Shown: positions 1 through 38,200 of the stretch, in pieces
Position numbering within the stretch: the stretch's first letter is position 1
How the letters are laid out: every line of letters begins with the position of its first letter
Sequence record: MN850588.1
Direction: 5' to 3' (one strand)
Length of the DNA: 38,200 bases
Origin: Escherichia phage sortregn
Made by a program: the position numbers and the translations under genes
Notes under the pieces: generated by a model
What the model saw: only the letters and a program-made list of their open reading frames with translations
Told to the model about the DNA's origin: nothing
The model's database searches: none

Positions 1-1029
1 AAAATATTCTTTGTAACGTTGTTGTAAGTAGGTCGGAGTAGTCAGCGCGATCTCCTCCTGACCGTTTGCGTAGGCGGGCCACACGTCCGAGTCGCGGCAG
101 TGTTTGAACACCTGGAGCGCGGTCTTGTACTGCAAGCGCCCGATCATGATTTGCTCCGGCGTTAATCGGTTCATGAGCGCCAGCCACGGCTCGTCTTTTT
201 CCTGAACGAGGAGTTTAGTCCCCGCCGGATCCTGGTTATAGGCCAGCTTGAAACAGTCATGTTGTAAAGCCATCTTGCACCAGTAGCCCAGATCGTGAGC
301 CAGACGACCGAAGCGCTCCGGCTCCGCGCTTTGCGTGGTCTTGTAGTCGATGATCTCGCCGATGTCCGTCACGCGGTCCAGGCGGACCTTAACCGGGACG
401 CCATCGATCACGCAGAACAGCGACAACTCCGGGACGCCCGTCTCAATGATCCGGCGGTAGTTATGATTGACCAGCAACACGTCGCGCATTGAGTGAACGC
501 GGTCCCAGTCCTTCGCCGGGACGATCTCGCGACCGTTCGCCTCTTTGACGGCTTGCGCCTCGATCTCGTGCCAGATATTAAGCGTCTCGCCCGGCATTTG
601 TACGGCGCGACACATAGCGATCAATTCTTCGGCGGTTTTGTTGGAGTAGCCCTTCTGACCGCGTTCCTTTAGCCAGCTTTGCATCTTCGCTACTGACGTG
701 ATCAACTCCGGGAAGTCCTCCGGGTTAGGCAGACGGAAAAACTCGCGCTCGAAGCGTTCCGGCTCAAGTAACATCGTGTGGGAAGTGGTCCCGAATGTGA
801 GCGGCTTCTGGGCGGAGTTTAGTTTTTTGTTGGCGGCTTCCTGTGCTTTCTGGAAACGCCAGGCGGCGGGGCATTTGCTGTAAATGGTCCAGAGGCTCGA
901 CCCGGTAATGTAGATCTCGTCCTCGTGGTATTGCTCGTTTGTAAGCTGGTCGGCGCTCCGGGCGTCGATAAACATCGAAGCCGCGACGTCGTAGGACGGG
1001 AGCGCCGGGATCAATCCGTTCGTTTGCAT
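1..1029 (-). CDS. PD-(D/E)xK family exonuclease (RecB/YqaJ-like), truncated at window edge; start codon at 1029
   Basis: Own translation of minus strand from ATG 1027-1029, open to position 1 (not in ORF track because it has no stop in window); contains GEIIDYKTT motif typical of RecB-family nuclease motif III; downstream of helicase and VRR-NUC genes in same orientation. Confidence 0.55.
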   Translation of the reverse strand, partial: MQTNGLIPALPSYDVAASMFIDARSADQLTNEQYHEDEIYITGSSLWTIYSKCPAAWRFQKAQEAANKKLNSAQKPLTFGTTSHTMLLEPERFEREFFRLPNPEDFPELITSVAKMQSWLKERGQKGYSNKTAEELIAMCRAVQMPGETLNIWHEIEAQAVKEANGREIVPAKDWDRVHSMRDVLLVNHNYRRIIETGVPELSLFCVIDGVPVKVRLDRVTDIGEIIDYKTTQSAEPERFGRLAHDLGYWCKMALQHDCFKLAYNQDPAGTKLLVQEKDEPWLALMNRLTPEQIMIGRLQYKTALQVFKHCRDSDVWPAYANGQEEIALTTPTYLQQRYKEYF

Positions 1030-1068
1030 TGTTGGGACCTCTCACTGGTGAATGTGAGAGGCATTAAA

Positions 1069-1536
1069 TCATTCTTTCGTGATGTTTGCAACTGGTAAAT
1101 TGAGATAATACTCCAGCGCCGCCAGGCCAGCCTCCGCACCCCATGCGACAGCAGTCCAGCCACCACGCGCCCGCGCTCGTTCGAGGACGGTCTTTTGTTC
1201 CGGCTTTAACCGGGACTTTCCGCGATTGTTCCGCTTCAACTCGATCAGCGCGAAGCCATAGCCGCCGCGAGGCTCCAGGAAAACCCAGTCAGAGATCCCG
1301 GCGAGGCGTCCGAGCGCGTTTAACTTCGCCCCGTACCGGGGATCGCTGGAGCCGCCGCTCTCGTTTACTGGGTGGAACGCCAGAAGCGCGTCGGGATCAG
1401 TGTGGGGATCGCCGTAAATCTCCCGGATGTTACTCGCCATGTTTTGCTGTTCGACGTCCTCGTGTGGCGAGTAGGTCGGAATGTGGTCCAGGTAGAACTC
1501 GCGCCAGAACTCAGTCTTTTTGTTTAATACAGGCAT
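1069..1536 (-). CDS. VRR-NUC domain nuclease
   Basis: ORF 1069..1551, start moved to internal ATG 1536 preceded by GAGGG; GYGFALIELKR and KPEQK motifs resemble VRR-NUC; directly abuts helicase stop. Confidence 0.55.
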   Translation of the reverse strand: MPVLNKKTEFWREFYLDHIPTYSPHEDVEQQNMASNIREIYGDPHTDPDALLAFHPVNESGGSSDPRYGAKLNALGRLAGISDWVFLEPRGGYGFALIELKRNNRGKSRLKPEQKTVLERARARGGWTAVAWGAEAGLAALEYYLNLPVANITKE

Positions 1537-1537
1537 G

Positions 1538-3580
1538 TTAAAAACCCTCATTCATGAATACTTTGTTAGTGATAACGTCTTTACCCTTGCCGATCTTCCG
1601 GTGGGTAACTTTCAGTGGGGCCATGAAGTACGGCGCGAAGGCGAGGACCTCCTGGGGCGTCCGTAGCTTCTTGATGTCGGCCCGTTTCTTTCCGTCCAGT
1701 ACGTGCTTAAGGATCCCATTGTGGAGCCATTCCTTTTTCGCCTGTGGGCTATCGCTACCGGGCCAGAATACTTGCCACGCCACGAACTGATCGCCGTCCT
1801 TCTCCAACTCGTACCGGAAGGCGATCCCCCCAGTCCCTCGCGCCAATTCCAGACGGAAGCCCCTCACGTTGTAGTAGTCGTCCCTGCTGTACGTGGTCCG
1901 GCTTAAGTTCTTGTTCGGATCTACGAGCGAGTTCCCGCAGCAGCGGCAGATCCTGGCTACGATGTCGTTTTGTGCGCCGCATCCCTTCTGTACCACCTTC
2001 CGCCCGCTGGAGTCCTTCCAGTCGTCGCAGGTGATGAACTGGAAAAAGTGTTCGCAGCGTTCGCCAGTGTCGGGATCGACGTAGCGGCAGCGTCGGGCGT
2101 GTTTGCCGTTTAGCGTCGGGTGGCCCGCCTTGCGACACTTCGGACAGTCTAACTCTAATTCTCCTTTGCTCTCGTCTGCGCTGTGCTGGTATGCCTCCAG
2201 CAGCGGGGAGAAATACAGGGATCCGAGTTCGTCAAGCGTCCCGGCATAGTCGAGGACCAGGTGATCCTCCTTCGTCACCCCGGCGGCGATGTGGAACGGC
2301 TTAAGGATGCGCATACCACGGCCTAAAAGCTGGGTTAGGAGCGTGAGGGATCCGATCTTCCGCAGTATCACGGACGTGTCCCAGAACGGGACGTTAACGC
2401 CAGTCGTTAGGGCGTTAACCTGGAATATAAATTTGATCTCCCCGGTATTGGCGCGGCGCAAAATGTCCATGCGCTTCTTGCCCGTCGTGTCGTCCGTGAT
2501 GATGGCGTAAGGCGTACCAGGGGGAAGGGCCTCCGCCGCCTGTTTGCAGTGTCTCACGCCCGCACACGTCACTAACACGCCGTTCCTGTGCTGGGCGATG
2601 GCGTATACCTCCGCCATGATCTCATGCGTGAGCTTTTTGTCCTTAAGGATCGCCTTTTGCATGGCGTCCATTTCGGCGTCCGTGAACTCCTTAATGCCAT
2701 CCTCGCCGGACGATCGCCACTGGTCGAGGTTGTAGTGGAGATTGGAGATCCCGAAGTGAGTCGGAACAACCGCGCCGACGCTTACCAGGTATTCCGTCGA
2801 GATCTCGCATACCTTCTTACGCCAAAATCCGGGCTGTTCGAGGTCTGGCTGGATGATGGACTCCACGCCACGGTATGGCGTCCCGGTGTAGCCAATAATG
2901 CGGAGTTCCTTCCCGTAGACCTCGCGGGCGCGTTGCTGGAATGTGCGGATAATGATCGTATAGCTGGAGCGACCCGCCTCGATCATCTCCTCGTAAGTCT
3001 CGCCCTTGTGCTCGCCGATAATGGTCGGCTCGTCGAAGCCGTCCAGGATGATCTCCCCGGTTTTCTCGTCCCGCAGGTACTCCGGGACCACGCGCTCCTG
3101 TGAGCGGATCAGGTCCTCAATGTTGACGTGATGGCATTCATCGATCAGCAGGAACAGCGGCGCGTAATGGGCGAGTGCCTGACCTGGGCGGAGTCCTCCG
3201 ATCACTGTACCCTCGGAGCCGACCACGATCGGGAAGTGTGCAGACTTGCGGCCCAGGCTGGCGCAGTAGATCGAGGAGTTCACGCCGAAGTTTTTCAACT
3301 CCTCGAAGTCCTGATCGATGATCTCCCCCTGGCGGGACAGGATCATGGCAGGGAAACCCATATCCCTGATCCGGCGGGCCAGCATGGAGATCATGATGGT
3401 TTTACCCGCACTCACGGCGGCGTCCACAATGACCGGGCCAGGATAGCGACGGATGGCCTCCGCGCAAGCCTCATACGCGACGAACTGGTGATCGTATGGT
3501 GTAACGGGCATATCTCCCAGGGCGCGGAGAATCGCGTCCCGGTCGAGCGCTTCGATCTGTTTCTCCAATGTCATTAACAT
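1538..3580 (-). CDS. SF2 DEAH-box DNA helicase with C-terminal zinc-ribbon region
   Basis: 680 aa ORF; Walker A AAVSAGKT, motif II LLIDECHH, motif III YTGTP, motif VI QLLGRGMR; cysteine clusters CPKCRK, CRCCG. Confidence 0.8.
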   Translation of the reverse strand: MLMTLEKQIEALDRDAILRALGDMPVTPYDHQFVAYEACAEAIRRYPGPVIVDAAVSAGKTIMISMLARRIRDMGFPAMILSRQGEIIDQDFEELKNFGVNSSIYCASLGRKSAHFPIVVGSEGTVIGGLRPGQALAHYAPLFLLIDECHHVNIEDLIRSQERVVPEYLRDEKTGEIILDGFDEPTIIGEHKGETYEEMIEAGRSSYTIIIRTFQQRAREVYGKELRIIGYTGTPYRGVESIIQPDLEQPGFWRKKVCEISTEYLVSVGAVVPTHFGISNLHYNLDQWRSSGEDGIKEFTDAEMDAMQKAILKDKKLTHEIMAEVYAIAQHRNGVLVTCAGVRHCKQAAEALPPGTPYAIITDDTTGKKRMDILRRANTGEIKFIFQVNALTTGVNVPFWDTSVILRKIGSLTLLTQLLGRGMRILKPFHIAAGVTKEDHLVLDYAGTLDELGSLYFSPLLEAYQHSADESKGELELDCPKCRKAGHPTLNGKHARRCRYVDPDTGERCEHFFQFITCDDWKDSSGRKVVQKGCGAQNDIVARICRCCGNSLVDPNKNLSRTTYSRDDYYNVRGFRLELARGTGGIAFRYELEKDGDQFVAWQVFWPGSDSPQAKKEWLHNGILKHVLDGKKRADIKKLRTPQEVLAFAPYFMAPLKVTHRKIGKGKDVITNKVFMNEGF
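1823..1833 (-). repeat. CTGGGGGGATC 11-mer copy (sense strand of helicase gene)
   Basis: Exact match read on minus strand; frame-checked against helicase residues T583-G-G-I586. Confidence 0.85.
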
Positions 3581-3645
3581 TGTTTATCCCTTGTAATATC
3601 ACTAAAGCATGATTTATAGTAACCGGGAAATAACCGGAGGGCAAT
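3581..3645. promoter_or_regulatory. divergent promoter region between helicase and primase operons
   Basis: 65-bp AT-rich intergenic region between divergent genes; tandem GTAACCGG / ATAACCGG repeats just upstream of the primase SD. Confidence 0.4.
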
Positions 3646-4464
3646 ATGGCGATCTACAAAAAAGAGGACGTTCTCGCGGCGATGCCCGGCAAATGGGAAC
3701 AGGCGCTCCTCGATCTTTGTGGCTGGGACCGCAAGGCGTTTAACGGCAATCATCAACCTTGCCCGATCTGTGGCGGGACGGACCGCTTTCGCTGGGGCCA
3801 TAAGCAACAGACGAAGAAGGCGGAGGGCTTCGGCTACTGTTCCGGCTCCTGTGGCGGCGCTCGTGATGGCATGTTTTGGTTCATGACCAGCCGATCGCAG
3901 CCGTTCAACGAGGCGATCAACGACCTGGGCGACTGGATAGGCGGACTCACCCCGGAGAAGCGGGAAACCATCGTCAAGGAGGCGCGGAAGTATGCCCGCC
4001 AGCAGGATAAGCCCGCGCAGGACTGGGAACTCACCCCGGAGGACGTGGACAAGATCATGAGCAAAGGCACGATGCGCGACGGATTCCTGTATGTTCCATG
4101 CGCTCGTCCACTGGGGGGATCCCTGGGGCCGTGGTGCAACGTGGCGAAGATCGGCTCCGACAGGTCCGTGGTGTTTGCCGCTGGTGGCCCGACGTGGGGC
4201 GCGGTAGGTCTGATCCACCCAGTGCCAGACGCTCCGGTGTATCTGGTGGCGGATCCGGTCCATGCGGTGAACGTGGCGGCGCGAGGGGAGGCGGAGGTCT
4301 GGCTTACGTTCCGGCCTATGAACGCGGTCCAGGCGTCGGCGATATATGACGGCGATCGGGAGATCCGGTTCGTCTACACTGACCCGGACGAGGTTTTCCT
4401 GTACGGCTACGAGAGGACGGGGAGGCCATGCGTCGGCGGGCATCTTGCCGGGGCGTTCGGGTAA
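3646..4464 (+). CDS. DNA primase (zinc-ribbon plus TOPRIM-like region)
   Basis: HQPCPICGGTDRFRW and GYCSGSCGG match the primase zinc-binding ribbon of P4-alpha-like primases; later DGD acidic motif; GGAGGG SD upstream. Confidence 0.65.
   Translation: MAIYKKEDVLAAMPGKWEQALLDLCGWDRKAFNGNHQPCPICGGTDRFRWGHKQQTKKAEGFGYCSGSCGGARDGMFWFMTSRSQPFNEAINDLGDWIGGLTPEKRETIVKEARKYARQQDKPAQDWELTPEDVDKIMSKGTMRDGFLYVPCARPLGGSLGPWCNVAKIGSDRSVVFAAGGPTWGAVGLIHPVPDAPVYLVADPVHAVNVAARGEAEVWLTFRPMNAVQASAIYDGDREIRFVYTDPDEVFLYGYERTGRPCVGGHLAGAFG
4111..4121 (+). repeat. CTGGGGGGATC 11-mer copy
   Basis: Exact match; frame-checked against primase residues L156-G-G-S159. Confidence 0.85.
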
Positions 4465-4489
4465 AAAAAAAGGCCCCGCACGAGGGGCC
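4463..4489 (-). terminator. intrinsic terminator oriented for leftward transcription
   Basis: GGCCCC-GCACGA-GGGGCC hairpin 4472-4489 preceded on plus strand by A9, so U9 follows the hairpin on the minus transcript. Confidence 0.55.
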
Positions 4490-4542
4490 AGTGGGCGCGA
4501 CCGATACCAGCGGGCGCTAAAGCAATGGTGAACAGTCAACAA

Positions 4543-4564
4543 ATAGCACTTTTTGTTAAAACAC
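4543..4564 (+). promoter_or_regulatory. conserved promoter-like element copy 1 (ATAGCACTTTTTGTTAAAACAC)
   Basis: 22-mer shared with 6855-6876 (2 mismatches), each about 60-70 bp upstream of a rightward operon start. Confidence 0.35.
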
Positions 4565-4616
4565 AAAACAGTTAATCAATTATCGTTAGTCACCACCAAC
4601 CAAAGAAGGGCAGCAG

Positions 4617-5258
4617 ATGAAAGACGAGAAAGACACCACCACGATCGATCATGTGGACGGCATGACCGAGGCGGAACGCGCAGCGGCAGACGTGACCACT
4701 GTTAGCGGTCGCCGCTTCAACAAATCCAAGACGCCGGACGCTATCCGCCAGAAGTGGCAGACCCCGCGCTGGCTGTTCGACTGGGCCGTGAAGCGCTTCG
4801 GGCAATTCGGGATCGATGTGGCAGCAGAAAAGGCTAACGCCCTTTGTGATGTCTACCTGGACGAGAAAACGGACGCCCTCAAGGATGGCGTGGAGTGGGG
4901 AGCCGAGGGCGGGCTGGCGTGGTGTAACCCGCCATACGCGGAGCCGCTTCCGTGGATCGTGAAGGCCATCCAGCAAGCGAAGGATCGCGACGTTACGACC
5001 GTGTTTCTCCTGAACTCCGACGCGTCTACGGCGTGGTTTAAGAAGGCGCTGGACGCCGGGAGCCTGGTTATCCATATCACCAGCGACGGCGAGAACTCCG
5101 GGCGCGTGGCGTTCGTGAAGGCCGGGACCGAAGTCGCGGGCAAGAAGAACAGCAAGCCGTCCGTAATGTTCGTTATCAAGCCGAAGAAGCGCGGACCGAT
5201 CAAGACTGAATATCTGACCCAGGCGGAGATGATGTTCGAAGGCAAAACGATGATTTAA
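4617..5258 (+). CDS. DNA N6-adenine methyltransferase (phage Dam-like)
   Basis: 213 aa; WQTPRWLFDW N-terminal motif and NPPY catalytic motif (WCNPPYAEP) typical of the phage N6A methylase family. Confidence 0.8.
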   Translation: MKDEKDTTTIDHVDGMTEAERAAADVTTVSGRRFNKSKTPDAIRQKWQTPRWLFDWAVKRFGQFGIDVAAEKANALCDVYLDEKTDALKDGVEWGAEGGLAWCNPPYAEPLPWIVKAIQQAKDRDVTTVFLLNSDASTAWFKKALDAGSLVIHITSDGENSGRVAFVKAGTEVAGKKNSKPSVMFVIKPKKRGPIKTEYLTQAEMMFEGKTMI

Positions 5259-5274
5259 CCGAGAGGACCCAGAG

Positions 5275-5856
5275 ATGATTATTTATGCACCAGTAAGCGC
5301 CTTACGCGCTCACCAACTGACCAAAGGCCAGCAGGACGTCCGCTATTACCTGAACGCGATCCACTTCATCGGCAACCGGATCCGCACGTCTAACGGTCAT
5401 GTTTGCATGGAAAGCACCCATAAGCTCGTCAACGCGCCGGAGGAGGGGATCATCCTCTCAATCTCCACGCCACCGACTGGGCGGATCTTCTCCGCCGTGA
5501 TCGACACGGACGCCGGGATCGTGTACTGGCTGGACATTCCGGCAGATAAGCCGAAGGACCTCGAAGAAGTGGACCACAAAAAGGCCCGCGTCGCTGTGGG
5601 GACCGTGGACATTGTGGAGGCCAATTATCCGAACGTGGACGCACTCCTGAACAAGGCCCGCGAGAACTCGAAGGCCGTCCACGAGATCGGCGTGGCGACG
5701 CCTTACCTCGGAATGATCGAGAAGCTGGCGAAGAAGTTCGGGATCAAGATGCCTTTTGCGAAACTGAACTTTAACGGCGCAGCGGAGCCGATCCGCGTGA
5801 ACCTGACCACGCCGGACGGCGAGGCCACCCTGATCATTATGCCCGCGAGAGTGTAA
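5275..5856 (+). CDS. hypothetical protein
   Basis: 193 aa ORF in Dam operon, no recognised motif. Confidence 0.5.
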   Translation: MIIYAPVSALRAHQLTKGQQDVRYYLNAIHFIGNRIRTSNGHVCMESTHKLVNAPEEGIILSISTPPTGRIFSAVIDTDAGIVYWLDIPADKPKDLEEVDHKKARVAVGTVDIVEANYPNVDALLNKARENSKAVHEIGVATPYLGMIEKLAKKFGIKMPFAKLNFNGAAEPIRVNLTTPDGEATLIIMPARV

Positions 5857-5858
5857 GC

Positions 5859-6083
5859 ATGGGACCTTATCAGACCTACCGCTGGAAATATTTCGTCCGT
5901 TGCGTGGCGGACGAACTCATGGATCGTAAACTGGTGGCCTCCCGCGAGGAGGCCGAGCACTTCGCCGAAGATCTGGAGGATTCGTTCGCGGAGGACTACG
6001 ACCCGCGTCCGATCTCAGAATGGCGAGCTATCGCGAAGAAAGACGCAGACGACTACGAGAAGGATCTGAAACGTGAAGCATAA
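5859..6083 (+). CDS. hypothetical acidic protein
   Basis: 74 aa ORF, tightly packed after preceding gene. Confidence 0.4.
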   Translation: MGPYQTYRWKYFVRCVADELMDRKLVASREEAEHFAEDLEDSFAEDYDPRPISEWRAIAKKDADDYEKDLKREA

Positions 6084-6825
6084 GGCGATCTTTTTATTCA
6101 ACCTGACCCGGATCATGGTGGACAAGTGGCTGGACGCTGGCGTGGAATGCTGGATGTATGACGGGCAGCACGAGCCAGGGATCCACCCAGACGCCGACGA
6201 GCCGAACCTGATCCGAGTGGGCCGGATGTTCGACGCGGACAACTCAATCAGGGAAGCGGCTCGCATCGCCGAGGAAGTCGGCCCCGGCGTGATCTTCGTG
6301 GCGTCCTTCGCTGAATGCACCGATCTAACCTGTACCGGGGCGCGATGGTGGGAAGCGAAGCGCAAGAAGGATCCGCGCTTCCAGGAGAAGGCCGTGGCGC
6401 TGGCTAAGATGGTGAAGCACGTCGCGGAATTTTGCAGCGTGGAGAACGGCAGCTTTGAACCCGCTTCGACGGTCCCCTGGATGCTGGAGAATCCGAAGAT
6501 CTCCCGACTCTCCACGATGTGGCGACCTTGCGATCACTGGTTCCACCCCTACAACTTCGGCGGCTACTTGCCGGAGGATCACCAGCATAGCCTCTACCCG
6601 GAGATCTACCCGGCGCGGGACGCGTACCCGAAGCAGACGGGGATCTGGTGCGGTGGCGGCTTCAAGATGCCGGAACACAAGAACGTCCCGGCGGTTAAGG
6701 ATAATCCCGGATGGTCGAAGCTGGGCGGATCTTCGACCCGAACGAAGAACATCCGCAGCGCCACCCCCGAAGGCTTCGCCGTCGCCGTGTTTATCTACAA
6801 CGCCACCCCGATCGCTCCATTCTGA
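6073..6825 (+). CDS. hypothetical protein
   Basis: 250 aa ORF with GTG start overlapping previous stop, followed by intrinsic terminator; no confident domain call. Confidence 0.5.
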   Translation: MKHKAIFLFNLTRIMVDKWLDAGVECWMYDGQHEPGIHPDADEPNLIRVGRMFDADNSIREAARIAEEVGPGVIFVASFAECTDLTCTGARWWEAKRKKDPRFQEKAVALAKMVKHVAEFCSVENGSFEPASTVPWMLENPKISRLSTMWRPCDHWFHPYNFGGYLPEDHQHSLYPEIYPARDAYPKQTGIWCGGGFKMPEHKNVPAVKDNPGWSKLGGSSTRTKNIRSATPEGFAVAVFIYNATPIAPF

Positions 6826-6830
6826 CACAA

Positions 6831-6850
6831 GGCCCTCCGGGGCCTTTTTT
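6831..6850 (+). terminator. intrinsic terminator
   Basis: GGCCC-TCCG-GGGCC hairpin followed by TTTTTT. Confidence 0.65.
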
Positions 6851-6854
6851 GCGT

Positions 6855-6876
6855 ATAGCACTTTTTGCTAAAGCAC
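6855..6876 (+). promoter_or_regulatory. conserved promoter-like element copy 2 (ATAGCACTTTTTGCTAAAGCAC)
   Basis: See copy 1; both followed by CAATTATC and CACCAAC-like segments. Confidence 0.35.
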
Positions 6877-6927
6877 TTTCAATTATCCTTTGTTATTATT
6901 CTTTCACACCAACACGAGGACGACGAA

Positions 6928-7152
6928 ATGAAACAGACTTTACTCCCGACCAAAACAAACAAGGCTCAACTGGTTAACCCGCTGTTACTGAAACAGGCGC
7001 ACATCCTGATCGAGGTGGCGATGATTCTCCGTAATCGCCTGAAAATGTACGCCGCCGGGCCAGCAGCTACAGCAGCTTTAAAGCGCGAGGCTCGCCAGGC
7101 AGAGGACGACGCTCGCGAACTGATCCGAGGCGCTTATGGTTATCGCCCGTAA
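6928..7152 (+). CDS. hypothetical protein
   Basis: ORF 6865..7152 with start moved to ATG 6928 preceded by GAGGA. Confidence 0.45.
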   Translation: MKQTLLPTKTNKAQLVNPLLLKQAHILIEVAMILRNRLKMYAAGPAATAALKREARQAEDDARELIRGAYGYRP

Positions 7153-7411
7153 GACTTCGCGCCGGGAGTTATGGGAGGCGGCGCAAGCCGCCGAACTGGA
7201 CGGCATGATCAGCGCAGTCTCCCGCGTGTTCGGCAAGGAGGCGATCGCCGACATATCGATCGAGACGCCGGACGGCGAGATGTACCTGAACAACCCGGAC
7301 CCGCACCACTGGCGCGTCGTGCCTGGGACTAAAGGCGGAAAGAACGCTCTCAAAGACGCGATCGCCGACACCAAAAACCGGAAGCACCTCAAAGGGGGAT
7401 CTCGTGGGTAA
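7136..7411 (+). CDS. hypothetical protein
   Basis: 91 aa ORF overlapping neighbours. Confidence 0.4.
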   Translation: MVIARKTSRRELWEAAQAAELDGMISAVSRVFGKEAIADISIETPDGEMYLNNPDPHHWRVVPGTKGGKNALKDAIADTKNRKHLKGGSRG

Positions 7412-7796
7412 AGTAACAGCGAAGATTATCGGATGGACTGACGAGCAGGACGCGGAACTGGTTCGCCTGGCTGGAACCATGCCAGCGCCGGACCTGGCGA
7501 AGAAGATAAAACGCAACTTCCGCCAGATGCAGGTCCAGGCGTCGAAGCTGGGGATCTCCCTGGCGTACCGCAGGACGTACACGCAATGGACAGCGGAGGA
7601 GGACCGGAAGCTGGTCCGCTTCTGGGAGGATAAACTGACCCCGGAGGACGTGGTGGAGATCGCAGAGACTACGGGGATCTATGAAGTGACCCGCGACGAA
7701 CTGACACACGAGCACGTCGCGACCTGGCTCGACAAATCGCGCCCGGCAGTACGCGGACGCCTGGCAAAATTCAAGAAAGAGGGGAAAATAGCATGA
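7404..7796 (+). CDS. putative DNA-binding protein with two W-x-x-E-(E/Q)-D helix motifs (GcrA/Myb-like)
   Basis: GTG start after GGGGG SD; GWTDEQDAELVRLAG and QWTAEEDRKLVRFW resemble GcrA N-terminal / Myb-SANT DNA-binding repeats. Confidence 0.45.
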   Translation: MGKVTAKIIGWTDEQDAELVRLAGTMPAPDLAKKIKRNFRQMQVQASKLGISLAYRRTYTQWTAEEDRKLVRFWEDKLTPEDVVEIAETTGIYEVTRDELTHEHVATWLDKSRPAVRGRLAKFKKEGKIA

Positions 7797-7895
7797 CTGA
7801 CTTACGCGGAAGTAAATACGTTATATGGGGCGTAATCGCAGCCAGCGCCGCGCTGTGGGCTTTAATCGGTTTTGGCGTGTCGATGGTACTCTAAA
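7793..7895 (+). CDS. possible small membrane protein (33 aa)
   Basis: ATGA overlap with preceding gene, hydrophobic sequence, terminator follows; below ORF-track size cutoff. Confidence 0.25.
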
Positions 7896-7930
7896 AAAAA
7901 GGGCCGCTTAAAAAGCGGCTCCTTTCGTTT
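7894..7930. terminator. bidirectional intrinsic terminator
   Basis: A8, GCCGCTT-AAA-AAGCGGC hairpin, then T-rich tract. Confidence 0.6.
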
Positions 7931-7990
7931 AAACGCCAGAGATGATCTACAATGCCCCGGCAGTATAACCAAACAAGAGAGGACCCGACA

Positions 7991-8788
7991 ATGGGGAATT
8001 TTTGGACCTACCACGAGAACACCCAGCGCGGCGGGATCGAACTGGGCCGAGTAATCGACCCGGCGAAAGCCTCGCGCCCGGTGATCTACCTAGAATCAGA
8101 TCCGCCAGGTCTGGACGCGGCGAAGGTTTCCGCCTTCATGCCGTACTACGTTTACACTCCGATGTCCTTCACTCAGGACTTGCCGGGAGTGGCTGGTGGC
8201 GATGCCGCCGCGACCTTCGTCCCTGGGGGGAGCACGTTCTCCGCGACGGTCGAAGTCGCCGGAGGTCAAGCGCCGTTTACTTATCAGTGGTACAAGTTTA
8301 GCGGCGGAGTCGGAACGGCGATCACGCTGGCGCAGAACGCCACGGCCCAGTCGAAGGTATTCCAGATCACCAACTACACCGCAGCGGCTCAACCCGGATC
8401 CGGTAACGGTGATTGGTATGTTGTCGTAACCGACGCGACCGGGGCCACGCTCCAGTCTCAGCGCATCCGCACGAAACAGGCGATCGCCTACTCCGTCAAC
8501 CTACCGACGACCGACACCTGGACCGTCGGGACCGCCGACGCCTTAACCGTCACCGTGAACGCGGCTACGGGCCTTGCGCCGTATACTCATGAATGGTTTA
8601 AGGATGGCGTTTCTCAGGGGCCGGGGACGTCGAGCGGGACGGGGAACGCGACCTCCACGCTATCGAAGGCAAGCCCGGCAGCGGGCGACGCTGGCGTGTA
8701 TTATTGCATTTCCACCAGCGCCAACACGAACCCGCCGAAAACCATCCAGAGCATTTCTTGCACTGTAACCGTTAACCCGGCAGCATAA
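7991..8788 (+). CDS. Ig-like domain protein (two Ig-like repeats)
   Basis: ORF 7952..8788, start moved to ATG 7991 after AGAGAGGA; repeats FTYQWYKF...DWYVVVTD and YTHEWFKDG...GVYYCIS resemble Ig I-set strands. Confidence 0.6.
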   Translation: MGNFWTYHENTQRGGIELGRVIDPAKASRPVIYLESDPPGLDAAKVSAFMPYYVYTPMSFTQDLPGVAGGDAAATFVPGGSTFSATVEVAGGQAPFTYQWYKFSGGVGTAITLAQNATAQSKVFQITNYTAAAQPGSGNGDWYVVVTDATGATLQSQRIRTKQAIAYSVNLPTTDTWTVGTADALTVTVNAATGLAPYTHEWFKDGVSQGPGTSSGTGNATSTLSKASPAAGDAGVYYCISTSANTNPPKTIQSISCTVTVNPAA

Positions 8789-8798
8789 GGAGCCGACT

Positions 8799-9011
8799 AT
8801 GTTTTATCACTCGCAGGACCTACCGGAGCGCGGCGGCGTTCTACTGACGAAGATCGCGGATCCTGGTTCGGCCCAGGTACAAGCGCGGGATCTGGTCTGG
8901 CTGGATGCTGACCCGACGGGCGGATCGTGGGAGCCACTCCCGGCAGTGTTCGACAAGGTGGACGCCTCCGGGCTGGAGAATCACCTCTCCTACTTCATCC
9001 CATACGCATAA
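8799..9011 (+). CDS. hypothetical protein
   Basis: 70 aa ORF with AGGAG SD, same operon as Ig-like gene. Confidence 0.45.
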   Translation: MFYHSQDLPERGGVLLTKIADPGSAQVQARDLVWLDADPTGGSWEPLPAVFDKVDASGLENHLSYFIPYA

Positions 9012-9040
9012 AAAAGGGGGCCAATCGGCCCCCTGTTTAC
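9010..9040. terminator. bidirectional terminator between convergent genes
   Basis: A6, GGGGGCC-AATC-GGCCCCC hairpin, then TGTTTAC. Confidence 0.65.
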
Positions 9041-9558
9041 TGCTGACGCTCCACGGCGTCGTAATTCACTTCGCAGACCTCCCCGGCGGTGATCGCCTTC
9101 TCCGCTATATCAGCATACCGTCGAGCAGCTTCTCCAGTCCCTCGGAGCAAGTCGGAATACATTCGGGCGGTCTTTTCCCCTGACGCCCTTCCGAGGGCAG
9201 CGGTCTGATCAGCGGCTTCGCGTCTGGCGTTCTCTTTGGCGGCTCGTTCGAGCAACCGATCAAGGGCAGCACCAGCAGCAGCAGAAGCGGCGCGAGCTTT
9301 TGCGGCCTGTTCGTTCGCATATTTTACGGACTCCTCGCGGGCAATGGCCCGGCCTTGTTCAATGATACGGGCGGCGGCTTGTGCGTTCGCTTCCTGGGTG
9401 GATTCCTTCGCGATCCGAGCATTGTCGCGAGCGGTCCAGCCCCGGTCCGTCCAGGCCGAGCCAGCCCAGAAAGATCCCCCCAGCGCCAGCAGCACGACAA
9501 CGACGAGCAGCAGCGATCGCCAGTGAGTCGAAAGGAACACGCGGAGGGCGGCGATCAT
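9037..9558 (-). CDS. Rz-like i-spanin
   Basis: N-terminal TM segment LLLVVVVLLALGG, coiled-coil rich; start overlaps endolysin stop (ATGA); embedded lipoprotein ORF. Confidence 0.6.
   Translation of the reverse strand: MIAALRVFLSTHWRSLLLVVVVLLALGGSFWAGSAWTDRGWTARDNARIAKESTQEANAQAAARIIEQGRAIAREESVKYANEQAAKARAASAAAGAALDRLLERAAKENARREAADQTAALGRASGEKTARMYSDLLRGTGEAARRYADIAEKAITAGEVCEVNYDAVERQQ
9105..9320 (-). CDS. Rz1-like o-spanin lipoprotein, embedded out of frame within Rz
   Basis: Signal peptide with lipobox LIGC, proline-rich mature part, fully nested in Rz gene. Confidence 0.55.
   Translation of the reverse strand: MRTNRPQKLAPLLLLLVLPLIGCSNEPPKRTPDAKPLIRPLPSEGRQGKRPPECIPTCSEGLEKLLDGMLI
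9473..9483 (-). repeat. CTGGGGGGATC 11-mer copy (sense strand of Rz gene)
   Basis: Exact match on minus strand; frame-checked against Rz residues L26-G-G-S29. Confidence 0.85.
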
Positions 9559-10034
9559 TCGTCTGCAACCTTACCGCCAGCGGCGCGGAAGTAGCCCAGG
9601 AAGTCCTCGAAAGTCTCCGTTCGCTGACCGTATGGGGAGCCAGGCAGGGAGGCCCAGATGGTCCGGCATTTCTTCACGGCGTCCTTGATCCGGCCCGCGT
9701 CGATGTCGTCCAGCGCTTTACGCTCGCTGATCTGCTGGAGGGCGATCTGGTCCTGTGATGCCGGAGAGAAGTCCGGGAGTCCAAGCTGTTTTTTGTACAC
9801 GTCATAATAGCGGCTTAACAACTGGTAGCGCCCGGCGGCGGTTGAATTGATCCCCAGCTTCGGCAGCTTTACGAGGCGGTTCGGATGCTTCGAGTAGTCG
9901 CTGAACAGGGAGCCGCCCACGATCACGTCGTAGCCGTGATTGCGCGTCTGCTGGCGTCCGTTGTCTGTTCCCTCGCCTACCGCGATCGCGTCCAGGAATG
10001 CCTTACGCTGGGGCGTGACTTCAAATTTTGCCAT
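9555..10034 (-). CDS. endolysin, phage lambda R-like lytic transglycosylase
   Basis: 159 aa; QRKAFLDAIAVGEGTDNGRQQTRNHGYDVIVGG and GRYQLLSRYYD closely resemble lambda R. Confidence 0.9.
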   Translation of the reverse strand: MAKFEVTPQRKAFLDAIAVGEGTDNGRQQTRNHGYDVIVGGSLFSDYSKHPNRLVKLPKLGINSTAAGRYQLLSRYYDVYKKQLGLPDFSPASQDQIALQQISERKALDDIDAGRIKDAVKKCRTIWASLPGSPYGQRTETFEDFLGYFRAAGGKVADE

Positions 10035-10374
10035 CGGTCTGATCCTCGTGGTTAGTGTGCGCCGGAGTAGCGCGGATTTTTTTCAGGAATGGGATCTTTT
10101 CGCTGGCCCAGTCGAGCGCCGTCTCTACGCCCACGTAGCCCAGGAACACCGAAGCCAGATAGCCCCAGGTGCCATGATCGACCCCGAAGAATGATAAAAT
10201 ATTATTCATACCGAAAGCGACAGCAGCGCAGATCGCCCCGCCGCTGACAATATCGCGGAACGGGTGGCGCAATTGCCAGTGACGGAACACAGCCACCGAT
10301 GCCGCGATGAACGAATAACCTAACTCAACGCGGTATAGCTGGAACAATTGCCATAGCGTCGTATGCTCAGACAT
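10021..10374 (-). CDS. holin, lambda S-like
   Basis: ORF 10021..10440 (TTG) with start moved to ATG 10374; TM helices and ASVFLGYVGVE resemble lambda S; overlaps endolysin start. Confidence 0.7.
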   Translation of the reverse strand: MSEHTTLWQLFQLYRVELGYSFIAASVAVFRHWQLRHPFRDIVSGGAICAAVAFGMNNILSFFGVDHGTWGYLASVFLGYVGVETALDWASEKIPFLKKIRATPAHTNHEDQTDGKI

Positions 10375-10472
10375 TGGAGGGATCCCTTTTAACAAGTGAG
10401 TGAACGCTAAAAGGGTAGCATGTGGAATCAAGGGCCGCAAAGCCCCTTTTCAGATGAAAGGTTAAGTAATTG

Positions 10473-10784
10473 TTATTTGCCGGAAAGAAGGCGCAAGGCG
10501 TCCATAGGAGACTCCGCCCCGGCTAACTGTTTAGCGAAGCCCTCCGCCGCCTGGCGCAGCTTGTCCACGTCCTCGAAGCCGCGATCGCGAGCCGCTTCCG
10601 CTTCGGTGTAGGCCGCTTCCCCGTCCATCGCCTGATCGTCCGGGTGGAACACCAGGTTAAACGACAATTCCGCGCCCTGGATCTCAGTGACCAGGCAGAT
10701 CGCCGGATTGTCGTCCGAGTCCTCGCCTTTGCGGACCAGAACCTGGCGATCGTGTGCTTCAAATAAGTGTGCGAAACGTTCCAT
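10473..10784 (-). CDS. hypothetical acidic protein
   Basis: ORF 10473..10889 with start moved to ATG 10784 after AAGAGG. Confidence 0.45.
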   Translation of the reverse strand: MERFAHLFEAHDRQVLVRKGEDSDDNPAICLVTEIQGAELSFNLVFHPDDQAMDGEAAYTEAEAARDRGFEDVDKLRQAAEGFAKQLAGAESPMDALRLLSGK

Positions 10785-10789
10785 AATAT

Positions 10790-11026
10790 TTACCTCTTGC
10801 CTTTGACCTGGAGCCGCTGACGACGGCCCCGCGTTTTGTTGTTGTACTCCTCGTGGGACAGTAGATCCCACGTTTCCCCCTCGTCCCACGTCACGAGCCG
10901 CCAGCTATAGCCCACGTTGAACGCTAACACCTTGCCGAAACCCCGGAGGCGCTTCGGTGACAACTCCCGCGCATAGTACCGCGCCAGAATGTCGTCGGCC
11001 TTCCGCTGGACCTTCTCCGGGATCAT
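10790..11026 (-). CDS. hypothetical basic protein
   Basis: 78 aa ORF, ATG start, overlaps next gene. Confidence 0.45.
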   Translation of the reverse strand: MIPEKVQRKADDILARYYARELSPKRLRGFGKVLAFNVGYSWRLVTWDEGETWDLLSHEEYNNKTRGRRQRLQVKGKR

Positions 11027-11400
11027 CCCGCAGGACCGGACAGGACAGCCAGCGCGAGGCGGGCGTGTTTGATCCGGCCTTCCAGAAATTCCCGCATCTC
11101 CTCGATCGCAGCCTCAGCCGTGACCGCTTCGAACTCGTCGCGATGGTTCCCGCGAGGGCCTTCCGGCAGCGAATAACAAGCCGTGTAACGCGTGATGCTA
11201 CGGCAGACGATCGAGACTGGTCCGCATGTGAGAATGTACCCGAACCCGCCGCCCAGCTTCTCCTCGCGCTCGTATGTCTGAACGCGGATCGGCATGGACT
11301 GGACGCTGGACTGGTGGCGAATGAGCGAGGCCACGCGCTCCGCGTCCTGCTGTGCGTCGGAGGCAGTGGGCCAGCGTGTTACTACTGTTACTTTCGACAT
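11023..11400 (-). CDS. hypothetical protein
   Basis: 125 aa ORF, AGGAG SD upstream. Confidence 0.45.
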   Translation of the reverse strand: MSKVTVVTRWPTASDAQQDAERVASLIRHQSSVQSMPIRVQTYEREEKLGGGFGYILTCGPVSIVCRSITRYTACYSLPEGPRGNHRDEFEAVTAEAAIEEMREFLEGRIKHARLALAVLSGPAG

Positions 11401-11441
11401 CTTCGACTCCTGGGTGGATGGCCCCCGAAGGGGCCGGGTGA

Positions 11442-11693
11442 TTAATAATATTCGTCGGCGCGGATCTTGTTACGATGGATAATGCGACGTGCTTCGAGTT
11501 CGCCGCGTGTGGTGTACTCGTCCACGTACTCCTCGATCTCCGGCTCCTCGCCTGTGAGTTCCGGCGCTTTCCATGAGAGATAACGCTTAACTGTGCCAGT
11601 TTTAACGAACGCCGGGAGCAGGTTTTTAAAGTTACGTGACCAGTGACGCCCGCGCTCTTGATCGCCTTTTACCATGATTGTTAAGTTTGCCAT
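11442..11693 (-). CDS. hypothetical protein
   Basis: 83 aa ORF. Confidence 0.45.
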   Translation of the reverse strand: MANLTIMVKGDQERGRHWSRNFKNLLPAFVKTGTVKRYLSWKAPELTGEEPEIEEYVDEYTTRGELEARRIIHRNKIRADEYY

Positions 11694-11766
11694 CGTTATC
11701 TCTCCGGTAGTGGGCGACCCATTGCCGCCCGGTGAAAGAACTATAACAACATTTGATAAATCGCTT

Positions 11767-12420
11767 TTAGCAATTCGTGCTATTCGGATAAAGATACTCG
11801 CTCAACCGGGCCACCAGCGGCTCGTCTGGACCGAACTCAAACAGCCCGCCGTCGTTCTTGATCGAGTGGTGGATCTCCGCCAGTAACGTCTCCGCCCGCT
11901 GGAGCCTGGACGCCGCCGCGTTATCATGCCCGATCAGCTTCGTGATCTCCTCCTCCAGATCAGCGCCGAGCGCCGACGTCGCCCAGTGTTCGGCATACTC
12001 GCGATCCTTCAACAACCGGATCAGGGCCAACACGTCCGACTCGATACCGACAGTCGGGCCAGGCTGGAGCCGTGGCTGGATCTCGTCGAGCGTCTGCTGG
12101 GTAGCGTTCAACGTCCGGCGGATCTTGTCCTGTTCGGCCTTGCTCAGGTCCAGGATCAGCGGCGAAGCCGGGAGGCCATTTAACCAGGCGATCAGGTCGT
12201 CGTAAGGCATGACGGAATAAGCCTTCTCCGACGCGTACCCGGTGATCCGCCAGTCAGTGGTCGAACTGTACGCCTCGGAAATATCATCCTCCCGCAATTC
12301 GCGATAGACGATCTCAGCGCGACCGTTGTCGATCTTGCTCAGGCTCTCGATCAGCGTCTCCGGGATGTGGATCACTTCTTCGCCATTCTTAACGGCGGTT
12401 ACTGCGACATATCTGATCAT
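11767..12420 (-). CDS. hypothetical protein
   Basis: ORF 11767..12447 with start moved to ATG 12420 (GAGGAAAGAGAG upstream, ATGA overlap with upstream gene). Confidence 0.5.
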   Translation of the reverse strand: MIRYVAVTAVKNGEEVIHIPETLIESLSKIDNGRAEIVYRELREDDISEAYSSTTDWRITGYASEKAYSVMPYDDLIAWLNGLPASPLILDLSKAEQDKIRRTLNATQQTLDEIQPRLQPGPTVGIESDVLALIRLLKDREYAEHWATSALGADLEEEITKLIGHDNAAASRLQRAETLLAEIHHSIKNDGGLFEFGPDEPLVARLSEYLYPNSTNC

Positions 12421-12851
12421 CTCTCTTTCCTCATGGCTTGTTTGCATTGTAAAGCGGCGAGGGCCATCTCCGGGCCAATCTCGACGCCTGGGGGGAACCC
12501 TGTTTCCGTGGTCGCCAGCTTCGAACGATCCACCTTAAGGTCCCGTAATTGTCCGGCCCGTTCCATTTGTCCGGCGTGTCGGCAGAGATCCAGCAGCTTC
12601 TTACGATCGACGCCGGGGCAGTCCCAGAACGCCGCGAATATTTGCTCCGATGGTCGCAGGGCGCAAAAAGCATTGCGCGTTTCAACCGTCGGCAGATAAG
12701 GATCCATTCTCCCCTGTTCTATCGCCTCAATGATCGAGGGATCGGTGGAGCGGATCTTCTCCAGAATCTCCAGGCGGCGCTCCATTGCCGTCTTGCGTTT
12801 AACCGTGGCCCGAAGTGGGGCGGCAGGTTTTGAATCATCAAACAGTGACAT
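12417..12851 (-). CDS. hypothetical protein, first gene of leftward operon
   Basis: ORF 12417..12977 with start moved to ATG 12851 after GGAGGG. Confidence 0.5.
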   Translation of the reverse strand: MSLFDDSKPAAPLRATVKRKTAMERRLEILEKIRSTDPSIIEAIEQGRMDPYLPTVETRNAFCALRPSEQIFAAFWDCPGVDRKKLLDLCRHAGQMERAGQLRDLKVDRSKLATTETGFPPGVEIGPEMALAALQCKQAMRKER

Positions 12852-12991
12852 ATTGCCCTCCGTTGTGTGGAAATCAATATTACATAACGTTACCATGATG
12901 TAAAGCCCAACCGTGATAATAATTGACTTTACAGTGGTAACAAGGGCGGGTAACATTGCGACCAGTAACGCAACCATGAGGTGATTAAACA
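12852..12991. promoter_or_regulatory. divergent promoter/operator region with GGTAAC repeats
   Basis: 140-bp intergenic region between divergent operons; GGTAAC at 12936-41 and 12949-54, AGTAAC at 12964-69, GTTACC at 12888-93; sigma70-like hexamers TTGACT 12923-28 and GATAAT 12914-19. Confidence 0.45.
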
Positions 12992-14656
12992 GTGATTGAC
13001 TACGACGACGACAACCAGCCAGATCGCAGCGAGCAGGAGATCAGGGAGATGATCCGCCCAGAGCCGACGCCTCTCGAACCCGTCCCGGACTGGATGGGCC
13101 AGACCCCGGAGCCGACGGACGAGGAGGTGGCCCGGCAGATGGCGATCGAGGCTGAACGCGAAGCGGCAGAGCTGGAGTATTACCGATTCAACGACGACAA
13201 CCCGGACGATCACGCCTACGAGGTCGCGGTGAAGGATAACGAGGTGACGCTGGTCAAGCGCTCCGAAATGACCGAGGAGGAGCGGGCGGAGGCTTACCTG
13301 GCGAAGCAGCGCGAGAAGGACCGCAAGGCGATCGCCGACCTGCTGGCAGACGAGCCGGACCCCCTGCTGGAGGAACTGAACAAGGGCAACGAGATCAAGC
13401 CCGTTAATTACGTGATCCAGAACCTGATCCCGGAGCGCTCCGTGGGCTTCCTGGTCGGCGAGTCCGGCGCTAAGAAAACCTTTGCGGCCCTCCATATGGC
13501 CCTGTGCGTGGCGCGTGGCGTTCACTTCGGCGGCTTGCCAGTACGACAGGGATCCGTGATGTACTTCGCGCCGGAGGATGCGAACGGCGTCCGTGAGCGT
13601 TACGCGGGCTGGAAGTACACTCAGAACAAGAACGAGAACTTGCCTAATTTTTGGGTACTGGGCCAACAGGTCCCACTCCACCGCGAGGATCTTCTCCGCA
13701 AGTTCGGCGCGAGGATCAAGGACTCCGCATTTTTCCAGGCGAACCCCCTCTCCCTGATCGTGATCGATACCTACAGCGCCAACTCCGCCGGGCAGAAGGT
13801 CGGACAGACGCCAGTCAAGAAGGACGGGAAGATCGCGGAATGGGTAGGCGGGCGCGACTTCGACGAGAACGACAATAACGTGGCGGCGATCCTCATGAAG
13901 AACGCGGCAGACCTGGCGGACATGCTGGAGTGTGCCGTGATGATCATCCACCACACCGGGAAGGACACGGAGCGCGGCGGGCGCGGCGCGTCGGCTCTCA
14001 AGGCTAACGCAGGTTTTGAGGTCCTCGTGAAGAAATGCGCGAAGGACCGGGAGCTTTTCATCATTGAGCACTCGAAGGCGAAAGGCTGTGCGCTGTTACC
14101 GCCGCGAGCCATGCGCACGAAGGCGGCGAAACTCCCGCCGGACCTGGTGAAGATGAAGCGCGACGCGCTGGCCCGCATGACCGGACTCGACAACGAGGCG
14201 AAGAACAACCCGGCAGCGTGGGAGATCGGCGACAACCTGGGGACGCTGGTCGTCGTGAACAAGGTCGAGCCAGTCCCGACCGATAAGGCCGAGGAGAAGG
14301 ACGCGGGCGAGGAGAAAGGTCGCACCAAGCAGGAGGAACACGCGCTCCAGCTTTTGGCCTACGTGGTCGAGTACAACCACGATCGCGCCAGCAAGAACTA
14401 CAGGACGCCGAAACTCACAAAGGCGGCGCTCCGTGAGTGGGCGAAGAACTTCGCGGACCCGTCGCTGGATAAGCATCAATTCGCCCGCGCGTTCAAGTAC
14501 GCCACCGAAAAAGCGATGGTGATCAAAATGGCCGGGGATCAGACGCTAACCGCATCAACGGAAGCGCCCGCACTCCTGGGAGGGATCCGCGAACAGCAGC
14601 CACGATCCACGGACTGGAAACCAACCTCCGGCGGAGGTGATCTTGATGACTTTTGA
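12992..14656 (+). CDS. RecA-like replicative ATPase/helicase (AAA_25-type, RepA/DnaB-like)
   Basis: 554 aa; Walker A GESGAKKT, Walker B IVIDTYS, IIHHTGK motif; GTG start with GAGGTGA SD. Confidence 0.65.
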   Translation: MIDYDDDNQPDRSEQEIREMIRPEPTPLEPVPDWMGQTPEPTDEEVARQMAIEAEREAAELEYYRFNDDNPDDHAYEVAVKDNEVTLVKRSEMTEEERAEAYLAKQREKDRKAIADLLADEPDPLLEELNKGNEIKPVNYVIQNLIPERSVGFLVGESGAKKTFAALHMALCVARGVHFGGLPVRQGSVMYFAPEDANGVRERYAGWKYTQNKNENLPNFWVLGQQVPLHREDLLRKFGARIKDSAFFQANPLSLIVIDTYSANSAGQKVGQTPVKKDGKIAEWVGGRDFDENDNNVAAILMKNAADLADMLECAVMIIHHTGKDTERGGRGASALKANAGFEVLVKKCAKDRELFIIEHSKAKGCALLPPRAMRTKAAKLPPDLVKMKRDALARMTGLDNEAKNNPAAWEIGDNLGTLVVVNKVEPVPTDKAEEKDAGEEKGRTKQEEHALQLLAYVVEYNHDRASKNYRTPKLTKAALREWAKNFADPSLDKHQFARAFKYATEKAMVIKMAGDQTLTASTEAPALLGGIREQQPRSTDWKPTSGGGDLDDF

Positions 14657-14911
14657 CCGGGGCGTGTGTTGGTAACGAGTAACACCCCCCCTTATAGGGG
14701 GGGATGTAACGTGTTACCGCAACCCACAAGGCCGAAAACATAGTTTTTTATGTGTACTGTTACCGACAAGCGACCGTAATCAAATCAATCATTTATGTGT
14801 GATTCGGTAACGGGGAAAGTAGCGAATCGGTCGCGGGGAAATCGGGGGGTAAAAATCGGGGGTGACCCCCGACAAAATCCCCGCCAAATAATCATTGATA
14901 AGTGATGCGAA
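14657..14911. promoter_or_regulatory. repeat-rich non-coding region, candidate replication origin/regulatory region
   Basis: 255 bp non-coding after replicative ATPase gene: C7-TTATA-G7 hairpin 14685-14703, six (G/A/T)GTAAC sites, TTATGTGT twice, three AAATCGGGG-like repeats, GGGGG-TGA-CCCCC palindrome. Confidence 0.4.
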
Positions 14912-15100
14912 ATGAGCGACGATAACAACGTTATTTTATTCCCCAGACGGACACCGATCGGAGAGGTTCAACCAGTACGATCGAACGTCTGGATCGAGCG
15001 CTTCGGAATGTGGAATTACTTCCTGATGGTAGCGACAACCATCGGCGCGATCGTGGTCGGACTGGCGGCGATCGTGTTTAACATGCTGGGCCTGATGTGA
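14912..15100 (+). CDS. small membrane protein
   Basis: 62 aa ORF with one C-terminal hydrophobic helix. Confidence 0.4.
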   Translation: MSDDNNVILFPRRTPIGEVQPVRSNVWIERFGMWNYFLMVATTIGAIVVGLAAIVFNMLGLM

Positions 15101-15328
15101 GGCCCGTCACGACGACGAGGAAACGAGGAGATGATGATGAATGACGAACACGGCAAGAAATCCAACGTAGCGGACGTCTCGCATATGTATGTAGGCCCGA
15201 ACCAACGCGCCTCACTGCTGGAGAAGGCGTTCGAGATGTTCAGAGCGGCGGCGTCGTGATCCTGGACTCGTCCGTGGTCGAATGGTCCGAAGTGGAGGCA
15301 TACCGCCCGGCAAAGTGAGGGCCGGGAC

Positions 15329-15339
15329 CTGGGGGGATC
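15329..15339 (+). repeat. CTGGGGGGATC 11-mer copy
   Basis: Exact match, third reading frame relative to codons (T-W-G-D-R in track ORF). Confidence 0.8.
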
Positions 15340-15425
15340 GCCAGGCGGAGCGGCCTCCCTACTACGTGCAGATCAATAACCGCGTAGTGACCCCGGCGGA
15401 GTTCCACCGCCAGAAGCAGGAATTT

Positions 15426-15554
15426 ATGAGGGGCGCGGTGATTGTAGTCCCACCGGACGAACCAACGTTCCCGATCGGCGAGATATGTCGCGGGATCCTG
15501 ATGATGTTCGGGCTATTCGCCCTGCTGTGGTTCGTGCTTACCTTCTTAAGATAA
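15426..15554 (+). CDS. possible small membrane protein (42 aa)
   Basis: Internal ATG of ORF 15282..15554 preceded by AGGA; hydrophobic C-terminus; start uncertain. Confidence 0.3.
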   Translation: MRGAVIVVPPDEPTFPIGEICRGILMMFGLFALLWFVLTFLR

Positions 15555-15619
15555 CGCTTGCATGATGTACGCCCCGGCGATATGCTGGGGCCGTTTCCAC
15601 CCACGAGAGAGATCGAACA

Positions 15620-16258
15620 ATGTCAATATTCACTTTCATTAATCGCAAACTGGGCCGTTTCAAGACGTGCCGGACCTGCAAGGATAAGCACCCTTGCGGC
15701 TTCGGGGAATGGCCTTCGATGTTCTTCATGTGCGACAAGTGCCAGAACAAGACGCTGGAGGAGCTATTCGAACCGGGACGCCTTAACCGCCTGACGATGG
15801 TCCACCAGACGGAGGAACAGATGGCAGAGTCCCGCCGCCGTCTGGGGCCGTTGATCGACAGCCTGGTGAGCCAGCAGCGCCAGAGCAAACAAACCGCAGC
15901 CCAGACCCAGGCAGCGAAGGCCGCGCAGTATCGCGACCCGCGATCGGTGGCAATGGCCCGCCAGATGGCGCACGACCCACGCCCGGCGGCTCGTGGTACG
16001 CAGCAGGATCCGATCTCGGACCCGATGCACCTCCTCAACCCGTTAAACCCGCTCTCCCCAGTGTCTCCGCTCAACCCGCTGAACGACTGGGACGACAGCA
16101 GCCACCGCCACCACGTCGCGCCAGCCATGAGCGAGCCGACGGAATGCCACACCACCAGCCACTCCTCCGGCTATGAGTCCAGCAGCAGCGACTACAGCAG
16201 CAGCAGCTACGACAGCGGGAGCGACTCCTCCAGCTACTCGTCCGGGGGCTGTGACTGA
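15620..16258 (+). CDS. zinc-ribbon protein with Pro/Leu repeats and Ser/Tyr/Asp-rich C-terminal tail
   Basis: CRTCKDK...CDKCQNK four-cysteine ribbon; LNPLNPLSPVSPLNPLN; tail SSSSDYSSSSYDSGSDSSSYSS encoded by short AGC repeats. Confidence 0.55.
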   Translation: MSIFTFINRKLGRFKTCRTCKDKHPCGFGEWPSMFFMCDKCQNKTLEELFEPGRLNRLTMVHQTEEQMAESRRRLGPLIDSLVSQQRQSKQTAAQTQAAKAAQYRDPRSVAMARQMAHDPRPAARGTQQDPISDPMHLLNPLNPLSPVSPLNPLNDWDDSSHRHHVAPAMSEPTECHTTSHSSGYESSSSDYSSSSYDSGSDSSSYSSGGCD

Positions 16259-16554
16259 TGGCGATGGACAAGGACCGCAGGGTGGGCCGCACGAAGGCGG
16301 AAGCGCAACTCCTGAAACTCAAGCTGTACAAGGGGCCGGAGTGCAAGGTCCACGGCGGGAACTTCACCCGGTACACGTCAAACGGCGCTTGTGTGCTGTG
16401 CCGTAAGCTGGAGGCCGACACGACGAAGGGCAAGAGCCGGGGCTATATCGCCAAGAAGCGCGACACGCTGGCGTTTAATCACCCGGTTTCACCCTGGCCC
16501 ATAACCGCCGAGAATATGCACCTGTGCCCGGATCTCTCGTTCAAGCGAACTTGA
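16258..16554 (+). CDS. zinc-ribbon protein
   Basis: 98 aa; CKVHGG...CVLCRK four-cysteine motif; ATG overlaps previous stop. Confidence 0.5.
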   Translation: MAMDKDRRVGRTKAEAQLLKLKLYKGPECKVHGGNFTRYTSNGACVLCRKLEADTTKGKSRGYIAKKRDTLAFNHPVSPWPITAENMHLCPDLSFKRT

Positions 16555-16630
16555 TCACGCTTCCGTAACCGCCGATAATCCTCCGCGTAACCCTGTGACA
16601 CTCAGGCGATAAACGGAGGATTTTTTCATC
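16501..16630 (+). promoter_or_regulatory. candidate late-operon control region upstream of terS
   Basis: Direct repeat ATAACCGCCGAGAAT (16501) / GTAACCGCCGATAAT (16565), third CGTAACCC at 16586, GATAAT hexamer 16574-79. Confidence 0.35.
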
Positions 16631-17185
16631 ATGGCAAACGAACAGAACCTTAAGAAGGGGAACCGCTTCTCCAAAGAGAACCAGCCGGAGCGACGCGGCA
16701 GGGCGAAGCAGAACCGGACGTTACTCCTCGAAGCACTCCGCAAGGTTCGGATCAAGGAGGCCACCGGGCGCAAGGTCGAGGACATCGATCCAAACACTGG
16801 CGAGGTGAAGGTGAACAGCGAAACGGGCGAGCCGATCATGGTGGACGAGTTCGTGGAGGTCCCGCTCACGGAGGACATGTTCATCCAGCGAGCGATCCAG
16901 ATGGCCCTCGTAGACGGTTCCATGATGCGCGACATCATGAGCCGATTAATCCCCTACACCAAGCCGACCAGCCCGACCTATTGCTTTGAACTGACCGGAT
17001 CCACCCCGTCCGAGCGTATCACCGAGATCGAGGACCTGGTGGCAGCGGGAGAGCTTCCGTTCGACGCGGCGGAGTCTATGGTGAAGATGATCCGCCACGG
17101 CGCGGAAGTGTTCGAAATGTCCGAAATGGTCAAACGACTGGACGCACTGGAGGCCCGACTGAATGGCGAAGCCAAAGACGAATAA
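16631..17185 (+). CDS. terminase small subunit (P22 gp3-like)
   Basis: N-terminal KKGNRF motif as in P22 gp3; GGAGGA SD; upstream of TerL. Confidence 0.55.
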   Translation: MANEQNLKKGNRFSKENQPERRGRAKQNRTLLLEALRKVRIKEATGRKVEDIDPNTGEVKVNSETGEPIMVDEFVEVPLTEDMFIQRAIQMALVDGSMMRDIMSRLIPYTKPTSPTYCFELTGSTPSERITEIEDLVAAGELPFDAAESMVKMIRHGAEVFEMSEMVKRLDALEARLNGEAKDE

Positions 17186-17597
17186 ACTCCCGCCGGACAC
17201 TTACGGCAGACTGGAGGCGCTGGGCCTGAAATGGTTCACCGCCTCCCCTTACCCTTATTTCATCGTGTGCTTTGACCCGCAGGACGAGGAGATGGTGGCG
17301 AAGCTGGGCGAATGCTTCCCGGACTGGAACCGCGAGAAGCCGATCCAGCAAGGCGTCGCCATTGAGTACCACGCCGCCGACGTTAAGCTGGTGTTCGTAG
17401 GCGTCCGCCGGGGCCAATACTGGCGGACGACCATCGTCCACGAGATCGTCCACGTTAAGAACTACATCGGCGACACGCTGGGGATCGAGTGGGACGTGAA
17501 CAACGACGAGCCGGAGGCTTACTTCGTGGGCTGGCTGTTTAACATGATGGAGCAAACCTTCCAGGATCTGGGCTATGGCAAAAAATCGAAAGGATAA
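17163..17597 (+). CDS. hypothetical protein with HExxH motif (possible zincin-like)
   Basis: 144 aa ORF between TerS and TerL; HEIVH followed by acidic EPEAYF. Confidence 0.45.
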   Translation: MAKPKTNKLPPDTYGRLEALGLKWFTASPYPYFIVCFDPQDEEMVAKLGECFPDWNREKPIQQGVAIEYHAADVKLVFVGVRRGQYWRTTIVHEIVHVKNYIGDTLGIEWDVNNDEPEAYFVGWLFNMMEQTFQDLGYGKKSKG

Positions 17598-19197
17598 CCT
17601 CGCACGACTGGCCCGACTGGAGGGCCGGGCGTCTTACGTGGCCCGCGATGGTGGCCTGGTGTATGGCGTTTATGAGCCGGACGGGACCAGCGCCAAGCAC
17701 TGCTACAACATGAAGAAGGTTAACGGCGAATGGGTGTACACCTCCGAGCCGCACGACATCACGATCGCGGAGTGTCTGACCCCGATCCTCCTCCGTCCGA
17801 AGCGCTTTATTATCCTGGTCGGCGGGCGTGGCTCCGGGAAGTCGCTCACCGTCGGCGGGATCATCGACGCAGACGCCCACGACGAGGCGGCGAGCGCGAT
17901 GTGTCTCCGCGAATACCAGGCATCGATCAAGGATTCAGTCCACCCGCTCCTCGTCAACCGGATCGAGGAGTACGGTCTGGACGGCTTCGAGATCCTGGAG
18001 AAGGAGATCCGCCACACCAACGGCGCGATCATCCGTTTTAAGGGGATGGCGAGGGACCCAGCGGGCGTAAAATCCGCGTTCGGCTTCCGTCGCTTCTGGG
18101 GCGAGGAGGCGCAGACCTTTTCCGCCGAGTCTCTCCGCCAGTTAACGCCAACGATGCGCGAAACGGGCGGTATTATGCTGTTCACGGCGAACCCCGGCTC
18201 CAGTGAGGACGCATTCAGTCAGAGATTCCTGATCCCATTCTGGGAGGATCTCCAGCGGGACGGCATCTACGAGGACGATCTCCACCTGATAATCCGCGTC
18301 AACTGGTCGGATAACCCCTGGTTCCCCCCAGAGCTTCGATCGGAGATGGAGTTCGACCGCCAGACGCTTTCAAAGGCGCTATTCGATCACGTATGGGAAG
18401 GCCATTTTAATGACAGTGTGCCGGATGCCATTATCCCGGCGGAATGGTTCGACGCGGCGATCGACGCCCACAAGAAACTCGGATTCAAGCCGACCGGGAT
18501 CAGGATCGGCGCACTCGACCCGGCGGACGTCGGGGCGGATAACAAGGCTTACGGCGAGCGTTACGGCTCCGTGGTCACGCATATGGAGGAATGGTTCGAA
18601 GGTGACGCGAACGACTCCGTAGACAAGGCGATCAACACGGCGAAGGACCACGGGATCGAGGCGTTCGTGTGGGACCGCGCCGGACTGGGCGCTGGCTTGC
18701 GCCGCCAGGTCACGGAGGCTTACGCCGGGACGAAGGTCCTCGTAGACGGTTACAACGCCGGGGACGGCGTGAAGCACCCTGACAACCCTGTGGAGCTTGA
18801 TCACTGGCTGAACAACAAGGCCAGCGGGAACAATATCCAGAAGAACGCCGACGCGTTCGCGAACCGTGGCTCCCAGGACATCTACCTGTTACGGAAGCGC
18901 TTCGAAAGGACTTACGAGGCCGTGGTGAAGGGCGTATATCACAACCCGGACGAACTGATCGCGCTGGACAGCGAGGGGATCGGGGAGCATATGACCAAAC
19001 TCAGGGCGGAAGTGTGCCGTATTCCGCGCATTTACAACACCAACGGGAAATTTGCTAGGATGCCTAAGCCGCAGATGCGGACCAAACTCAAAATGAAGTC
19101 GCCGGGGATGGCTGACGTGCTTTGCATGTTGATGCAGCCGCCGGAGACGGTGAAAGACGAAGATTATTCCGGCTATAATGTGCCGAGCAACCGCTAA
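17575..19197 (+). CDS. terminase large subunit
   Basis: 540 aa; Walker A ILVGGRGSGKS, acidic nuclease-type C-terminal half; precedes portal. Confidence 0.85.
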   Translation: MAKNRKDNLARLARLEGRASYVARDGGLVYGVYEPDGTSAKHCYNMKKVNGEWVYTSEPHDITIAECLTPILLRPKRFIILVGGRGSGKSLTVGGIIDADAHDEAASAMCLREYQASIKDSVHPLLVNRIEEYGLDGFEILEKEIRHTNGAIIRFKGMARDPAGVKSAFGFRRFWGEEAQTFSAESLRQLTPTMRETGGIMLFTANPGSSEDAFSQRFLIPFWEDLQRDGIYEDDLHLIIRVNWSDNPWFPPELRSEMEFDRQTLSKALFDHVWEGHFNDSVPDAIIPAEWFDAAIDAHKKLGFKPTGIRIGALDPADVGADNKAYGERYGSVVTHMEEWFEGDANDSVDKAINTAKDHGIEAFVWDRAGLGAGLRRQVTEAYAGTKVLVDGYNAGDGVKHPDNPVELDHWLNNKASGNNIQKNADAFANRGSQDIYLLRKRFERTYEAVVKGVYHNPDELIALDSEGIGEHMTKLRAEVCRIPRIYNTNGKFARMPKPQMRTKLKMKSPGMADVLCMLMQPPETVKDEDYSGYNVPSNR

Positions 19198-19214
19198 ACC
19201 CCACGGAGAACATC

Positions 19215-21449
19215 ATGGCACGAGTTAAAAAATCGGTGCAGAACTGGCAGGAATGCGCCCGGAAGAAATTAAGCGCCGCGATCGGGGCGGAGGACACCAG
19301 CCGCAAGAAGATGATCGAAACGGCGCGATTTGTCCGCATTCCTGGCGCTCAGTGGGAAGGCTCCACGAACTCCGGCTTTGCGATGGATGATGAACGTTTC
19401 CAGAAATACCCGCGATTTGAGCTAAACAAGGTCGGGCGCGAGGTGGATCGCATCATTTCAGACTACCGCCTGAACCGCGTAAACGTCACGTTCCGCCCGA
19501 AGGACACCCAGGCCTCCGAAGAACTGGCGGACAAGCTGAACGGCAAGTTTCGCGCAGACTTCAACGAGTCGAACGGCTCCGAAGCCGTGGACAACACCTA
19601 CGAGGACGGCGTGACGGGCGGAATGGGCGCTTTCCGCATGGACACCGAACTGGAGGACGAGTTCGACCCGGACAACGAACAGCGTCACATTGTTTTTTAC
19701 CCGATCTATGATCCGGCCTCGTGCCTGTTTATCGATCAGGACTCCAAGATGTACGATCGCAGTGATGCTATGTGGATGGCGGAGCTATTCAGCATGACCC
19801 CGGACAAGTACGAGGAGCGCTATCCCGACGCCCTCGCCCCGGAGGACCTGATGGCGATCGATACCGGGAAACAATTCGACTGGGCCACGAAGGACGCGAT
19901 CTATCTGGCGCGTTACTACGAGGTGAAGATCGAGGACACCACCGTGATCTCCTACAAGAACCCGTTAACCGGGGAGGTGGAGGTCTACGACGAGGACGAG
20001 ATCGAGCAGATCGAGGACGAACTGGAGGCCGGAGGCTGGGAACGCCAGAAGGATCGCAAGGTCAAGCGCCGCAAGGTCTATTGCGGACTTATGACTGGTG
20101 GCGAATGGCTGGAGGAGCCGAAGCTGATCCCGTTCGAGTGGATCCCGATCTTCGTGTTCAACGCCCGCCGCTCGTTCATCGACAACATGGAACGCGTAAG
20201 CGGTCACGCGACCCAGGCCCTCGACGCGCAACGTCTGGAAAACCTGATCGTGTCCATGATGGCGGACCAGGCCGCGCAGTCTGGCGGCGATAACATCCCG
20301 ATCATGGACATTGATATGATTCCCGGAGCGCTGGCTGACGCCTGGGGGGAACGTAACACGAAGCGCCCGGCATACTTGCCCGCTAAATCGCTCCGTAACG
20401 CCGCTGGTGAGGTTGTGCAGCAAGCCGGGCCACTGGGTTACACGCCATCGACGCCGCTCTCTCCGGCGCTGGCAGCGGTCCTACAGTACACCGGGAGCAC
20501 TATCCAGCAGATCGTCGGCTCGTCCCAGGTGGAGGCGTTACCGTCGAACCTGGCGACCGAAACCGTGGAGGCCATTTTCGCCCGTATGGACGGACAGGGC
20601 GCTCTCTACATGGACAACCTGGGGAAAACGCTCCGCCACTGTGGGCGCGTGTACCTCAGCGCGGCCCGCAAGGTCTACGGCTCGGAGAATTACGTCCGCG
20701 TGAAGAACGAGGACGGGACCGACGATCTCGTGTTAATGACCGGGAAAGTGATCGATCGTGACACGGACGAGGCGATCGCGATTAACGACCTCAAGCGCGG
20801 GAAATATGAGGTCGAGGCCGACGTGGGCGAGTCCTCCCAGACGAAGCGCGTCGCAACCGTTCGCAGCCTGACGAATCTCCTCCAGTCCATGCAGCCTGGC
20901 GACCCGAACGCCGCCGTAGTGATGGGCCTGATCATCATGAACATGGACGGCGAAGGCTTGCAGGACTTCAAGGAATACAGCCGCCGCCAGCTTCTCCTGA
21001 ATGGCATCGTGAAGCCGCAGACGGACGAGGAGAAAGCGATGGTAGCCGAGGCCCAGCAAGCCGCCCAGCAGCAGCCGGACGCGCAGATGGTAGCCGCTCA
21101 GGGCGTAGCGCAGCAGGGACAGGCCGCAGTGATGGAGCAGGAGAACAAGCGTTTAGAACTGACGCTCAAGGCGCAGAGCACCGCGTCCGACGGTCAACTG
21201 AAAAACGCGCAGACGGTCAAGACGATGGCAGAGGCGGCGGCAATCCCGCAGGATCAGCTATTGAGCGCGATCGCCGTTCTCCAGAAGTACGTCTCCCAGC
21301 AGAACAGCGACGCCCACAAACAGGCGGATCTGTTCCTCAAGGCTCAGGGACAGGGCCACACCCAGCGCGAGGACCAGATGGCCCGCGAGATGGCAGAGCG
21401 CCAGGCATCGCAGAGCGCCGATCGTCAACTGGGATTAGCTGGCCTGTAA
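19215..21449 (+). CDS. portal protein (P22 gp1-like, Q/A-rich helical C-terminus)
   Basis: 744 aa, follows TerL, GGAGAA SD, intrinsic terminator after stop. Confidence 0.8.
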   Translation: MARVKKSVQNWQECARKKLSAAIGAEDTSRKKMIETARFVRIPGAQWEGSTNSGFAMDDERFQKYPRFELNKVGREVDRIISDYRLNRVNVTFRPKDTQASEELADKLNGKFRADFNESNGSEAVDNTYEDGVTGGMGAFRMDTELEDEFDPDNEQRHIVFYPIYDPASCLFIDQDSKMYDRSDAMWMAELFSMTPDKYEERYPDALAPEDLMAIDTGKQFDWATKDAIYLARYYEVKIEDTTVISYKNPLTGEVEVYDEDEIEQIEDELEAGGWERQKDRKVKRRKVYCGLMTGGEWLEEPKLIPFEWIPIFVFNARRSFIDNMERVSGHATQALDAQRLENLIVSMMADQAAQSGGDNIPIMDIDMIPGALADAWGERNTKRPAYLPAKSLRNAAGEVVQQAGPLGYTPSTPLSPALAAVLQYTGSTIQQIVGSSQVEALPSNLATETVEAIFARMDGQGALYMDNLGKTLRHCGRVYLSAARKVYGSENYVRVKNEDGTDDLVLMTGKVIDRDTDEAIAINDLKRGKYEVEADVGESSQTKRVATVRSLTNLLQSMQPGDPNAAVVMGLIIMNMDGEGLQDFKEYSRRQLLLNGIVKPQTDEEKAMVAEAQQAAQQQPDAQMVAAQGVAQQGQAAVMEQENKRLELTLKAQSTASDGQLKNAQTVKTMAEAAAIPQDQLLSAIAVLQKYVSQQNSDAHKQADLFLKAQGQGHTQREDQMAREMAERQASQSADRQLGLAGL

Positions 21450-21479
21450 CTGGTCGGACCGCACGAAAAGCTAAAGACA

Positions 21480-21505
21480 AGCCCGCTTCGGCGGGCTATT
21501 CTTTG
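21480..21505 (+). terminator. intrinsic terminator after portal gene
   Basis: AGCCCGC-TTCG-GCGGGCT hairpin followed by ATTCTTTG. Confidence 0.6.
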
Positions 21506-21508
21506 CCT

Positions 21509-21519
21509 CGACACATCAC
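21509..21519 (+). repeat. CGACACATCAC element copy 1 (after portal terminator)
   Basis: 11-mer identical to 25041-25051; 25 nt upstream of ATG 21544. Confidence 0.7.
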
Positions 21520-21543
21520 TAAACCATTACAAAGGAGTTTTGA

Positions 21544-21765
21544 ATGGCCCGATCACTGATAGCAGTCAAAGACGCCGCCGGGGAAAAGTACCTCCTCCCG
21601 GTCCGTAACATCGTGAGCGTGACGGAGTTCCCGGACAACGAGCGCCGCGTGGAGGTCAAGGTCCGCGAGCCGATCAATGGCCCAGACGGGCGGATCTGTG
21701 GGTACGAGTTAAACCTGTATTACTCGCCAATGTCGATCGCACAATTCGAAGGGGCTTACGCGTGA
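21544..21765 (+). CDS. hypothetical protein
   Basis: 73 aa ORF, AAGGAG SD, first of four coupled small genes. Confidence 0.45.
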   Translation: MARSLIAVKDAAGEKYLLPVRNIVSVTEFPDNERRVEVKVREPINGPDGRICGYELNLYYSPMSIAQFEGAYA

Positions 21766-21932
21766 AACGCTACAAATGCACCGTAGGCGACAAGCGCGGG
21801 GCGTTCGGCGACTGTATGGAGCAGGACAAGGACGGGGACTGGATGCGCGTCTCCGACCATAATCGACACATTCAGGCACTGGAGCGCCAGATCGCGGCGC
21901 TAAAGGCCAAAACCAGAGAGACGAAACAATGA
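21762..21932 (+). CDS. possible small protein (56 aa, GTG start)
   Basis: Own reading; overlaps both neighbours (GTGA and ATGA); below ORF-track cutoff. Confidence 0.3.
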   Translation: MKRYKCTVGDKRGAFGDCMEQDKDGDWMRVSDHNRHIQALERQIAALKAKTRETKQ

Positions 21933-22297
21933 AAACGACCTACAACCTCGACCAGATGGCCCTCTTTTCTGCGATCGCCGCAGCGGTAGGAAAACAGGCG
22001 CCAGGGCTTCCGGCGGATAACCGCGCTAACGTGGTGATCGAGGCCGCAAACATGATCGTAGCGGCCTATGCGCTGACCGATGCCGAATACATGGCGAAGA
22101 AGGCAGAAGCGCCGATCGCCGTTGACCTCCAGCCGACGGCGGAACAGGTGGAGGCCGGGATCGCCTCGCTGTGGGACACCATCCCCGGCGCGATGGATCA
22201 GCTATGCCAGGACGTGGCAGAGGAGGAGCAGGGCGATCTATTCTCCGACGCTGTTACTTTCGTGTGGCAAGCCATGATCGGGAAGCGTCCACAATGA
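21929..22297 (+). CDS. hypothetical protein
   Basis: 122 aa ORF, ATGA coupling. Confidence 0.45.
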   Translation: MKTTYNLDQMALFSAIAAAVGKQAPGLPADNRANVVIEAANMIVAAYALTDAEYMAKKAEAPIAVDLQPTAEQVEAGIASLWDTIPGAMDQLCQDVAEEEQGDLFSDAVTFVWQAMIGKRPQ

Positions 22298-22563
22298 GCG
22301 TAATCCATCACTACCTCGCCTTTCCGGGCGGGGGAGTGTCCGCCCTCCGCAAGCTGGGCCAGACGCTCGAAGAACGCCACGACCTCGACGGCATACTGGA
22401 GGGGCCGGAGGAGGGGGAGCGCTGGCGCATCGTAGCCAGTGAGATGATCCACGCCGCAGAAGGGCCAGACGTCGCGCTCTACTACGTGATCCCCGCTTCG
22501 GTTCCACCGCACCACGAGGCGCTCTATCTCTCGCAAGCCCTCGTAAAAGCCGCCACGAAATAA
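22294..22563 (+). CDS. hypothetical protein
   Basis: Internal ATG 22294 of ORF 22171..22563 overlapping previous stop; 89 aa. Confidence 0.4.
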   Translation: MSVIHHYLAFPGGGVSALRKLGQTLEERHDLDGILEGPEEGERWRIVASEMIHAAEGPDVALYYVIPASVPPHHEALYLSQALVKAATK

Positions 22564-22572
22564 CCCGCCACC

Positions 22573-22583
22573 CTGGGGGGATC
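22573..22583 (+). repeat. CTGGGGGGATC 11-mer copy (intergenic, part of hairpin)
   Basis: Exact match 10 nt after stop of the 89-aa gene. Confidence 0.8.
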
Positions 22584-22612
22584 GTTAATCGCGATCTCCC
22601 CTATTTGCATTT
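22575..22612 (+). terminator. hairpin with T-rich tail (possible terminator/attenuator)
   Basis: GGGGGGATCG-TTAATCG-CGATCTCCCC 10-bp stem with one G-T pair, followed by TATTTGCATTTT. Confidence 0.4.
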
Positions 22613-22690
22613 TCCCGCCGCCCTCGCTTAAACTTACTCCCGCCACCGATGGGCGAATACATCGCGTATGCAACAAAACGAGGATCTACG

Positions 22691-23689
22691 ATGAAATTCC
22701 GTGAAATGTTTTTGAAATATTATGCACCGTACACCGAGAACGACGGCGGCGCGGCGGCATATGAAGCTATGCAGAACGGCAACTCTCAGGAAGCCACGGA
22801 CGACACCCCGGACACTGACCCGAACGAGCAGGACCACGACAACGACAACGACGTGGACACCGATCTGGACGAGCAGGATCTGGACGAGAACGGCAAGCCG
22901 AAGGCGAAGGAAGGCGGCGAGAACGCGGAAACCGAGGACGAGGAGGAGGAGTTCCTGTTCGACGGTCAACCAGTTACCGCAGCGCCTACGGACGAAGATG
23001 ATCAGGAAGGCGACAGCGACCTGGTGAAACATCTCCGCGCCCAACTCCGCGAGCAGAAAAAACAATTCAAGACCTCCACCCAGGCGGCGCAGGAGCGCAA
23101 AGAGATTCCCGCAGATATGCCCCGCAAGCCAGAGATGGGCGACGAGGGGATCGACTGGGACCCGGAGAAGTACGCCGAAGCGCTGGACAAGTGGACCGAG
23201 GACAAGGCCGCTTATCAGCAGCGCGAGCAGGAGATGGCAGCGAAGCGCGAAGCGTTCGGGAAGAAATTCTCCGAAGGCCAGCAGCGCTACCAGACCGAAC
23301 GCGCTAAGGCGATCAAGAAGTATGCGGGCTTTGAGAAGGCCGAAGCCGCGATCGCAGAACTGCCGGAGCCGTTACAGGCGGGCCTGATGATCAACAGTAA
23401 GAACCCGGCGGCGCTGGTCATGGTACTGGGACGTAACGCTGATTTGCGGAAGCAAGTCGAGGATGCCTATAATAGCGACCATATCGCGCTGGGCTACCTA
23501 ATCCGCGATATTGAGGCCCGCGCAGGTTCCAAGCCGAAGGCGAAACAGAATCTCAATTCTACGCCAGAAGTTAAGGGCCAGAACGGAGTCGCAAACGTCG
23601 GACAACTGGAAGCACTTCGCAAACGAGCGGAAGCGACCGGGGATTATACGGAATACTTCGCAGCCAAGAACAAACGGGCTGAAAAGTAA
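22691..23689 (+). CDS. scaffolding protein (P22 gp8-like)
   Basis: ORF 22649..23689 with start moved to ATG 22691 after ACGAGGA; highly acidic N-terminus, C-terminal helices resemble P22 gp8 coat-binding region; precedes coat gene. Confidence 0.7.
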   Translation: MKFREMFLKYYAPYTENDGGAAAYEAMQNGNSQEATDDTPDTDPNEQDHDNDNDVDTDLDEQDLDENGKPKAKEGGENAETEDEEEEFLFDGQPVTAAPTDEDDQEGDSDLVKHLRAQLREQKKQFKTSTQAAQERKEIPADMPRKPEMGDEGIDWDPEKYAEALDKWTEDKAAYQQREQEMAAKREAFGKKFSEGQQRYQTERAKAIKKYAGFEKAEAAIAELPEPLQAGLMINSKNPAALVMVLGRNADLRKQVEDAYNSDHIALGYLIRDIEARAGSKPKAKQNLNSTPEVKGQNGVANVGQLEALRKRAEATGDYTEYFAAKNKRAEK

Positions 23690-23719
23690 AACTAACACTC
23701 TATCGGTGGAGATGGATAA

Positions 23720-24976
23720 ATGGCTAACCAGTTAGCGAAGGATCTCGAAATTGCATTCGAGAATTATGTGGCAGGCTTTGACGCGTCTTGCGTAGTATCG
23801 CAGAACGCAGCCAAATTCCGCCCGGATGATACCGCGATGCAACGCGCCGGGGACGTGATCTATCGTCCGCAGCACTACCACGCGGATATTTTGGAAGGTC
23901 TGGATCTGACTGGCAAGGCCGGGACCGATATCGTCCAGCGCCTGGTCCCGTCGGCGTTCAAAGAACCTCAGAACGTGCTCTATAAGCTGGACGCTCGCGA
24001 AATGCGCGACCCAGAGCACAAGAAAGAAATGGGCCGAGCAGCGGGCCAACGTATCGCAGCGAAGATCGACTCCGATCTGATCAACGCCGCAGCACGTTAC
24101 GCGACGCACGTCGTCCCGGTAGGCACTAACACGACCGGAACCCTGGGCCGCGACCTGTGGAACGCAGCGGCGGGCGTGGATGCCGAAATGACCGCTATCG
24201 GGATCCCGGTAGGCGTGAACCGTCGTTCCTTCTGGAACCCCTTCTCCTACAAAGACCTTGCGGGCGAACTGGGCGGACGCCAGTACGTCGCGGGCGTGAC
24301 CCTCTCCGCATACGAGAAGGCGCAGATCCCGGATGTGGCGAGCTTCGACTCCTACAAGACGGACATCTCTCCGCGTCTGGGCGCTGGCCCGACTGGAGCG
24401 ATCACCCTGACCGCAGCCCCGGCGCACAAAGTCCAGTCTAAGAACGCGAACGACATCCCGGTGGATAACCGCGAAGGCGTGATCGATGTTTCTGCTGGTC
24501 ACGGTCTGAAGGCTGGCGACGCGTTCACTATCGCGGGCGTTCACTCCGTCCACATGATCAGCAAGGACACGACTGATCAGCTTCAAGTGTTCCGTGTGCT
24601 GGCAGTGTCCGACAACAACGTAACGATCACCCCGCAGATCCTCCCGCCGGATAACGCGGATCTGCCGTCTCGTCCTTACTCCAACGTGGACGCGAACGCA
24701 GCCTCCGGCGCTGAACTGACCGTTATCAACAAGAACGCGGCGAACGCTAACTTGCTGTGGGCGGACGGCTCCGTGGAGCTTATGCTGGGTAATCTGGCGT
24801 TCCCGACTGGTCAAGGCCCGCAGGTTATGCGCGCTACCGCGAAGAACGGCGCGACGCTGATCATGTCCTACAGCTTCGACCACATCGCGGGCGTCACCAC
24901 TTGCCGCTTTACCACGCTTTACGGCGTTTCCGTCCTCGTGCCGGAATATGTCGGCCTGGTACTGCCGAACCAGTAA
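23720..24976 (+). CDS. major capsid (coat) protein, P22 gp5-like
   Basis: 418 aa; several collinear matches to P22 coat protein (MQRAGDVIYRP, LLWADGSVELM, C-terminal YGVSVLVPEYVGLVLP); strong terminator after stop. Confidence 0.85.
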   Translation: MANQLAKDLEIAFENYVAGFDASCVVSQNAAKFRPDDTAMQRAGDVIYRPQHYHADILEGLDLTGKAGTDIVQRLVPSAFKEPQNVLYKLDAREMRDPEHKKEMGRAAGQRIAAKIDSDLINAAARYATHVVPVGTNTTGTLGRDLWNAAAGVDAEMTAIGIPVGVNRRSFWNPFSYKDLAGELGGRQYVAGVTLSAYEKAQIPDVASFDSYKTDISPRLGAGPTGAITLTAAPAHKVQSKNANDIPVDNREGVIDVSAGHGLKAGDAFTIAGVHSVHMISKDTTDQLQVFRVLAVSDNNVTITPQILPPDNADLPSRPYSNVDANAASGAELTVINKNAANANLLWADGSVELMLGNLAFPTGQGPQVMRATAKNGATLIMSYSFDHIAGVTTCRFTTLYGVSVLVPEYVGLVLPNQ

Positions 24977-24996
24977 GACGCGACGCGCAGCACAAA

Positions 24997-25022
24997 GGGG
25001 AGCCATTGGCTCCTCTTTTTTT
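24997..25022 (+). terminator. strong intrinsic terminator after coat gene
   Basis: GGAGCC-ATTG-GCTCC hairpin followed by T-rich run. Confidence 0.75.
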
Positions 25023-25040
25023 ATGGCTTATACTGTTCCC

Positions 25041-25051
25041 CGACACATCAC
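25041..25051 (+). repeat. CGACACATCAC element copy 2 (after coat terminator)
   Basis: 11-mer identical to 21509-21519; 20 nt upstream of ATG 25071. Confidence 0.7.
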
Positions 25052-25070
25052 CCTATCAAGAGGATCTACC

Positions 25071-25589
25071 ATGTCACGCAATAAGACCGCGATCGCCGTA
25101 GCTATGACCATGATTTACACCCGCCCCGCTATCATCGCCGGGGAAAATATCAAAGGTCTGGAAGTCCTGACCCGCGACCACACGGACGGCCCCTACGCCC
25201 GCGCCTCGTTCCCGGATGAAGAAGCCGCCGAGCGTCTGGAGTCTGGCTTCTGGGTGGATCATCCGGTCAAACTCTCCACGCTGGACAAGGCGATCGCCGA
25301 AGCCGCTCAGAAGGAAGCGGAGCAGGACAAAAAGGACGCCGACAACCAGAAAGCCGAGCAGGTGAAGAAGGAGCAGGACGAGAAGGTGGAAGATAAGGCC
25401 CCAGAATCGACCGCTACGGCCTCCGAGCAGAAAGACGACCCGAAGGCCACCGAAGCGGAAAAAGCCGCAGAGAGCGGCGCAGAGGCTCAGGAATCCACCC
25501 AGGAAGCGAAGGCCGACGAATCCAAGCCGAAAGACGGCGAGAAGGTAGACGGCGCGAAAGTTCCGACTGATAAGAAGGCGAAGAAATAA
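25071..25589 (+). CDS. hypothetical protein with Lys/Glu/Ala/Asp-rich disordered tail
   Basis: Internal ATG 25071 of ORF 24948..25589 after AAGAGGA; roughly 75 aa ordered N-terminus then charged low-complexity tail. Confidence 0.5.
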   Translation: MSRNKTAIAVAMTMIYTRPAIIAGENIKGLEVLTRDHTDGPYARASFPDEEAAERLESGFWVDHPVKLSTLDKAIAEAAQKEAEQDKKDADNQKAEQVKKEQDEKVEDKAPESTATASEQKDDPKATEAEKAAESGAEAQESTQEAKADESKPKDGEKVDGAKVPTDKKAKK

Positions 25590-25591
25590 TT

Positions 25592-26047
25592 ATGGCGACC
25601 ATGCAGAAGATCCAGATCGTGAACCTGGCGTTACGCCGGGGCGGGATCGCGTCGTCTGCTGTTCTCATGCAACCAGATCCCCAGCAGTTAGCCGACGCGC
25701 TGGGCGATCTGGAGTCCCTTATGGCTTCGGTGATCAAGGACGGCGTGGATCTGCCGTACAACTTCACCACCAACCCGGACGGCATTCCCGACGGGAACGA
25801 GGACTCCGGTCTGGAACTTTGGACGCTGGAGGCGCTGGGCCTCAAGCTGGCACAAAGGATCCTGATCGATATGCAGCGCGACCTAACGCCGCAACAAAAC
25901 GCGGTCTTGCGCGAACAGTGGGACGTGGTGAAAGTGGCATTCTACAAAGTGCCATCACTCAAACAGCGTAACGATATGCCAACCGGGGAAGGAAATAATC
26001 CTTTCTGGGCTGACGATCGTTTCTACTATGACGGGACGGCGAAATGA
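25592..26047 (+). CDS. head-tail adaptor (P22 gp4-like)
   Basis: 151 aa; IVNLALRRGGIAS and DMPTGEGNNPF resemble P22 gp4; position after coat. Confidence 0.55.
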   Translation: MATMQKIQIVNLALRRGGIASSAVLMQPDPQQLADALGDLESLMASVIKDGVDLPYNFTTNPDGIPDGNEDSGLELWTLEALGLKLAQRILIDMQRDLTPQQNAVLREQWDVVKVAFYKVPSLKQRNDMPTGEGNNPFWADDRFYYDGTAK

Positions 26048-27480
26048 GGAACCCAGAGCGCGGGCAGGAGATTAACATCCCGTTACTGTACGGTGACGGG
26101 CGCAGTAATAAGACGCTGGACTGGACGACGCGACTCCCGGAGAACATGCTGGCGGTCGCCCGACAGGTCAAAGGCGGCAACGGCTACATGCGGATCATGC
26201 CGGGGATCGATAAGGTCGCCGACGTGGACGGGATCAGCCGTGGCTCGGAATGGAACACGGTCAAAATGGGACCTTCCCGCGTAATGGGTGGCAAGCTGTA
26301 CCTCTTAGGCTCGCCGCTGGCGGACGTGTCCGGCGTGGACCGTACTCCTATGGCGCATAGCCGCGACAGGATCGGCATTGTGACCGATAACCGCCTGTTA
26401 ATGGTCGGCTATGACGGGACTGTGACGAACTTTTCCAACTGGACGGGGGAGGACGCTCCGATCTACTCGTGGGGCGACATTAACGACGTTTGCCACCTCC
26501 GCCAGCGCTTCATCTTCTCCACGAAGGGGACGGACACCTTTTGGATCTCCGACCTGGAGGACGAGACGAAGCCGGACAAGATCGCCCCGGCGTATCGCGC
26601 TGAATCCATGCCGGACGGCATCGTGGCGATCCGCTCGTGGCATGACTATGTTGTGTGCTTCGGTAGCGCCTCGATCGAGTTCTTCGGCCTGACCGGGGAC
26701 GACCAGAACGTCTACGCGAACCAGCCCTCCTACACCGTCCAGGCCGGAACGCTGGGACGTGAAACCGTTTGCGCCTATCTGGACACGTTCGCGTTTATTA
26801 CGTCCCAATTCTCCGGGGAGTACACGATCGCCATCATGCAGCCCGGCGCGGCTCCGACGGAGATCGCCAGCGCGGAAGTTAAGAAGATGCTCGCCGGGTA
26901 CACCGTGGAGCAGCTACAGGCGGCGCGACTGGAGTCACTCAGCTATGAAACGCATAAATTGCTTATTGTCCACCTACCGGACAAAACGCTGGTTTACGAT
27001 CACCCCGTTAGCCAGGCCCAGGGCGTCCCGGTCTGGTCATTCCTCAAGACGGGGATCCTCTCGCTTAAGCCGTGGCGGGCGATTGACGTCATGAACGAGG
27101 GCAACCGGATCACCGTCGGCGACAAGACGGGGAAATGGCTCGGAGCGCTGAACAATACCCACTCCGCGCAGTACGGCGAGGACCAGGAGATCGTCCTGTA
27201 CACGCCGATCCTGTGGGCTGAAAATGCGATCCTCGCTGACTTTAGGATCGACGCTTCGACCGGGGGCGGCTCTACCACTTCCCGGATCTGGCTCTCCGCC
27301 ACCGAGGACGGGATCAACTACGGGCAGGAGCGAACGATCGCTTATAACACGCCTTACCGCTGGCTACAGAACGTTATCTTGCCCGTTGTGGGCCGCGTCC
27401 GTTCCGCCATCGGCTTTAAACTTCGCACCGTTGGCGCGACCCCGGCGACTCTCTCGCGGGCGCGTGTCCGTGTGACCTGA
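26044..27480 (+). CDS. tail hub protein (P22 gp10-like)
   Basis: 478 aa, ATGA overlap with gp4-like gene, size and position as P22 gp10. Confidence 0.55.
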   Translation: MRNPERGQEINIPLLYGDGRSNKTLDWTTRLPENMLAVARQVKGGNGYMRIMPGIDKVADVDGISRGSEWNTVKMGPSRVMGGKLYLLGSPLADVSGVDRTPMAHSRDRIGIVTDNRLLMVGYDGTVTNFSNWTGEDAPIYSWGDINDVCHLRQRFIFSTKGTDTFWISDLEDETKPDKIAPAYRAESMPDGIVAIRSWHDYVVCFGSASIEFFGLTGDDQNVYANQPSYTVQAGTLGRETVCAYLDTFAFITSQFSGEYTIAIMQPGAAPTEIASAEVKKMLAGYTVEQLQAARLESLSYETHKLLIVHLPDKTLVYDHPVSQAQGVPVWSFLKTGILSLKPWRAIDVMNEGNRITVGDKTGKWLGALNNTHSAQYGEDQEIVLYTPILWAENAILADFRIDASTGGGSTTSRIWLSATEDGINYGQERTIAYNTPYRWLQNVILPVVGRVRSAIGFKLRTVGATPATLSRARVRVT

Positions 27481-27484
27481 TGCA

Positions 27485-27495
27485 CTGGGGGGATC
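27485..27495 (+). repeat. CTGGGGGGATC 11-mer copy (immediately 5-prime of gp26-like ATG)
   Basis: Exact match ending one base before ATG 27496. Confidence 0.85.
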
Positions 27496-28092
27496 ATGGC
27501 AGTCGTTAACACTCTACAGCAGCTTAATACGGGCATTTTGCCACCCGGTACTTCTCAGGCGTTCCGGGATTATCTGGTCCGCCTGGGATCCTTCACGCAG
27601 GAAGCCGGGGACACCGCGAACAACGCCGAGGGATCGGCGTCTGACGCCTTCACGATCGCGGAACAGCAGAGGATCCGAAACGACCAGCAGGACAACGAGA
27701 TCGACAACCTGGAGGGGCAAGTCTCCAGCCTGGCGACCCGCGTCACCGAAGCGGAGAACCAGGTGGACACGCTGGCCCAGCAGGTCGAAGCGTTCGACAG
27801 TATCGTGATCAAGAACAACGTGGACACCCTCCAGATCATGGACGGGCCTCTCTCCATCGGGACGGAGATCCGCGTGAACAACGTCAAGGTAATGGGCGGA
27901 CGTCAAACTGGCTGGACCGCGCAGACCGGGACCACGAAGAAGGGCGGGATCGACGGTTCGGCGGCGTATGCCGTCGGCGGCGCATACAGCCAGGCAGAGG
28001 TCCAGGCACTGGCGGACGGCCTGGTGGAAGCCCGGCAGGTGATCGCCGCGCTGGTGGCGCTGGCGCTCTCTCACGGCTACGCGGGGACCTGA
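27496..28092 (+). CDS. tail needle protein (P22 gp26-like coiled coil)
   Basis: 198 aa with heptad-like segment NLEGQVSSLATRVTEAENQVDTLAQQVEAF; position as gp26. Confidence 0.5.
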   Translation: MAVVNTLQQLNTGILPPGTSQAFRDYLVRLGSFTQEAGDTANNAEGSASDAFTIAEQQRIRNDQQDNEIDNLEGQVSSLATRVTEAENQVDTLAQQVEAFDSIVIKNNVDTLQIMDGPLSIGTEIRVNNVKVMGGRQTGWTAQTGTTKKGGIDGSAAYAVGGAYSQAEVQALADGLVEARQVIAALVALALSHGYAGT

Positions 28093-28094
28093 TC

Positions 28095-28496
28095 GTGGAT
28101 TATGGCGAGATGATCGAACTTGTCCCGGACTCCGGCGTGGACCTCCTCCACGCCTGGGGCCTCCCGGAGTGGCCCCGCCACGTCGAGGCAAAGTATTTTC
28201 TGTGGGAAAGATGTTGCGTGTTCGCGATCATGGCGAACGACGAAGGCGGGATCGATGGACATATGGCAATGGATCCACCCATGCGCAGACGGTCCCGCGA
28301 GGCTTGCCAGGCGTTCCTCGCACACTGGGGCCACTATGCGATCCGCGTCCCGGTATTGATGGACCACCGTCACGCCCGGAACGTCGTCCGCAAAGTCGGA
28401 TTTGTTGAAAGTCCGCCCCAGCTTGTACAATTGGCGGACGGCAGAGAGGCGGAAATTATTTTCATGAGGAGAGGACCAAATGGGCGGAGCAATTAG
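28095..28496 (+). CDS. hypothetical protein (gp14 position)
   Basis: 133 aa ORF, GTG start at 28095 or ATG at 28110. Confidence 0.4.
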   Translation: MDYGEMIELVPDSGVDLLHAWGLPEWPRHVEAKYFLWERCCVFAIMANDEGGIDGHMAMDPPMRRRSREACQAFLAHWGHYAIRVPVLMDHRHARNVVRKVGFVESPPQLVQLADGREAEIIFMRRGPNGRSN

Positions 28497-29142
28497 CGGG
28501 ATCGGTGGAGCCGTCTCGTCCGTTTTAGGCGGTATCGGGACGAATAAGGCCCTTAAGCAGCAGCAGAAGGCCACCGACAAACAAATGGACTACCAGCGCG
28601 AGCTACAGGCGCAACAGGCCGAGTGGTTAAGTCCTTTCCGTGAGGCAGGGACGAACGCTATCCCCGGCCTGACTGCGATCGCGGGCCAGCCGATTGACCG
28701 GGAGGCGTTACTCTCGGACTACTACGGCGGGAACGAGTTCAAGATGGCGGAAGAACAGGCCCGACGCTCTCAGCTTGCCAGCGCGGAAGCGACCGGGGGC
28801 CTCGGATCCACGGCGACCGGGAACAGCCTCGCAGCCATCGCGCCGACGCTGGGCCAGAACTACCTGAACGCGCAGCAAGCGCAGCAGCAGGATATGTATA
28901 ACCAGCTTTTAGGCCTGGTTAACGTGGGCTTGTCCGGCGCTGGCGCTCAGTCCGCAGCGGCTACCGGGACCACTAACGCACTGACGGCGCTCGCCGGGCA
29001 GAAAGGCCAAATTCTGGGCCAGAAAGCGGCCTTGCCGTGGAATACCGCAGCAACGGCTAACAATCAGATGGCGCAGGGCGCGGCGCAGGATATGAACACG
29101 TTTACTAACATGTTCGGCGGCATGTTCGGAGGGATGATCTAA
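28480..29142 (+). CDS. ejection protein (P22 gp7-like)
   Basis: 220 aa Gly/Ala/Gln-rich, GGAISGIGGAVSS N-terminus, GAGGA SD, position as gp7. Confidence 0.55.
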   Translation: MGGAISGIGGAVSSVLGGIGTNKALKQQQKATDKQMDYQRELQAQQAEWLSPFREAGTNAIPGLTAIAGQPIDREALLSDYYGGNEFKMAEEQARRSQLASAEATGGLGSTATGNSLAAIAPTLGQNYLNAQQAQQQDMYNQLLGLVNVGLSGAGAQSAAATGTTNALTALAGQKGQILGQKAALPWNTAATANNQMAQGAAQDMNTFTNMFGGMFGGMI

Positions 29143-30464
29143 TGGCTCAATTATTAGGCGGCGGCGGTTCGGATCCGGGCGATCTGTGGAATAACCTCCA
29201 GAACATCCAGGCCGCAGGGACTAACACGCTCCAGAACATCGGGCAGATTCAGGCTAACACGGCGCAGCAGATCCAGAACCGACAGCAGGGGATGGCGATG
29301 CAAGCCGCAGCAGCCCAGCGCGACCAGATGGCGGCGTTTAATCAGGACTGGCAAGCAGCCCAGGGCGACCCGTCCAAGATTTCGGAACTGGCCTACAAAT
29401 ACCCGACCCAGATCGAAGCGCTCCAGAAGCGTCTCGGACTGGTGGATGATATTCGCCGCCAGCAGGGATCCCAGCTTGCAAGCCAGGCCGACGTCGCGAT
29501 CTCGCAGGGGCCGCAGATGGCCCAGCAATTCGTCCAGCAGAACGCCCCGGCGCTCCAGGCGCTGGGAATTGATCCGCAGGTGGCCTACCAGACGGCGGCG
29601 CAGGACCCGGAGGCGTTTAAACGCTCCGTTCAAGCGCTCCACCTGGCGAGCAATACCAGCAAGGATCAACTGGACTACTCGAAAGAGATCATGAAGAACC
29701 AGACCACGATCAGGGGCCAGGACCTCGACGCGGCGGCGAAGGCGGCAGACCGTAACCTCCGTTACATCGGGCTACAGAATGACCGCCTGAACACGCAGAT
29801 CGCGCAGGAAGGGAACGACATCAAACGCGCCCAGATGCAGCAGACGCTACAGAAGGCGCAACAGGACAGCCTGAACACGAAACGCGATTTTCTCCAGACC
29901 TACGACAAGACGGTGGCCCCGATCGACACGTCGCTGGAACTGGCGAAACAGCTATTAAACCGTAAGGATCTGGGCTTCGTGACCGGGATTAACGGCTACG
30001 GAAACCGCTTCTGGTCGGCGGCTACTGGCGGCGGCGATAACACGGCGGAGATCATGCAGACCCTGGATCAGCTTAAGAGCCAGGCGCGACTCGCCGGGAT
30101 GGAGTCCTTGCGCGGGACTGGCTCCGTCACCGAGAAGGAAGGCGAGGCGGCGGCTAATGCCCTGCTGAACGCTAACCCCGGACAAATGAGCGAGGATCAG
30201 CTTAAGGCGGTGATCCAGCGTTATGTCTCCAGCCTGGAGAAGGGCAAGGCAGCGCTGGAGAAGAACCAGGGCGGGCGAGTCCAGGCCTACCGCCAGGAGA
30301 TCGCACGAGACGACGCCAAACAGGAAGCAGTCGGGCAATTGACCGCTGGGGGGATCCCCGCGCAGAACGCGCAAGCGGCTATTAATTACCTGATGCAGAA
30401 CCCTACCCCTAGCGTTAAGGCGCAATTTAAGGAAAAATACGGTTTCTTACCGGAGGGGCTTTAA
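29142..30464 (+). CDS. ejection protein (P22 gp20-like)
   Basis: 440 aa Q-rich, overlapping stop/start with gp7-like gene. Confidence 0.55.
   Translation: MAQLLGGGGSDPGDLWNNLQNIQAAGTNTLQNIGQIQANTAQQIQNRQQGMAMQAAAAQRDQMAAFNQDWQAAQGDPSKISELAYKYPTQIEALQKRLGLVDDIRRQQGSQLASQADVAISQGPQMAQQFVQQNAPALQALGIDPQVAYQTAAQDPEAFKRSVQALHLASNTSKDQLDYSKEIMKNQTTIRGQDLDAAAKAADRNLRYIGLQNDRLNTQIAQEGNDIKRAQMQQTLQKAQQDSLNTKRDFLQTYDKTVAPIDTSLELAKQLLNRKDLGFVTGINGYGNRFWSAATGGGDNTAEIMQTLDQLKSQARLAGMESLRGTGSVTEKEGEAAANALLNANPGQMSEDQLKAVIQRYVSSLEKGKAALEKNQGGRVQAYRQEIARDDAKQEAVGQLTAGGIPAQNAQAAINYLMQNPTPSVKAQFKEKYGFLPEGL
30346..30356 (+). repeat. CTGGGGGGATC 11-mer copy
   Basis: Exact match; frame-checked against gp20-like residues A402-G-G-I405. 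Confidence 0.85.
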
Positions 30465-33400
30465 ATGGCGAACATCTTCGACCAATTTGATCAGAACATG
30501 CCGAAAAATGCGACGGCGCTCCCTAATCAGATTCCAAACCAACCCGGATCCACTGGATCCGGTTATGCTGATCTGGTGGAGAGTGCCGGGGCGAAGTGGG
30601 GGATCCCTGCTGGCCTCATGACCCAATTAGTGGGGAAAGAGTCCAGCGGCAACCCGTCCGCCGTCTCCTCGAAAGGCGCAACCGGGCTAACTCAGGTTAT
30701 GCGCGGGACCGCCGAGGATATGGGCTACAACTGGGACGCGCTGAAAAACGATCCAGCATTACAGGCAGACGCGGGGGCGCAGTACCTTTCCCGCATGTAT
30801 CAGAGGTATGGAGACTGGGGGACCGCTCTCCAGGCTTACCATGACGGCCCCGGCAACGTAGACAAACAACTGGCGGGACAGGCAGAACCTGGCCCGGAGG
30901 GGCGTCAATATGTGGATGATCGGTTTAATCAATGGACTGGGCGAGGCGCTGGCGACAATGGCAGCGGCGAACCTACTCAATACGCAACCAGCGCACGATC
31001 TCCGAGTGCTGGCGGTAATGTTTTCGACCAATTCGGGGACTACCAACCCCCAGCAGCAGCCGCAGCCGACGGAGCCGGACCAACCGGAGCCGATCAACAA
31101 GTCGCAGCCGTCGCCGCTGGCAATGCACCTAATCAAGCGGGATCTGATGGCGCACAAGGGGCGGCAGCGCCGAACGGTAACGGAGTCCAGAGCGGAGCTA
31201 ATCAGCCCGGACAAACCGATCCAAACGAAGAAGCCGCCCGAAACTGGGAACAGTTAGGCCAGACCGTTCTCCATTCGCTGGATCAGGGCGCTCGCGGCGT
31301 GGCTCAGACGGGGATCGACCTGCTGAACACGCCGATCTCGCTGGCGAACATGATCTCCAATGCCGTGACCGATGCGGGCAAATGGGCCGGAGTCGTGGAC
31401 CAGGACACCCAAGCGCCGACCATCACGCCTGGGGGGATCCCTGGTCTCGCGCCTACCGACAAATACGCGCAGATCGGGACCGTGATCGGGGATATGCTCG
31501 CGCCACTGCCTGGCCCTCGTAAGGCTCAGGCGGCGACCGAACTCCTCGGACTGGTCCGTGAATCGCCGGACGTGGCTACCTTCTCGACTCGCCTCGCTGA
31601 TGCCGTGCAGAACTGGATCGCGGCTCCGGCGGCTCGTGCCGTTCCCGGCGCGGTGGCCGCTGGACGTGGGGACCCGGAGGAGACGCTGACGAACATCGCG
31701 TTAGCTCCCGCTGGCGAGGCTGTGGGCCGCGCTGTTATCGGTGGCGCTGGTAGGCTGTGGAACGCTCTCCGGGGCGAAGCTGGGGCCGCTGGTGGCGCTG
31801 GTGCAGATGCAGCGGCAGACGCCGCAAGATCCACCCAGGCGTCCGAGGCGGGCATTTCCGACGCGGTGGCTCGTGACGCGAGCAAGTTCCGACTGACGCC
31901 GGATCGCACTGTGCAGGGCGCGAACGGTGAAACCCTCCGCGCTTCTGACGATGCGATCGATCTGGCGAACATGGCGGACGTGGACAAGAAGGTCCTCAAG
32001 ACGGCCCGCGATCTGGGACTGGAGGACCAACTGACCCCGGCGGCTTATGCGCGTGACACCAATTTCCGCAGCACGATCCAGCAGCTTGTAAGCCGTAAAG
32101 GTTCCAACCTGGAGACGCAGCAGCTAAACGGGATCGCCCGCTTAGGCGAGAAAGCCGACGAGCTGATCGACAGCATGAGCAGCATGAACGCGCAGACCAT
32201 TGATCAGGCGTTTACCGCCCGCACTCGTGCAGTGATCGACGGACTGGGCGACGAGGCGGAGAAGGCTTATAACGCGATCGCGGCGAAGATCCCGCGTAAC
32301 GCCGAAGTAAGGCCGGACAGTACCGTGGACTATCTGACGGCGAAAGCCGACGAGTTAGGCGGCGACGCGTACCTGTCAACGGCAGAGCGTAAGGCGCTGG
32401 ACTGGATGGCTCCGAAGCCTGGCAAGGTGGACCCTGTGACGGGCCTCCCGGATCAGGACGTGGCGACGATCCCGACTTACTCCCGACTGGACACGCTTCG
32501 TAAGCAGGTAGGCCAGGCGCTCAATAAAAAATCCGGCCCGTTCAAGGACGAGGAGACGGGAGCGCTTAAACAGCTTTACGCCCGCCTGACGGACGACCAG
32601 GAGAAAGTCGCGGCCCAGTACGGCGCGGCGGACGACTGGAACGTGGCTAAACAGCTTGTTAAACGCCGTAAGGACCTGGAGACGATCGCCCAGGACGCGC
32701 TCGGAAAGAACCTTACCGACTCGATCACCGGGAAAGTGCAGAACGCGATCCTGAATCTGGGTAAAAAGGGCGGCAGCGCGAAGGACTGGGACCGTCTGAT
32801 GGCTGCAACCCCGGAGAGCCTGAAACAGGACGTAGTGGCTAACGCGCTGGAGCGTACCCTGGGCGCACGTAGCGCCCGCGATACCTTCGCGATCCCCGGC
32901 TTCGTGGACTGGTACAAGACCGCCCAGGCAAACGGGACGTTAGGCAACGTCATGAAGCATTTACCCCGCGATCAGCGTGTGCGCCTGATGCAGGTTTACC
33001 GCGTGGCGAACGCCATCGACCGGGCGAAACGCTTTACCACGACGACGGGATCGATCTCCGACTTCGTGAAGCGCTTCGACGATCCTAGCGCTGGCGGCGT
33101 CTTGTCCAAGCTGTACGGCGCGGCGGGCTGGCTGGGTAAACATGCGGCGGCGTTCTATGCAGCAGGTCCGGCGGGTAATGCGGCCCTCTCAGCGGCTCAG
33201 GCAGCGCGGGGCGCTCGCGTCCCTCGTTCGGTGCTGGCGGACAATTTGCTTTCGTCCACGAACTTCTCCAAACTTATGCAAGCCGCAGCCGCGCAGAGTT
33301 CCGGGAAGCTAACCCCAGCGGGCCGGACGTTCGTCCGCGAGGCCGAGGAAGCGGCGGCAAACTCCCCAGAGTGGCGGGCCTTGTATGAGGCATTCACCCC

Positions 33401-33491
33401 GGAGGAGAAAGCCGCAGTAAACCGGGCCGGGATCGTCGGATTCTTCTCCGGCGCTGGCGGCAGGGCAGCAGCGAACGAGCAGCAGCAATAA
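30465..33491 (+). CDS. ejection protein with N-terminal lytic transglycosylase (SLT) domain (gp16 position)
   Basis: 1008 aa; GKESSGNPSAVSSKGATGLTQVM with catalytic ES and downstream AYHDGPGN typical of SLT domain; Ala/Gly-rich linkers. Confidence 0.7.
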   Translation: MANIFDQFDQNMPKNATALPNQIPNQPGSTGSGYADLVESAGAKWGIPAGLMTQLVGKESSGNPSAVSSKGATGLTQVMRGTAEDMGYNWDALKNDPALQADAGAQYLSRMYQRYGDWGTALQAYHDGPGNVDKQLAGQAEPGPEGRQYVDDRFNQWTGRGAGDNGSGEPTQYATSARSPSAGGNVFDQFGDYQPPAAAAADGAGPTGADQQVAAVAAGNAPNQAGSDGAQGAAAPNGNGVQSGANQPGQTDPNEEAARNWEQLGQTVLHSLDQGARGVAQTGIDLLNTPISLANMISNAVTDAGKWAGVVDQDTQAPTITPGGIPGLAPTDKYAQIGTVIGDMLAPLPGPRKAQAATELLGLVRESPDVATFSTRLADAVQNWIAAPAARAVPGAVAAGRGDPEETLTNIALAPAGEAVGRAVIGGAGRLWNALRGEAGAAGGAGADAAADAARSTQASEAGISDAVARDASKFRLTPDRTVQGANGETLRASDDAIDLANMADVDKKVLKTARDLGLEDQLTPAAYARDTNFRSTIQQLVSRKGSNLETQQLNGIARLGEKADELIDSMSSMNAQTIDQAFTARTRAVIDGLGDEAEKAYNAIAAKIPRNAEVRPDSTVDYLTAKADELGGDAYLSTAERKALDWMAPKPGKVDPVTGLPDQDVATIPTYSRLDTLRKQVGQALNKKSGPFKDEETGALKQLYARLTDDQEKVAAQYGAADDWNVAKQLVKRRKDLETIAQDALGKNLTDSITGKVQNAILNLGKKGGSAKDWDRLMAATPESLKQDVVANALERTLGARSARDTFAIPGFVDWYKTAQANGTLGNVMKHLPRDQRVRLMQVYRVANAIDRAKRFTTTTGSISDFVKRFDDPSAGGVLSKLYGAAGWLGKHAAAFYAAGPAGNAALSAAQAARGARVPRSVLADNLLSSTNFSKLMQAAAAQSSGKLTPAGRTFVREAEEAAANSPEWRALYEAFTPEEKAAVNRAGIVGFFSGAGGRAAANEQQQ
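31429..31439 (+). repeat. CTGGGGGGATC 11-mer copy
   Basis: Exact match; frame-checked against SLT ejection protein residues P322-G-G-I325. Confidence 0.85.
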
Positions 33492-33496
33492 CAAAC

Positions 33497-33519
33497 GGGG
33501 GCCAGGTGGCCCCCTTCTC
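33497..33519 (+). terminator. hairpin (weak terminator/attenuator) before tailspike
   Basis: GGGGGCC-AGGT-GGCCCCC followed by TTCTC, short U-tract. Confidence 0.4.
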
Positions 33520-33531
33520 ATGGAGCGCATT

Positions 33532-35925
33532 ATGTCCGACTTAGACACGCTTTCGGCGGTTTCTATGCCGTCCGTCCCATTCCTCCGCATCGATCGCTTT
33601 GCGGCGGTGGCGGACGGTGGGCTTTACGTGGGCCAACCCGACACGGACCCGACGCAGCCGGAGAACCAGGTCCCGGTCTACATCCTGAACGAGGACGGAA
33701 CCCTGACCCAGATCGAGCAGCCTGTGAAGATCGGGATCGCGGGCTATCCGGTTTATAACGGGCAAGTCGTCAAGGTCCTGACGCAGCCGGGGACCTCTCT
33801 CGACGTCCGCGACCGGAACAACGTCCAGATGTTCTACTTCGACAACCTGACGAAGTACGACCCGGAACAGATGTGGAAACTACTCCAGAGTTCGACGGGC
33901 TGGGAGTTCGTGGGGACCACTTACGGCAACGTGAAACAGGCCATTCAGGGCTATATCACGCCGTGGAACTTCGTCGGCAAGCCGGAATATGCGACCGAGA
34001 CGGAAGCGATTCAGGCCATGTTTGACTATGCGAAGGCGAATAACCTCCCGATCCGCGCTTTCAACTGGGAAGGCACGACCGCCGGGATCGTCACCGCAGA
34101 GAACATCACGATCGTCGGCGGGATCTGGAACCTGGTCGGCAATAACGCAAAGTTCACTAATTGCGTGGTTTTTGATGGGATCTGGCGTCGCCGCTCTATC
34201 TGGTCAAAAGGGACTTACTTCGAGCGTTGCCGCTTCGAACAATGCCGCATCCTTCACGCGTCGGACGACGTGCTGATCCTTAACTCCAAGTTCTCCGGCA
34301 AGGTAGGCAGGAACGTGGCCTCCATCGTCATGCAGGGGAACCAGGTCGAAGGCGACAACAACAAGGACTATTTCGGGCGTTTACGCGTCGAGAACTGCGA
34401 GTTTAATGATATTTCTGGGGGGATCTTCCAGCAGGGCGGGCACTTCAAAATCACCCGCATGATCTTGCGTAACCTGACGTTTACGAACCTGGACTCCGAC
34501 GCGATCGAGCTTAACGTGGTGAATGATGGCTCCTTTACCGAAGGATGCACGATCGAGAACATCGAGATCTATAACTCTAACGCCACGCTTGCGAACTCCA
34601 ACTTAGGGATCGGGATCGGTGTGGCTGGTGCTGGCCCGTACTCGTGGGACGCGCCGGAAACCAACTACGCGAAAAACTTCGTGATCCGCAACGTGACCGC
34701 CGTCGGCGTTCGCCAGTGTGTCCACGTCGAGGTCGGATCCGACTTCGTGATCGAGAACGTGAACGTAAACCCGGACGCCAACAAGTCGATCGGGACTGGC
34801 CTGATCGTCTCCGGCGTTTATATCGCTGGTTCGAAGAACTTCACGATCAACGGCGTAAGCGGAACCCCTGTTCCGTCCGCGACTGTGCCGATCACGGACA
34901 TTCGTATGATCTGCCTGGTGCCGGGACCTACTGACCAATCCGCCCAGCAGTACAATACGCTTTGCCGTGACTACACGATCCGAAACGTGGACGCAAAGGG
35001 CGCATGGGTGCAACTGTGGGTAGACGCTTACCCCGGCTATGGTTCGATCCAGCCACACAGCAACCACGCGACGATCGAAAACGTGGACTGTTATCGCTTC
35101 TCGTGCTTCGGCGTGGGGACCGTGACGACGCTCCGAAACATCACTTGCACCACGTCCGACTGTTTAGGCGATACCTCCACCGGGGGCGGCTATAAAAACC
35201 AGGCGGGATCCGGTACGCTGTTATATATCTTCACTAAATCGGTGCTGAATATTGACGGCTTCTACTCGGAGACTCCGGGCGAGATCTACCGCAAGCCGCG
35301 CTACATGTACACCAATGTGAAGAACTGCAACATTCAGGTAGATCAGGGCGCTAACTTCGACGGACGCGTGGGCGCTCAACTGACGCCGATCACGAAGGCT
35401 TACGCGCCGCAGATCACGGCCCACGGTGGATATGGGAACTTCTTCCCGCGTGGTCGGGAGTTCGACGTGGGCGATCAGGTCTTTGTCTACGACTACGGCA
35501 GCAACGACCCGGCTAATGGTCCTGGGGGGATTGTGGCGCTCAAGGCTTACGTGGTGACGGGCTTCGGCGCGTACTACCCGGCGAACACTGGCGCGTCCAC
35601 CCTCCGCGCAGCAGCAGCGGGCGCTAAACGCGTTTACTGTGCGCTGACGCCGACCGGGACCAGTACCGGATCGCCGTGGCTGTACACTGACACGCTGACC
35701 GCCGGGACGCGTATCAAGATCACGACCAGCGTCGGACAGGAAACCGTGACGATCACCCGCGCACCGTTCCAGCCGCTGAACGATAACGACAACACGGACA
35801 ACCCGGCGAACACGTCGTTACCTATCGCGATCGAGTTCACCCCGGCGCTACAGGGTAGCGTGGCGGCGAACGCTCGCTTTACGATGGCTTACCCCATCAC
35901 CACGCGACCGCCGATCTCCGCATAA
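33532..35925 (+). CDS. tailspike protein, P22-type head-binding N-domain plus beta-helix receptor-binding domain
   Basis: ORF 33520..35925, second ATG 33532 preferred (GGAG SD); YVGQPDTDPTQPENQVPVYILNEDG resembles P22 gp9 head-binding domain; Asn/Gly/Val-rich body. Confidence 0.8.
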   Translation: MSDLDTLSAVSMPSVPFLRIDRFAAVADGGLYVGQPDTDPTQPENQVPVYILNEDGTLTQIEQPVKIGIAGYPVYNGQVVKVLTQPGTSLDVRDRNNVQMFYFDNLTKYDPEQMWKLLQSSTGWEFVGTTYGNVKQAIQGYITPWNFVGKPEYATETEAIQAMFDYAKANNLPIRAFNWEGTTAGIVTAENITIVGGIWNLVGNNAKFTNCVVFDGIWRRRSIWSKGTYFERCRFEQCRILHASDDVLILNSKFSGKVGRNVASIVMQGNQVEGDNNKDYFGRLRVENCEFNDISGGIFQQGGHFKITRMILRNLTFTNLDSDAIELNVVNDGSFTEGCTIENIEIYNSNATLANSNLGIGIGVAGAGPYSWDAPETNYAKNFVIRNVTAVGVRQCVHVEVGSDFVIENVNVNPDANKSIGTGLIVSGVYIAGSKNFTINGVSGTPVPSATVPITDIRMICLVPGPTDQSAQQYNTLCRDYTIRNVDAKGAWVQLWVDAYPGYGSIQPHSNHATIENVDCYRFSCFGVGTVTTLRNITCTTSDCLGDTSTGGGYKNQAGSGTLLYIFTKSVLNIDGFYSETPGEIYRKPRYMYTNVKNCNIQVDQGANFDGRVGAQLTPITKAYAPQITAHGGYGNFFPRGREFDVGDQVFVYDYGSNDPANGPGGIVALKAYVVTGFGAYYPANTGASTLRAAAAGAKRVYCALTPTGTSTGSPWLYTDTLTAGTRIKITTSVGQETVTITRAPFQPLNDNDNTDNPANTSLPIAIEFTPALQGSVAANARFTMAYPITTRPPISA
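34415..34425 (+). repeat. CTGGGGGGATC 11-mer copy
   Basis: Exact match; frame-checked against tailspike residues S299-G-G-I302. Confidence 0.85.
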
Positions 35926-35930
35926 AGCAA

Positions 35931-35957
35931 AGGGGCCAATTAAGGCCCCTTTTTTTG
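35931..35957. terminator. bidirectional intrinsic terminator between tailspike and leftward operon
   Basis: AGGGGCC-AATTA-GGCCCCT hairpin followed by T7; T-rich on the other strand too. Confidence 0.7.
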
Positions 35958-35979
35958 TCTCTCGATTCGAACTTAACAT

Positions 35980-36177
35980 TTAGCGCGGCAGGTCGAGCCG
36001 AGCCTGTAAAACGCCCGCGTAAGCCTTCATCACGTCCAACTGTACGACGAGGAGACGCTGTTCCGTAGGGTTAACTTTCGCGAACCCCGGCGAGTTAAAA
36101 ATGAATTGCGACAGTGCCGTGATCTTGCCTTCGAGATCGGCCTTTTCGATGCGGACGCGTTCTAAAAAGTCAGTCAT
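35980..36177 (-). CDS. hypothetical protein, downstream partner of HTH gene
   Basis: ORF 35980..36195 (TTG) with start moved to ATG 36177 after AGGAG; 8-nt overlap with HTH gene. Confidence 0.4.
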   Translation of the reverse strand: MTDFLERVRIEKADLEGKITALSQFIFNSPGFAKVNPTEQRLLVVQLDVMKAYAGVLQARLDLPR

Positions 36178-36388
36178 GGTTAACTCCTGTTTCAATCAGA
36201 TCCGCGATCGAGACGTCGAGCGCCTTCGCGATGCGGCATAGGTTAGTAACAGATGGCAATTCATGCCCGTTTTCGTAGCGGCTCAACTGATGCGGGATCA
36301 TGCCGATTCGCTCCGCTAATTCTTTTTGCTGGATGCCTTTCGCTTCGCGGACTTGCTTCACGAGGCAAACGGCTTTTAATTCCGCCAT
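36170..36388 (-). CDS. XRE/Cro-family helix-turn-helix transcriptional regulator
   Basis: ORF 36170..36403 with start moved to ATG 36388 after AAGGAG; QQKELAERIGMIPHQLSRYENG HTH signature. Confidence 0.7.
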   Translation of the reverse strand: MAELKAVCLVKQVREAKGIQQKELAERIGMIPHQLSRYENGHELPSVTNLCRIAKALDVSIADLIETGVNHD

Positions 36389-36451
36389 GTTCGGCTCCTT
36401 CATTGGTTAACGTCTCCGTGATTATTCATTAAAGCGTTATGCAAATCAAAA
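36389..36451 (-). promoter_or_regulatory. candidate sigma70 promoter for HTH cassette
   Basis: On minus strand TTGATT, 17-bp spacer, AATAAT upstream of the HTH gene. Confidence 0.4.
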
Positions 36452-36892
36452 TTATTCTGGGTTAAGCCCTTCACCGTTAACCAGATGCCACTCTTTATGA
36501 TGCTTCTCGCAGAGCCAGCGCACATCTAACGGGCGATCGTAGTCGTCATGATGTCCCACTACCTTCTCCGCCCCGCAGACCTCACACGGCCCCCTGTGGA
36601 GTTCTCCAGTCTTTAGCGCGTAATAGACCATGCTATGAGCGCGGCGCTTCTTTGGATGCCTGGCATGATAGGCTGATTTTGTAGCGTTCGATCGCTCCCG
36701 GCCTTCTCCATGCTGATATTTTTTAGCGTGACAGATGATCCTCTCTTTTCTTTCTGGATCGCTGTGGTAATAACTCCGGTAATTCTTGTTCTTGCACTGG
36801 CGACAGCGTGGATCCCTTCCGTCCTTCCGGCGCTTGTCCTTGTGGAACTCCTCCGGCGGCTTTGATTCGTGGCAAATTGTGCATTGTTTCAT
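36452..36892 (-). CDS. HNH endonuclease
   Basis: 146 aa; CEVCGAEKVVGHHDDYDRPLDVRWLCEKHH HNH motif with flanking cysteines. Confidence 0.75.
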   Translation of the reverse strand: MKQCTICHESKPPEEFHKDKRRKDGRDPRCRQCKNKNYRSYYHSDPERKERIICHAKKYQHGEGRERSNATKSAYHARHPKKRRAHSMVYYALKTGELHRGPCEVCGAEKVVGHHDDYDRPLDVRWLCEKHHKEWHLVNGEGLNPE

Positions 36893-36935
36893 CTCGTCGT
36901 CTCCTGGGAGGATCGGCCCCGAAGGGCCTCACCCG

Positions 36936-37481
36936 TTAAAACGGAATATCATCGTCGAAATCTTGAGGCGGCTCGTTAGACGCTCCAGAAGCGCCACCAC
37001 GAGGCGCAGACCCAGACCCGCTACCCTTGCCAGGATTTTGCGAGTTCGTCGCGCCACGGCCCGGAGAATTGCGAGAATTGCCACCGCCGCCGGAGTGGGT
37101 AGGTCCACTCCCCCCAGACTGACCGCCTTCACGCTTCCCGCCTAACATTTGCATCGTGCCGCCGACGTTCACGACGACCTCCGTCGTGTACTTCTCGACG
37201 CCTTGCTGGTCCGTCCATTTGCGCGTCTGGAGCTTGCCTTCGATGTAGACCTGGGACCCCTTGCGGAGATACTCTCCGGCGACCTCCGCCAGCTTGCCCC
37301 ACAAAACGACGCGATGCCATTCCGTGATCTCCTTCATCTCGCCCGTTTGCTTATCGCGCCAGGACTCGGAGGTGGCTACGGTGATATTTGCCACCGCGCC
37401 GCCGTTCGGCATGTATTTTACTTCGGGATCCTGGCCCAGATTGCCGACCAGAATCACCTTATTAACGCCGCGTGATGCCAT
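36936..37481 (-). CDS. ssb: single-stranded DNA-binding protein
   Basis: 181 aa; N-terminal OB-fold region near-identical to E. coli SSB as recalled ([21 protein letters not shown]...), Gly-rich linker, acidic tail DFDDDIPF. Confidence 0.9.
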
Positions 37482-37483
37482 GC

Positions 37484-38164
37484 TTAGAAGTCCTCAATAT
37501 TCGGTTTATCTTCCGCCGCTGGTGCTTCCTGCTGTGGCTCTACCGGGGCGGCGGGCTGTGCTTTCGCCGTGGCATTATCGGCGGTCTTTTTCTGCTTAAC
37601 AACCGAAGCCGGGTTAAACCCTTTCGACTCGCTGGCGCGGAGTGCCGCCTTGCGGGTAATGTGCCAATCGCGGACGACCTTCACGCTCGCCGAGTCGTCC
37701 GCCAGCATGTGGACCACTTTCCCCACGGCTTCGTCCAGTTTTTCCACGTCGTCGATCGATTCGAGATCCGCGATCCACTGGCGGGCGGTTTTCTTCGTCG
37801 CGTTGCCGTCGTCGTCTGCCTGGGTGATGCCGAACAGCGCCGCCAGGTGATAGCGTCGGGCATAGGTGATCGCCGAGCCGACAGAGTGAGCCGCCGCGCC
37901 CTTACCGAAGGAGAGAGGCATCTCCATAACCGCCGTCATGAACTCGCCGGACTCGTGGAGGACCATCGTCTCCAGCGGTAACACGAGCATGTTATTTTTT
38001 TCGGTGCAGGGCATAGGCGTTTGAACGACGATCAAGCCGTTCGACTCCAGCGCCGGGCGGATCGTGGCGATGAAGGATCCCAAGTCCGCATACCAGTTAT
38101 GCAGGTGATTATTTTCCGTGTTCTTTTTGGCCTCGGACATCATAGCGATGCGGGCCTTAACCAT
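37484..38164 (-). CDS. erf: ERF-family single-strand annealing protein
   Basis: 226 aa; [20 protein letters not shown] resembles conserved P22 Erf segment; adjacent to ssb; start codon choice uncertain. Confidence 0.7.
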
Positions 38165-38200
38165 TGCCGGGACAATCGCGGCGCGTGATTCAGAAAATAA

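Follow-up and report, generated by a model that had tools for sequence, protein, structure and literature searches.

A conserved two-hairpin leader between six small minus-strand genes and the lysis cassette of Escherichia phage sortregn

Does the lysis cassette of Escherichia phage sortregn form the tail of one long operon, or is it controlled on its own? The question is raised by the gene layout of this virulent P22-like podovirus of E. coli (genus Murrayvirus). In the analyzed window (the whole stretch of 38,200 nt, almost certainly the complete sortregn genome), six small genes on the (−) strand (12851→10473) are followed on the same strand by genes for a holin, an endolysin, and Rz/Rz1 (10374→9037). 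The morphogenesis genes, from terminase through tailspike, lie on the (+) strand (17575–35925), opposite to the lysis cassette, as originally predicted. In lambda and P22, the lysis genes head the late transcript; from this difference in strand arrangement, a separate control of lysis timing can fairly be deduced, but the evidence presented below disfavors the accompanying idea of a simple six-gene operon whose transcript continues into the holin gene. The layout is common to Murrayvirus, Sortsnevirus, Skarprettervirus, and Kosakonia phage Kc166B.

Six small genes and a divergent promoter region

The coordinates of the six open reading frames (78–217 aa) were borne out, and these are real genes, since syntenic homologues occur in identical order in 13 related genomes and dN/dS values of 0.09–0.62 indicate purifying selection. 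The original prediction described them as ORFans without recognizable motifs. The second part of this description did not hold, as ORF5 belongs to a Pfam family, ORF2 shares a module with known phage proteins, and four of the six match PHROG families; the first part fits ORF1 but is overstated for ORF2, ORF5, and ORF6.

A divergent promoter had been placed at 12852–12991, and consensus scanning agreed with it: sigma70-like sites are predicted there on both strands, and four of the seven such sites in 8700–15200 (1.8 expected) fall within this interval. The predicted (−)-strand promoter for ORF1, PL (12877–12904; TTTACA-16-TAATAT), carries a GTAAC box in its spacer; its −35 block, CTTTACATCA, is unchanged across six phages, all of which have a −10-like hexamer about 17 nt away. 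Back to back with it on the (+) strand, the predicted PR (12928–12956; TTTACA-17-TAACAT), whose equivalent was also scored in ST231, would drive the RepA-like helicase gene (12992–14656, (+) strand; AAA_25 match, 1e-25).

ORF1 (12417–12851, (−) strand; 144 aa; phrog_30497) is the first gene after PL, with a ribosome-binding site (RBS), GGAGGG, 5 nt ahead of its ATG. Relatives are annotated at 146–151 aa, which makes the Lumpael choice of a 186-aa start improbable. Only two strong matches were found among 1.84 billion representative proteins, and by this measure ORF1 appears truly restricted to the clade (dN/dS, 0.16–0.28). It leads the block in every case, divergent from repA, and it has the most invariant columns of all the ORFs among the phages compared (53 of 144 residues). 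Together with the GTAAC boxes, which lie in the shared PL/PR region and again downstream of repA, these features are what would be expected if the six genes, or at least ORF1, encoded accessory proteins of replication or regulation linked to the RepA-like gene rather than host-directed ones. We consider this improbable: searches of all six gave no DNA-binding or replication domain, the other recognized replication and recombination genes (primase, DEAD-box helicase, nucleases, Erf, and SSB) sit in separate blocks elsewhere, and the six-gene block is a mosaic with patchwise exchange among relatives, in which ORF2 to ORF6 are partly dispensable.

ORF2 (11767–12420, (−) strand; 217 aa) combines a variable N-terminal part with a conserved C-terminal part, and residues 120–177 form a module in common with P22-type EaA proteins. 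Its dN/dS is 0.5–0.6, and it is only 87% identical to its Lumpael counterpart, compared with 99–100% for the adjoining genes. ORF3 (11442–11693, (−) strand; 83 aa; phrog_33147 at 1e-49; dN/dS, 0.14–0.62) is confined to this phage clade. Between ORF3 and ORF4 lies a (−)-strand hairpin without a T-run (11401–11441; GGCCCC-UUCG-GGGGCC), followed by AUCCACCCAGGAG, the RBS of ORF4; it is kept in seven phages, even ahead of an unrelated allele of the ORF4 slot, and a further copy is present at 36893–36938. The block continues with ORF4 (11023–11400, (−) strand; 125 aa) and ORF5, and ends with the acidic ORF6 (10473–10784, (−) strand; 103 aa; phrog_19244), for which no Pfam or PDB match was found.

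ORF5, a member of the ParE_like family

ORF5 (10790–11026, (−) strand; 78 aa; phrog_1525) matches Pfam PF24732 (ParE_like) with an E-value of 1.3e-18 and 67 bits, against a Pfam cut-off of 24 bits. It has 304 homologues, many of which bear the source name "ParE family toxin-like protein." Conservation is complete at R43 and almost complete at H58, E59, and Y61; SxDxGxTW, part of the conserved motif, is a generic Asp-box beta-hairpin. The AF2 model (pLDDT 83) gave GraT, YoeB, and HigB as its best Foldseek matches, all of them weak (E-values of 0.26–2; TM scores of 0.44–0.55), and profile searches of PDB sequences yielded no toxin. Family membership and the modeled fold suggest that ORF5 is a toxin-like protein with a RelE/ParE fold.

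Does this protein have a partner? A genuine type II toxin-antitoxin module for phage exclusion or addiction, formed by ORF4-ORF5 or ORF5-ORF6, would suit the RelE/ParE-family domain of ORF5 and the antitoxin-first order, in which the ORF4 stop overlaps the ORF5 start (ATGA), an overlap repeated in the same manner by the unrelated allele of the ORF4 slot. It would also suit the predicted ORF4 fold (alpha-beta5-alpha, without known relative), which resembles small protein-binding inhibitors and immunity proteins, and the divergence of ORF5 and ORF6 in step from phage to phage. However, PF24732 genes elsewhere, in lambdoid prophages as well as in other phages with changing neighbors, have no constant partner gene, the identities of ORF4 and ORF5 are discordant (89% and 56%, respectively, in Sortsne; 42% and 92% in KMB41), ORF6 is found by tblastn in many other phages without an adjoining ORF5, and Skarpretter keeps ORF4 and ORF6 homologues while the PF24732 gene is absent. 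Moreover, a search of ORF4 for RHH, HTH, AbrB, or Phd-type DNA-binding domains found none, the ORF4-ORF5 pair has no promoter of its own, and searches of plasmids and of 5,426 complete E. coli genomes gave no copy of the locus, so that the phage is seen neither as a plasmid nor as a prophage. A toxin-antitoxin module is, on this evidence, unlikely.

The family name used by Pfam and NCBI, along with a weak match of the Kc166B homologue to PF05016 ParE_toxin (E-value of 0.04), could point instead to a ParE-type gyrase poison that halts host DNA replication and transcription early in infection. We give this little credence, as RNase-type members (GraT, YoeB, HigB, and RelK), not ParE, head the structural matches, ORF5 is far shorter than ParE, the phage's own replication would suffer too, and RelE and ParE are indistinguishable from family names alone (PMC11980606). 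As a solitary RelE/ParE-fold protein, ORF5 would rather act early on host or early-phage RNA, with gyrase a less likely target, and would work without a dedicated antitoxin, like T4 RegB.

A role of the block in host takeover, as originally suggested, or an accessory role receives circumstantial support from its mosaic nature, from the EaA module of ORF2, and from the position of PF24732 genes in lambdoid prophages, where they lie in early-left operons between cI/Kil and int, adjoining Kil. For anti-defense, the other original suggestion, a search of the six ORFs against known anti-defense and defense families gave no match.

The lysis cassette and its leader

Database matches agreed with the predicted identity and order of the lysis genes. 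The holin (10021–10374, (−) strand; 117 aa; PF05106 at 5e-9; phrog_126 at 3e-17) is of the lambda S family, with a dN/dS of 0.02–0.05 and no dual-start (Met-Lys-Met) motif in its translation. It is followed by a lambda R-type endolysin (9555–10034, (−) strand; 159 aa; phrog_90 at 5e-55), which relatives list as lysozyme R or endolysin, and by an Rz-type inner-membrane spanin (9037–9558, (−) strand; 173 aa; PF10721 at 2e-26; phrog_312), in which the Rz1 lipoprotein gene (9105–9320, (−) strand; phrog_11621; lipobox LIGC in the translation) is embedded. A strong intrinsic terminator on the same strand (9015–9034; AGGGGGCC-GATT-GGCCCCCT plus TTTTTT) closes the cassette.

The 98-nt gap ahead of the holin (10375–10472) is a leader more conserved than its flanking genes, with two hairpins on the (−) strand that are predicted in every lineage. 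Hairpin 1 (10430–10447) is a terminator-like stem-loop in which four pairs show compensatory change; the ST231, Skarpretter, and Kc166B versions were called intrinsic terminators, but the sortregn one was not, because its T-run is broken. In hairpin 2 (10384–10415), CCCUUUUAGCG pairs with UGUUAAAAGGG and masks the holin Shine-Dalgarno (SD) sequence; three pairs show compensatory change, which rests on two distant genomes and a structure-fitted alignment, the hairpin being near-invariant in Murrayvirus and Sortsnevirus. Overall, 89% of the cells in the leader alignment are paired and 7 pairs carry compensatory changes, compared with 34–63% pairing in slid controls, and the covariation score of 0.229 (0.124 in shuffles) was reached by none of 500 shuffles; folding z-scores are modest (−1.3 to −2.8).

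The leader also contains a weak promoter-like site, TTGCGG-17-TACCCT, with a candidate −35 (10435–10440, (−) strand) in the loop of hairpin 1 and a candidate −10 (10412–10417, (−) strand) overlapping the 5′ arm of hairpin 2. Only 6 of its 12 positions agree with the consensus, and the promoter scan did not list it. The loop TTG is nevertheless the same throughout, in contrast to the variable stems, and 12 of 13 leaders have a TAnnnT hexamer 17–18 nt downstream (the spacing in Kc166B would be 20 nt). A similar design occurs after the capsid gene, where a scored terminator is overlapped by TTGGCT-17-TATACT, a site that the leader covariance model finds too; the pattern TAnnnT-N7-11-CAC(A/T)TCAC has only three occurrences in the genome, each of which follows a hairpin ahead of a late-type gene. 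The leader thus resembles modules within the late operon. A late promoter directly upstream of the holin had been named as evidence that would count against the original prediction; the weak, conserved candidate, which is predicted only, comes close to it. Transcripts from the predicted start would expose the SD: its predicted unpaired probability in sortregn is 0.16 in read-through RNA versus 0.42 in RNA from that start, and the ranges are 0.14–0.42 versus 0.42–0.60.

How far, then, does the block read into the cassette? The shared strand and small gaps stand, but the reading-through itself is doubtful given the terminator-like and SD-sequestering hairpins in 10375–10472. We regard as less likely a single PL message from ORF1 to Rz, with lysis time set by the holin triggering threshold and no role for the hairpins beyond reducing the amount of lysis proteins. 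It would account for ten co-oriented genes, for the hairpin-1 T-run, which is degenerate in sortregn, Lumpael, and Sortsne, and for a sole strong terminator located after Rz; between PL and the holin, the (−) strand has no consensus promoter except a weak one inside ORF3. It fits less well with the full intrinsic terminator at the hairpin-1 position in most relatives, with conservation of the leader beyond that of the flanking genes, and with its likeness to late-operon modules. Furthermore, a holin made from the first minutes of infection would need such damping, so the leader would be a separate gate even then.

We propose instead, with middling confidence, two units divided by a terminator and SD-masking leader with an embedded promoter. 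The first (12851→10473) would be an early-type accessory operon of six small genes driven by the predicted PL, and the second (10374→9037) a lambda-type holin-endolysin-Rz/Rz1 cassette. Because a terminator hairpin and an RBS-masking hairpin intervene, the lysis genes are probably regulated separately rather than as the end of a single operon. Hairpin 1, weakened in sortregn, would reduce PL transcription, and hairpin 2, by pairing the SD, would keep holin translation from read-through RNA poor; since the hairpin-1 T-run is broken, read-through in sortregn may be substantial. The lysis genes would be switched on by the weak, probably factor-dependent leader promoter, whose transcripts, beginning within hairpin 2, would have an unpaired SD in the manner of T4 gene e. 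The genes and their conservation, the Pfam membership, and the two covarying hairpins are observed here, whereas promoter activity, timing, and all protein functions are inferred.

Comparison with known systems

Like the early-left (PL) regions of lambdoid and P22-like phages (kil and ea), the sortregn block is a leftward mosaic of small, non-essential-looking genes, with an ORF5 family that adjoins Kil in prophages and an EaA module in ORF2. Unlike them, it diverges from a RepA-like gene and not from a repressor, ends at a lysis cassette, and comes from a phage that was seen in neither plasmid nor E. coli prophage form. ORF5 shares PF24732 membership and a compatible predicted fold with RelE/ParE-superfamily type II toxins but lacks a conserved antitoxin partner and its own promoter, and its gene lies within phage early operons. 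T4 RegB is an early phage endoribonuclease with a RelE/YoeB fold and no known antitoxin (PMC3014915), and ORF5 is likewise a predicted RelE-fold protein whose gene lies in an early-type phage operon and has no evident antitoxin. The two have no sequence similarity, ORF5 is half the size, and RegB has two catalytic histidines versus one nearly invariant His in ORF5; the analogy would be functional only.

The cassette itself matches lambda S-R-Rz/Rz1 in gene order and families, with an S-family holin, an R-type endolysin, and Rz1 embedded in Rz in another frame. Unlike in lambda, it does not head the late operon behind a Q-dependent promoter but occupies the strand that does not carry the structural genes, after six small genes and behind a terminator and SD-masking leader, and its holin lacks the dual-start motif. 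For the leader, the counterpart is T4 gene e (lysozyme), whose read-through transcripts are translationally silent and whose late-promoter transcripts are active (PMC3014915). In sortregn, the candidate promoter is of a weak sigma70-like kind and differs from the T4 late promoter (TATAAATA), the gate lies before the holin gene instead of the endolysin gene, and a terminator stands ahead of the gate. In both, the SD ahead of the first lysis gene is base-paired in a hairpin, and a promoter-like hexamer lies in the DNA of its 5′ arm, so that transcripts from it would lack that arm.

The lysis cassette and the relatives of sortregn

The lysis cassette of sortregn lies on the minus strand and comprises a holin gene (10021-10374; PF05106, phrog_126), an endolysin gene (9555-10034; phrog_90 at 5e-55), and an Rz gene (9037-9558; PF10721, phrog_312) with Rz1 embedded in it (9105-9320; phrog_11621, lipobox LIGC), and it is closed by a strong terminator that the scan located at 9015-9034. 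A Pfam scan of the endolysin returned no match, though the protein reads like lambda R. The order of holin, endolysin, and two-component spanin with an embedded lipoprotein gene is that of a lambda-type lysis cassette, but the lambda-type dual-start holin/antiholin motif is missing, the holin starting MSEHTT with no second Met nearby. A holin start at the upstream TTG at 10440 was rejected: it would fall inside the 98-nt gap that separates the holin from the preceding gene (10375-10472; the leader) and has no ribosome-binding site. The genes from terminase through tailspike occupy the plus strand (17575-35925), and these coordinates bear out the original prediction that the lysis cassette is opposite in strand to the morphogenesis genes. 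The layout thus differs from the lambda/P22-type late operon, in which the lysis genes come first and share a strand with the morphogenesis genes.

Across its full length, the region from 9037 to 12991 shares 96.8% identity with Salmonella phage Lumpael (Murrayvirus) and 77-90% with other Murrayvirus, Sortsnevirus, and Kosakonia phages; a published table lists sortregn (MN850588) at 38,200 bp, 59.3% GC, and 97.3% similarity to Lumpael (PMC7552041). Mapping the 58 Lumpael proteins onto the window revealed a genome that is complete and circularly permuted, minus only Lumpael gp05-gp12. The missing segment (gp05 to gp12) amounts to ~3 kb of Lumpael, and its junction, at 15238-15244, lies between remnants of gp12 and gp05. 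The group consists of podoviruses that were isolated as lytic phages and carry a P22-like virion module, and the latent period of Kc237 is 40 min (PMC8402661); no transcription or functional data were found in the literature on this phage group. Several public records of relatives probably contain errors. Specifically, the Lumpael gp15 start appears to be 42 codons too early (locus L001, 7499-8059), Sortsne gp05 (locus L005, 6903-7100) is probably on the wrong strand, covering the ORF3 homologue, and a plus-strand gene of Kc166B (locus L028, 4272-4883) covers a run of minus-strand ORFs, among which a PF24732 gene (4122-4343) is unannotated.

Six leftward genes and their predicted divergent promoter region

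Six minus-strand ORFs were found where the original prediction had placed them, namely ORF1 (12417-12851), ORF2 (11767-12420), ORF3 (11442-11693), ORF4 (11023-11400), ORF5 (10790-11026), and ORF6 (10473-10784). All six have syntenic homologues in ST231, sortsyn, KMB41, IME_EC2, Sortsne, sortkaff, IME279, Kc237, and three metagenomic viral contigs. Pairwise dN/dS values of the six ORFs ranged from 0.09 to 0.62, compared with 0.02 to 0.05 for the holin, and ORF2 was the most relaxed; these values and the syntenic homologues indicate that all six are real genes under purifying selection. The arrangement can already be seen in published genomes, whose annotations list nearly all of the six genes as hypothetical proteins; new here are the reading of the leader and the placement of ORF5 in a prophage early-operon family. 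The description of the genes as having no recognizable motifs proved wrong for ORF5, which matches PF24732, and loose for ORF2, which holds an EaA module, and for ORF6, which has homologues elsewhere. PADLOC defence-system models matched none of the six at E up to 0.1, and an NCBIfam scan gave nothing usable (the sole match, for ORF6, was far below the cut-off). Pfam scans over every aligned member of ORF1, ORF3, and ORF6 revealed no consistent domain, and PDB sequence-profile searches with ORF1, ORF2, ORF4, ORF5, and ORF6 returned chance-level matches only.

The ORF1 start at 12851 has GGAGGG 5 nt upstream and a CGGAGGGCAATATG context identical to that of the primase gene at 3646. We consider it the better start because of this ribosome-binding site, the primase-like context, and the lengths at which ORF1 relatives are annotated (146-151 aa); the 186-aa version annotated in Lumpael is unlikely, as its ATG has no ribosome-binding site. 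An exhaustive HMMER search with the ORF1 profile gave 2 strong matches among 1.84 billion representative proteins, too few to deepen the alignment, and an IMG/VR scan found relatives at 7 loci, 3 of them new. Judged by these searches, ORF1 is truly clade-restricted, and it could be a regulator. Residues 120-177 of ORF2 match the stretch of P22-type EaA that precedes its dATP/dGTP pyrophosphohydrolase domain, the domain itself being missing in ORF2. ORF2 and ORF3 (11442-12420) are 87% and 84% identical to their Lumpael counterparts, with the adjacent genes at 99-100%, and this patch of divergence looks like recent recombination within the block. ORF3 is confined to this phage group, ORF4 to the group plus Skarpretter, and homologues of ORF6 occur in about a dozen unrelated phages.

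The only promoter-like match that the consensus scan gave near ORF4 and ORF5 falls within the last part of ORF3, ahead of ORF4 (11473..11445). The hairpin GGCCCC-TTCG-GGGGCC is present in two copies, at 11401-11441 and 36893-36938, each leading into ATCC(A/T)CCCAGGAG and a start codon. The copy in the ORF block is kept upstream of two unrelated ORF4-slot alleles, and the hairpin might mark the border of a module or act in RNA processing or stability. A 146-aa Cys-rich ORF on the minus strand at 36452-36892 gave weak zinc-ribbon matches and lies within a 535-nt stretch that is unannotated in Lumpael; the Sortsne annotation at its position is an endonuclease.

A consensus scan of 8700-15200 reported seven sigma70-like sites (1.8 ± 1.3 expected), four of which fall inside the 140-nt gap at 12852-12991. 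The best of the predicted sites are PL, a leftward promoter of ORF1 (TTTACA-16-TAATAT, minus strand, 12904..12877), and PR, a promoter of the RepA-like helicase gene at 12992-14656 (TTTACA-17-TAACAT, plus strand, 12928..12956), in keeping with the divergent promoter proposed for this gap. The PL -35 block CTTTACATCA is invariant in a six-phage alignment, and a -10-like hexamer follows ~17 nt on. GTTAC/GTAAC boxes flank the RepA-like gene, with four in 12889-12965 and six in 14672-14807 (0.33 expected per 200 nt), which suggests shared operator or iteron sites. The 255-nt gap at 14657-14911, with its C7/G7 hairpins, is a candidate replication origin.

The layout extends beyond the closest relatives. 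Skarpretter, from a separate genus, has a RepA-like gene, nine leftward ORFs, a 98-nt gap with a terminator, and holin-endolysin-Rz, while in Kc166B four leftward ORFs, the last of them the PF24732 gene that is unannotated (E = 2e-20), precede a terminator and the holin. These layouts imply that a wide group inherited the placement and orientation of the lysis cassette and leader from its ancestor, with turnover of the genes in the ORF block. Such turnover is more in line with accessory, host-facing genes than with core replication functions.

ORF5 and the PF24732 family

ORF5 matched Pfam PF24732 (ParE_like) with E = 1.3e-18 (67 bits; cut-off, 24) and also phrog_1525. A single-sequence homologue search gave only 4 matches, and a profile search gave 304 homologues, nearly all 69-80 aa in length, many of which carry the NCBI/UniRef name 'ParE family toxin-like protein.' The AlphaFold2 model of ORF5 (49 sequences; mean pLDDT, 83) comprises a helix, four strands, and a helix, and its best PDB matches were GraT, YoeB, HigB, a YoeB/ParE toxin, and RelK, all weak (E, 0.26-2; TM, 0.44-0.55). 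PDB sequence-profile searches returned no toxin and Asp-box repeats instead, and because of these matches we regard SxDxGxTW in ORF5 as a generic Asp-box beta-hairpin; once it is set aside, R43, H58, E59, and Y61 are the candidate functional residues. The predicted RelE/ParE (BECR) fold is thus based mainly on the Pfam model and is modestly corroborated. In prophages, PF24732 genes lie in the early-left operon, between a cI-type repressor or Kil and the integrase. In the unrelated Serratia phage Scapp (locus L008, 2486-3126), a PF24732 gene and the beginning of the spanin genes overlap, so that the family is found beside lysis genes a second time, perhaps by coincidence.

If ORF5 is a toxin, ORF4 or ORF6 might be its antitoxin. 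A protein with the RelE/ParE fold expected of a type II toxin is present on the evidence of the PF24732 match and the weak GraT, YoeB, and HigB matches of the model. The ORF4 stop overlaps the ORF5 start (ATGA) in antitoxin-first order, an unrelated ORF4-slot allele in IME279 and in contig L022 overlaps ORF5 likewise, and ORF5 and ORF6 diverge in step across phages. However, the presence of that allele also means that ORF4 can be replaced by an unrelated gene, and the identities of ORF4 and ORF5 are discordant (89%/56% in Sortsne and 42%/92% in KMB41). ORF6 is found elsewhere without an adjoining ORF5, and Skarpretter lacks a PF24732 member although it has homologues of ORF4 and ORF6. No candidate antitoxin gene is kept beside PF24732 genes across loci: their neighbours vary in prophages and phages, and those in lambdoid prophages, Scapp, BZS1, phi467, and LMessi differ and include no ORF4 or ORF6 homologue. 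In Pfam, PDB-profile, and fold searches, neither ORF4 nor ORF6 revealed an RHH, HTH, AbrB, or Phd domain, such as a DNA-binding, autoregulating antitoxin would have; a sequence-based guess that ORF4 is HicB-like was rejected by its structure model and fold searches. The locus was also absent from 72,556 plasmids (PLSDB) and 5,426 complete E. coli genomes, so a phage-plasmid or prophage lifestyle, which would favor an addiction role, was rejected, and an addiction role is unsupported.

We therefore favor ORF5 as a solitary, early-acting effector, a reading suggested by the early-left location of the prophage genes, the precedent of T4 RegB, and the evidence against a toxin-antitoxin pair. RegB, the closest functional precedent, is an early endoribonuclease with a RelE/YoeB fold and no known antitoxin (PMC3014915). 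ORF5 resembles it in its predicted RelE-type fold and its lack of a partner gene, but it has one conserved His, whereas a RegB-type enzyme has two catalytic histidines and cleaves at specific sequences. We think it unlikely that PF24732 proteins such as ORF5 are antitoxin-less RelE-fold mRNA interferases, expressed from the early operons of enterobacterial phages, many lambdoid prophages with the gene between kil and int included, to silence host or early-phage translation as a widespread counterpart of RegB. On that reading, the gene would lie, in this phage group, upstream of lysis genes that the terminator and the anti-SD leader hold back until late. The family has hundreds of toxin-labelled members in Enterobacterales prophages. 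Knowing whether these are solitary nucleases, gyrase poisons, or inert relics would affect the reading of 'ParE family toxin-like' annotations in prophages and in the safety screening of therapeutic phages of this kind.

The holin leader and its possible likeness to T4 gene e

Across Murrayvirus and Sortsnevirus, the leader is more conserved than its flanking genes, and both RNAalifold and single-sequence folding predicted two hairpins in it, hairpin 1 (10430..10447) and hairpin 2 (10384..10415). The stems of hairpin 1 vary by lineage and are fully complementary in each case (AAAGGGCC/GGCCCTTT, ATGGAGCC/GGCTCCAT, AAGCGCC/GGCGCTT, and AACCGCC/GGCGGTT). A run of 6-8 T trails hairpin 1 in most genomes, and the scan scored the hairpin as an intrinsic terminator in ST231, Skarpretter, and Kc166B. 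The run is broken in the window, Lumpael, and Sortsne (CCCTTGATTCC), and the scan did not call hairpin 1 of the window a terminator. In hairpin 2, a C-rich tract base-pairs with the holin Shine-Dalgarno sequence (SD), CCCUUUUAGCG with UGUUAAAAGGG in the window; its equivalents are CCCCUC with GAGGG in Skarpretter and GUUGGCCCC with GGGGAUCAAC in Kc166B.

A covariance model of the leader recovered 13 of 13 leaders. In the model-fitted alignment, 89% of cells were paired (slid controls, 34-63%), compensatory change was seen at 7 of 19 pairs, and the covariation score was 0.229 compared with 0.124 in shuffles, 0 of 500 of which reached 0.229. Because this alignment was fitted to the structure and hairpin 2 variation is confined to two distant genomes, we regard the covariation support as good, not conclusive. 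Rfam returned no family in the window, and a 36-mer of the holin leader is unique in the genome. These results divide the original prediction of an operon reading into the lysis cassette: its co-oriented, conserved anatomy stands, but the terminator-like and SD-masking hairpins of the leader make a single operon with plain read-through the weaker reading, which we consider rather unlikely. To the other reading, in which an early accessory operon precedes a lysis cassette that has a gate in its own leader, we give about an even chance.

How a gated holin might be expressed is suggested by the loop of hairpin 1, which retains TTG(C/T)GG even between differing stems. A TAnnnT hexamer lies 17-18 nt past this loop motif (TACCCT in Murrayvirus and Sortsnevirus, TATATT in Skarpretter), the Kc166B leader having a spacing of 20 nt and the hexamer TATCGT, and the 7 nt after the hexamer are occupied by the anti-SD tract. 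The promoter scan passed over the candidate leader promoter, TTGCGG-17/18-TACCCT, which agrees with the consensus at only 6 of 12 positions, and we treat the nested promoter as hypothetical. Its transcript would begin at about GUUCAC and so would be made without the 5' arm of hairpin 2. The predicted mean unpaired probability of the SD was 0.14-0.42 in read-through RNA and 0.42-0.60 in the leader-promoter transcript.

A nested design like that of the holin leader is found at a post-capsid site, where the scan scored both a terminator (24994-25018) and the overlapping TTGGCT-17-TATACT (25006-25034), whose -35 falls within the terminator loop. This site, in Sortsne and the window, is also matched by the leader covariance model. 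The pattern TAnnnT-N7-11-CAC(A/T)TCAC has three occurrences genome-wide, each past a hairpin before late-type genes. CGACACATCAC occurs exactly twice in the genome (21509-21519 and 25041-25051), each time 7 nt past a -10-like hexamer in the late operon; it was rejected as a shared late motif, since its exact form is absent from the holin leader and only the looser CAC(A/T)TCAC is common. A post-portal site (21470-21503) holds a sigma70-like promoter with a GC hairpin as its 17-nt spacer. This promoter reads AAGACA-17-TATTCT in the window, TTTACA-17-TATTCT in Sortsne (locus L030, about 31920-31960), and AAGACA-17-TATAGT in Skarpretter (locus L031, about 24130-24170), and the stems covary across the three genera. 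A whole-genome direct-repeat search found nothing relevant.

If the leader works in this way, the holin would be kept silent during early transcription of the same strand without a phage RNA polymerase or a recognizable Q-type antiterminator. Termination and SD masking would be stacked, with a promoter nested in the terminator, a design that recurs inside the late operon. The logic is like that of T4 gene e, in which an inhibitory helix forms in read-through transcripts and none forms in late-promoter transcripts (PMC3014915). By computation, an SD-sequestering helix in upstream transcripts, as in gene e, is predicted in all lineages, and the nested promoter of the holin is a candidate for the element that would complete the likeness.

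Follow-up and report, generated by a model that had tools for sequence, protein, structure and literature searches.

The initiators of the iteron plasmids pPS10, F and P1 bind the repeats of the origin and also their own promoter, repressing themselves. Rep_3 plasmid initiators of the WH1-WH2 type are not helicases and read iterons of 17-22 bp. RSF1010 RepA is without a DNA-recognition domain and relies on RepC. For SV40 large T antigen and papillomavirus E1, penta- or hexanucleotide sites inverted around a palindrome, with an AT-rich tract adjacent, direct the assembly of two helicase hexamers. In these viruses early promoters overlap the origin, and the initiator acts as a repressor of its own gene. 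P4 carries short octamer iterons in two separated clusters, ori and crr, both of which are required in cis.

In the SaPIs, the C-terminal winged helix of Rep binds iterons of 5-6 bp directly downstream of rep. Each element has 6-12 iterons, in opposed sets around a central element, and their specificity differs between related elements (PMC9371898). The P4 alpha protein and ORF904 of pRN1 are also built as a helicase followed by a C-terminal winged helix (PMC2777425). The origin of pRN1 is a stem-loop downstream of the rep gene, and its structure, not its sequence, is conserved among relatives (PMC4234260).

Here we analyse a locus of Escherichia phage sortregn, a Murrayvirus. The window, 38,200 bp, is its complete or near-complete genome (GC 59.3%), and Salmonella phage Lumpael is 98-99% identical to it across most of its length. 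We found no published work on the regulation or replication of the Murrayvirus group. The locus is centred on repA, which encodes a RepA/DnaB-like helicase, and it resembles each of the systems above in part. With SaPI Rep it shares a helicase and proposed initiator in one polypeptide, short candidate iterons 3′ of the gene, and opposed sets of sites. However, SaPI Rep is a superfamily 3 (SF3) AAA+ protein, whereas the sortregn core is of the RecA-type AAA_25 family and RSF1010-RepA-like. The centre of the SaPI array is a long AT-rich tract, that of sortregn a pyrimidine/purine palindrome that is rich in GC and has a small AT loop, and sortregn has a second candidate iteron cluster that overlaps promoters. 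No sequence relationship could be detected between the winged helices of sortregn RepA and SaPI Rep.

The other systems diverge from the locus in their own ways. P4 alpha combines a DnaG-type primase with an SF3 helicase, while the sortregn primase is separate and its helicase RecA-type. The iteron word and spacing of P4 also differ, and the sources cited imply no promoter-repression role for P4. As in pRN1 ORF904 and phage BIP-1, the proposed sortregn origin lies directly 3′ of the replication gene and holds a structure-conserved stem. Unlike sortregn, pRN1 is archaeal, has a stem-loop of ~100 nt with no iterons identified, and encodes a prim-pol plus SF3 protein. The iteron plasmids follow the same proposed logic of autoregulation, and the helicase core of sortregn RepA resembles RSF1010 RepA. 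SV40 and the papillomaviruses are eukaryotic viruses, and their SF3 helicases have an unrelated origin-binding fold. Judged by family matches, sortregn RepA may work like the SF3 self-loading initiators without being a member of their protein family. The principle is established elsewhere; new here would be the class of helicase, its orphan winged helix, the presence of sites in two places and a natural series of specificity switches.

Results

GGTAAC sites are concentrated in the two noncoding regions flanking repA

A gap of 140 bp (12852-12991) separates two divergent genes, that of a 144-aa protein on the minus strand and repA on the plus strand (Table 1). In the annotation of Lumpael the minus-strand gene starts at an upstream ATG (12977), and the gap would all but disappear. 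Four relatives are annotated with the short form, whose start has a ribosome-binding site, GGAGGG. The noncoding regions on either side of repA have ~48% GC against 59% for the genome, in which noncoding DNA makes up ~6.5%. Three database annotations are corrected by the analysis: 'primase/helicase', 'cobalt-zinc-cadmium resistance protein', and a gp15 start placed too far upstream, which masked the promoter region.

Across the genome GGTAAC shows no global excess (15 copies, against 10.1 ± 2.9 in shuffled sequence). The copies are unevenly placed. Seven of the 15 lie within 395 bp, in the two noncoding stretches that flank repA, where ~0.5 would be expected; the other eight are in coding sequence, and all other 18 intergenic regions of at least 40 bp in sortregn are free of the hexamer. 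Dinucleotide-preserving shuffles of the two regions gave a mean of 0.52 copies and a maximum of 4, and none of 5000 reached 7. Seven copies of any hexamer at all were attained in 30 of 5000 shuffles; with low-complexity words left out, none of 1000 did so. The noncoding enrichment has a binomial P of 2e-4, even with one site masked by a spurious ORF. These counts confirm that the GGTAAC hexamers are non-random in placement.

The initial annotation, made from the DNA alone, had described four GGTAAC-type sites upstream of repA. Three of these are exact copies; the fourth (12964-12969) is AGTAAC, with one mismatch, and the one listed at 12888 begins one base later, at 12889. The clustering it reported in 14657-14911 is borne out, with four exact copies there in addition to AGTAAC at 14678 and TGTAAC at 14705. 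Its expected frequency of one site per 500 bp was about five-fold too high. The actual rate is about one per 2500-3800 bp, so the clustering is stronger, not weaker, than it had appeared.

Table 1. Coordinates of the features of the repA locus and of other genes considered, numbered along the window
Feature	Position	Strand	Remarks
Zinc-ribbon primase	3646-4464		Separate gene from repA
GcrA-like/D5-like protein	7404-7796		
144-aa gene	12417..12851	−	Heads the leftward operon; phrog_30497, no function assigned
P_L, predicted sigma-70-type promoter	12877..12904	−	TTTACA 12904-12899, 16-nt spacer, TAATAT 12882-12877
GGTAAC site	12889..12894	−	In the 16-nt spacer of P_L; relatives have their own nnTAACn site at the same position
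P_R, predicted sigma-70-type promoter of repA	12928..12956	+	TTTACA 12928-12933, 17-nt spacer, TAACAT 12951-12956
GGTAAC site	12936..12941	+	Within the P_R spacer
GGTAAC site	12949..12954	+	Overlaps the P_R −10 hexamer at its first four bases
AGTAAC variant site	12964..12969	+	About +2 to +7 of P_R
repA	12992..14656	+	554-aa RepA/DnaB-like helicase; Pfam AAA_25, E=1.3e-25; phrog_2850
RepA predicted winged-helix domain	codons 14327..14554	+	aa ~446-521
Predicted recognition helix KHQFARAFKYATEK	14471-14512	+	aa 494-507 of RepA
48-bp imperfect palindrome	14671..14718		GGTAAC at each outer end; proposed origin centre
GGTAAC sites, exact copies	14671, 14713, 14759, 14806	+, −, −, +	
Variant sites	AGTAAC 14678; TGTAAC 14705		Inner sites of the palindrome
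GGTAAC site	14759..14764	−	65 bp downstream of the palindrome centre
IHF-consensus-like box AATCAATCATTTA	14783..14795	+	In AT-rich stretch; weak assignment
GGTAAC site	14806..14811	+	112 bp downstream of the palindrome centre
G-rich repeats AAATCGGGGG (two copies) and stem TCGGGGGT/ACCCCCGA	14839..14872		Distal edge; conserved in some relatives only
Cro/CI-like HTH protein (HTH_3)	36170-36403		Pfam

The upstream sites overlap both predicted promoters

The upstream gap contains two predicted promoters that point away from each other: P_R, of repA, and P_L, which is predicted to drive the 144-aa gene and the leftward operon. A scan with the sigma-70 consensus returned four matches in place of 1.2 expected, and both promoters have spacings within 16-18 nt. 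The −35 box of P_L (TGATGTAAAG on the plus strand) is invariant in 18 of 18 phages. At the place of P_R, a −35 box, 17 nt and TAnnnT recur in 18 of 18 relatives, in an alignment judged by eye. As the initial annotation had proposed, the sites overlap elements of both promoters, falling in both spacers and, at P_R, also on the −10 hexamer and near +1.

Two further details belong to this region. The site at 12889 forms, with an adjacent ATAAC, the palindrome TAACGTTA. The site at 12949 doubles as part of the P_R −10 hexamer.

The downstream sites surround a palindrome

The downstream region is organised around a palindrome that begins 15 bases past the repA stop codon. Its core is a perfect stem, CCCCCCCT (14685-14692) paired with AGGGGGGG (14696-14703), closed by a TAT loop, and its fold as DNA has an energy of −16.9 kcal/mol (z −4.2). 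Six sites lie in 14671-14811, inverted about the 14685-14703 stem, and they are likewise arranged in 18 relatives. The outlying position at 14806 is also conserved, as nearly all relatives have their own hexamer variant there. Between the last two sites is a box that resembles the IHF consensus. A box that fits the strict consensus occurs at this position in only 4 of 18 phages, and 18 of 18 have a window of 68-88% AT there.

Other signals were sought in the same DNA. A scan for intrinsic terminators found none, where 3.6 were expected, and so the palindrome is not a canonical terminator. An Rfam scan of 12300-15400 gave only sub-threshold chance matches and no known RNA family. GC skew along the genome tracks gene strand only and carries no origin signal. 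Three of the downstream sites in sortregn share an extended context, TGTG-N6-GGTAAC, which is not conserved in the Sortsneviruses.

Related phages keep the positions of the sites and change the word

The same locus was collected from 18 other phages, drawn from published genomes, IMG/VR contigs and Logan/ENA contigs, with RepA homologues of 51-90% identity. Its geometry is nearly fixed, with ~140 bp upstream of repA and 232-246 bp from the stop codon to an invariant ATCATTG box. In every phage the commonest hexamer of the two regions contains TAAC and occurs in both (4-13 copies). The word, nnTAACn, reaches 6-13 copies in 16 of the 18, counts that at most 1 in 1000 shuffles attain. Sortsne and P0023 have a looser, degenerate mix of sites that is weakly enriched.

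The word itself differs between phages. It is GGTAAC in sortregn, P0004, P0005, IME279 and L013; GTAACC in KMB41, L009, L012, P0013 and P0017; GTAACG in P0015 and P0016; AGTAAC in P0008; TTAACG in IME_EC2/sortsyn, P0018 and P0019; and ATAACAT in ST231. Aligned on TAAC, the variation is confined to the two preceding bases and the one or two that follow. The positions of the sites are conserved between phages, and word and orientation vary. The two regions of a phage use one hexamer, and between phages they switch hexamer together. Upstream, relatives have three or four sites, of which one falls in the P_L spacer; the others occupy the P_R spacer, the −10 and the vicinity of +1. Downstream, either arm of the central stem has two or three sites, usually in inverted orientation, and more sites lie beyond it.

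The central stem follows another rule. It is perfect (7-10 bp) in all 18 phages and is built from 12 different sequences, with a left arm that is 70-100% pyrimidine. Pairing is maintained by compensatory changes. Such a pattern, read from the alignment, is the signature of a selected structure, not of a selected sequence.

RepA joins a helicase core to a predicted winged helix

RepA belongs by family match to the RecA-fold AAA_25 helicases, and its helicase activity is predicted on that basis. The AAA_25 domain runs from aa 133-265 and beyond, behind an acidic, variable N-terminal region, and the best PDB sequence match is RSF1010 RepA (1g8y, E=0.007). Walker A (GESGAKKT), Walker B (IVIDTYS) and the HHTGKD and RGAS motifs are invariant in 26 RepA homologues. 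At the C terminus, a winged helix was assigned by prediction from an alignment of 24 sequences. RepA carries a helicase ATPase core and a predicted DNA-recognition domain in one polypeptide.

The C-terminal domain has no sequence match in Pfam or the PDB. A homologue search with the last 130 aa alone found nothing, whereas the full-length query retrieved homologues, and a profile of the winged helix matched only three representative clusters among 1.84 billion proteins. Two other identities were considered and rejected. A fusion of primase and helicase, as in the annotation 'putative primase/helicase', is at odds with the lack of any Pfam match in aa 1-130 and with the separate primase gene. 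A Rep_3 initiator does not agree with a C-terminal domain free of Pfam or PDB matches, a single winged helix and sites of 6-7 bp.

The word switches together with the winged-helix segment of RepA

The phages sortsyn and ST231 differ in their word on otherwise similar backbones. Identity between their RepA proteins is 98% for the N-terminal region, 95% for the core and 81% for the tail, and it drops to 42% over aa 448-512. A scan of DNA identity between the two gives three divergent islands: the promoter gap, the winged-helix codons and the downstream region. The blocks between the islands are 92-100% identical, except for a shorter block of tail codons at 72-85%. L013 and L012 diverge in the same pattern.

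This comparison was extended to the 13 phage pairs whose RepA cores are at least 90% identical. In five of them, domain identity is at least 81% and motif distance at most 0.19. In the other eight, which represent four independent switches, domain identity is at most 66% and motif distance 0.43-0.61. Hexamer and winged-helix segment switch in coordination. Over all 18 phages, a Mantel test of motif distance against domain identity gave a weak correlation (r=0.22, P=0.02); the signal comes from closely related backbones. Domain identity levels off near 50-55%, and one hexamer can be read by different domains.

The alignment of the RepA proteins also predicted words before the DNA was fetched. 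P0004 and P0005, which have the sortregn type of domain, carry GGTAAC. P0018 and P0019 combine the helix RTDFFHAFEHATK of IME_EC2 with a core of another type, and they have the same CGTTAA as IME_EC2. The variable residues open the third helix, which in a winged helix usually serves for recognition. Two lineages with domains only 54% identical both combine Gln496 with G at −2, and in two lineages His in place of Arg499 is matched by T in place of G at −1. One exception to this rule is ST231, which retains Arg499 yet has A at −1.

Other candidate readers were compared across the same switches; for genes beyond the ±1.5 kb flanks, the comparison across a motif switch covers one genome pair, sortsyn and ST231. 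The initial annotation had proposed a common DNA-binding regulator, repressor or initiator, that links the early operons to the origin-like region. The conserved clusters and their co-switching support a common regulator, and the initiator option fits best. The binders it suggested fare worse. The HTH protein is 98.7% identical between sortregn and ST231 despite GGTAAC in one and ATAACAT in the other, and the GcrA-like protein is 90% identical between sortsyn and ST231 despite their differing motifs.

The 144-aa protein was also rejected as binder, being 95% identical across the P0013/P0008 switch and 87% identical between sortregn and KMB41. The AF2 model of this protein has low confidence (pLDDT 63), and a fold search with it gave no match. 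Between sortsyn and ST231, the terminase small-subunit candidates, products of the two genes that precede the large-terminase gene, share 94-97% identity, and other flanking genes vary irrespective of motif change. RepA is taken as the probable reader because its winged-helix segment changes with the motif and the other candidates do not.

Discussion

Taken together, the co-variation and the layout of the locus suggest that the GGTAAC hexamers (GG-TAAC-R) are iterons for the winged helix of RepA, that an origin lies downstream of repA, and that RepA represses its own promoter. We put the probability of this reading at about 0.63. Here we infer RepA binding, origin activity, repression and self-loading of the helicase from sequence comparison.

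In the proposed scheme, the RepA winged helix would bind the hexamers of both clusters, and the downstream cluster (14671-14811) would be the lytic replication origin. The inverted sites would place RepA on both arms of the palindrome, with a centre between them that may be easily melted or extruded. RepA would then load itself there as the replicative helicase, and the separate zinc-ribbon primase, SSB and host polymerase would complete the replisome. On the upstream sites, RepA would shut off P_R, and with it its own synthesis, as well as P_L and the leftward operon, amounting to autoregulation. RepA bound upstream could also pair with the origin 1.7 kb away.

The leading alternative accepts that the RepA winged helix binds, and assigns the downstream cluster to transcriptional control or termination, looping or copy control, with the true origin elsewhere. 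The palindrome does stand exactly at the 3′ end of the repA transcript, GC skew is uninformative, and the upstream sites clearly overlap promoters. However, no T-run follows the stem on either strand, and the terminator scan came back empty. Inverted sites, a palindrome, an AT-rich stretch and further sites directly 3′ of rep match known helicase-initiator origins, and no other initiator or iteron cluster was seen in the sortregn genome. We consider this account unlikely. It is also quite unlikely that the sites are read by another co-varying phage protein, encoded outside the compared loci, with the C-terminal divergence of RepA hitch-hiking or unrelated. Most relatives are represented by flanks of ±1.5 kb only, and several small early genes are also divergent or missing in the sortsyn/ST231 pair, between which the GcrA-like/D5-like protein differs at 13 of 130 residues. 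Against such a protein, the four independent switches coincide with replacement of the same 65-aa segment of RepA, conserved on both sides; the residue matches fall in the predicted recognition helix, and the flanking genes tested do not track the motif.

Classical operator-repressor control, as in lambdoid immunity, by the HTH protein or the 144-aa product would suit the overlap of the sites with −35 and −10 elements of divergent promoters, and an HTH_3 protein does exist. Yet that protein is near-identical across the motif change, and the sites are asymmetric hexamers of variable orientation, not dyad operators. This explanation is largely refuted and very improbable. That the sites have no dedicated binding function, and owe their presence to chance, to a promoter-like or AT-richer composition or to binding by a host factor, is hardly credible. 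One site is indeed part of a −10 hexamer, and the regions are lower in GC than the genome, but local dinucleotide shuffles never reach the observed count, and both regions change hexamer in concert at conserved positions. A host factor was rejected because the word differs among phages isolated on one E. coli K-12 strain. Resemblances to Tus/Ter, DnaA box and OmpR sites do not stand up to inspection, and switching that is specific to the phage cannot come from a host factor.

If RepA is the reader and initiator, the locus would provide the first origin and control-region map for the podoviruses of E. coli, Salmonella and Klebsiella that come from phage-therapy and biocontrol screens. It would also extend the design of an origin-recognising helicase with a C-terminal winged helix from SF3 to a RecA-type core. 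The six or more hexamer variants on near-identical backbones are material for a protein-DNA recognition code and for orthogonal replicons. A broader proposal, which we offer tentatively and at somewhat less than even odds, is that the Murrayviruses and Sortsneviruses represent an undescribed type of self-loading helicase-initiator. It would consist of a RecA-fold helicase with an orphan winged helix that reads a re-programmable 7-bp word, nnTAACn. Natural swaps of a few residues of the recognition helix, for instance at positions 496 and 499, with matching changes at about ten sites in the two clusters, would create mutually orthogonal replicons in phages that are near-identical in other respects, and the palindrome would be the loading or melting site.

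A similar layout with another word is seen in a Serratia-phage-like contig whose RepA is 37% identical. In this contig, ATCCCT occurs four times just upstream of repA and five times downstream, the latter within 100-250 bp and around a large pyrimidine/purine palindrome. Nine of the ten ATCCCT copies in 4.6 kb are in the two clusters that flank repA.

Conserved boxes on either side of repA

Two boxes flanking repA, the gene for the 554-aa RepA/DnaB-like helicase, carry sequence that is invariant in 18 of 18 phages with this locus. The box upstream, TGATGTAAAG, lies within the first copy of a 17-nt direct repeat and is the -35 element of the leftward promoter P_L read on the opposite strand. 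A similar box recurs immediately before the repA ribosome-binding site. Some conserved factor may bind the TGATGTAAAG box; one candidate is the 144-aa protein, itself conserved, whose gene P_L drives.

The downstream box, AATCATTGATAAGTGATGCG, has the invariant core ATCATTG, and its distance to the repA stop codon is fixed. This box could act either as a promoter or in translation. Between repA and this box, two AAATCGGGGG repeats and the stem TCGGGGGT/ACCCCCGA are kept in only some relatives. The stem has a T-run on the minus strand only and, from its sequence, appears terminator-like for leftward transcription.

Sequence elements flanking repA (window positions)
Feature	Position	Sequence	Remark
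17-nt direct repeat, first copy	12885-12901	TAACGTTACCATGATGT	
17-nt direct repeat, second copy	12966-12982	TAACGCAACCATGAGGT	
Repeat (x2), then stem	14839-14872	AAATCGGGGG; TCGGGGGT/ACCCCCGA	
Box	14890-14909	AATCATTGATAAGTGATGCG	Just upstream of next gene (ATG 14912)

Annotation of the flanking gene and of RepA

The start assigned to the 144-aa gene determines whether the promoter region counts as coding. In the Salmonella phage Lumpael, the annotated minus-strand homologue, gp15, starts at an ATG further upstream, equivalent to window position 12977, which takes the entire promoter region (12852-12977) into coding sequence. The short start at 12851 is preceded by a GGAGGG ribosome-binding site, and its equivalent is the annotated form in four relatives. 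A called ORF is also at issue in the distant contig L023, which resembles Serratia phage ChibiTotoro. There, a 99-aa ORF (3112-3411) encloses both the ATCCCT sites and a palindrome of pyrimidines and purines of roughly 70 bp, and is therefore probably spurious.

The C-terminus of RepA forms an acidic tip with the sequence ...GGGDLDDF (codons 14633-14653), whose last Phe is nearly invariant across homologues. The C-terminal tip of SSB, DDDIPF, recruits replication partners, and we take the RepA tip to be similar to it. In IME_EC2, repA is split into ORFs of 515 and 47 aa (positions 2650-2802 of its locus) by loss of one A from an A-run directly after the predicted recognition helix. The gene of sortsyn, a relative grouped with IME_EC2, is intact at 562 aa. 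The split is probably a sequencing error, the less likely reading being a genuine truncation of the protein, with loss of the wing. The 'cobalt-zinc-cadmium resistance protein' label on the RepA homologue of vB-Eco-KMB41 (1185-2840 of its locus) is a clear misannotation. The name 'putative primase/helicase' given to Lumpael RepA is unsupported because the protein has no primase domain.

Genome composition and mosaicism

The window has 38,200 bp and a GC content of 59.3%. The 2.3-kb block of small early genes at 15242-17571 has no megablast match in Lumpael, where the counterpart spans about 5.2 kb and includes a 'putative recombinase'. Judged by this sequence comparison, the block is a mosaic replacement adjoining the proposed origin.

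Other short words cluster in the window. CAATTGC, among the most clustered heptamers of the genome, has three of its four copies within 150 bp (~10269-10420). The strongest clustering of any short words is that of the CAGCAGC/AGCAGC repeats at 16096-16250, probably a low-complexity coding stretch rich in Gln, Ala, and Ser.

Follow-up and report, generated by a model that had tools for sequence, protein, structure and literature searches.

The window analysed in this study is the whole 38,200-nucleotide stretch of Escherichia phage sortregn (MN850588.1), a relative of Salmonella phage Lumpael (PMC7552041). The window is a Murrayvirus genome like that of Lumpael, which is 99.3% identical to it in the region treated below. 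The genome is arranged in blocks by gene orientation, with a divergent promoter region at ~12.9 kb. Canonical terminator hairpins were found at the two convergent gene junctions (9006-9043 and 35925-35957), and both consist of an A-tract, a GGGGCC-type stem, and a T-rich tail (T7 at 35950 and a weaker TGTTTA at 9034). The gene of an AAA_25 helicase opens a 23-kb rightward block that continues with small genes, the terminase, and P22-like structural genes. Between the helicase gene and the first downstream gene lies a gap of 255 bases (14657-14911), and the features in and around it are collected in Table 1.

The replication context of the gap consists of the RepA-like helicase, to which RSF1010 RepA (1g8y) is a weak match, a separate T7-type primase (gene 3646-4464), SSB, and Erf, while RusA, nucleases, and two methyltransferases are phage-encoded as well. 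No DNA polymerase was found among the window ORFs scanned against family libraries. The helicase ends in an acidic tail (...DLDDF), and in all fully aligned Murrayvirus/Sortsnevirus-like helicases the tail is acidic and closes with an aromatic residue (D-L-x-D/E-F, encoded at 14642-14653 in the window), while the helicase of Serratia phage Susuwatari ends in EEQF. The tail is similar to the C-terminal tails of SSB and T7 gp4, which recruit replisome partners.

Table 1. Features of the helicase gene, its upstream region, and the gap that follows it (window coordinates)
Feature	Position	Strand	Basis or remark
Divergent early promoter region with four word copies: 12889(-), 12937, 12950, 12965(+)	12877..12990		
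RepA-like (AAA_25) replicative helicase gene, 554 aa	12992..14656	+	Pfam AAA_25 E=1.3e-25; alignments
Codons for helicase residues about 446-521, predicted winged-helix domain, proposed GGTAAC reader	14327..14554	+	
48-bp imperfect palindrome GGTAAC-GA-GTAAC-A / C7-TTATA-G7 / AT-GTAAC-GT-GTTACC	14671..14718		Repeat finder, folding
Core of the palindrome (C7-TTATA-G7), TATA-like centre between a pyrimidine and a purine run	14685..14703		Sequence
AT-rich stretch containing TTTATGTGT twice	14735..14800		32% GC over 14737-14796
Further word copy GTTACC, adjoining CCGACA	14759..14764	-	
Direct repeat GAWTCGGTnnCGGGGAAA, two copies at 14801 and 14824, period 23	14801..14841	+	Repeat finder
Further word copy TTCGGTAACGGGG	14806..14811	+	Of the single sites, the best conserved between genera
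Alternation of G/C runs and A-tracts every ~11-13 bp, with two copies of AAATCGGGGG	14812..14892		
Hairpin 2, TCGGGGGT/ACCCCCGA	14856..14872		T5 tail on minus strand only
Nearly invariant block AATAATCATTGATAAGTGATGCG	14887..14909	+	Core ATCATTG identical in 17/18 phages (L020: ATCATTA); surroundings vary
First downstream gene, conserved 62-aa ORF	14912..15100	+	Sequence suggests small membrane protein

The motifs that an earlier note had described in the gap were all recovered from the sequence and with a repeat finder, with small corrections. The C7-TTATA-G7 hairpin, the GTAAC repeats beside it (14672, 14679, and 14706), the inverted repeat GTAAC-GT-GTTAC (14706-14717), and the two occurrences of TTTATGTGT (14747 and 14792) were confirmed. 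GGTAAC sites are present at 14671 and 14806 as claimed, while the one placed at 14759 reads as the reverse complement GTTACC. From a proposed tandem triplet, two exact copies of AAATCGGGGG stood (14839 and 14853); the third copy is the degenerate GAATCGGTCGCGGGG and forms part of a separate 18-nt direct repeat (GAWTCGGTnnCGGGGAAA). With the loop reduced to 3 nt, the stem of the C7/G7 hairpin can reach 8 bp (CCCCCCCT/AGGGGGGG), and the hairpin is enclosed by the 48-bp palindrome, whose 24-nt arms are 79% complementary.

Downstream of the palindrome, the AT-rich stretch contains a weak promoter-like element of conserved position, consisting of CCGACA (14763-14768), an 18-bp spacer, and AATCAT (14787-14792). 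It also contains AATCAATCATTTA (14783-14795), a candidate IHF site matched to the consensus by eye. With respect to AT content, 14737-14796 ranks only about 8th among the 60-bp windows of the genome, and an easily melted element could also be sought in the palindrome, at its TATA centre. The alternating array that follows may form curved DNA, as far as curvature can be inferred from its letters. Its sequence is not conserved, and two relatives (L022 and L027) have a GCGGCATTTT-type unit three times in this place, in L022 with an exact 11-bp period. Hairpin 2 is nested in an outer pair of GCGGGGA (14833-14839) and TCCCCGC (14877-14883); it is present in many relatives in variable form, and the orientation of its tail is not conserved. 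On the minus strand, hairpin 2 and its TTTTT (14856-14880) resemble a leftward intrinsic terminator, and the nearby genes all run rightward. Close relatives can have T5 tracts at the very positions of the A5 tracts flanking hairpin 2 (L017 compared to IME_EC2). The nearly invariant block at the end of the gap contains the hexamers AATCAT (-10-like) and TTGATA (-35-like) and is a direct repeat of 14787-14806 with 80% identity. It could be a promoter element or a site recognised by a protein of high conservation, for instance the small terminase.

The homologous locus was collected from 18 phages, comprising GenBank records of Murrayvirus and Sortsnevirus as well as metagenome-assembled contigs reached via helicase homologues. 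Relatives were obtained from protein database and contig look-ups, while a helicase scan of IMG/VR gave three loci, two of them copies of known genomes. In this small and phylogenetically related set, an imperfect palindrome of 50-70 nt was found 12-25 nt past the helicase stop codon in 18 of 18 Murrayvirus/Sortsnevirus-like genomes. All of them share a core in which a TATA-like centre separates a pyrimidine run from a purine run; the stem sequence varies and the pairing is kept. Variants of the core include C7-TTATA-G7, CCTCTCT-TATA-AGAGAGG, CTCCCTGT-TTATAT-ACAGGGAG, CTCTCTCT-ATAT-AGAGAGAG, and C7-TAAA-G7. In the palindrome alignment (A3), 76.6% of cells were paired compared to ~50% with slid partners, and 14 of 20 pairs had changed on both sides. 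As the alignment pair count is blurred by out-of-register CT/AG repeats, sequences were also folded individually, and G-T accounted for only 6% of the pairs predicted in this way. This low share suggests that the symmetry is kept at the level of DNA rather than of RNA from one strand.

Serratia phage Susuwatari, with a helicase of 39% identity, has a 72-nt version of the core (36+36 nt), followed by three copies of GTCAGGGATG and a clear sigma-70-type promoter. This very long inverted repeat, an extreme form of the core found in the window, is all-pyrimidine/all-purine and lies within a dyad of ~130 bp on the 3' side of the helicase gene (L012 3762-3895). According to the earlier note, absence of the repeats from related phages would refute its reading, and the architecture was found in all 18 relatives and in the distant Serratia phage. 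The AAATCGGGG "iterons" of the same note were not conserved past close relatives. In Pantoea phage PSKM, the homologous helicase is followed by a 1.5-kb "non-coding" gap (L014 1485-2957) with several GGTTCGAnTCC-type T-arm motifs, for which reason it probably holds tRNA genes not annotated in the record.

Within the sortregn genome, GTAAC/GTTAC occurs six times in the gap compared to 0.42 predicted from its genome density (P=5e-6). Dinucleotide shuffles of the gap contained 0.86 on average, and 0/2000 shuffles reached six. Shuffles folded less well than the gap, whether it was treated as DNA (z -3.2) or as RNA of either strand (z -4.0 and -3.4). Perfect 8-bp hairpins are not unusual, with 5 in the window and 3.4 +/- 2.0 in shuffles, and the C7/G7 hairpin is significant because of its conservation in relatives, not because of statistics within this genome. 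The word sites are only 5-7 bp long and lie in either orientation at distances of 7, 27, 7, 46, and 48 bp; regularly phased direct iterons of about 17-22 bp were not found among them. GcrA/GANTC sites were dropped as candidates with 2 in the gap and 0.6 expected, which is no enrichment.

The change in GC skew that had been proposed as a check on an origin at 14.7 kb was absent, and cumulative skew has no inflection there, skew being a weak criterion for a 38-kb phage in which it is dominated by transcription. The cumulative minimum falls at about 12-13 kb, at the flip in gene orientation, and AT skew likewise follows orientation. Since this local minimum coincides with the switch of orientation, GC skew is uninformative for the gap.

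Inverted copies of a phage-specific word of 5-7 bp flank the palindrome core, and further copies occur deeper in the gap, around the AT-rich stretch. The word is GGTAAC in the window and GTAACC/TGTAAC, CGTTAAC, or ATGTTAY elsewhere, and each phage's own word was enriched in its gap (18/18 phages). The top gap hexamer of each phage also occurred in 3-9 copies in the 150 bp upstream of the helicase gene, compared to ~0-3 in the other 4 kb. The exception is the IME_EC2/sortsyn class, whose own top hexamers are found only about once upstream of the helicase gene. A cross matrix of words against phages was block-diagonal. When the whole genome of ST231 was considered, its word clustered only in the gap and in the helicase upstream region, and in Susuwatari an unrelated word, AGGGATG, clusters at the same two places.

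In the upstream cluster of the window, the word coincides with promoters. At the rightward helicase promoter (TTTACA-17-TAACAT), it is located in the spacer, as the -10 element (GGTAACAT, GGTTACAAT), and just downstream, while the leftward promoter (TTTACA-16-TAATAT) has one copy in its spacer. This layout of the divergent promoter region was found in 16 phages, each with its own word, and is of the kind expected for repression. A third promoter-like sequence, TTGATC-17-GATAAT at 16551-16592, is located upstream of the genes preceding terL and carries GTAAC in the spacer and just downstream. Its design is the same as that of the helicase promoter, which suggests control by the same factor. As the word overlaps three promoters, the "regulatory hub" that the earlier note had offered as an alternative is true at least in part. 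The divergent promoter region at 12.9 kb is also an alternative location for an origin, since it has the same sites and the skew minimum.

The C-terminal domain of the helicase is confidently predicted by fold comparison to be a winged helix, with FtsK gamma among the fold matches. Sequence comparison of this domain with PDB and Pfam gave nothing significant, the ETS winged-helix matches having E ~1. A helix DFFHAFEHATK is present in both lineages with GTTAAC-type words. Phages ST231 and sortsyn were compared by a 60-bp alignment profile, as a blastn identity map of the pair was too coarse for small patches. Their locus is 90-100% identical except for two divergent patches, namely the helicase promoter region and the helicase C-terminus together with the gap. 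Between these two phages, whose words differ, the helicase is 98, 96, and 54% identical in the N-terminus, core, and C-domain, respectively. Between ST231 and L019, which have the same word, the respective values are 75, 94, and 87%.

The class of the word thus tracks the helicase C-terminal domain and no neighbouring protein. The two leftward genes, the zinc-ribbon protein, and the two genes upstream of terL were considered as other readers of the word, and none tracks word class. The 62-aa ORF was rejected as it is 98-100% identical between phages with different words, and the variable small genes do not track the word either; some of them, ORF2-9, are absent from the window. The comparisons support the view that the GTAAC sites have the behaviour of operators or of sites for an initiator, being phage-specific, clustered solely in non-coding DNA around the helicase gene, and co-varying with the C-domain, and it is this C-terminal domain that appears to read the word. 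Being neighbours, the C-domain and the gap would be inherited together in any case, and a functional coupling is argued for only by the promoter patch, which lies apart from them.

Judged from sequence comparison, the best explanation of the gap is a conserved cis-acting region that would be bound by the neighbouring helicase and that is most likely a replication origin overlapping with transcription control, a reading given about an even chance of being correct. No paper on the gap region was found in the literature. The earlier origin reading is supported in part, by the conserved repeat architecture and the initiator-like sites, while no skew transition was found, AAATCGGGG is not conserved past close relatives, the sites are unlike classic iterons, and the AT-rich segment is unexceptional for this genome. 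Helicase subunits would attach via the winged-helix domain to the inverted sites that flank the core and assemble there, and opening would begin at the TATA centre or in the adjoining AT-rich DNA. The separate T7-type primase and the host polymerase would then take over, and the acidic tail of the helicase may recruit both. Helicase bound at its own promoter would stop further helicase synthesis, resulting in autorepression.

A more far-reaching version of this reading is put forward only tentatively. A self-loading RepA-type helicase, an interchangeable winged-helix "address" domain, and two matching site clusters might form a swappable cassette of replicon specificity, in which the words would define "specificity types" of replication that are exchanged between phages by recombination. 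The palindromic origin with its pyrimidine/TATA/purine core would be one cluster, and the promoter of the helicase itself would be the second. By analogy, such a cassette may be the counterpart in bacterial viruses of the T-antigen/ori design.

The main rival to the origin reading is a purely transcriptional role, which is serious even though it is considered rather unlikely. The winged helix or another factor would act as repressor or activator at GGTAAC operators, the gap would provide an attenuating or stabilising 3' stem-loop of the helicase mRNA and one or more regulated promoters of the small genes, and the origin would lie elsewhere. Such a role would explain much of the pattern, since copies of the word lie over the -35/-10 of the helicase promoter, in the spacer of the leftward one, and on the third promoter at 16551-16592. 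The gap itself offers the position-conserved CCGACA-18-AATCAT and, in the invariant block, TTGAnn-17-TAnnAT, and in Susuwatari the corresponding place is taken by a strong sigma-70-type promoter; a scan of the gap for consensus promoters was nevertheless empty at 9/12 matches. The palindrome begins right past the stop codon in the manner of a terminator, yet hairpin 1, the C7/G7 hairpin, lacks a U-tract on either strand, differs in this from the two clear terminators of the genome, and is unlikely to be a standard terminator. An intrinsic terminator with a stem-loop and at least 5 U in 8 nt was not found at hairpin 1, the tails being ATGTAACG (plus) and TGTTACTC (minus), and a terminator scan of the gap found none. 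Moreover, the density of sites (6-10) and their palindromic arrangement around a non-operator core of 20-70 bp exceed the needs of a promoter, and the factor that tracks the word is the replicative helicase.

Packaging is an improbable function of the gap, which would then be a terminase recognition (pac) site or a hairpin for the processing of concatemers at a nearby genome end. High-frequency read ends in IME-EC2 mark a defined genome start with a terminal redundancy of ~300 bp (PMC3896407), and the start of its virion DNA was mapped experimentally to the read AAATCAGGCGTCGCGGATATCTCGCGTATG (PMC3896407, Table S4). This read aligns to AAATCCAACGTAGCGGACGTCTCGCATATG, which starts at about 15158 in the window, some 250 bp past the gap, so that by homology the terminal redundancy would span ~15158-15460, just downstream of the gap. 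Several related GenBank records begin in or beside the gap, but start points of records are often arbitrary or copied from a reference. In T7, a palindrome lies beside the concatemer junction, which counts for packaging, as does the ATCATTG block, identical in 17/18 phages and thereby a match for the very conserved genes upstream of terL. On the other hand, the two genes upstream of terL, one of them presumably TerS, are 93-97% identical across word classes, the word also occurs in the helicase promoter where it has no packaging role, and the cut site lies 250-500 bp away, inside a gene. Sites that co-vary with the small terminase at the packaging cut, as expected of a pac site, were not found. 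Still less probable is a structured non-coding RNA, an RNA primer, or an antisense RNA with the hairpins as functional units. The gap does fold significantly better than shuffles on both strands, and hairpin 2 with its T5 run resembles an intrinsic terminator of the minus strand. However, being palindromes in the DNA, the elements fold equally well on both strands, few of the pairs (6%) are G-U, hairpin 2 is not conserved and neither is the orientation of its tail, and no convincing promoter was found. No Rfam family matched the gap at its gathering threshold, the best hits at permissive thresholds being mir-6644 with 24.7 bits (threshold 82) and glmS with 19.5 bits (37), and a scan for tRNA and tmRNA found none.

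Three further candidates were rejected. A T7-like or N4-like hairpin promoter with a TATAGGG-like centre was dropped as the ORF list has no frame of the size of the N4 virion RNA polymerase, which has ~3,500 aa. A rolling-circle nick site in the hairpin loop was set aside with no HUH protein among the proteins scanned, and a protelomerase or recombinase target was set aside as the small recombinase gene of Lumpael is absent from the window.

In its inverted sites around a dyad, its A/T-rich neighbour, and the presumed autoregulatory sites at the promoter, the proposed origin is reminiscent in design of phage P4 and SV40. The P4 alpha protein is a primase fused to an SF3-type helicase with a C-terminal winged helix that reads a short repeated word, and its sites are ori and crr. 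As in the window phage, two site clusters lie in cis near the helicase gene. In contrast, the window phage has a RepA/RecA-fold AAA_25 helicase with a separate primase gene, and P4 is without the pyrimidine/purine palindrome. Only AAA_25 was detected in the helicase, not a primase, an SF3 helicase, and a DNA-binding domain in one chain, and no sequence homology to the P4 alpha system was found, so the likeness is one of design and not of family. The large T antigen of SV40/polyomavirus is an SF3 helicase with its own origin-binding domain. The SV40 ori resembles the gap in that inverted copies of a 5-bp word surround a central dyad with an A/T tract beside it, and further copies of the word over the early promoter provide autoregulation. 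Proteins, host domain, and sequences are unrelated, and the analogy is again limited to design.

RSF1010 RepA belongs to the same fold family as the phage helicase, according to the weak match to 1g8y, and the RSF1010 oriV combines repeats, GC-rich and AT-rich segments, and palindromes as the gap does. In RSF1010, however, binding is the task of a separate protein, RepC, whose sites are direct iterons of 20 bp at regular spacing, and the palindromes are primase signals, whereas the helicase of the window phage appears to carry the binding domain itself and the sites are 5-7 bp in both orientations. In lambdoid phages, the binding domain of O adjoins its cognate sites and both are exchanged together as a cassette, similar to the helicase C-domain and the gap, but in lambda the sites form part of the O gene itself, and the O protein is no helicase. 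FtsK gamma and KOPS share with the phage helicase a C-terminal winged helix that reads a short word and belongs to a RecA-fold hexameric motor. FtsK is a translocase guided by dispersed and oriented words, while the words of the window phage are clustered in the candidate origin. Intrinsic terminators resemble hairpin 1 in being GC-rich stem-loops directly past a stop codon; hairpin 1 differs from them in its missing U-tract and in the protein-site repeats that flank its stem.

If the origin reading is true, it would provide a defined origin for high-GC enterobacterial podoviruses (Murrayvirus, Sortsnevirus, and relatives), a group of which some members are under evaluation for phage therapy. 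The helicase would find its own origin through a modular winged-helix domain, and the natural specificity variants would make the protein-DNA code testable by swaps of domains and sites. It would also explain the locus as a hotspot of recombination mosaics and provide parts for phage-derived replicons. If the role is only regulatory, the gap would be an ordinary cluster of operators and promoters.

Further downstream, similarity to Lumpael breaks at 15241, within the presumed terminal redundancy, and returns at 17572, the start of terL. Over 15242-17571, Lumpael has ~5.2 kb of small genes compared to 2.3 kb in the window, and homologues of ST231 ORF2-9 are absent. The break could be a natural deletion or mosaic, or an effect of assembly at genome ends. 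Within this segment, a 212-aa protein (15620-16258) has an N-terminal CxxC...CxxC zinc-ribbon-like segment that differs from that of Lumpael and a serine-rich C-terminal half that is identical, and its gene is thus a mosaic.

What the first reader, a model, noticed from the sequence alone, without database searches (positions are those of the whole stretch)
15620..16554. Pair of zinc-ribbon proteins, one with repetitive Pro/Leu and Ser/Tyr/Asp-rich tail
The 212-aa protein has a four-cysteine ribbon, an LNPLNPLSPVSPLNPLN repeat and a C-terminal SSSSDYSSSSYDSGSDSSSYSS tail encoded by short (AGC)n runs (16181-16206). Such tails are uncommon in phage proteins and could be slippage-prone. The adjacent 98-aa protein also has a four-cysteine ribbon. 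Their position just upstream of the late operon suggests regulatory roles.
Basis: partly seen in the sequence, partly recalled or inferred. Interest (0 to 1): 0.5.

Follow-up and report, generated by a model that had tools for sequence, protein, structure and literature searches.

The report
Phage protein with conserved serine-rich tail
The two small genes are real, but the notable one is a phage protein whose odd proline motif and serine-rich tail define a large, undescribed family of small phage proteins of unknown function, while nothing links either protein to control of late transcription.

Summary
The window is Escherichia phage sortregn (Murrayvirus). Both ORFs exist as described: 15620-16258 (212 aa) and 16258-16554 (98 aa), joined by a TGATG overlap and syntenic in ten related phages.

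The 212-aa protein has four invariant Cys, an (L/V-N/S-P)x5 motif and a tail with 19 Ser in 49 residues. Its conserved core is the C-terminal module, not the zinc ribbon. The module is DPxHxLNPLNPLSPxSPLNP, then a His/Ser stretch, a near-invariant SSYDSGSS, and an Asp plus Cys/aromatic end. A profile search found this module in 476 protein clusters, always C-terminal, behind exchangeable N-termini (membrane helix, hydrophobic-basic start or zinc ribbon). All nine genomic contexts examined are phage DNA of unrelated types. Pfam, NCBIfam, PADLOC, PDB and the literature gave nothing; PHROG lists it as unknown.

AlphaFold predicts the tail as disordered. Tail length varies between species by in-frame indels but is identical in the closest relative.

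The 98-aa protein has a C-x2-H-x12-C-x2-C knuckle, not four Cys, of a phage module of unknown function.

A conserved promoter-like site and a hairpin covering the ribosome-binding site follow the pair, so the position claim holds. A regulatory role is unsupported. My best guess is a tethered, disordered host-binding accessory protein.

The parts
15620..16258 (+). 212-aa ORF (sortregn_28), a member of the NPLNPLSP / Ser-rich-tail family
   Evidence: ORF list. A 100% match to sortregn_28. Orthologues in 7 phages. PHROG 14209, unknown function, E=2.3e-5.
15626..15652 (+). N-terminal hydrophobic-basic start (IFTFINRKL within MSIFTFINRKLGRFK), the family-wide N-terminal signature
   Evidence: AlphaFold helix at residues 3-11. 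A similar 'M..F..F..K/R' start occurs in 68 of 137 family representatives, and 46 have a membrane helix instead. The amphipathic moment is not above shuffles.
15668..15742 (+). Four-Cys zinc ribbon (C17-x2-C20 ... C38-x2-C41), a lineage-specific exchangeable module
   Evidence: The four Cys are invariant in 34 orthologues. pLDDT is 72-81. This region is highly divergent from Lumpael (pN 0.45). It is absent from orthologues P0091 and P0096 and from most of the family.
15812..15970 (+). Variable helical linker (residues 65-117)
   Evidence: AlphaFold helices 65-103 (pLDDT about 90) and 107-117. Its length and sequence vary among orthologues.
15956..16108 (+). Conserved core: AMARQMAHDPRPAARGTQQDPISDPMH + LLNPLNPLSPVSPLNPLN (16031-16084) + DWDDSSHR
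   Evidence: Nearly invariant columns in A1, A5 and A7. pN/pS is 0.15-0.35 against the more divergent relatives. 124 of 137 family representatives carry the xNPxxP motif, and the longest run of xxP triplets is 3-6 in most.
16109..16258 (+). Ser/Tyr/Asp/His-rich tail, predicted disordered, with two Cys, the SSYDSGS motif and a GGCD end
   Evidence: 19 Ser in 49 residues, P=1e-12. pLDDT below 50 for residues 146-202. S196, Y197, D198 and S199 are nearly invariant. The family module, counted from the start of the proline motif to the C-terminus, is 71 +/- 10 residues and 33.5% Ser with 0.2% Lys; 110 of 196 members have exactly two Cys in it.
16180..16216 (+). 18-nt tandem duplication (SSSSDY) built from AGC runs
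   Evidence: Tandem Repeats Finder: period 18, 2.1 copies. The insertion is present only in the window, Lumpael and a few metagenomic orthologues.
16258..16554 (+). 98-aa ORF (sortregn_29): a CHCC zinc knuckle followed by a lineage-specific C-terminal half (HPVSPWPI...CPDLS)
   Evidence: ORF list. PHROG 30250, E=2.6e-51. 34 invariant columns in 16 orthologues. Always follows the 212-aa gene.
16342..16401 (+). C29-x2-H32-x12-C45-x2-C48 knuckle (ECKVHGGNFTRYTSNGACVLC)
   Evidence: Invariant in orthologues. Shared with 63-151-aa phage proteins P0223-P0254 and with PHROGs 1081, 23777 and 15231, all of unknown function.
16551..16579 (+). Sigma-70 promoter-like site, TTGATC-17-GATAAT
   Evidence: Scan result, which is not above chance on its own. 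However, the hexamers and the 17-nt spacing are conserved in 9 phages while the spacer sequence varies.
16577..16626 (+). Hairpin: AAUCCUCCG paired with CGGAGGAUU (which contains the Shine-Dalgarno GGAGG at 16615-16619), followed by a T-run at 16621-16626
   Evidence: Folding and the alignment fold. The stem is invariant and shows no covariation. The ribosome-binding site is paired only in RNA that starts upstream of about 16577.
16631..17185 (+). 184-aa ORF, the first gene of the packaging and structural operon (probable small terminase subunit)
   Evidence: Context only. PHROG 9747, unknown function. It precedes the large terminase subunit (17575-19197) and the portal gene.

Best explanation
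What is shown. The 212-aa protein belongs to a large, so far undescribed family of small phage proteins (90-257 aa). The family is defined by a C-terminal module of about 70 residues. The module has four parts:
- a period-3 proline motif, [D]xLNPLNPLSPxSPLNP;
- a His/Ser-rich stretch that usually holds a Cys;
- a near-invariant SSYDSGSS motif set in a Ser-rich, Lys-free, mildly acidic segment that is predicted to be disordered;
- an end made of Asp plus Cys or an aromatic residue.

The N-terminal part is exchangeable. It can be a membrane helix whose flanking charges place the tail in the cytoplasm, a hydrophobic-basic start, or, as here, that start followed by a four-Cys zinc ribbon and a long helix.

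The 98-aa protein is a separate small protein. Its N-terminal half is a widespread phage C-x2-H-x12-C-x2-C zinc knuckle. Its C-terminal half is specific to the Murrayvirus/Sortsnevirus group.

The two genes are translationally coupled. They are the last genes of the helicase/replication-side transcription unit.

What is inferred. The 212-aa protein most likely acts as a tethered, disordered accessory protein. Its two short conserved motifs would bind a broadly conserved cytoplasmic or membrane-proximal host component, while the N-terminal module only sets where the tail is held. The tail would evolve under a constraint on composition and length rather than on sequence, through in-frame slippage and recombination within the conserved motif-coding DNA. 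The 98-aa protein probably binds nucleic acid or a protein partner through its zinc knuckle. Its target is unknown.
For: Size and architecture of the family:
- A profile of 27 diverse members finds 476 clusters at E<=1e-3 and 127 at E<=1e-10. All are 90-257 aa and the module is always C-terminal.
- 124 of 137 representatives have the proline motif and 110 of 137 have S[YF..]DSGS. 46 have a membrane helix, 68 a hydrophobic-basic start and 4 a zinc ribbon.
- The module is 71 +/- 10 residues long, while the N-terminal part ranges from 29 to 189 residues. Net charge averages +5 for the N-terminal part and -7 for the tail.

Structure and selection:
- AlphaFold gives a confident ribbon and helix but pLDDT below 50 for residues 124-141 and 146-202.
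- The motif is under purifying selection (pN/pS 0.15-0.35 against the more divergent relatives), while the tail is relaxed (0.4-1.3) and carries indels.

Module exchange:
- The window has the Lumpael tail (0 differences) joined to a divergent N-terminus. P0002 has the window's N-terminus joined to another tail type.
- Orthologues P0091 and P0096 lack the ribbon.

Context:
- All nine contexts examined are phage DNA of unrelated types, with no conserved neighbour.

The 98-aa protein:
- Its ligand residues are invariant.
- Its N-terminal half recurs in 63-151-aa phage proteins.
- Synteny and start/stop overlap with the 212-aa gene hold in ten genomes.
Against: - No binding partner, localisation or phenotype is known for any member, so the mechanism is inference from architecture only.
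- The hydrophobic moment of the non-membrane-helix N-termini is no higher than in shuffled sequences (0.443 against 0.439). Membrane association of that class is therefore not shown.
- Low-complexity sequence inflates profile scores. Family size rests on the motif checks of the 137 newly found representatives among the 150 best hits, not on all 476.
- The AlphaFold model of the 98-aa protein is unusable (pLDDT 44).
- The conserved position of the pair immediately before a conserved promoter-like site and hairpin is equally compatible with a regulatory role for the 98-aa protein.
Confidence: 0.4

Rival explanations
1. Late-transcription control. One or both proteins, most plausibly the 98-aa zinc-knuckle protein, act at the conserved promoter/hairpin at 16551-16626. 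They would activate the promoter or allow read-through of the hairpin, analogous in position to lambda Q or P22 gp23 at PR'.
For: - The pair is always the last pair of genes before a promoter-like site (TTGAT[C/A]-17-GA[T/C]AAT) and a hairpin with a T-run. Both elements are invariant in 9 phages while the spacer varies.
- The hairpin pairs the ribosome-binding site of the first packaging gene only in read-through RNA.
- Small relatives of the knuckle module sit first after long intergenic gaps in two other phages.
- Small zinc-binding phage proteins such as Q and Ogr/Delta are known late regulators (established knowledge).
Against: - Neither protein matches any antiterminator or activator family in Pfam, including the three Q families, Ogr/Delta and Mor, nor anything in NCBIfam or the PDB.
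- The Ser-tail family occurs in many positions unrelated to late promoters. In lambdoid contigs it coexists with a genuine Q protein.
- The stem shows no covariation, and the promoter scan is at chance level for the region.
- The predicted promoter is close to consensus and may not need an activator.
Confidence: 0.2
2. A lysis-timing or membrane-process regulator. In this reading the protein is a cytoplasm-facing, membrane-tethered partner of a holin or another inner-membrane protein, comparable in role to T4 RIII or to antiholins.
For: - A third of the family has an N-terminal membrane helix with positive charges after it.
- Several members lie next to lysis genes. L021 and L022 have the gene between Q and the lysis cassette. 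L020 has it just after lysozyme and holin. In L011 it is flanked by small membrane proteins.
Against: - In the window and its relatives the lysis cassette lies on the other genome arm.
- Other members sit in replication modules.
- The sortregn protein has no membrane helix.
- There is no homology to any known lysis regulator.
Confidence: 0.1
3. A metal-binding tail. The His/Cys/Asp/Ser tail, together with the zinc ribbon, would sequester or deliver a metal ion, in the manner of the His/Cys-rich tails of SlyD or HypB.
For: - His-rich runs (HHHHHH, HSHSHSHD) precede the YDSGSS motif in many members. The module is 5.3% His, and 110 of 196 members have exactly two Cys in it, at a typical spacing.
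Against: - 51 of 196 modules have no Cys, and some have no His.
- Ser, the dominant residue, is a poor metal ligand.
- This idea does not account for the most conserved elements, the proline motif and YDSGSS.
Confidence: 0.08
4. A nucleic-acid or SSB-tail mimic. The acidic disordered tail with a terminal aromatic or Cys residue would compete for proteins that bind DNA or the SSB C-terminus, giving an anti-restriction or anti-repair effect.
For: - The tail carries net negative charge (mean -7), almost no Lys or Arg, and Asp plus an aromatic or Cys residue in the last three positions in most members.
- Several members lie in replication modules.
- Acidic disordered DNA mimics are known in phages, for example SPO1 Gp44 (PMC8208478, abstract).
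Against: - Acidic residues make up only about 12% of the tail, far below known DNA mimics.
- The phage's own SSB ends in the canonical DFDDDIPF, which the tail does not resemble.
- There are no PADLOC or anti-restriction family hits.
Confidence: 0.07
5. A slippage-prone contingency locus. The AGC runs would cause frequent changes in tail length that switch function on or off.
For: In-frame indels occur in the tail between species, and an 18-nt duplication is present.
Against: - The runs are only 3-4 units long, and all observed indels are in frame.
- The tail is identical to that of Lumpael, although the two genomes differ by about 1.5% over their aligned DNA.
- Module length is tightly constrained across the family, at 71 +/- 10 residues.
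Confidence: 0.03

Closest known systems
PHROG 14209 (212-aa protein); PHROGs 30250, 1081, 23777 and 15231 (98-aa protein)
   Same: Sequence-level membership. The 212-aa protein matches PHROG 14209 at E=2.3e-5, and the 98-aa protein matches PHROG 30250 at E=2.6e-51, with weaker hits to the other three.
   Different: All of these clusters are labelled 'unknown function'. No domain architecture, motif description or breadth has been published for them, as far as the libraries and the full-text search show.
Lambdoid Q antiterminators (lambda Q, 82 Q, 21 Q; P22 gp23)
   Same: Gene position. The pair is the last in an early operon, directly upstream of a promoter followed by a hairpin with a T-run and then the late genes. 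Q proteins are also small zinc-binding proteins (established knowledge).
   Different: There is no sequence or fold similarity. The hairpin starts inside the promoter rather than about 200 nt downstream. Lambdoid contigs that carry a Ser-tail family member also encode a real Q protein.
Small phage proteins that act through a tether plus a disordered or helical effector segment (lambda CIII, phi29 p16.7, T4 RIII; from established knowledge)
   Same: They are small early or accessory proteins, membrane-proximal or amphipathic at the N-terminus, and they work by binding a host or phage partner rather than by catalysis.
   Different: There is no homology. None of them has a period-3 proline motif or a Ser-rich tail. 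The comparison is functional only and was not tested here.
SSB C-terminal region (disordered linker with PxxP motifs plus an acidic tip ending in Phe)
   Same: A proline-containing motif, a long low-complexity disordered segment and an acidic end with a hydrophobic or aromatic last residue.
   Different: The tip sequence differs: GGCD, SSFD or SSDW against DDDIPF. The phage's own SSB has the canonical tip. The family has no OB fold.
SPO1 Gp44-type acidic disordered DNA mimics
   Same: A phage early protein with an acidic disordered C-terminal region (PMC8208478, abstract).
   Different: The tail here is dominated by Ser (33.5%), with only about 12% acidic residues. It carries specific conserved motifs and shows no sequence relation to Gp44.

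Membership tests
NPLNPLSP / Ser-rich-tail family (defined here from alignment A5) | Period-3 proline motif, [LIVM][NS]P repeated 3-6 times, preceded by Asp | tested here: met
   Residues 138-155, LLNPLNPLSPVSPLNPLN, preceded by SDPMH. 124 of 137 representatives have the motif.
NPLNPLSP / Ser-rich-tail family (defined here from alignment A5) | S-[YF]-D-S-G-S motif within a Ser-rich, Lys-poor C-terminal module about 70 residues long | tested here: met
   SSSYDSGSD at residues 194-202. The module from the start of the proline motif to the C-terminus is 74 residues. Family values are 71 +/- 10 residues and 33.5% Ser.
NPLNPLSP / Ser-rich-tail family (defined here from alignment A5) | C-terminus made of Asp plus Cys or an aromatic residue | tested here: met
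   The protein ends in GGCD. CD is the commonest ending in the family, in 30 of 137 representatives.
NPLNPLSP / Ser-rich-tail family (defined here from alignment A5) | N-terminal membrane helix or hydrophobic-basic start | tested here: inconclusive
   MSIFTFINRKLGRFK fits the pattern and is predicted helical. However, the amphipathic moment of this class is not above shuffles, and most Murrayvirus orthologues start with MSIxRFK only.
Zinc ribbon (four-Cys), 212-aa protein | Two CxxC pairs, conserved, in a beta-hairpin knuckle arrangement | tested here: met
   C17, C20, C38 and C41 are invariant in 34 sequences. AlphaFold places strands at 14-16 and 23-25 with pLDDT 72-81. Metal binding itself cannot be tested with these tools.
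   The conserved ligands are C29, H32, C45 and C48. The fourth Cys (C90) lies in a half that remote homologues lack.
Q-type antiterminators (Pfam Phage_antitermQ, Phage_antiter_Q, Antiterm) | Sequence match to one of the Q families | tested here: not met
   No Pfam hit at E<=1 for either protein. No PDB or BFVD match.
Q-type antiterminators (Pfam Phage_antitermQ, Phage_antiter_Q, Antiterm) | A Q-binding element in the promoter, a sigma-dependent promoter-proximal pause, and read-through of downstream terminators | not testable with these tools
   Only a conserved promoter-like site and a hairpin can be seen. A -10-like GATAAA at 16609-16614 inside the hairpin was noted (read from the sequence) but not tested.
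Ogr/Delta or Mor/C late activators | Match to zf-Ogr_Delta or Mor | tested here: not met
   No Pfam hit.
HNH / endonuclease VII nucleases (98-aa protein) | Beta-beta-alpha-metal catalytic motif (His-Asn-His) next to the zinc ligands | tested here: not met
   No Pfam HNH or Endonuclease_7 hit. The only signal is a faint PHROG 1035 hit (E=0.008) for the remote relative P0243.
Intrinsic terminator (16577-16626) | GC-rich stem-loop immediately followed by a U-run | tested here: inconclusive
   A 9-bp outer stem, an inner CCUG/CAGG stem and U6-U8 are conserved in 9 phages. The loop and interior are long, the scanner did not call it, the z-score is -1.9, and there is no covariation.
SSB C-terminal tip mimic | Acidic tip of the D-D-D-I-P-F type | tested here: not met
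   The tail ends in SSGGCD, while the phage's own SSB ends in DFDDDIPF.

The most novel reading that the evidence does not exclude
The C-terminal module (period-3 proline motif, Ser-rich disordered spacer, YDSGSS and an Asp/aromatic end) would be a new, widespread class of phage effector. It would be held at the membrane, or on a zinc-ribbon-bound partner, and would capture one universally conserved bacterial component through two short linear motifs. Unrelated phages would have spread and re-anchored it by module exchange. A second, independent point: in Murrayviruses the late operon would be insulated by a hairpin whose 5' arm overlaps the late promoter. Early read-through RNA would then terminate or hide the ribosome-binding site, while promoter-initiated RNA would be open.
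Probability: 0.25. Interest if true: 0.7.

Novelty: categorically new. Interest (0 to 1): 0.45.

Why it matters
Phage genomes are full of small 'hypothetical' early proteins, and those characterised so far have often turned out to be precise inhibitors of central host machines. Here a single odd tail leads to a family of several hundred sequence clusters. The family has two sharply conserved short motifs in an otherwise disordered segment, and it is carried by Murrayviruses, lambdoid, Mu-like and about 90-kb phages from compositionally diverse hosts.

Conservation of that kind usually marks a binding interface to something the hosts share. Identifying the partner would assign a function to hundreds of unannotated genes and could reveal a new point of attack on bacteria.

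The caveat is strong. No function is shown, and the 'new' label means only that the family matches nothing described. It does not mean a new mechanism has been demonstrated.

Tried and rejected
Searches that found nothing useful:
- Pfam, NCBIfam and PADLOC scans of both proteins and of distant family members returned nothing above noise.
- PDB profile searches with A4 and A7 gave only chance hits at E>0.4.
- The AlphaFold model of the 98-aa protein had pLDDT 44 and was not used for fold search.
- Foldseek with the 212-aa model against PDB and BFVD returned only itself, its sortsyn orthologue and generic zinc-finger noise.
- Rfam found no family in the window.
- Full-text searches for the motif strings and for Murrayvirus phages found no description of these genes. 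The general search on serine-rich disordered phage proteins also found none, and it supplied only the SPO1 Gp44 comparison.
- A megablast of the Alux-21 family member against complete E. coli genomes gave no match.

Ideas tested and dropped:
- A conserved partner gene for the Ser-tail family. The 130-aa genes downstream in L007 and L009 are unrelated to each other, as are the neighbours in L010 and L011. The zinc-ribbon gene after the L022 member looks like a Lar-type restriction-alleviation protein on my reading of its sequence, a recollection that was not tested, and its cysteine pattern is CxxC rather than the knuckle of the 98-aa protein.
- An amphipathic N-terminal helix. The hydrophobic moment equals that of shuffles.
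- An SSB-tip mimic. The phage SSB has the canonical tip and the tail does not.
- A precursor of a ribosomally made, modified peptide. These 38-42-kb genomes encode no modification enzymes, and the module is only 2.3% Cys.
- A spanin. There is no lipobox, and the topology places the tail in the cytoplasm.
- Other long ORFs over the tail, such as 16071-16433 on the minus strand and 16173-16406 on the plus strand. I treated these as by-products of GC-rich repeats and did not test them further.
Full report
**Identity of the window**

The 212-aa product is 100% identical to 'hypothetical protein sortregn_28 [Escherichia phage sortregn]', found on a 38,200-bp contig. The window is about 98.5% identical to Salmonella phage Lumpael over 85% of its first 17.6 kb. 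It is related to IME_EC2, sortsyn, ST231, KMB41 (all Murrayvirus) and Sortsne (Sortsnevirus). These phages have P22-like packaging and structural genes.

**Check of the observation**

- 15620-16258 on the + strand, 212 aa;
- 16258-16554 on the + strand, 98 aa, with stop and start sharing TGATG.

The tail holds 19 Ser in its last 49 residues, against 5.1% Ser in the phage proteome (P = 1e-12). No other protein of the window comes close. The AGC runs and an 18-nt tandem unit at 16180-16216 are real.

C17, C20, C38 and C41 are invariant in 34 orthologues. The 98-aa protein needs one correction. Its conserved ligands are C29, H32, C45 and C48. Its fourth Cys lies in a different, lineage-specific half.

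**What the 212-aa protein is**

Alignment of orthologues shows five regions:
- a conserved ribbon;
- a highly variable helical middle;
- a nearly invariant stretch, AMARAMAQDPRPAARGTQQDPxSDPMHxLNPLNPLSPVSPLNPLNDWDxSSHR;
- a compositionally conserved Ser/Tyr/Asp/His tail;
- an invariant GGCD end.

The database search gave the decisive result. Below about 35% identity, the hits keep only the C-terminal part and have entirely different N-termini. An alignment of 27 diverse members (A5) shows the shared module:
- [D]xLNPLNPLSPxSPLNP;
- a His-rich stretch;
- a near-invariant SSSYDSGSS;
- an end such as CD, FD, DF, DW or SY.

A profile of this alignment was searched against 1.84 billion representative proteins. 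It found 476 clusters at E<=1e-3 and 127 at E<=1e-10. All are 90-257 aa, and the match is always at the C-terminus.

Of the 150 best-scoring hits listed, 137 were new representatives, and I checked those:
- 124 have the proline motif and 110 have the S[YF]DSGS motif;
- 46 start with a membrane helix followed by Arg/Lys, which places the tail in the cytoplasm by the positive-inside rule (an inference);
- 68 start with a hydrophobic-basic peptide such as MFGWLFGRKK;
- 4 have a zinc ribbon.

The module is 71 +/- 10 residues long, while the N-terminal part ranges from 29 to 189 residues. The module is 33.5% Ser, 9.9% Asp, 9.4% Pro, 5.3% His, 4.3% Tyr and 0.2% Lys. Exactly two Cys occur in 110 of 196 modules.

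AlphaFold gives these features for the sortregn protein:
- a short N-terminal helix;
- a ribbon at pLDDT 72-81;
- a long helix (residues 65-103) at pLDDT about 90;
- no confident structure for residues 124-141 and 146-202.

**The ribbon is an exchangeable anchor**

The gene is a mosaic. Against Lumpael, the tail has 0 differences and the motif region one, while the ribbon region differs at pN 0.45 and pS 0.65. P0002 combines the window's N-terminus with a different tail type. Orthologues from Sortsnevirus-like phages (P0091, P0096) have no ribbon at all, and unrelated ribbons occur in a few distant members (P0053, P0172, P0189). The window's own start, MSIFTFINRKLGRFK, resembles the family-wide hydrophobic-basic start.

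**Tail variation**

Between species the tail differs by in-frame indels and has a relaxed pN/pS of 0.4-1.3. The motif region gives 0.15-0.35 against the more divergent relatives. Between the two closest genomes the tail is identical. This pattern fits slow slippage and recombination under a constraint on composition and length. It does not fit a hypervariable switch.

**Genomic contexts**

All nine contexts examined carry phage hallmark genes but share no neighbour:

| Locus | Phage type | Position of the family member |
|---|---|---|
| L007 | ~93-kb phage | stand-alone gene with its own terminator |
| L009 | ~93-kb phage | no shared neighbour |
| L010 | 81-kb contig | directly after DNA polymerase A |
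| L011 | 61-kb contig | flanked by small membrane proteins |
| L013 | E. coli phage Alux-21 | between two primase genes; the 115-aa member is unannotated |
| L020 | Mu-like | between the lysis genes and the large terminase subunit |
| L021, L022 | lambdoid | just after a genuine Q antiterminator and before the lysis genes |
| window | Murrayvirus | after the helicase and small genes, before the packaging genes |

This is the behaviour of a mobile accessory gene. It is not that of a fixed component of late-gene control.

**The 98-aa protein**

It is highly conserved, with 34 invariant columns. The full-length protein is confined to the Murrayvirus/Sortsnevirus group.

Its N-terminal half (A..A..G...Y.G..C..H....RYTSNGACV.C) recurs in stand-alone proteins of 63-87 aa and in tandem 151-aa proteins. 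It corresponds to PHROGs 1081, 23777 and 15231, all of unknown function. In two other phage regions these small relatives are the first gene after a long intergenic gap. That is compatible with a DNA-binding role but is thin evidence. The AlphaFold model was poor, with pLDDT 44.

**The boundary downstream of the pair**

The 77-nt gap at 16555-16630 is strikingly conserved:
- TTGAT(C/A) and GA(T/C)AAT, 17 nt apart, are kept in nine phages while the spacer diverges.
- The -10 element abuts the 5' arm (AAUCCUCCG) of a hairpin. The 3' arm (CGGAGGAUU) contains the Shine-Dalgarno sequence of the first packaging-side gene and is followed by a U-run.

RNA that reads through from upstream folds at -26.4 kcal/mol with the ribosome-binding site paired. 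RNA that starts at the predicted initiation site (about 16586) lacks the 5' arm and is unstructured.

This suggests an insulator between the replication-side operon and the late operon. The limits are clear. The promoter scan alone is at chance level. The stem shows no covariation. The z-score is only -1.9, and nothing was measured.

The inference that these two proteins are the regulators remains untested, and every profile search against regulator families was negative.

**Mechanism**

*Shown:*
- the family architecture;
- predicted disorder of the tail;
- purifying selection on the motif;
- module exchange;
- restriction to phage DNA in every context examined.

*Inferred:*
- The two conserved short motifs in a disordered, tethered segment form a binding interface to a conserved host component.
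- The N-terminal module sets the location.

I put about 0.4 on this overall picture. Most of that weight rests on the family assignment rather than on the mechanism.

*Rivals:* late-transcription control by the 98-aa protein (0.2), lysis or membrane regulation (0.1), metal binding (0.08), a DNA or SSB-tail mimic (0.07) and a slippage switch (0.03).

**Novelty and score**

No curated library, solved structure or searchable paper describes the module. PHROGs only lists it as a cluster of unknown function. I therefore label it as not belonging to any known kind. This is a statement about the sequence family, not a demonstrated new mechanism. Interest is moderate at 0.45: the family is large, sharply defined and previously unnoticed, but its function is unknown and the original regulatory idea is unsupported.

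Noticed in passing
window 16551-16626: A conserved promoter-like site (TTGATC-17-GATAAT) has its -10 element abutting the 5' arm of a hairpin. The 3' arm of that hairpin contains the ribosome-binding site of the 184-aa ORF and is followed by a T-run. The hexamers and the stem are invariant in 9 phages while the spacer varies. Read-through RNA hides the ribosome-binding site, and RNA from the predicted start does not. The -35 hexamer in Murrayviruses contains a GATC (Dam) site, which is not kept in L017-L019.
   Followed up: partly
window 17163-17597 (+): A 144-aa ORF between the probable small and large terminase subunits carries an HEIVH (HExxH) motif. It has no Pfam hit and matches PHROG 1365 (unknown function). 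The gene is absent from the related phage in L018.
   Followed up: partly
window 15620-16258 compared with L003 (Lumpael) and P0002: There is a recombination breakpoint inside the gene. The 3' half is identical to Lumpael and the 5' ribbon region is highly divergent. A metagenomic relative has the reverse combination. The conserved motif-coding DNA probably serves as the homology patch.
   Followed up: yes
L013 3995-4342 (Escherichia phage Alux-21, PQ589898.1 positions 10444-10791): An unannotated 115-aa ORF is a clear family member (MGMFKRLLARLFGRKPK...LMNPLNPLSPVSPIY...GGCD). It lies between the primase-helicase gene and a 'DNA primase' gene.
   Followed up: yes
window 14657-15619, compared with Lumpael gp04-gp13: Between the 554-aa helicase/primase gene and the Ser-tail gene, Lumpael has about ten small genes, while sortregn has only a few small ORFs. 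The genome is about 3 kb shorter (38.2 kb against 41.1 kb). Two of the remaining ORFs (14912-15100 and 15282-15554) encode small proteins with a hydrophobic membrane-like segment.
   Followed up: no
proteins P0127, P0175, P0207 (family members from metagenomes): Three distant members carry an extra 15-20 residues after the Ser-rich tail, ending in ...RRTLAL, ...QRKLAL and ...GYALAL. This is reminiscent of an ssrA-like degradation tag.
   Followed up: no
proteins P0026, P0030 (Murrayvirus-like orthologues): In these two orthologues the LNPLNPLSP motif is replaced by an unrelated segment (DPVLAILTYDALTT), while the DWDSSSHR stretch and the tail are kept. I translated the window's motif-coding DNA by eye in the other two forward frames, without a tool call, and neither frame gives this sequence, so it is not a simple frameshift.
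   Followed up: partly
L022 7441-7773: In a lambdoid contig the Ser-tail gene is immediately followed by a 110-aa protein with two CxxC-type zinc ribbons. On my reading of the sequence it looks like a Lar-type restriction-alleviation protein, which I did not test. It shows no resemblance to the 98-aa protein, so the recurrence of a small zinc protein downstream looks coincidental.
   Followed up: partly
window 12870-12960: A cluster of divergent promoter-like sites lies between the minus-strand gene 12417-12977 and the plus-strand 554-aa helicase gene. It is the probable start of the transcription unit that ends with the two genes studied here.
   Followed up: no

Follow-up and report, generated by a model that had tools for sequence, protein, structure and literature searches.

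Organization of the locus

The DNA analysed here, referred to as the window, is the whole 38,200-nt stretch of sequence record MN850588.1 from Escherichia phage sortregn (Murrayvirus). The features under study (Table 1) lie at the junction between two small genes encoding proteins with cysteine motifs and a gene encoding a 184-aa protein, all on the plus strand. The 184-aa protein had no match in Pfam or PDB sequence searches, nor did its predicted model (pLDDT 70) have a match with E ≤ 0.001 in a Foldseek search against PDB; in two Burkholderia phages, homologues sharing 30% identity carry the annotation small terminase.

An earlier note on this DNA, made from the sequence alone, had placed the site at the start of a 19-kb late operon. 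The co-directional run of genes from 16631 to 35925 (about 19.3 kb) is real, but it is not the start of a strand block, because plus-strand genes continue upstream to 12992, and position 16631 is therefore an internal boundary. Further into the late block, downstream of the portal gene (21474-21502) and of the coat gene (24994-25034), we found two sites at which a terminator hairpin and a sigma-70-like promoter overlap; both sites are conserved in phage Sortsne. An 11-mer, CGACACATCAC, occurs in two late intergenic regions, and was discarded as it is not conserved in Sortsne and is absent as such from the terS leader.

Table 1. Positions in the window of the genes and sequence features around the predicted promoter and leader
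Feature	Position	Strand	Remarks
212-aa protein	15620..16258	+	ORF; N-terminal CxxC-x17-CxxC motif, Ser-rich tail
98-aa protein	16258..16554	+	C-x2-H-x12-C-x2-C motif; gene always directly upstream of the promoter (synteny)
Repeat copy 1, CCATAACCGCCGAGAAT	16499..16515	+	Within the 98-aa ORF (16258-16554); codons P-I-T-A-E-N
-35 element, TTGATC (predicted)	16551..16556	+	4/6 vs TTGACA; includes the TGA stop (16552-16554) of the 98-aa gene
Repeat copy 2, CCGTAACCGCCGATAAT	16563..16579	+	3' part of the promoter spacer and -10 hexamer
-10 element, GATAAT (predicted)	16574..16579	+	5/6 vs TATAAT
Outer hairpin, 5' arm, AATCCTCCG	16577..16585	+	Anti-Shine-Dalgarno; shares bases with the -10 element and reaches the predicted start
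Predicted transcription start (~16586)	16585..16587	+	6-8 nt past the -10 element; placed by standard sigma-70 geometry
Inner stem-loop, CCTG-N7-CAGG	16592..16606	+	In the leader
Outer hairpin, 3' arm, CGGAGGATT	16614..16622	+	Carries the Shine-Dalgarno GGAGG (16615-16619)
T6 run	16621..16626	+	Between the Shine-Dalgarno and ATG (16631); could be a terminator U-tract for read-through RNA
184-aa ORF, putative small terminase	16631..17185	+	Positional label; two genes before TerL; distant annotation

A conserved, predicted promoter of the sigma-70 type

A promoter scan predicted a sigma-70-type promoter, TTGATC-17 nt-GATAAT, at 16551-16579. The earlier note had expected a late promoter here and had flagged the GATAAT; a promoter is predicted at this place, with this hexamer as its -10 element, but the direct repeat did not hold up as its regulatory site (see below). 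A search for TTGAY-N17-19-GAYAAT gave a single match in the window (0.12 expected), and the promoter matches the consensus at 9 of 12 positions, a level that the scan also finds elsewhere by chance.

We compared the site in 15 distinct lineages belonging to Murrayvirus, Sortsnevirus, Skarprettervirus and Hungariovirus. TTGA of the -35 element was invariant and TTGAT was present in all lineages except L032, which has TTGACC; nAnAAT of the -10 element was invariant; and the spacer measured 17 nt in every lineage (14 of 15) except C130_2, where it is 18 nt. The hexamers had an information content of 1.4-2.0 bits, compared with 0.65 for the spacer, so that the hexamers and their spacing are retained across the four genera whereas the spacer sequence drifts, with one part of it, GTAACCGCC, conserved in the Murrayvirus-like lineages only. 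The upstream gene always ends within the -35 element: the third base of its last sense codon, which is ACT, GCT, CAT or GAT and specifies four different amino acids, is always T and forms the first base of the element, and the stop codon TGA supplies three of the five conserved -35 bases. All the sequence features of a sigma-70 promoter were thus found, namely a -35 element, a -10 element, a spacer of 17 ± 1 nt and hexamers more conserved than the spacer, suggesting that copy 2 of the repeat consists of the spacer and -10 element of a conserved promoter for the host sigma-70 RNA polymerase. Our literature search turned up neither transcript nor termini data on Murrayvirus and related phages.

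A predicted hairpin across the promoter and leader

The arms of the outer hairpin form a perfect 9-bp inverted repeat, of a kind that is common in this genome (9 with a loop of at most 40 nt observed, 8.9 expected). The site folded with a z-score of -3.3 in the window, and in four relatives the values ranged from -3.2 to -5.6. Since the 5' arm ends just before the predicted start (~16586), the hairpin would be able to form in read-through transcripts only. For the Shine-Dalgarno, the predicted probability of being unpaired was 0.00 in read-through RNA and 0.16-0.46 in RNA beginning at the predicted start, in each of the ten Murrayvirus/Sortsnevirus-type lineages; in the window, it is predicted to be just 26% unpaired even in RNA from that start. 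In four Skarpretter-type lineages, the corresponding probability for the start codon rose from 0.00-0.01 to 0.12-0.33. Complementarity between the segment 5' of the predicted start and the ribosome-binding region had p ≤ 0.006 in 10 of 14 lineages and was weak or absent in C130_2 (p 0.15), L031 (0.14) and L030 (0.57). The start-codon region can also pair with the GCCGAU/CCAC part of repeat copy 2.

The 5' arm was invariant in all Murrayvirus and Sortsnevirus lineages, whereas the neighbouring spacer diverged. The outer stem does not vary in these two genera and so shows no covariation there, and its 3' arm would be constrained regardless, because it is the Shine-Dalgarno sequence. The outer stem sequences differ by genus: those of Murrayvirus and Sortsnevirus are anti-Shine-Dalgarno, the Skarpretter group has GGCUCAUGG/CCAUGAGCC over the start codon, and C130_2 has UCGCUUCA/UGAAGCGA. 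The inner stem is replaced by CATG-TAAT-CATG in the Skarpretter and C130_2 groups, with one compensatory change from C-G to A-U (CCUG/CAGG to CAUG/CAUG). RNAalifold found no consensus structure in a four-genus MAFFT alignment, since the outer stems differ in register, and an Rfam search of 16300-16800 returned nothing meaningful. A metagenome scan with the invariant leader 17-mer AACCATGTAATCATGAG yielded 47 loci, of which 5 were true relatives, all identical to known variants, and scans of IMG/VR yielded few new lineages.

It could be argued that this is an ordinary intergenic region, in which the hexamers are conserved through the context of a stop codon and a ribosome-binding site and the hairpin is due to chance; the 9/12 match of the promoter, the contribution of TGA to the -35 element, the frequency of 9-bp inverted repeats and the missing RNAalifold consensus are all consistent with such a reading. 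We consider it unlikely, however, as the 17-nt spacing and the invariant nAnAAT persist across four genera although both the spacer and the C-terminal end of the upstream protein diverge, the 5' arm stays constant next to a changing spacer, and the same position is occupied by different stem sequences in different genera.

The direct repeat

The motifs reported in the earlier note were all confirmed: ATAACCGCCGAGAAT at 16501-16515 and GTAACCGCCGATAAT at 16565-16579, identical at 13 of 15 positions, CGTAACCC at 16586-16593, and GATAAT at 16574-16579. A repeat search extended the pair to 17 nt (CCATAACCGCCGAGAAT and CCGTAACCGCCGATAAT, 15/17 identical), with a spacing of 64 nt, or about six helical turns. 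The pair stands out from naive chance: a local alignment of the two halves was equalled by 1 in 1000 shuffles, and the degenerate 15-mer with up to three mismatches had 8 matches in the window against 2.65 expected. Measured against the background of the genome itself, it is less remarkable. It is one of 9 local direct repeats in the window that are equally good (length 17 nt, 15 or more matches, separation 17-100 nt), where a first-order Markov null gives 0.28, and its core 8-mer ACCGCCGA, with 8 occurrences over the two strands and a uniform mean of 1.17, is roughly 7-fold over-represented. Similarity between the flanks of the two copies was at chance level, ruling out a larger duplication underlying the repeat. 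Two further matches to the motif, at 12388 and 37574 on the minus strand, both lie in coding sequence, and the latter encodes K-T-A-D-N, the same Thr-Ala-Asp/Glu-Asn codon pattern as in copy 1.

Copies of an operator or iteron would be expected to be kept together, or to co-vary, in relatives that retain the regulated element. Here, copy 2 is unchanged in two close Murrayvirus-like contigs, L034 and L035, in which copy 1 has diverged to 7/15 and 6/15, respectively; the pair is lost in Sortsnevirus (about 6/15 identity); and no co-variation between the copies was seen among the relatives. Since copy 2 is intact and copy 1 gone in two close relatives, the pair represents no conserved two-site element. 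From its sequence context, the repeat looks like a coincidence, with copy 1 being ordinary coding sequence, in which Ile-Thr-Ala-Glu-Asn codons fall on a compositionally favoured oligomer. These data also do not bear out the earlier suggestion that the repeat is the site of a regulator or antiterminator. As a caution for similar analyses, a locally significant repeat across coding and non-coding sequence can arise from codon usage plus a -10 hexamer.

Two other roles for these motifs were considered and rejected. Copy 1 is not a second promoter, having no acceptable -35 element (TTTCAC, 2/6) and no call in the promoter scan. GTAAC is not a common regulatory word, as the CGTAACC sites at the repeat depart from the consensus GGTAAC(R) and two sites per 150 nt is the null level; significant GGTAAC(R) clusters were found at 14671-14820 and 12881-13030. 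The sequence ATCACGGCAGAAAAC is one example of a synonymous recoding of copy 1.

In lambda, the Q-binding element lies in the promoter spacer, and repeat copy 2 occupies the same position here. The copies, perhaps together with CGTAACC at 16586, might accordingly be sites at a late promoter for a phage activator, repressor or Q-like protein, with the zinc-motif proteins as candidates. The excess of the repeat over local shuffles, its helical phasing, the constant position of the 98-aa gene next to the promoter, and the retention of GTAACCGCC within an otherwise variable spacer in Murrayvirus-like lineages fit this reading. Nevertheless, we regard it as very unlikely, in view of the loss of copy 1 described above, the genome-wide over-representation of the core oligomer and the lack of a match of either protein to Q or another regulator family; copy 1 is accounted for by coding and copy 2 by the -10 element, and part of copy 2 pairs with the start-codon region.

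Because pac sites are commonly in or beside the small terminase gene, the repeats could also be recognition sites of the small terminase at the start of the packaging genes, a possibility with which their location, their phasing by about six helical turns and the end of the phage sortkaff record 19 nt into the homologous gene would agree. However, copy 1 is not kept even in close relatives with a roughly 90%-identical 184-aa homologue, the related phage C130_2 is annotated with 284-bp terminal repeats that end about 1.4 kb upstream of the homologous gene, suggesting defined ends elsewhere, and the records of Lumpael and of the window have arbitrarily permuted ends. With the small terminase label itself being positional and putative, this appears extremely improbable.

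Proposed mechanism

From the sequence elements, their conservation and their pairing, all found in silico, we infer a model in which the repeat is incidental and a sigma-70 promoter, nested in a hairpin that hides the ribosome-binding site, gates the first packaging gene. On the whole we consider this model probable, if far from certain. The promoter would drive the packaging and structural gene block from 16631. RNA reading through from the upstream replication-side genes would contain both arms, so that in vivo AAUCCUCCG, overlapping the -10 element and reaching to the predicted start, could pair with CGGAGGAUU, the Shine-Dalgarno segment ahead of the U6 run, and so bury the ribosome-binding site; in Murrayvirus and Sortsnevirus such RNA may also terminate at the U-run. 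Such read-through is hinted at by the plus-strand genes running from 12992 to this point, among which the scan predicted no convincing terminator. RNA started at the promoter would lack the 5' arm, allowing the first gene to be translated and transcription to continue, and the terminator-like hairpin would therefore be passed without antitermination. With its ribosome-binding site buried in read-through RNA and more accessible in promoter RNA, the first packaging gene would be insulated from upstream transcription and its expression tied to its own promoter. The model depends entirely on the start site, as predicted from promoter geometry.

Alternatively, the hairpin and U-run may mainly be an intrinsic terminator of the replication-side unit, after which the promoter restarts transcription, sequestration of the ribosome-binding site being a by-product. 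The 9-bp stem has five G-C pairs and is followed by U6; a GC-rich core, CCUCCG/CGGAGG, and then A-U6-8 occur in all Murrayvirus and Sortsnevirus lineages, the T run being 6-8 T in each; the only other plus-strand terminator predicted between 12992 and 16631 is a weak one within an ORF; and terminators overlapping restart promoters occur elsewhere in the late block. On the other hand, the 28-nt interior is atypical, the site was not called by the terminator scan, which allowed loops of 3-8 nt, and the Skarpretter and C130_2 groups have the promoter-in-hairpin layout and no U-run, so that the feature common to all genera is occlusion of the ribosome-binding site or start codon. A primarily terminating role seems to us rather unlikely, and it would be compatible with gating by the nested promoter, not exclusive of it.

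The four genera compared, Murrayvirus, Sortsnevirus, Skarprettervirus and Hungariovirus, are high-GC podoviruses of enterobacteria with genomes of about 40 kb. If the gating model is true, the host sigma-70 polymerase drives their packaging and structural block from its own conserved promoter, a hairpin available to long transcripts only shields the block from upstream transcription, and annotators and engineers gain a defined promoter and leader for late expression.

The upstream zinc-motif genes

The cysteine motifs reported for the two upstream ORFs are present, CxxC...CxxC in the 212-aa protein and C29/H32/C45/C48 in the 98-aa protein, and C29, C45 and C48 of the latter are invariant in 31 homologues. 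Neither protein matched a Pfam family at E ≤ 0.1, the Q antiterminator families included, or an NCBIfam family, and in PHROGs both fall only in families of unknown function. For the 98-aa protein, a PDB sequence search was empty and a Foldseek search of PDB with its predicted model gave no match with E ≤ 0.001, although the fold search carries little weight because the model is of low confidence (pLDDT 59). The proposal that these proteins resemble Q thus found no support in the family searches, and RNA from the predicted promoter would need no antitermination.

The 98-aa protein might instead be a dedicated regulator of the promoter or leader that sets the timing of the packaging genes, binding the conserved leader stem-loop (AACC-N-UGU...) or, in Murrayvirus, GTAACCGCC. 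We consider this quite unlikely; if it were true, small zinc-finger regulators of phages, coupled to a switch made of a promoter in a hairpin, would form a new family.

Comparison with known systems

Overlaps between terminators and restart promoters are found in phage late operons, two of them, at the portal and coat genes, in this same window. At those two sites the hairpin lies wholly at or upstream of the promoter core, whereas the hairpin at 16577-16622 straddles the predicted start and includes the ribosome-binding site.

Lambdoid late control comprises PR', a Q-binding element, a sigma-dependent pause, tR' and the Q protein. The present locus resembles it in having a constitutive-looking sigma-70 promoter before the late block, a nearby terminator-like hairpin and small zinc-motif proteins encoded upstream. 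It differs in that a Q-family protein was not found upstream, the candidate binding repeat is not conserved, and the predicted +1 comes after the 5' arm (16577-16585), so that promoter RNA would meet no terminator downstream of its start.

The promoter-in-hairpin arrangement is already known from phage T4, in which the ribosome-binding sites of the genes e (lysozyme), soc, 49 and I-TevI are sequestered by a hairpin whose 5' strand contains a late promoter (PMC3014915, PMC2988022). As in these T4 genes, the gene studied here lies inside a long co-directional unit, the hairpin pairs the Shine-Dalgarno and/or start codon (GGAGG being predicted as fully paired in upstream transcripts, with an unpaired probability of 0.00), and translation would be expected solely from the gene's own promoter. 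The promoter is directly upstream and placed so that its transcripts would miss the 5' strand of the hairpin, the -10 element ending at 16579, the arm at 16585 and the predicted +1 being at ~16586, and the same geometry was found in the other genera. The arrangement in T4 was reportedly described by McPheeters et al. in 1986. The two cases differ in that the T4 late promoter, TATAAATA, is read by gp55/gp33, whereas the promoter here lacks this sequence and is of the sigma-70 type with a -35 element; the element would thus work like the T4 case and not be a member of the T4 late-promoter class. In addition, the hairpin has a U-run in two genera and could also terminate transcription, and the arrangement here is predicted from sequence. 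If the model is true, the logic of T4 gene e and I-TevI extends to an unrelated group of ~40-kb podoviruses, in which the promoter is of the sigma-70 type and the gated gene is the first packaging gene.

Conserved promoter before the 184-aa ORF

Homologous regions were compared from seven GenBank genomes (Lumpael, ST231, sortsyn, KMB41, IME_EC2, Sortsne and IME279), from Skarpretter, C130_2, STP9 and IMG/VR contigs, and from eleven more contigs gathered via homologues of the 98-aa protein, which is 100% identical to the hypothetical protein sortregn_29. The earlier note had expected a late promoter in the region of the direct repeat and flagged a GATAAT hexamer. A promoter scan found TTGATC-17-GATAAT there, a 9/12 match with GATAAT as the -10 hexamer (Table). 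TTGAY-N17-19-GAYAAT has a single match in the window (0.12 expected). By itself a 9/12 match would be weak, but the phylogenetic footprint is not. Across 15 distinct lineages of four genera, the -35 core TTGA was invariant (TTGAT in 14 of the 15), the -10 was kept as nAnAAT, and the spacer was 17 nt (18 nt in C130_2). Information content reached 1.4-2.0 bits per position in the hexamers, compared with 0.65 in the spacer and 0.52 in the upstream sequence, both of which were free to diverge. In every lineage the 98-aa gene ends with a TGA (16552-16554 in the window) that lies inside the -35 hexamer and could account for three of the five conserved -35 bases. The last sense codon of this gene, however, always ends in T (ACT, GCT, CAT or GAT, for Thr, Ala, His or Asp), each having a C-ending alternative, and the distance from TGA to the -10 is fixed despite protein C-termini of differing length and sequence. 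The footprint therefore identifies copy 2 of the repeat as promoter spacer plus -10 hexamer.

Features of the sortregn region and related sites
Feature	Position	Sequence or remark
212-aa ORF	15620-16258 (+)	Cys motifs
Low-complexity tail of 212-aa ORF	16150-16258	direct repeats 16157/16220 and 16180/16198
98-aa ORF	16258-16554 (+)	Cys motifs
184-aa ORF	16631-17185	putative small terminase
Repeat copy 1	16499-16515	CCATAACCGCCGAGAAT
Repeat copy 2	16563-16579	CCGTAACCGCCGATAAT
Promoter	16551-16579	TTGATC-17-GATAAT
Hairpin 5' arm	16577-16585	AATCCTCCG
Predicted +1	about 16586	
Inner stem	16592-16606	CCTG/CAGG
Hairpin 3' arm	16614-16622	CGGAGGATT
GGTAAC(R) cluster	12881-13030	
GGTAAC(R) cluster	14671-14820	
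C7-TTATA-G7 hairpin	14685-14703	CCCCCCCTTATAGGGGGGG
Promoter-like site after portal gene	21474-21502	AAGACA-AGCCCGCTTCGGCGGGC-TATTCT
Site after coat gene	24994-25034	hairpin 24994-25018; TTGGCT-17-TATACT
11-mer CGACACATCAC	21509-21519; 25041-25051	

Sortregn is a 38,200-bp Murrayvirus podovirus with 97.3% similarity to Salmonella phage Lumpael (PMC7552041). By BLAST, Lumpael was circularly permuted relative to the window at 98-99% identity, indicating that the window ends are assembly artefacts and uninformative on the physical termini. Lumpael carries 3.3 kb, about nine small genes, missing at window 15241/15242, and lacks window 17175-17437 (263 bp); its 184-aa ORF is there fused to the next ORF, which explains the annotation of a 216-aa "putative recombinase". 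C130_2 has an annotated 284-bp terminal repeat (L010, 1-61), the inner end of which lies ~1.4 kb upstream of the 184-aa ORF homologue, and the sortkaff record (L008, 1-20) stops 19 nt inside that homologue.

The direct repeat

All sequences quoted in the earlier note were present at the coordinates given there, and a repeat search extended the pair to 17 nt (15/17 identical, 64 nt apart). Two results set the pair above chance: its local alignment score was reached by 1 of 1000 shuffles, and the degenerate 15-mer with up to three mismatches had 8 matches (2.65 expected). Others temper this. The core ACCGCCGA is itself over-represented (8 occurrences; uniform mean 1.17), and the genome contains nine local direct repeats as good as this one, compared with 0.28 in a Markov null. 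The sortregn genome forms local direct repeats readily, mostly within genes. Copy 1 reads in frame as ATA-ACC-GCC-GAG-AAT (I-T-A-E-N), and the second-ranked genome match, 37574(-) within the ERF recombinase gene, reads AAG-ACC-GCC-GAT-AAT (K-T-A-D-N); the common string is thus a favoured Thr-Ala-Asp/Glu-Asn codon run. A larger duplication as the source was ruled out, since the flanks of the two copies had no common sequence.

Among the relatives, the copies drift separately within Murrayvirus: sortsyn and IME_EC2 have ATC in place of ATA in copy 1, and ST231 has A in place of G in copy 2. Sortsnevirus no longer has the pair (ATCACCCCGGAGAAT vs GGTATAAACGACAAT, about 6/15). The most telling cases are two Murrayvirus-like contigs, L034 and L035, which retain copy 2 exactly (CAGTAACCGCCGATAAT), whereas copy 1 is ATCAACAAGGACAAC in L034 (7/15; protein I-N-K-D-N) and ATCGACGCGACCAAC in L035 (6/15; protein I-D-A-T-N). 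A two-site element would not be able to lose one site and keep the other unchanged, and we conclude that the repeat is probably incidental, with no function as a pair.

GGTAAC(R) and its complement cluster near the primase/helicase gene, with six GTAAC/GTTAC sites in the 256-nt gap that follows the gene and four in the divergent region that precedes it; 200 null simulations gave at most 3 per 150 nt. The clusters could be origin iterons or operators, and their consensus differs from the CGTAACC near the direct repeat. A perfect C7-TTATA-G7 hairpin lies between GTAAC sites in the 256-nt gap.

A predicted hairpin around the putative start site

The 5' arm is perfectly complementary to the 3' arm, which contains the Shine-Dalgarno sequence GGAGG and is followed by T6 and the ATG at 16631; the inner stem lies within the loop. 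From standard geometry, with the -10 ending at 16579, transcription is predicted to start at the first base past the 5' arm. The window had a fold z-score of -3.3, and the values in Sortsne, IME279, Skarpretter and C130_2 ranged from -3.2 to -5.6. Other groups have the same layout with different sequences. In Skarpretter, AUCA and CCAUGAGCC cover the start codon and pair with GGCUCAUGG and UGAU in the spacer and -10, and in C130_2, UCGCUUCA pairs with UGAAGCGA directly before AAAAUG. The segment 5' of the predicted start was complementary to the ribosome-binding region beyond shuffles in 10 of 14 lineages (p <= 0.006), this complementarity being weak in C130_2 and contig L031 and absent in contig L030. 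In all Murrayvirus/Sortsnevirus-type lineages, GGAGG had a predicted unpaired probability of 0.00 in read-through RNA vs 0.16-0.46 in predicted-start RNA, and in four Skarpretter-type lineages that of the start codon rose from 0.00-0.01 to 0.12-0.33. The minimum free energy for the window was -23.9 kcal/mol for read-through RNA and -5.6 kcal/mol for predicted-start RNA. In Murrayvirus-like phages, conserved copy 2 spacer bases (GCC-GAU, or CCAC/CCGC) lengthen the pairing so that it reaches the start-codon region (AUC-AUGGC, or GUGG), which accounts for the sequence of copy 2 without reference to copy 1.

The evidence for the hairpin has limits. Perfect 9-bp inverted repeats with loops of up to 40 nt are not unusual in this genome (9 observed, 8.9 expected), and the Shine-Dalgarno role already constrains the 3' arm. 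Within Murrayvirus and Sortsnevirus the outer stem does not vary and offers no covariation; the inner stem shows a compensatory C-G to A-U change (CCUG/CAGG to CAUG/CAUG). RNAalifold gave no consensus structure when the four genera were aligned together, as the registers of their stems differ, and an Rfam search of the region gave no match.

Upstream Cys-motif proteins and the 184-aa ORF

The earlier note had likened the two proteins encoded upstream to lambdoid Q, a role for which we found no support. In the 212-aa ORF, an N-terminal CxxC-x17-CxxC motif is combined with a Ser-rich tail, and the 98-aa ORF has C29, H32, C45 and C48, with the three cysteines invariant in 31 homologues. Neither protein matched Pfam or NCBIfam, both PHROGs families are of unknown function, and the predicted model of the 98-aa protein, a poor one (pLDDT 59), retrieved nothing from the PDB. 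The sole positive hint is that, in each of the four genera, the 98-aa gene and the promoter are strictly syntenic. The 212-aa protein varies from 138 to 245 aa among relatives, and its low-complexity tail is rich in Ser, Tyr and Asp. Wastewater metagenome proteins of 151 aa (L033, P0026-P0041) carry two tandem copies of the Y-x-G-x2-C...RYTSNG-x-C-x2-C motif, as in the 98-aa protein; on one contig, a Prim-Pol/DUF5906 primase gene precedes the tandem-motif gene.

The 184-aa ORF had no Pfam, PDB or fold match. TerL, two genes after it, matched Terminase_3 (E 1.5e-31), and the putative small terminase assignment rests on the position before TerL and on the annotation of distant homologues.

Terminator-promoter overlaps and comparison with known systems

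Two further nested sites were found in the late block. After the portal gene, the 17-nt spacer of a sigma-70-like promoter is itself a terminator-type hairpin, and Sortsne has the same layout (TTTACA-GCCCGGCAAGTCCGGGC-TATTCT; L036 ~31945-31980, - strand). After the coat gene, a strong terminator hairpin overlaps a promoter-like sequence, of which the GGCTTATACT part is kept in Sortsne (L036 ~28180-28215, - strand). Since both are conserved in Sortsne, coupling of insulation and restart seems to be habitual in these phages. The exact 11-mer CGACACATCAC follows each site, 6 nt past the -10-like hexamer and 19-25 nt before a late-block start codon; it was not conserved at the equivalent Sortsne sites.

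All genes between 12992, where the primase/helicase gene lies, and 16554 are co-directional, and no convincing + strand terminator separates them; upstream transcripts should therefore reach the ORF at 16631. Such read-through transcripts would contain both arms, hiding the ribosome-binding site, and those of Murrayvirus and Sortsnevirus might also be terminated at the A-U6-8 tail. Promoter transcripts would start just beyond the 5' arm, making the outer stem impossible, and would retain only a small 5' stem-loop, permitting translation and elongation. The region is probably best described as a switch of the T4 gene e type, with a sigma-70 promoter set inside a hairpin before the packaging genes, in an unstudied podovirus group. 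Its interest is modest, the architecture being neat and conserved yet unsurprising. The T4 genes e, soc, 49 and I-TevI follow the same documented logic as that proposed for sortregn. The promoters, however, differ in family, that of sortregn being of the sigma-70 type, whereas the T4 late promoter, TATAAATA, is read by gp55.

Follow-up and report, generated by a model that had tools for sequence, protein, structure and literature searches.

Gluzincins, the peptidases of MEROPS clan MA(E), need not be large: stand-alone enzymes of about 100 residues exist, the minigluzincins (such as proabylysin, PDB 4JIU), and some proteins with an HExxH motif and a zincin fold are not proteases. By definition, the active-site helix of gluzincins contains HExxH and their glutamate helix (E,H)xx(A,F,T,S,G) (definition quoted in PMC7213743). 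In the zincin core, a small sheet flanked by a helix comes first, then the HExxH helix and last the Glu helix (Iyer et al. 2017, PMC5512222). In phages, zincin-like peptidases are already known as a class, and small HExxH proteins are common there, either as uncharacterised hypothetical proteins or under the label SprT-like. According to PMC5512222, polyvalent proteins of phages have zincin domains that become packaged or undergo processing around encapsidation. In ArdC, an acidic residue before the ligand glutamate orients a ligand histidine, and the exchange E229A of the metal-ligand glutamate itself left the known biological function unaffected, with no protease substrate found (González-Montes et al. 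2020, PMC7213743).

Here I describe a small HExxH gene in the terminase region of Escherichia phage sortregn. The window is the whole stretch analysed, the 38,200 nucleotides of record MN850588.1; sortregn is a Murrayvirus with a GC content of about 59% (PMC7552041). Its sequence is 99% identical to that of Salmonella phage Lumpael over the shared part and 87-90% identical to those of the Murrayvirus phages ST231, IME_EC2, sortsyn and KMB41. Relatives measure 41-42.5 kb against the 38,200 bp of sortregn, so that the sortregn record may be incomplete.

The gene starts with ATG, encodes 144 amino acids (17163..17597, + strand) and lies between a 184-aa ORF (16631..17185, +) and the gene for the large terminase subunit TerL (17575..19197, +; PBSX or Terminase_3 type, Pfam PF04466, E=1.5e-31; phrog_2). 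It overlaps each of them by 23 nt (17163..17185 and 17575..17597, both +), which bears out the overlap with both neighbours that a sequence-only reading of this DNA had claimed. At the first overlap, translation of the upstream ORF and of the HExxH gene is probably coupled; a ribosome-binding site GGAGG (17149..17153, +), as read from the sequence, is found 9 nt 5' of the HExxH-gene ATG and within the end of the upstream ORF. Both overlaps start with ATGGC(G/A)AA, and the HExxH protein and TerL both begin with M-A-K; the alike junctions are possibly a shared coupling signal, or a coincidence. The only intergenic gap 5' of the 184-aa ORF contains a weak sigma-70-like promoter match, TTGATC-17-GATAAT (16551..16579, +; 9 of 12 positions in a consensus scan), and a scan of the + strand from 16631 to 19197 found no terminator-like sites. 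Downstream of TerL follow, in this order, a P22_portal gene (Pfam, E=5e-158) and a P22 coat gene (E=6e-71), and the head module of sortregn is thus P22-like. Heads of the P22 type use a scaffold and mature without a protease.

The same reading had placed the gene between the small and the large terminase genes, which is correct for the large subunit by its Terminase_3 match, whereas for the small one it is a positional label. The 184-aa ORF (phrog_9747, function unknown) stands at the TerS position, immediately 5' of TerL in a P22-like TerS-TerL-portal-scaffold-coat layout, and presumably occupies the slot of P22 gene 3; IME279, Skarpretter and the metagenomic phage L014 have homologues at the equivalent place (65%, 43% and 25% identity, respectively). 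Searches against Pfam, PHROGs, NCBIfam, PDB sequences (with a profile as well) and 5.8 billion proteins returned no match to a terminase family, and none of the names given to its homologues by the sources is TerS. The name small terminase therefore rests on position only, and the ORF is a putative TerS. In KMB41 the homologue (L025 1669-2223) is annotated as DNA gyrase subunit A, a name for which I found no support.

The codons for H93-E94-I95-V96-H97 (17439..17453, +) include those of two predicted metal ligands, H93 and H97, and of the putative catalytic base E94, and those for N114-D115-E116-P117-E118-A119-Y120 (17502..17522, +) comprise, by the alignment, the predicted third metal ligand E116 and the ExxA motif of a glutamate helix. 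In an alignment of 149 homologues, which apart from the dozen closest relatives are 18-35% identical to the sortregn protein, H93, E94, H97 and E116 are invariant (149/149), while N114 is conserved in 147, D115 in 144, A119 in 141 (the eight exceptions being mainly T or C) and Y120 in 148 of the sequences. Between residues 93 and 135 the alignment contains neither an insertion nor a gap, and His or Cys stays below 30% in every column except those of the two histidines in the HExxH. E116 is located exactly 18 residues past H97 and 23 past H93, resulting in HExxH-x18-E, which together with the ExxA fits the gluzincin definition. It had been noted from the sequence that HEIVH is followed about 25 residues later by an acidic E-P-E segment (codons of D115-E116-P117-E118 at 17505-17516) with a zincin-like spacing; the motif, the first glutamate of that segment and the spacing withstood the comparison with the homologues, but the second glutamate, E118, did not, as it varies between E and Q. 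With typical amino-acid frequencies I estimate that about 0.005 HExxH motifs would be expected by chance in 144 residues, but what decides the matter is the conservation. The invariance of E94, the presumed general base, argues for catalysis over a purely structural metal site.

A structure predicted with AF2 from alignment A2 (pLDDT 90.4, pTM 0.83) shows the element order b23-26, b32-37, a42-51, b64-70, b75-81, a87-106 and a116-135. The HExxH is situated in the first of the two long helices, 87-106 (pLDDT about 96-98 in this region), and the second, 116-135, has E116 in its first turn. This predicted topology matches the zincin core of PMC5512222, in line with the zincin fold suspected from the motif; a model from the single sequence was poor (pLDDT 51) and was set aside for the alignment-based one. 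Foldseek of the model against the PDB returned no significant match, the similarity to solved zincins being weak, and among the many confident neighbours in the viral structure library BFVD nearly all are uncharacterised, with a few labelled SprT-like, Metalloprotease or PolyVal metallopeptidase. Motif and model together make it probable that the protein is a zincin-fold, gluzincin-type metallohydrolase.

The sequence libraries give this family no name. The 144-aa protein alone matches nothing in Pfam, NCBIfam, PADLOC or the PDB sequences, and the family consensus has no useful match in Pfam or PADLOC; the protein belongs to PHROG 1365 (E=1.4e-19), of unknown function. An exhaustive phmmer search yielded 180 representatives at 50% clustering, nearly all of 95-170 aa, and true members range from 57 to 197 aa. 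The long matches (1181-2898 aa) lack HExxH, being PAS-repeat histidine kinases or proline-rich repeat proteins, and were discarded as spurious; no fusion partners were found in the longer family members. In 5.8 billion proteins, a profile search retrieved solely hypothetical proteins without a Pfam domain, on contigs of phage-like size, and tblastn with the family consensus detected the gene in 146 phage records, including Flavobacterium, Salmonella, Klebsiella, Escherichia, Serratia, Erwinia jumbo, Bacteroides and crAss-like phages. The family appears restricted to phages. The sortregn protein has no Pfam match, but family members do have weak ones, and when all 149 aligned members are compared with Pfam the best-populated families belong to the zincin clan (SprT-like with 17 members, best E=5e-4; DUF5700 with 9; M91 with 5; astacin, M78 and DUF6782 with 2 each), the rest being scattered over unrelated families with 1-3 members each. 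The profile of alignment A2 found one marginal match among the PDB sequences, to a peptidyl-Lys metalloendopeptidase (E=0.92), which ends at the HExxH of that protein. In the literature, searched for the family, for its PHROG number and for phage minigluzincins and SprT-like anti-defence proteins, no characterisation was found.

Compared with the described systems, the family shares with gluzincins and minigluzincins the HExxH helix, the ExxA glutamate helix, the x18 spacing and a predicted beta-alpha-beta-beta unit before both helices, and with minigluzincins also the small size (about 110-145 aa in the family) and the lack of an accessory domain. It differs from gluzincins in its missing matches to Pfam, NCBIfam and PDB sequences, in a signature of its own, N-D-E-P-x-A-Y, and in its apparent restriction to phages. 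With the MPTase domain of polyvalent proteins and the C-terminal domain of ArdC (PMC5512222, PMC7213743) it has in common the residence on mobile elements, the HExxH with a ligand on the Glu helix, an association with late or virion genes in some phages, and an acidic residue directly before the ligand glutamate (D115-E116 here, E228-E229 in ArdC); one BFVD neighbour is labelled PolyVal metallopeptidase. However, its members are always small and stand-alone, with no ArdC-N or other partner domain, and MPTase-PolyVal is absent from the Pfam families matched by the 149 members. I therefore rejected a polyvalent-protein domain, as members of 57-197 aa without extra domains do not fit it. The likeness to SprT-like, Spartan and Wss1 proteins (PF10263) consists of the weak profile matches in 17 of the 149 members, whereas the third ligand is Glu instead of His, a zinc-binding subdomain or DNA-binding region is missing, and the proteins are mostly acidic (median pI 5.6). 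Membership in SprT was rejected on these grounds, together with the lack of conserved Cys and a probability of 2% in hhalign against E. coli SprT (YggI). HNH endonucleases encoded beside the terminase in phages of the HK97 type are likewise products of a small extra gene in or next to the terminase operon, but their fold and motif are unrelated; here a beta-beta-alpha-metal finger is missing, as are conserved Cys or His residues outside the HExxH. A prohead maturation protease was rejected as well, because the head is P22-like and the gene is located upstream of TerL and not between portal and coat.

The order of upstream ORF, HExxH gene and TerL is kept in Murrayvirus (ST231, KMB41), in Sortsnevirus (Sortsne, IME279), in Skarpretter and in L014, and overlapping junctions are also present in ST231, IME279, Skarpretter and L014. 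The latter, with lysis genes upstream, is distant, with identities to sortregn of 49% for TerL, 32% for the HExxH protein and 25% for the upstream ORF. Some other members are close to packaging genes too: in Proteus phage V3 just upstream of TerS, in the crAss-like cr116_1 overlapping a gene annotated TerS, in L026 at 0.9 kb upstream of an Sf6-type TerS and TerL, and in L027 (3243-5565) with an SPP1-type portal gene on one side and, on the other, an overlapping 578-aa gene without Pfam match, where SPP1-like phages have their minor head (MuF-like) proteins. Elsewhere the contexts are different. In T4-like phages the gene is found in the nrdC-to-gene-55 region, while in one Jersey-like phage of Salmonella it has DNA polymerase I on one side and an endonuclease and helicase on the other. 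In a Drulisvirus it stands directly before the DNA polymerase gene, whose start it overlaps, and in Flavobacterium phages after a DNA methylase; further members stand beside primase-like genes or after Rz, past the lysis genes. In two larger metagenomic phages (L029 2593-3827; L028 3501-6144) an Acb3-family gene is two genes off and a Tad2-like gene four genes off, respectively. Acb3 and Tad2 are known anti-defence families that act on immune nucleotide signals, as enzymes or as sponges. A peptidase-like gene in a packaging module had seemed unexpected from the sequence, which needs toning down: within this lineage the placement is kept, but across the family many other contexts occur, from which I conclude that the gene product is probably no packaging component.

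The non-overlapping part of the HExxH gene shows dN/dS values of 0.16-0.24 (Nei-Gojobori), indicating purifying selection, and in all related phage records examined the orthologue is annotated as a CDS with a hypothetical product. It is a genuine, conserved phage gene. An antisense ORF of 141 aa (17130-17555, -) within it is most likely an artefact of the GC-rich DNA, the conserved frame being that on the + strand. Despite this constraint the protein changes fast: compared with sortregn, IME279 shows 85% identity for TerL and 65% for the upstream ORF but only 30% for the HExxH protein, and in Skarpretter the respective values are 65%, 43% and 27%, with the catalytic residues unchanged throughout this divergence of alleles. 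The synonymous divergence is out of step with that of the flanking genes, being higher in KMB41 (dS 0.73 vs. 0.37-0.39) and lower in Sortsne (0.56 vs. 0.74-0.88), which suggests that alleles are exchanged by recombination at this slot. In Lumpael (MK125141, about 3000-3142) 266 nt are missing that correspond to sortregn 17172-17437, i.e. residues 4-92, with a CCA microhomology at the junction, and through the gap the upstream ORF runs on into a tail read out of frame, which makes a fused 216-aa ORF annotated as putative recombinase. As this junction is only about 140 nt from the start of the record it may be an assembly artefact; if the deletion is real, the HExxH gene is dispensable.

A constrained catalytic core on a fast-changing scaffold, together with mobility of the gene between contexts, is what marks an accessory effector, and I therefore favour a metalloprotease with a host or defence protein as its target. 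In this explanation, to which I would give about an even chance, the protein is a minimal stand-alone gluzincin-type enzyme outside the core packaging motor, with a substrate that would most plausibly be a host or host-defence protein. H93, H97 and E116 would hold a divalent metal, usually zinc, and E94 would activate the metal-bound water. By analogy with E228 of ArdC, D115 probably orients a ligand histidine, and Y120, one helical turn past E116, may stabilise the transition state. The protein target would be recognised by the fast-diverging, non-catalytic surface. Co-transcribed with the terminase genes, and with its translation probably coupled, the enzyme would be made late in infection. 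Against an effector it counts that the three-gene block with its overlaps stays together down to 49% TerL identity while other members also adjoin terminase genes, and known anti-defence genes occur in only 2 of about 20 contexts.

The persistence of the block could reflect a protease that is linked to packaging, either working with the terminase, by processing TerS, TerL or the portal or by stripping proteins that block the DNA, or being loaded into the capsid and injected. The three-gene order with its overlapping stop and start codons, preserved from Murrayvirus and Sortsnevirus to Skarpretter and L014, favours this, as do the members beside terminase genes (V3, cr116_1, L026), the one just past an SPP1-type portal, and the polyvalent-protein zincin domains that are packaged or processed around encapsidation (PMC5512222). 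I nevertheless consider it rather unlikely, since most members reside in replication, nucleotide-metabolism or small-ORF regions a long way from terminase genes, and alleles turn over much faster than the terminase subunits, a pace uncommon among the subunits of conserved machines. The acidic family also has no DNA-binding module, P22-like heads, as is established for P22, need no protease, and in Lumpael, if its record is correct, most of the gene is missing. A more specific proposal has a slim chance of being correct: in this podophage lineage, whose heads are P22-like, the terminase would have the zincin as a third functional partner, made in a fixed ratio with TerS and TerL by coupled translation. 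The zincin would then either clear host proteins (e.g. defence nucleases or nucleoid proteins) from the DNA that enters the capsid, or be packaged and injected, so that a defence protein is cut as soon as the next infection begins; if true, this would be the first case of a protease with a functional tie to the terminase operon of a phage.

Alternatively, the protein could be a zincin-fold hydrolase with a non-protein substrate, such as a small molecule or a nucleotide signal, or a metal protein that only binds, e.g. a stoichiometric inhibitor of a host factor. ArdC, which kept its known function with E229A and yielded no protease substrate (PMC7213743), could be a precedent; the two members close to genes against immune nucleotide signals (Acb3, Tad2-like) point the same way, and so does the very small size of the protein, with little room for a substrate cleft. 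However, the full peptidase set H, E, H, E is invariant and accompanied by a conserved Tyr, the best-populated remote matches are to peptidase families, and small size does not preclude proteolysis, as the stand-alone peptidases of about 100 residues demonstrate; I find this alternative unlikely. For a DNA-dependent protease of the SprT, Spartan or Wss1 type, which would remove DNA-protein crosslinks from phage DNA, one could cite that SprT-like is the Pfam family matched by most members (17/149, best E=5e-4), that one BFVD neighbour is labelled SprT-like, and that among the contexts are many DNA-transaction modules (polymerase, helicase, primase, methylase, terminase). With Glu as third ligand, no conserved His or Cys outside the HExxH, neither zinc ribbon nor DNA-binding domain, a median pI of 5.6, 2% in hhalign against E. 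coli SprT/YggI and no Pfam match of the sortregn protein, this is very improbable. That the HExxH arose by chance in a non-enzymatic protein, or that the ORF is spurious, might be argued from the many long spurious ORFs in the GC-rich sortregn sequence, among them the antisense one of 141 aa inside the gene, and from the poor single-sequence model, but it is effectively refuted by a motif present in 149 of 149 homologues, the low dN/dS (0.16-0.24), the 180 cluster representatives and the CDS annotation in all related records.

What is new here is the family itself, deep, with a complete gluzincin signature and without a name in any curated library, together with its conserved embedding in the terminase operon of one lineage and its effector-like evolution. 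The family comprises at least 180 clusters at 50% identity and occurs in 146 sequenced phages, from coliphages to crAss-like, Flavobacterium and jumbo phages. As a minimal stand-alone candidate protease with a fast-evolving surface, and with some members near anti-defence genes, it is a reasonable candidate for an effector of host takeover or counter-defence, and the sortregn lineage infects E. coli K-12 and Salmonella. For curators, putative zinc metallopeptidase would be a usable annotation, and the mislabels putative recombinase and DNA gyrase subunit A in related records are corrected. Upstream of the three-gene block, two conserved ORFs (15620-16258 and 16258-16554) without Pfam match contain cysteine motifs: one shows CxxC...CxxC followed by a long tail rich in Ser, Tyr and Asp, and the other CxxH...CxxC.

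Follow-up and report, generated by a model that had tools for sequence, protein, structure and literature searches.

The late gene region of Escherichia phage sortregn, a complete 38.2-kb Murrayvirus genome with ~99% identity to Salmonella phage Lumpael, contains the 11-mer CGACACATCAC twice, once behind the portal gene and once behind the coat gene. The question raised by this locus is if the repeated word marks genes that were brought in together, a signal acting at both junctions, or a chance resemblance. The phages of this group are lytic podoviruses with a P22-like head. In the window, which is the whole 38.2-kb stretch of DNA that was analysed, two exact copies are found on the + strand, each inside its own 94-nt intergenic gap, and a search of both strands yielded no third. 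This agrees with the preliminary description, which had placed the element after two late-region terminators (hairpins 21480-21497 and 24994-25018) and just upstream of a ribosome-binding site and a start codon; at the portal and the coat site, respectively, 12 and 8 nt lie between the end of the 11-mer and the ribosome-binding site, and 24 and 19 nt between it and the start codon (ATG 21544 and start 25071). Occurrence at random positions, named there as the finding that would speak against a meaningful element, was checked as well: besides the lack of further exact copies, matches with up to two mismatches number 10 in the window versus 10.4 expected, and none of the 10 is a near-copy in any other intergenic region. 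The relevant features are the following.

21474..21479, + strand, portal-site -35-like hexamer AAGACA, read from the sequence, with a 17-nt spacer to the -10
21480..21497, + strand, putative portal-gene terminator hairpin AGCCCGC-TTCG-GCGGGCT, filling the promoter spacer, with the U-rich tail TATTCTTT at 21497-21504
21497..21502, + strand, portal-site -10-like hexamer TATTCT, overlapping the terminator U-tract
21509..21519, + strand, 11-mer copy 1, with predicted transcription start G21510/A21511; it opens a G-poor leader
21532..21546, + strand, AAGGAG (21532-21537) as ribosome-binding site of the first cassette gene, and its ATG at 21544, read from the sequence
21544..22563, + strand, four small ORFs equivalent to Lumpael gp56, gp55, gp54 and gp53, accessory and without assigned function, forming a variable cassette
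22575..22601, + strand, third putative late-region terminator hairpin, closing the accessory cassette (-19.9 kcal/mol, z -3.8; tail TATTTGCATTTT)
22605..22690, + strand, promoter-like TTGCAT-18-TAAACT and near-invariant scaffold-gene leader with a CGATG...CATCG hairpin, conserved in 9 genomes including C130_2
24994..25018, + strand, putative coat-gene terminator hairpin, followed by a 7-T run (-19.4 kcal/mol, z -3.5)
25006..25011, + strand, coat-site -35-like hexamer TTGGCT, within the hairpin loop and 3' arm, weaker in Sortsnevirus
25029..25034, + strand, coat-site -10-like hexamer TATACT, apart from the terminator T-run
25041..25051, + strand, 11-mer copy 2, with predicted transcription start G25042/A25043
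25060..25589, + strand, GAGGA (25060-25064) as ribosome-binding site, followed by the 172-aa gene equivalent to Lumpael gp50 (25071-25589)

The expectation of 0.02 for the count of CGACACATCAC is valid only for a word picked beforehand. Repeated 11-mers are common, with 1109 same-strand pairs in the window, and when the 16 intergenic regions (1467 nt) were shuffled, 44 of 300 trials (15%) gave a pair with 11 nt or more in common. An 11-mer common to two intergenic regions is, by itself, not rare; the same register to the -10-like hexamer is. Both copies begin exactly 6 nt past a TATWCT hexamer (TATTCT or TATACT), and from the hexamer through the end of the 11-mer the two sites are identical at 19 of 23 positions. 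When 10 promoter-proximal leaders, chosen by hand, were shuffled with their composition preserved, an in-register run of at least 11 nt had P = 0.00115.

Upstream of both copies, and at the end of the accessory cassette, stable G+C-rich hairpins are followed by U-rich tracts (TATTCTTT, TTTTTTT and TATTTGCATTTT), as is typical of intrinsic terminators, and the stems at the portal and coat sites are maintained in relatives. The portal hairpin (-20.7 kcal/mol, z -3.9) keeps 7/7 pairs in 10 relatives, with 100% of cells paired and one compensatory change from C-G to G-C. The coat hairpin varies in its stems between genera yet remains complementary, and a hairpin is found at the same post-coat position in P22, CUS-3-type phages, and C130_2; according to a feature note in NC_002371, the major capsid gene is followed by a stem-loop in P22, HK97, and lambda.

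Both hexamers have the features of a sigma-70-type -10 element (TATAAT-like, A at position 2, T at position 6). Matches to the -35 element (TTGACA at 16-18 nt) are weak. At the coat site, the promoter scan returned TTGGCT-17-TATACT with 9/12 positions of the consensus; at the portal site, AAGACA matches the -35 consensus at 4/6 positions and was missed by the scan, and the aligned position in Sortsnevirus and Kc237 reads TTTACA at the same 17-nt spacing. Overall, promoter consensus matches are weak (8-9/12) and their number in the region is not enriched (7 versus 5.3 in shuffles); most of the other promoter-like sites are located on or directly after hairpins. Among relatives, 10 genomes from four lineages (Murrayvirus, Sortsnevirus, Kc237, and Hungariovirus) all have GGGCTATTCTTT at the portal site, while the flanking bases vary. 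Since TATTCTTT also serves as terminator U-tract and can pair with an upstream AAAGA, its conservation could stem from the terminator alone. At the coat site, TATACT is contained in GC(T/A)TATACT, which is invariant in 8/8 aligned genomes of Murrayvirus, Sortsnevirus, and Kc237, again with variable flanks. In P22, CUS-3/Sf101-type prophages, and C130_2, TATACT is absent and the coat terminator abuts the ribosome-binding site; ~40 additional nt, with TATACT and the leader, are present here in Murrayvirus and Sortsnevirus.

The 11-mer is less constant than the hexamers. At the portal site it is identical in 6/6 Murrayvirus sequences, with ACAACATCAC in the IME279 group and ACACTTCAC in C130_2. 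At the coat site, ST231 and KMB41 have CGA-ACATCAC, with a 1-nt deletion, IME_EC2 and sortsyn have GGGAAACATCAC, and Sortsnevirus has CCCGTTAAC... at this position. The full 11-mer is confined to Murrayvirus, and at the coat site only the core ACATCAC is retained, which is kept in IME_EC2 and sortsyn despite the divergence of the remaining leader. In several lineages, the core stands 9-10 nt from the -10. That the shared word measures exactly 11 nt is an accident of one lineage, due to a 1-nt indel. In Sortsnevirus, the coat-site gene is conserved and TATACT is present without the 11-mer; therefore, the word itself cannot be essential to the coat-site promoter. Both leaders are G-poor and unstructured (portal site, 1 G in 23 nt, z -0.07; coat site, 1 G in 19 nt, z +1.07), compared with 30% G in the genome.

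With a probability of roughly 0.6, each CGACACATCAC would be the start-proximal part of a host sigma-70-type promoter that is built onto an intrinsic terminator, so that the rightward late array would contain composite stop-then-restart junctions. According to this scenario, the hairpins would terminate or attenuate transcripts of the portal gene and of the scaffold-coat genes that arrive there, and the E. coli RNA polymerase would restart 7-9 nt past TATTCT or TATACT, at G/A 21510/21511 and 25042/25043. From these predicted start sites it follows that the new mRNAs would open with (G)ACACAUCAC, to be continued by a short, G-poor, unstructured leader up to a strong ribosome-binding site. The dosage of the portal gene, the accessory cassette, the scaffold and coat genes, and the head-completion and tail genes would be uncoupled from each other. 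That the word is common to both sites would be due to comparable constraints on start site and leader, and may also go back to a Murrayvirus ancestor in which a short patch of the portal site was copied into the coat site. Host-type promoters are to be expected, because neither a phage RNA polymerase nor a sigma factor or a Q/N-like antiterminator was found in the Lumpael annotation and in PHROG scans. The earlier suggestion of a shared promoter or translational leader fits with the 11-mer lying where the +1 of two sigma-70-like promoters is predicted, the -10 of which is invariant in relatives; that of a processing site is not supported, as neither a hairpin nor any other RNA structure was found at the 11-mer. 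A literature search, which was not exhaustive, revealed no apparent transcript study on this phage group.

Two other types of phage signal were considered and rejected. A T7-like phage-polymerase promoter would call for a polymerase, which was not found, and would be present in only two copies; the likeness of CGAC.CA to the T7 promoter is superficial. Antitermination sites such as lambda nut/qut or HK022 put were discarded given that a Q/N homologue was undetected, the leaders are unstructured, and no match to Rfam 15 covariance models was obtained at E ≤ 1 for either strand of 21300-25300.

It is conceivable, albeit unlikely, that there is no internal promoter and that the hairpins are read through, the 11-mer being part of a G-free, CA-rich, unstructured translational standby or enhancer site that aids ribosome loading. 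The composition of the leaders, their lack of structure, and the location of the 11-mer 8-12 nt 5' of strong ribosome-binding sites would suit such a role, as would the weak, unenriched promoter matches and the double use of TATTCTTT as terminator tail. It would leave the constant 6-nt offset from the hexamer unaccounted for, and it would require an antiterminator permitting read-through, which was not found. TATACT speaks against it as well, being invariant, apart from the T-run, and absent exactly where the terminator abuts the ribosome-binding site.

The variable surroundings of the portal junction bring a known type of composite element into consideration. To judge from genome comparison, the portal-to-scaffold genes are a real variable cassette: among relatives, this interval is a mosaic of 1085-1938 nt, the gene content of which varies among the lytic phages, and in P22 and at 75 CUS-3/Sf101-type loci the cassette ORFs are absent and the portal gene directly abuts the scaffold gene. 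Homology breaks in the portal-site leader between sortregn and KMB41 as well as between C130_2 and L161, while the right-hand breakpoints of the cassette are at gene junctions, not at hairpins. An island of 53 nt at the portal site shows 92-94% identity in comparisons of genomes whose portal genes share ~69%, and the hairpin-tip alleles of the relatives are phylogenetically incongruent. In T4-type phages, promoter-early stem-loops (PeSLs) are composite terminator/promoter motifs (PMC2839356; PMC4122927). As defined in the Fig. 2 legend of PMC2839356, the unit has an A/T-rich stretch and a sigma-70-like promoter behind the upstream stop codon, a stem-loop, rich in G+C, that stands between -35 and -10 or overlaps a box, and then a ribosome-binding site with ATG. 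PeSLs are multi-copy early promoters of T4-type myoviruses, ~100 bp of which are conserved; they border variable ORFan genes, and mapping placed the crossovers in the loop as well as between the -10 and the ribosome-binding site/ATG (PMC2839356; PMC4122927).

The sortregn junctions have the layout of such a unit: at the portal site the hairpin occupies the 17-nt spacer, and at the coat site it overlaps the -35. Possible further points of likeness are the homology break in the leader, the incongruent hairpin-tip alleles, and the location of the portal site at the border of a mosaic cassette, although the coat-site gene is conserved. Unlike PeSLs, the two sites share only ~23 nt (19/23), have no further copies, possess unrelated hairpins, and are located in the late structural region of a P22-like-headed lytic podovirus. 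Most likely, the sortregn junctions are composite terminator/promoter units that resemble PeSL and represent a known regulatory layout rather than a mobile gene-bringing element. A bolder version, in which the terminator-promoter-leader blocks of Murrayvirus, Sortsnevirus, and Hungariovirus would act as PeSL-like recombination linkers swapping cassettes between genera at the portal-scaffold slot, and ACATCAC (~+3 to +10), copied from the portal to the coat junction, would serve as a cis signal of its own, for instance in choosing the start site, in stabilizing the 5' end, or as target of a late regulator, is left as a long shot by the identity of the 53-nt island, the incongruent alleles, and the homology break exactly in the leader.

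That the 11-mer is a chance match in CA-rich leaders, aided by a 1-nt indel and without further meaning, is distinctly unlikely. In its favour are the 15% of shuffles with intergenic sharing, the 1109 repeated pairs, the biased leader composition, which makes matches likelier, and the coat-site exactness, which hangs on the insertion of a single C when compared with ST231 and KMB41. The in-register P of ~0.001 obtained with composition preserved, the further matches in -10 and discriminator (19/23), and the conservation of ACATCAC at its distance from the -10 in several lineages argue against it.

Quite improbable is a recognition site that would co-regulate two late units, be it a DNA operator over the +1 that a phage regulator would bind, or a site in the RNA recognized by a binding protein or an endonuclease. 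Identical sequence in the same place at two late junctions and the retention of the ACATCAC core in diverged leaders would be in line with this function, and sortregn encodes two candidate regulators, an XRE-type protein (36173-36403) and a D5-like regulator (7404-7796). However, the 11-mer has no dyad symmetry, only two copies, no intergenic near-copies, no structure, and no Rfam match, and it is missing from the Sortsnevirus coat site. The loosely similar CGAATACATCGCG in the scaffold leader is the 3' arm of a conserved hairpin and belongs to a different context.

Least probable, despite the lineage-specific, variable portal-to-scaffold genes, the homology breaks just past the leader in two comparisons, and the ~19/23 nt common to both sites, are downstream genes that were inserted together with a common promoter/leader cassette. 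The hairpins of the two sites bear no relation to each other, nor do their -35 regions, and BLAST finds no match between the two gaps. The portal junction stays constant in front of changing genes, which is the opposite of genes travelling along, and homologues of the coat-site gene occupy the same position in CUS-3/Sf101-type phages, C130_2, and, transitively, P22. The N-terminal domain of the 172-aa gene is homologous to the CUS-3/Sf101-type post-coat ORFs (95.8%), and P22 orf69 is homologous to the CUS-3/Sf101-type post-coat ORF (hhalign 96.8%); direct comparison of orf69 with the 172-aa gene gives a weak result, and the link runs through the CUS-3/Sf101-type ORFs. The preliminary description had taken the genes behind both copies as insertions without counterpart in P22, brought in with the element. 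This holds for the absence of the four portal-site genes; at the coat site, where the idea is largely refuted, P22 has a stem-loop and orf69, and the related ORFs follow the coat terminator without a promoter. The proposed comparison with relatives lacking the insertions gave a corresponding picture, with the portal gene abutting the scaffold gene and the post-coat gene present. A view of the two sites as copies of one cassette is not supported either.

Elements of the preferred terminator/promoter reading are known from several phages. As in P22, a hairpin right after the coat gene is followed by an orf69-family small gene and a gene 4 homologue; in P22, CUS-3/Sf101-type phages, and C130_2 the hairpin leads straight into the ribosome-binding site, whereas Murrayvirus additionally has the ACATCAC-containing leader. 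T7, which possesses its own RNA polymerase and 23-bp promoters, has the T-phi terminator after capsid gene 10 and class III promoters downstream. Partial termination after the most abundant structural gene and re-initiation for genes needed in fewer copies would be the common principle, even though no phage polymerase was found in sortregn. Morons, as described by Hendrix and colleagues, are accessory genes that sit between conserved phage genes and have a promoter and a terminator of their own; their definition comes from temperate phages, where expression from the prophage is frequent. The stretch 21474-22601, with a predicted promoter, four small ORFs, and a terminator between portal and scaffold genes, has this organization by prediction, albeit in a lytic phage and with predicted expression.

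If this reading is true, the group, whose lytic members include coliphages as well as Salmonella phages and have received little study, would run P22-type head and tail genes via a chain of terminator/promoter junctions read by unmodified host polymerase, in contrast to the single antiterminated late transcript of P22. The dosage of portal, coat, and tail genes would be determined at the junctions, the accessory cassette would be an expression unit of its own, and the PeSL idea would be extended beyond T4-type phages without a new kind of biology. For annotation and engineering of these phages, start codons, insertion sites, and expression signals would be of use. Additional promoter-like sites in this genome open CA/CAC-rich, namely TATTCTTT-CACACCAACAC at 6897, where this further intergenic TATTCTTT lies away from any hairpin tail, TCACCACC, and TCACTCAC.

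Escherichia phage sortregn (MN850588; 38,200 bp) has been described as a Murrayvirus 97.3% similar to Lumpael (PMC7552041). The window is a complete phage genome. Aligned over its full length, in circularly permuted and reverse-complemented form, it is 98.5-99.5% identical to that of Salmonella phage Lumpael (genus Murrayvirus). Approximately 3.3 kb of small early genes of Lumpael (L001, the Lumpael genome, 1933-5234) are missing, with the junction at about 15240, and further differences are located around 15628-15907 and 17175-17437. This lytic phage encodes a head and tail module of P22 type that includes the terminase and homologues of P22 genes 4, 10, and 26. Within this module, the 11-mer CGACACATCAC occurs twice, on the + strand, once in the gap 3' of the portal gene (portal site) and once in the gap 3' of the coat gene (coat site). 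The features are as follows:

19215-21449, portal gene
21474-21479, portal-site -35-like AAGACA
21480-21497, portal terminator hairpin with U-rich tail (-20.7 kcal/mol, z -3.9)
21497-21502, portal-site -10-like TATTCT
21509-21519 (+), 11-mer, first copy
22691-23689, scaffold gene
23720-24976, coat gene
24994-25018, coat terminator hairpin with U-rich tail (-19.4 kcal/mol, z -3.5)
25029-25034, coat-site -10-like TATACT
25041-25051 (+), 11-mer, second copy

The preliminary description was correct in placing the repeat behind two late terminators; a stable hairpin precedes each copy. Both gaps are exactly 94 nt long, extending from the portal stop to ATG 21544 and from the coat stop to ATG 25071. 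At the portal site, the order is AAGACA, a 17-nt spacer, TATTCT, TTGCCT, the 11-mer, a G-free stretch, AAGGAG, and the ATG; the spacer is the terminator hairpin itself, and TATTCTTT doubles as the terminator U-tract, with which an upstream AAAGA is able to pair. At the coat site, the hairpin is followed by a T7 run, TATACT, GTTCCC, the 11-mer, GAGGA, and the ATG; TTGGCT, located within the hairpin 17 nt 5' of TATACT, was flagged together with it in a promoter scan. Either leader contains a single G, compared to 30% G genome-wide. The promoter consensus matches are weak and not more frequent than in shuffles.

From this arrangement, the two sites would be composite terminator/promoter junctions, with the 11-mer as the first bases transcribed from two restart promoters of host type, a reading to which a probability of roughly 0.6 is assigned. 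Given the usual distance of 7-9 nt from the -10, transcription would start at the G or A of CGA, and the predicted RNAs would open with (G)ACACAUCAC. The restart-promoter reading is further supported by three findings: the genome shows no recognizable phage RNA polymerase, sigma factor, or Q/N-type antiterminator; other composites of hairpin and promoter-like sequence, often with CAC-rich starts, recur at 6832-6902, 10375-10475 (-), 15555-15619, and 22575-22634; and a further intergenic copy of TATTCTTT, at 6897, lies outside any terminator tail. The predicted junctions would be an ordinary regulatory arrangement, of a kind already known.

As a bare repeat, the 11-mer is not beyond chance, because the window contains 1109 same-strand repeated 11-mer pairs and shuffles of the 16 intergenic regions yielded at least 11 nt common to some pair in 44 of 300 trials. 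Its unusual feature is the register relative to the -10. At both sites the 11-mer starts exactly 6 nt 3' of the -10-like hexamer, and from the hexamer through the 11-mer end the two sites are identical at 19 of 23 positions; an in-register run of at least 11 has P = 0.00115 when the 30 nt downstream of ten promoter-like -10 sites, chosen by hand, are shuffled. The window has no further exact copy, and a larger or degenerate family is rejected, looser matches (up to 2 mismatches) being at chance level (10 observed versus 10.4 expected; none in other intergenic regions). In pattern scans of IMG/VR, the combination of -10 and 11-mer was confined to Murrayvirus genomes, while a shorter 14-base pattern gave mostly chance matches and required filtering by hairpin context.

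To assess conservation, ten sequences were compared for the portal site and eight for the coat site, drawn from Murrayvirus (Lumpael, ST231, IME_EC2, KMB41, sortsyn, and one IMG/VR contig), Sortsnevirus (Sortsne, IME279, sortkaff, and two contigs), Kosakonia phage Kc237, and Hungariovirus C130_2. The invariant block consists of the hairpin plus GGGCTATTCTTT at the portal site and of the T-run plus GC(T/A)TATACT at the coat site. All seven pairs of the portal hairpin are retained in 10 of 10 sequences, including one C-G to G-C exchange, and Sortsnevirus has TTTACA at 17 nt in the -35 position. The portal-site 11-mer is intact in every Murrayvirus sampled; the IME279 group has ACAACATCAC instead, and C130_2 has ACACTTCAC. 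At the coat site, ST231 and KMB41 have CGA-ACATCAC, IME_EC2 and sortsyn have GGGAAACATCAC, and Sortsnevirus has CCCGTTAAC..., which is unrelated to the 11-mer. Judging from these coat-site variants, the exact identity within sortregn depends on one single-base indel, and the lasting part of the 11-mer is ACATCAC, 9-10 nt 3' of the -10. In the coat leaders of IME_EC2 and sortsyn, ACATCAC is an island amid divergence, which argues for some constraint on it. The portal-site leaders of Sortsnevirus and Kc237 (L009 5995-6025, L016, L142, L008, and L010 among the relatives' sequences) contain a short dyad directly 3' of the -10, such as ATCACG-N4-CGTGAT, which is not found in Murrayvirus; its role could be that of a 5' stem-loop or of paired operator half-sites.

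Among the other readings, derivation of both sites from one duplicated cassette is rejected because the hairpins and -35 regions are unlike. The frame of the gp50 equivalent (Lumpael numbering; the 172-aa gene 3' of the coat gene) is open upstream as far as ATG 24948; a coding extension is ruled out, and the region is regarded as non-coding, because relatives differ there by frame-shifting indels. The scaffold-leader sequence CGAATACATCGCG does not qualify as a third copy: it forms the 3' arm of a conserved hairpin and is distant from the -10. RNA structure or a processing hairpin at the 11-mer is rejected on the basis of leaders whose folding is no more stable than that of shuffled sequences (z -0.07 and +1.07), and a known RNA family by the lack of any Rfam 15 match at E <= 1 within 21300-25300 on either strand. 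A T7-like promoter falls with the missing phage polymerase, an antisense or sRNA partner with the lack of a copy on the reverse strand of the window, and a host-derived or prophage sequence with 0 matches among 5,426 complete E. coli genomes.

The genes following both sites had been regarded as insertions. This holds for the portal site, since portal abuts scaffold in P22 and in 75 CUS-3/Sf101-type loci (coat protein identity with sortregn, 73-76%); the portal-scaffold interval of the lytic clade comprises 1085-1938 nt of small genes of mosaic content, four of them, without assigned function, in the window. It does not hold for the coat site, where genes 5 and 4 of P22 are separated by a stem-loop and orf69; the P22 record mentions similar stem-loops in HK97 and lambda. 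P22 orf69 is homologous to a 62-88-aa ORF of CUS-3/Sf101-type phages (hhalign 96.8%), and this ORF family to the N-terminal domain of the sortregn 172-aa protein (95.8%, E 8e-9), the direct comparison of orf69 with the latter being weak. C130_2 has another family member, as judged by eye from the translated ORF. The coat terminator directly joins the ribosome-binding site in P22, CUS-3-type phages, and C130_2; the extra part in Murrayvirus and Sortsnevirus is about 40 nt with TATACT and the leader, not the gene. In the initial interpretation, the shared promoter or leader is plausible, and the proposal that it came in together with new genes is incorrect at the coat site. The 172-aa protein (25071-25589) combines the conserved, approximately 55-aa N-terminal domain of this post-coat ORF family (motif GW.DHP.KL), which adjoins the coat gene in many P22-like phages, with a long K/E/D-rich low-complexity C-terminal tail ending in KAKK.

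Sortregn and C130_2 share 92-94% identity over the 53-nt portal-site block, which comprises the -35, the hairpin, the -10, and the greater part of the 11-mer, versus 69% for the portal genes and 61% for their last 300 nt. Two hairpin-tip alleles, GCTTCGGC in sortregn and C130_2 (GCTCCGGC in Lumpael) and GGCAAGTCC in other Murrayviruses and Sortsnevirus, cut across genera. Homology between sortregn and KMB41 stops about 18 nt past the 11-mer, and that between C130_2 and contig L161 at the ribosome-binding site, the first downstream gene being replaced. The promoter-early stem-loops (PeSL) of T4-type phages are units of sigma-70 promoter and stem-loop beside ORFans; their crossover points have been mapped to the loop or to the stretch from the -10 to the ribosome-binding site or ATG (PMC2839356; PMC4122927). 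The sortregn junction resembles these units and would act like a PeSL, but it is not classifiable as one because, unlike PeSL, the sortregn junctions are not a multi-copy family conserved over about 100 bp. OR754315 ("Stutzerimonas phage STP9", flagged UNVERIFIED_ORG) and Escherichia phage C130_2 are practically identical in the portal-scaffold region, and Stutzerimonas looks doubtful as the host of the former.

At 6832-6930, a terminator is followed by AGCACTTT twice, TATTAT/TATTCTTT, CACACCAACAC, GAGGA, and ATG 6928; this third promoter-like site with TATTCTTT suggests ATG 6928, and not TTG 6865, as the start of the Lumpael gp29 equivalent. The 13-mer ATAGCACTTTTTG (4543-4555 and 6855-6867) is common to the primase-to-Dam and methyltransferase-to-gp29 gaps, sharing of that length between intergenic regions being reached in 3 of 300 shuffles, and the same TAGCACTTTTTGCTAAAGACA is located 5' of the portal-site hairpin in C130_2 (L002, the C130_2 genome, 2992-3015). 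The shared sequence resembles an UP-element, or a promoter module close to the -35, that serves early as well as late promoters. Scaffold synthesis is autoregulated in P22; the scaffold upstream region 22605-22690, near-invariant in four lineages, contains a CGATG...CATCG hairpin, with a different loop in C130_2, and may act as a translational operator. The gaps 11401-11444 (-) and 36893-36938 (-) have the hairpin core CCCTTCGGGG in common, followed by CC(A/T)CCCAGGAG and the start codon; there, the terminator adjoins the ribosome-binding site, and promoter-like hexamers are absent. An ORF of 146 aa at 36452-36892 (-), in a stretch without annotation in the Lumpael record, is HNH/endonuclease VII-like (PHROG 2340, E 1.7e-39). 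Finally, the 255-nt non-coding gap 14657-14911, with a C7-TTATA-G7 palindrome and repeated GGGG(A/T)AAATCGGGG-like units, could be a replication origin or packaging site.
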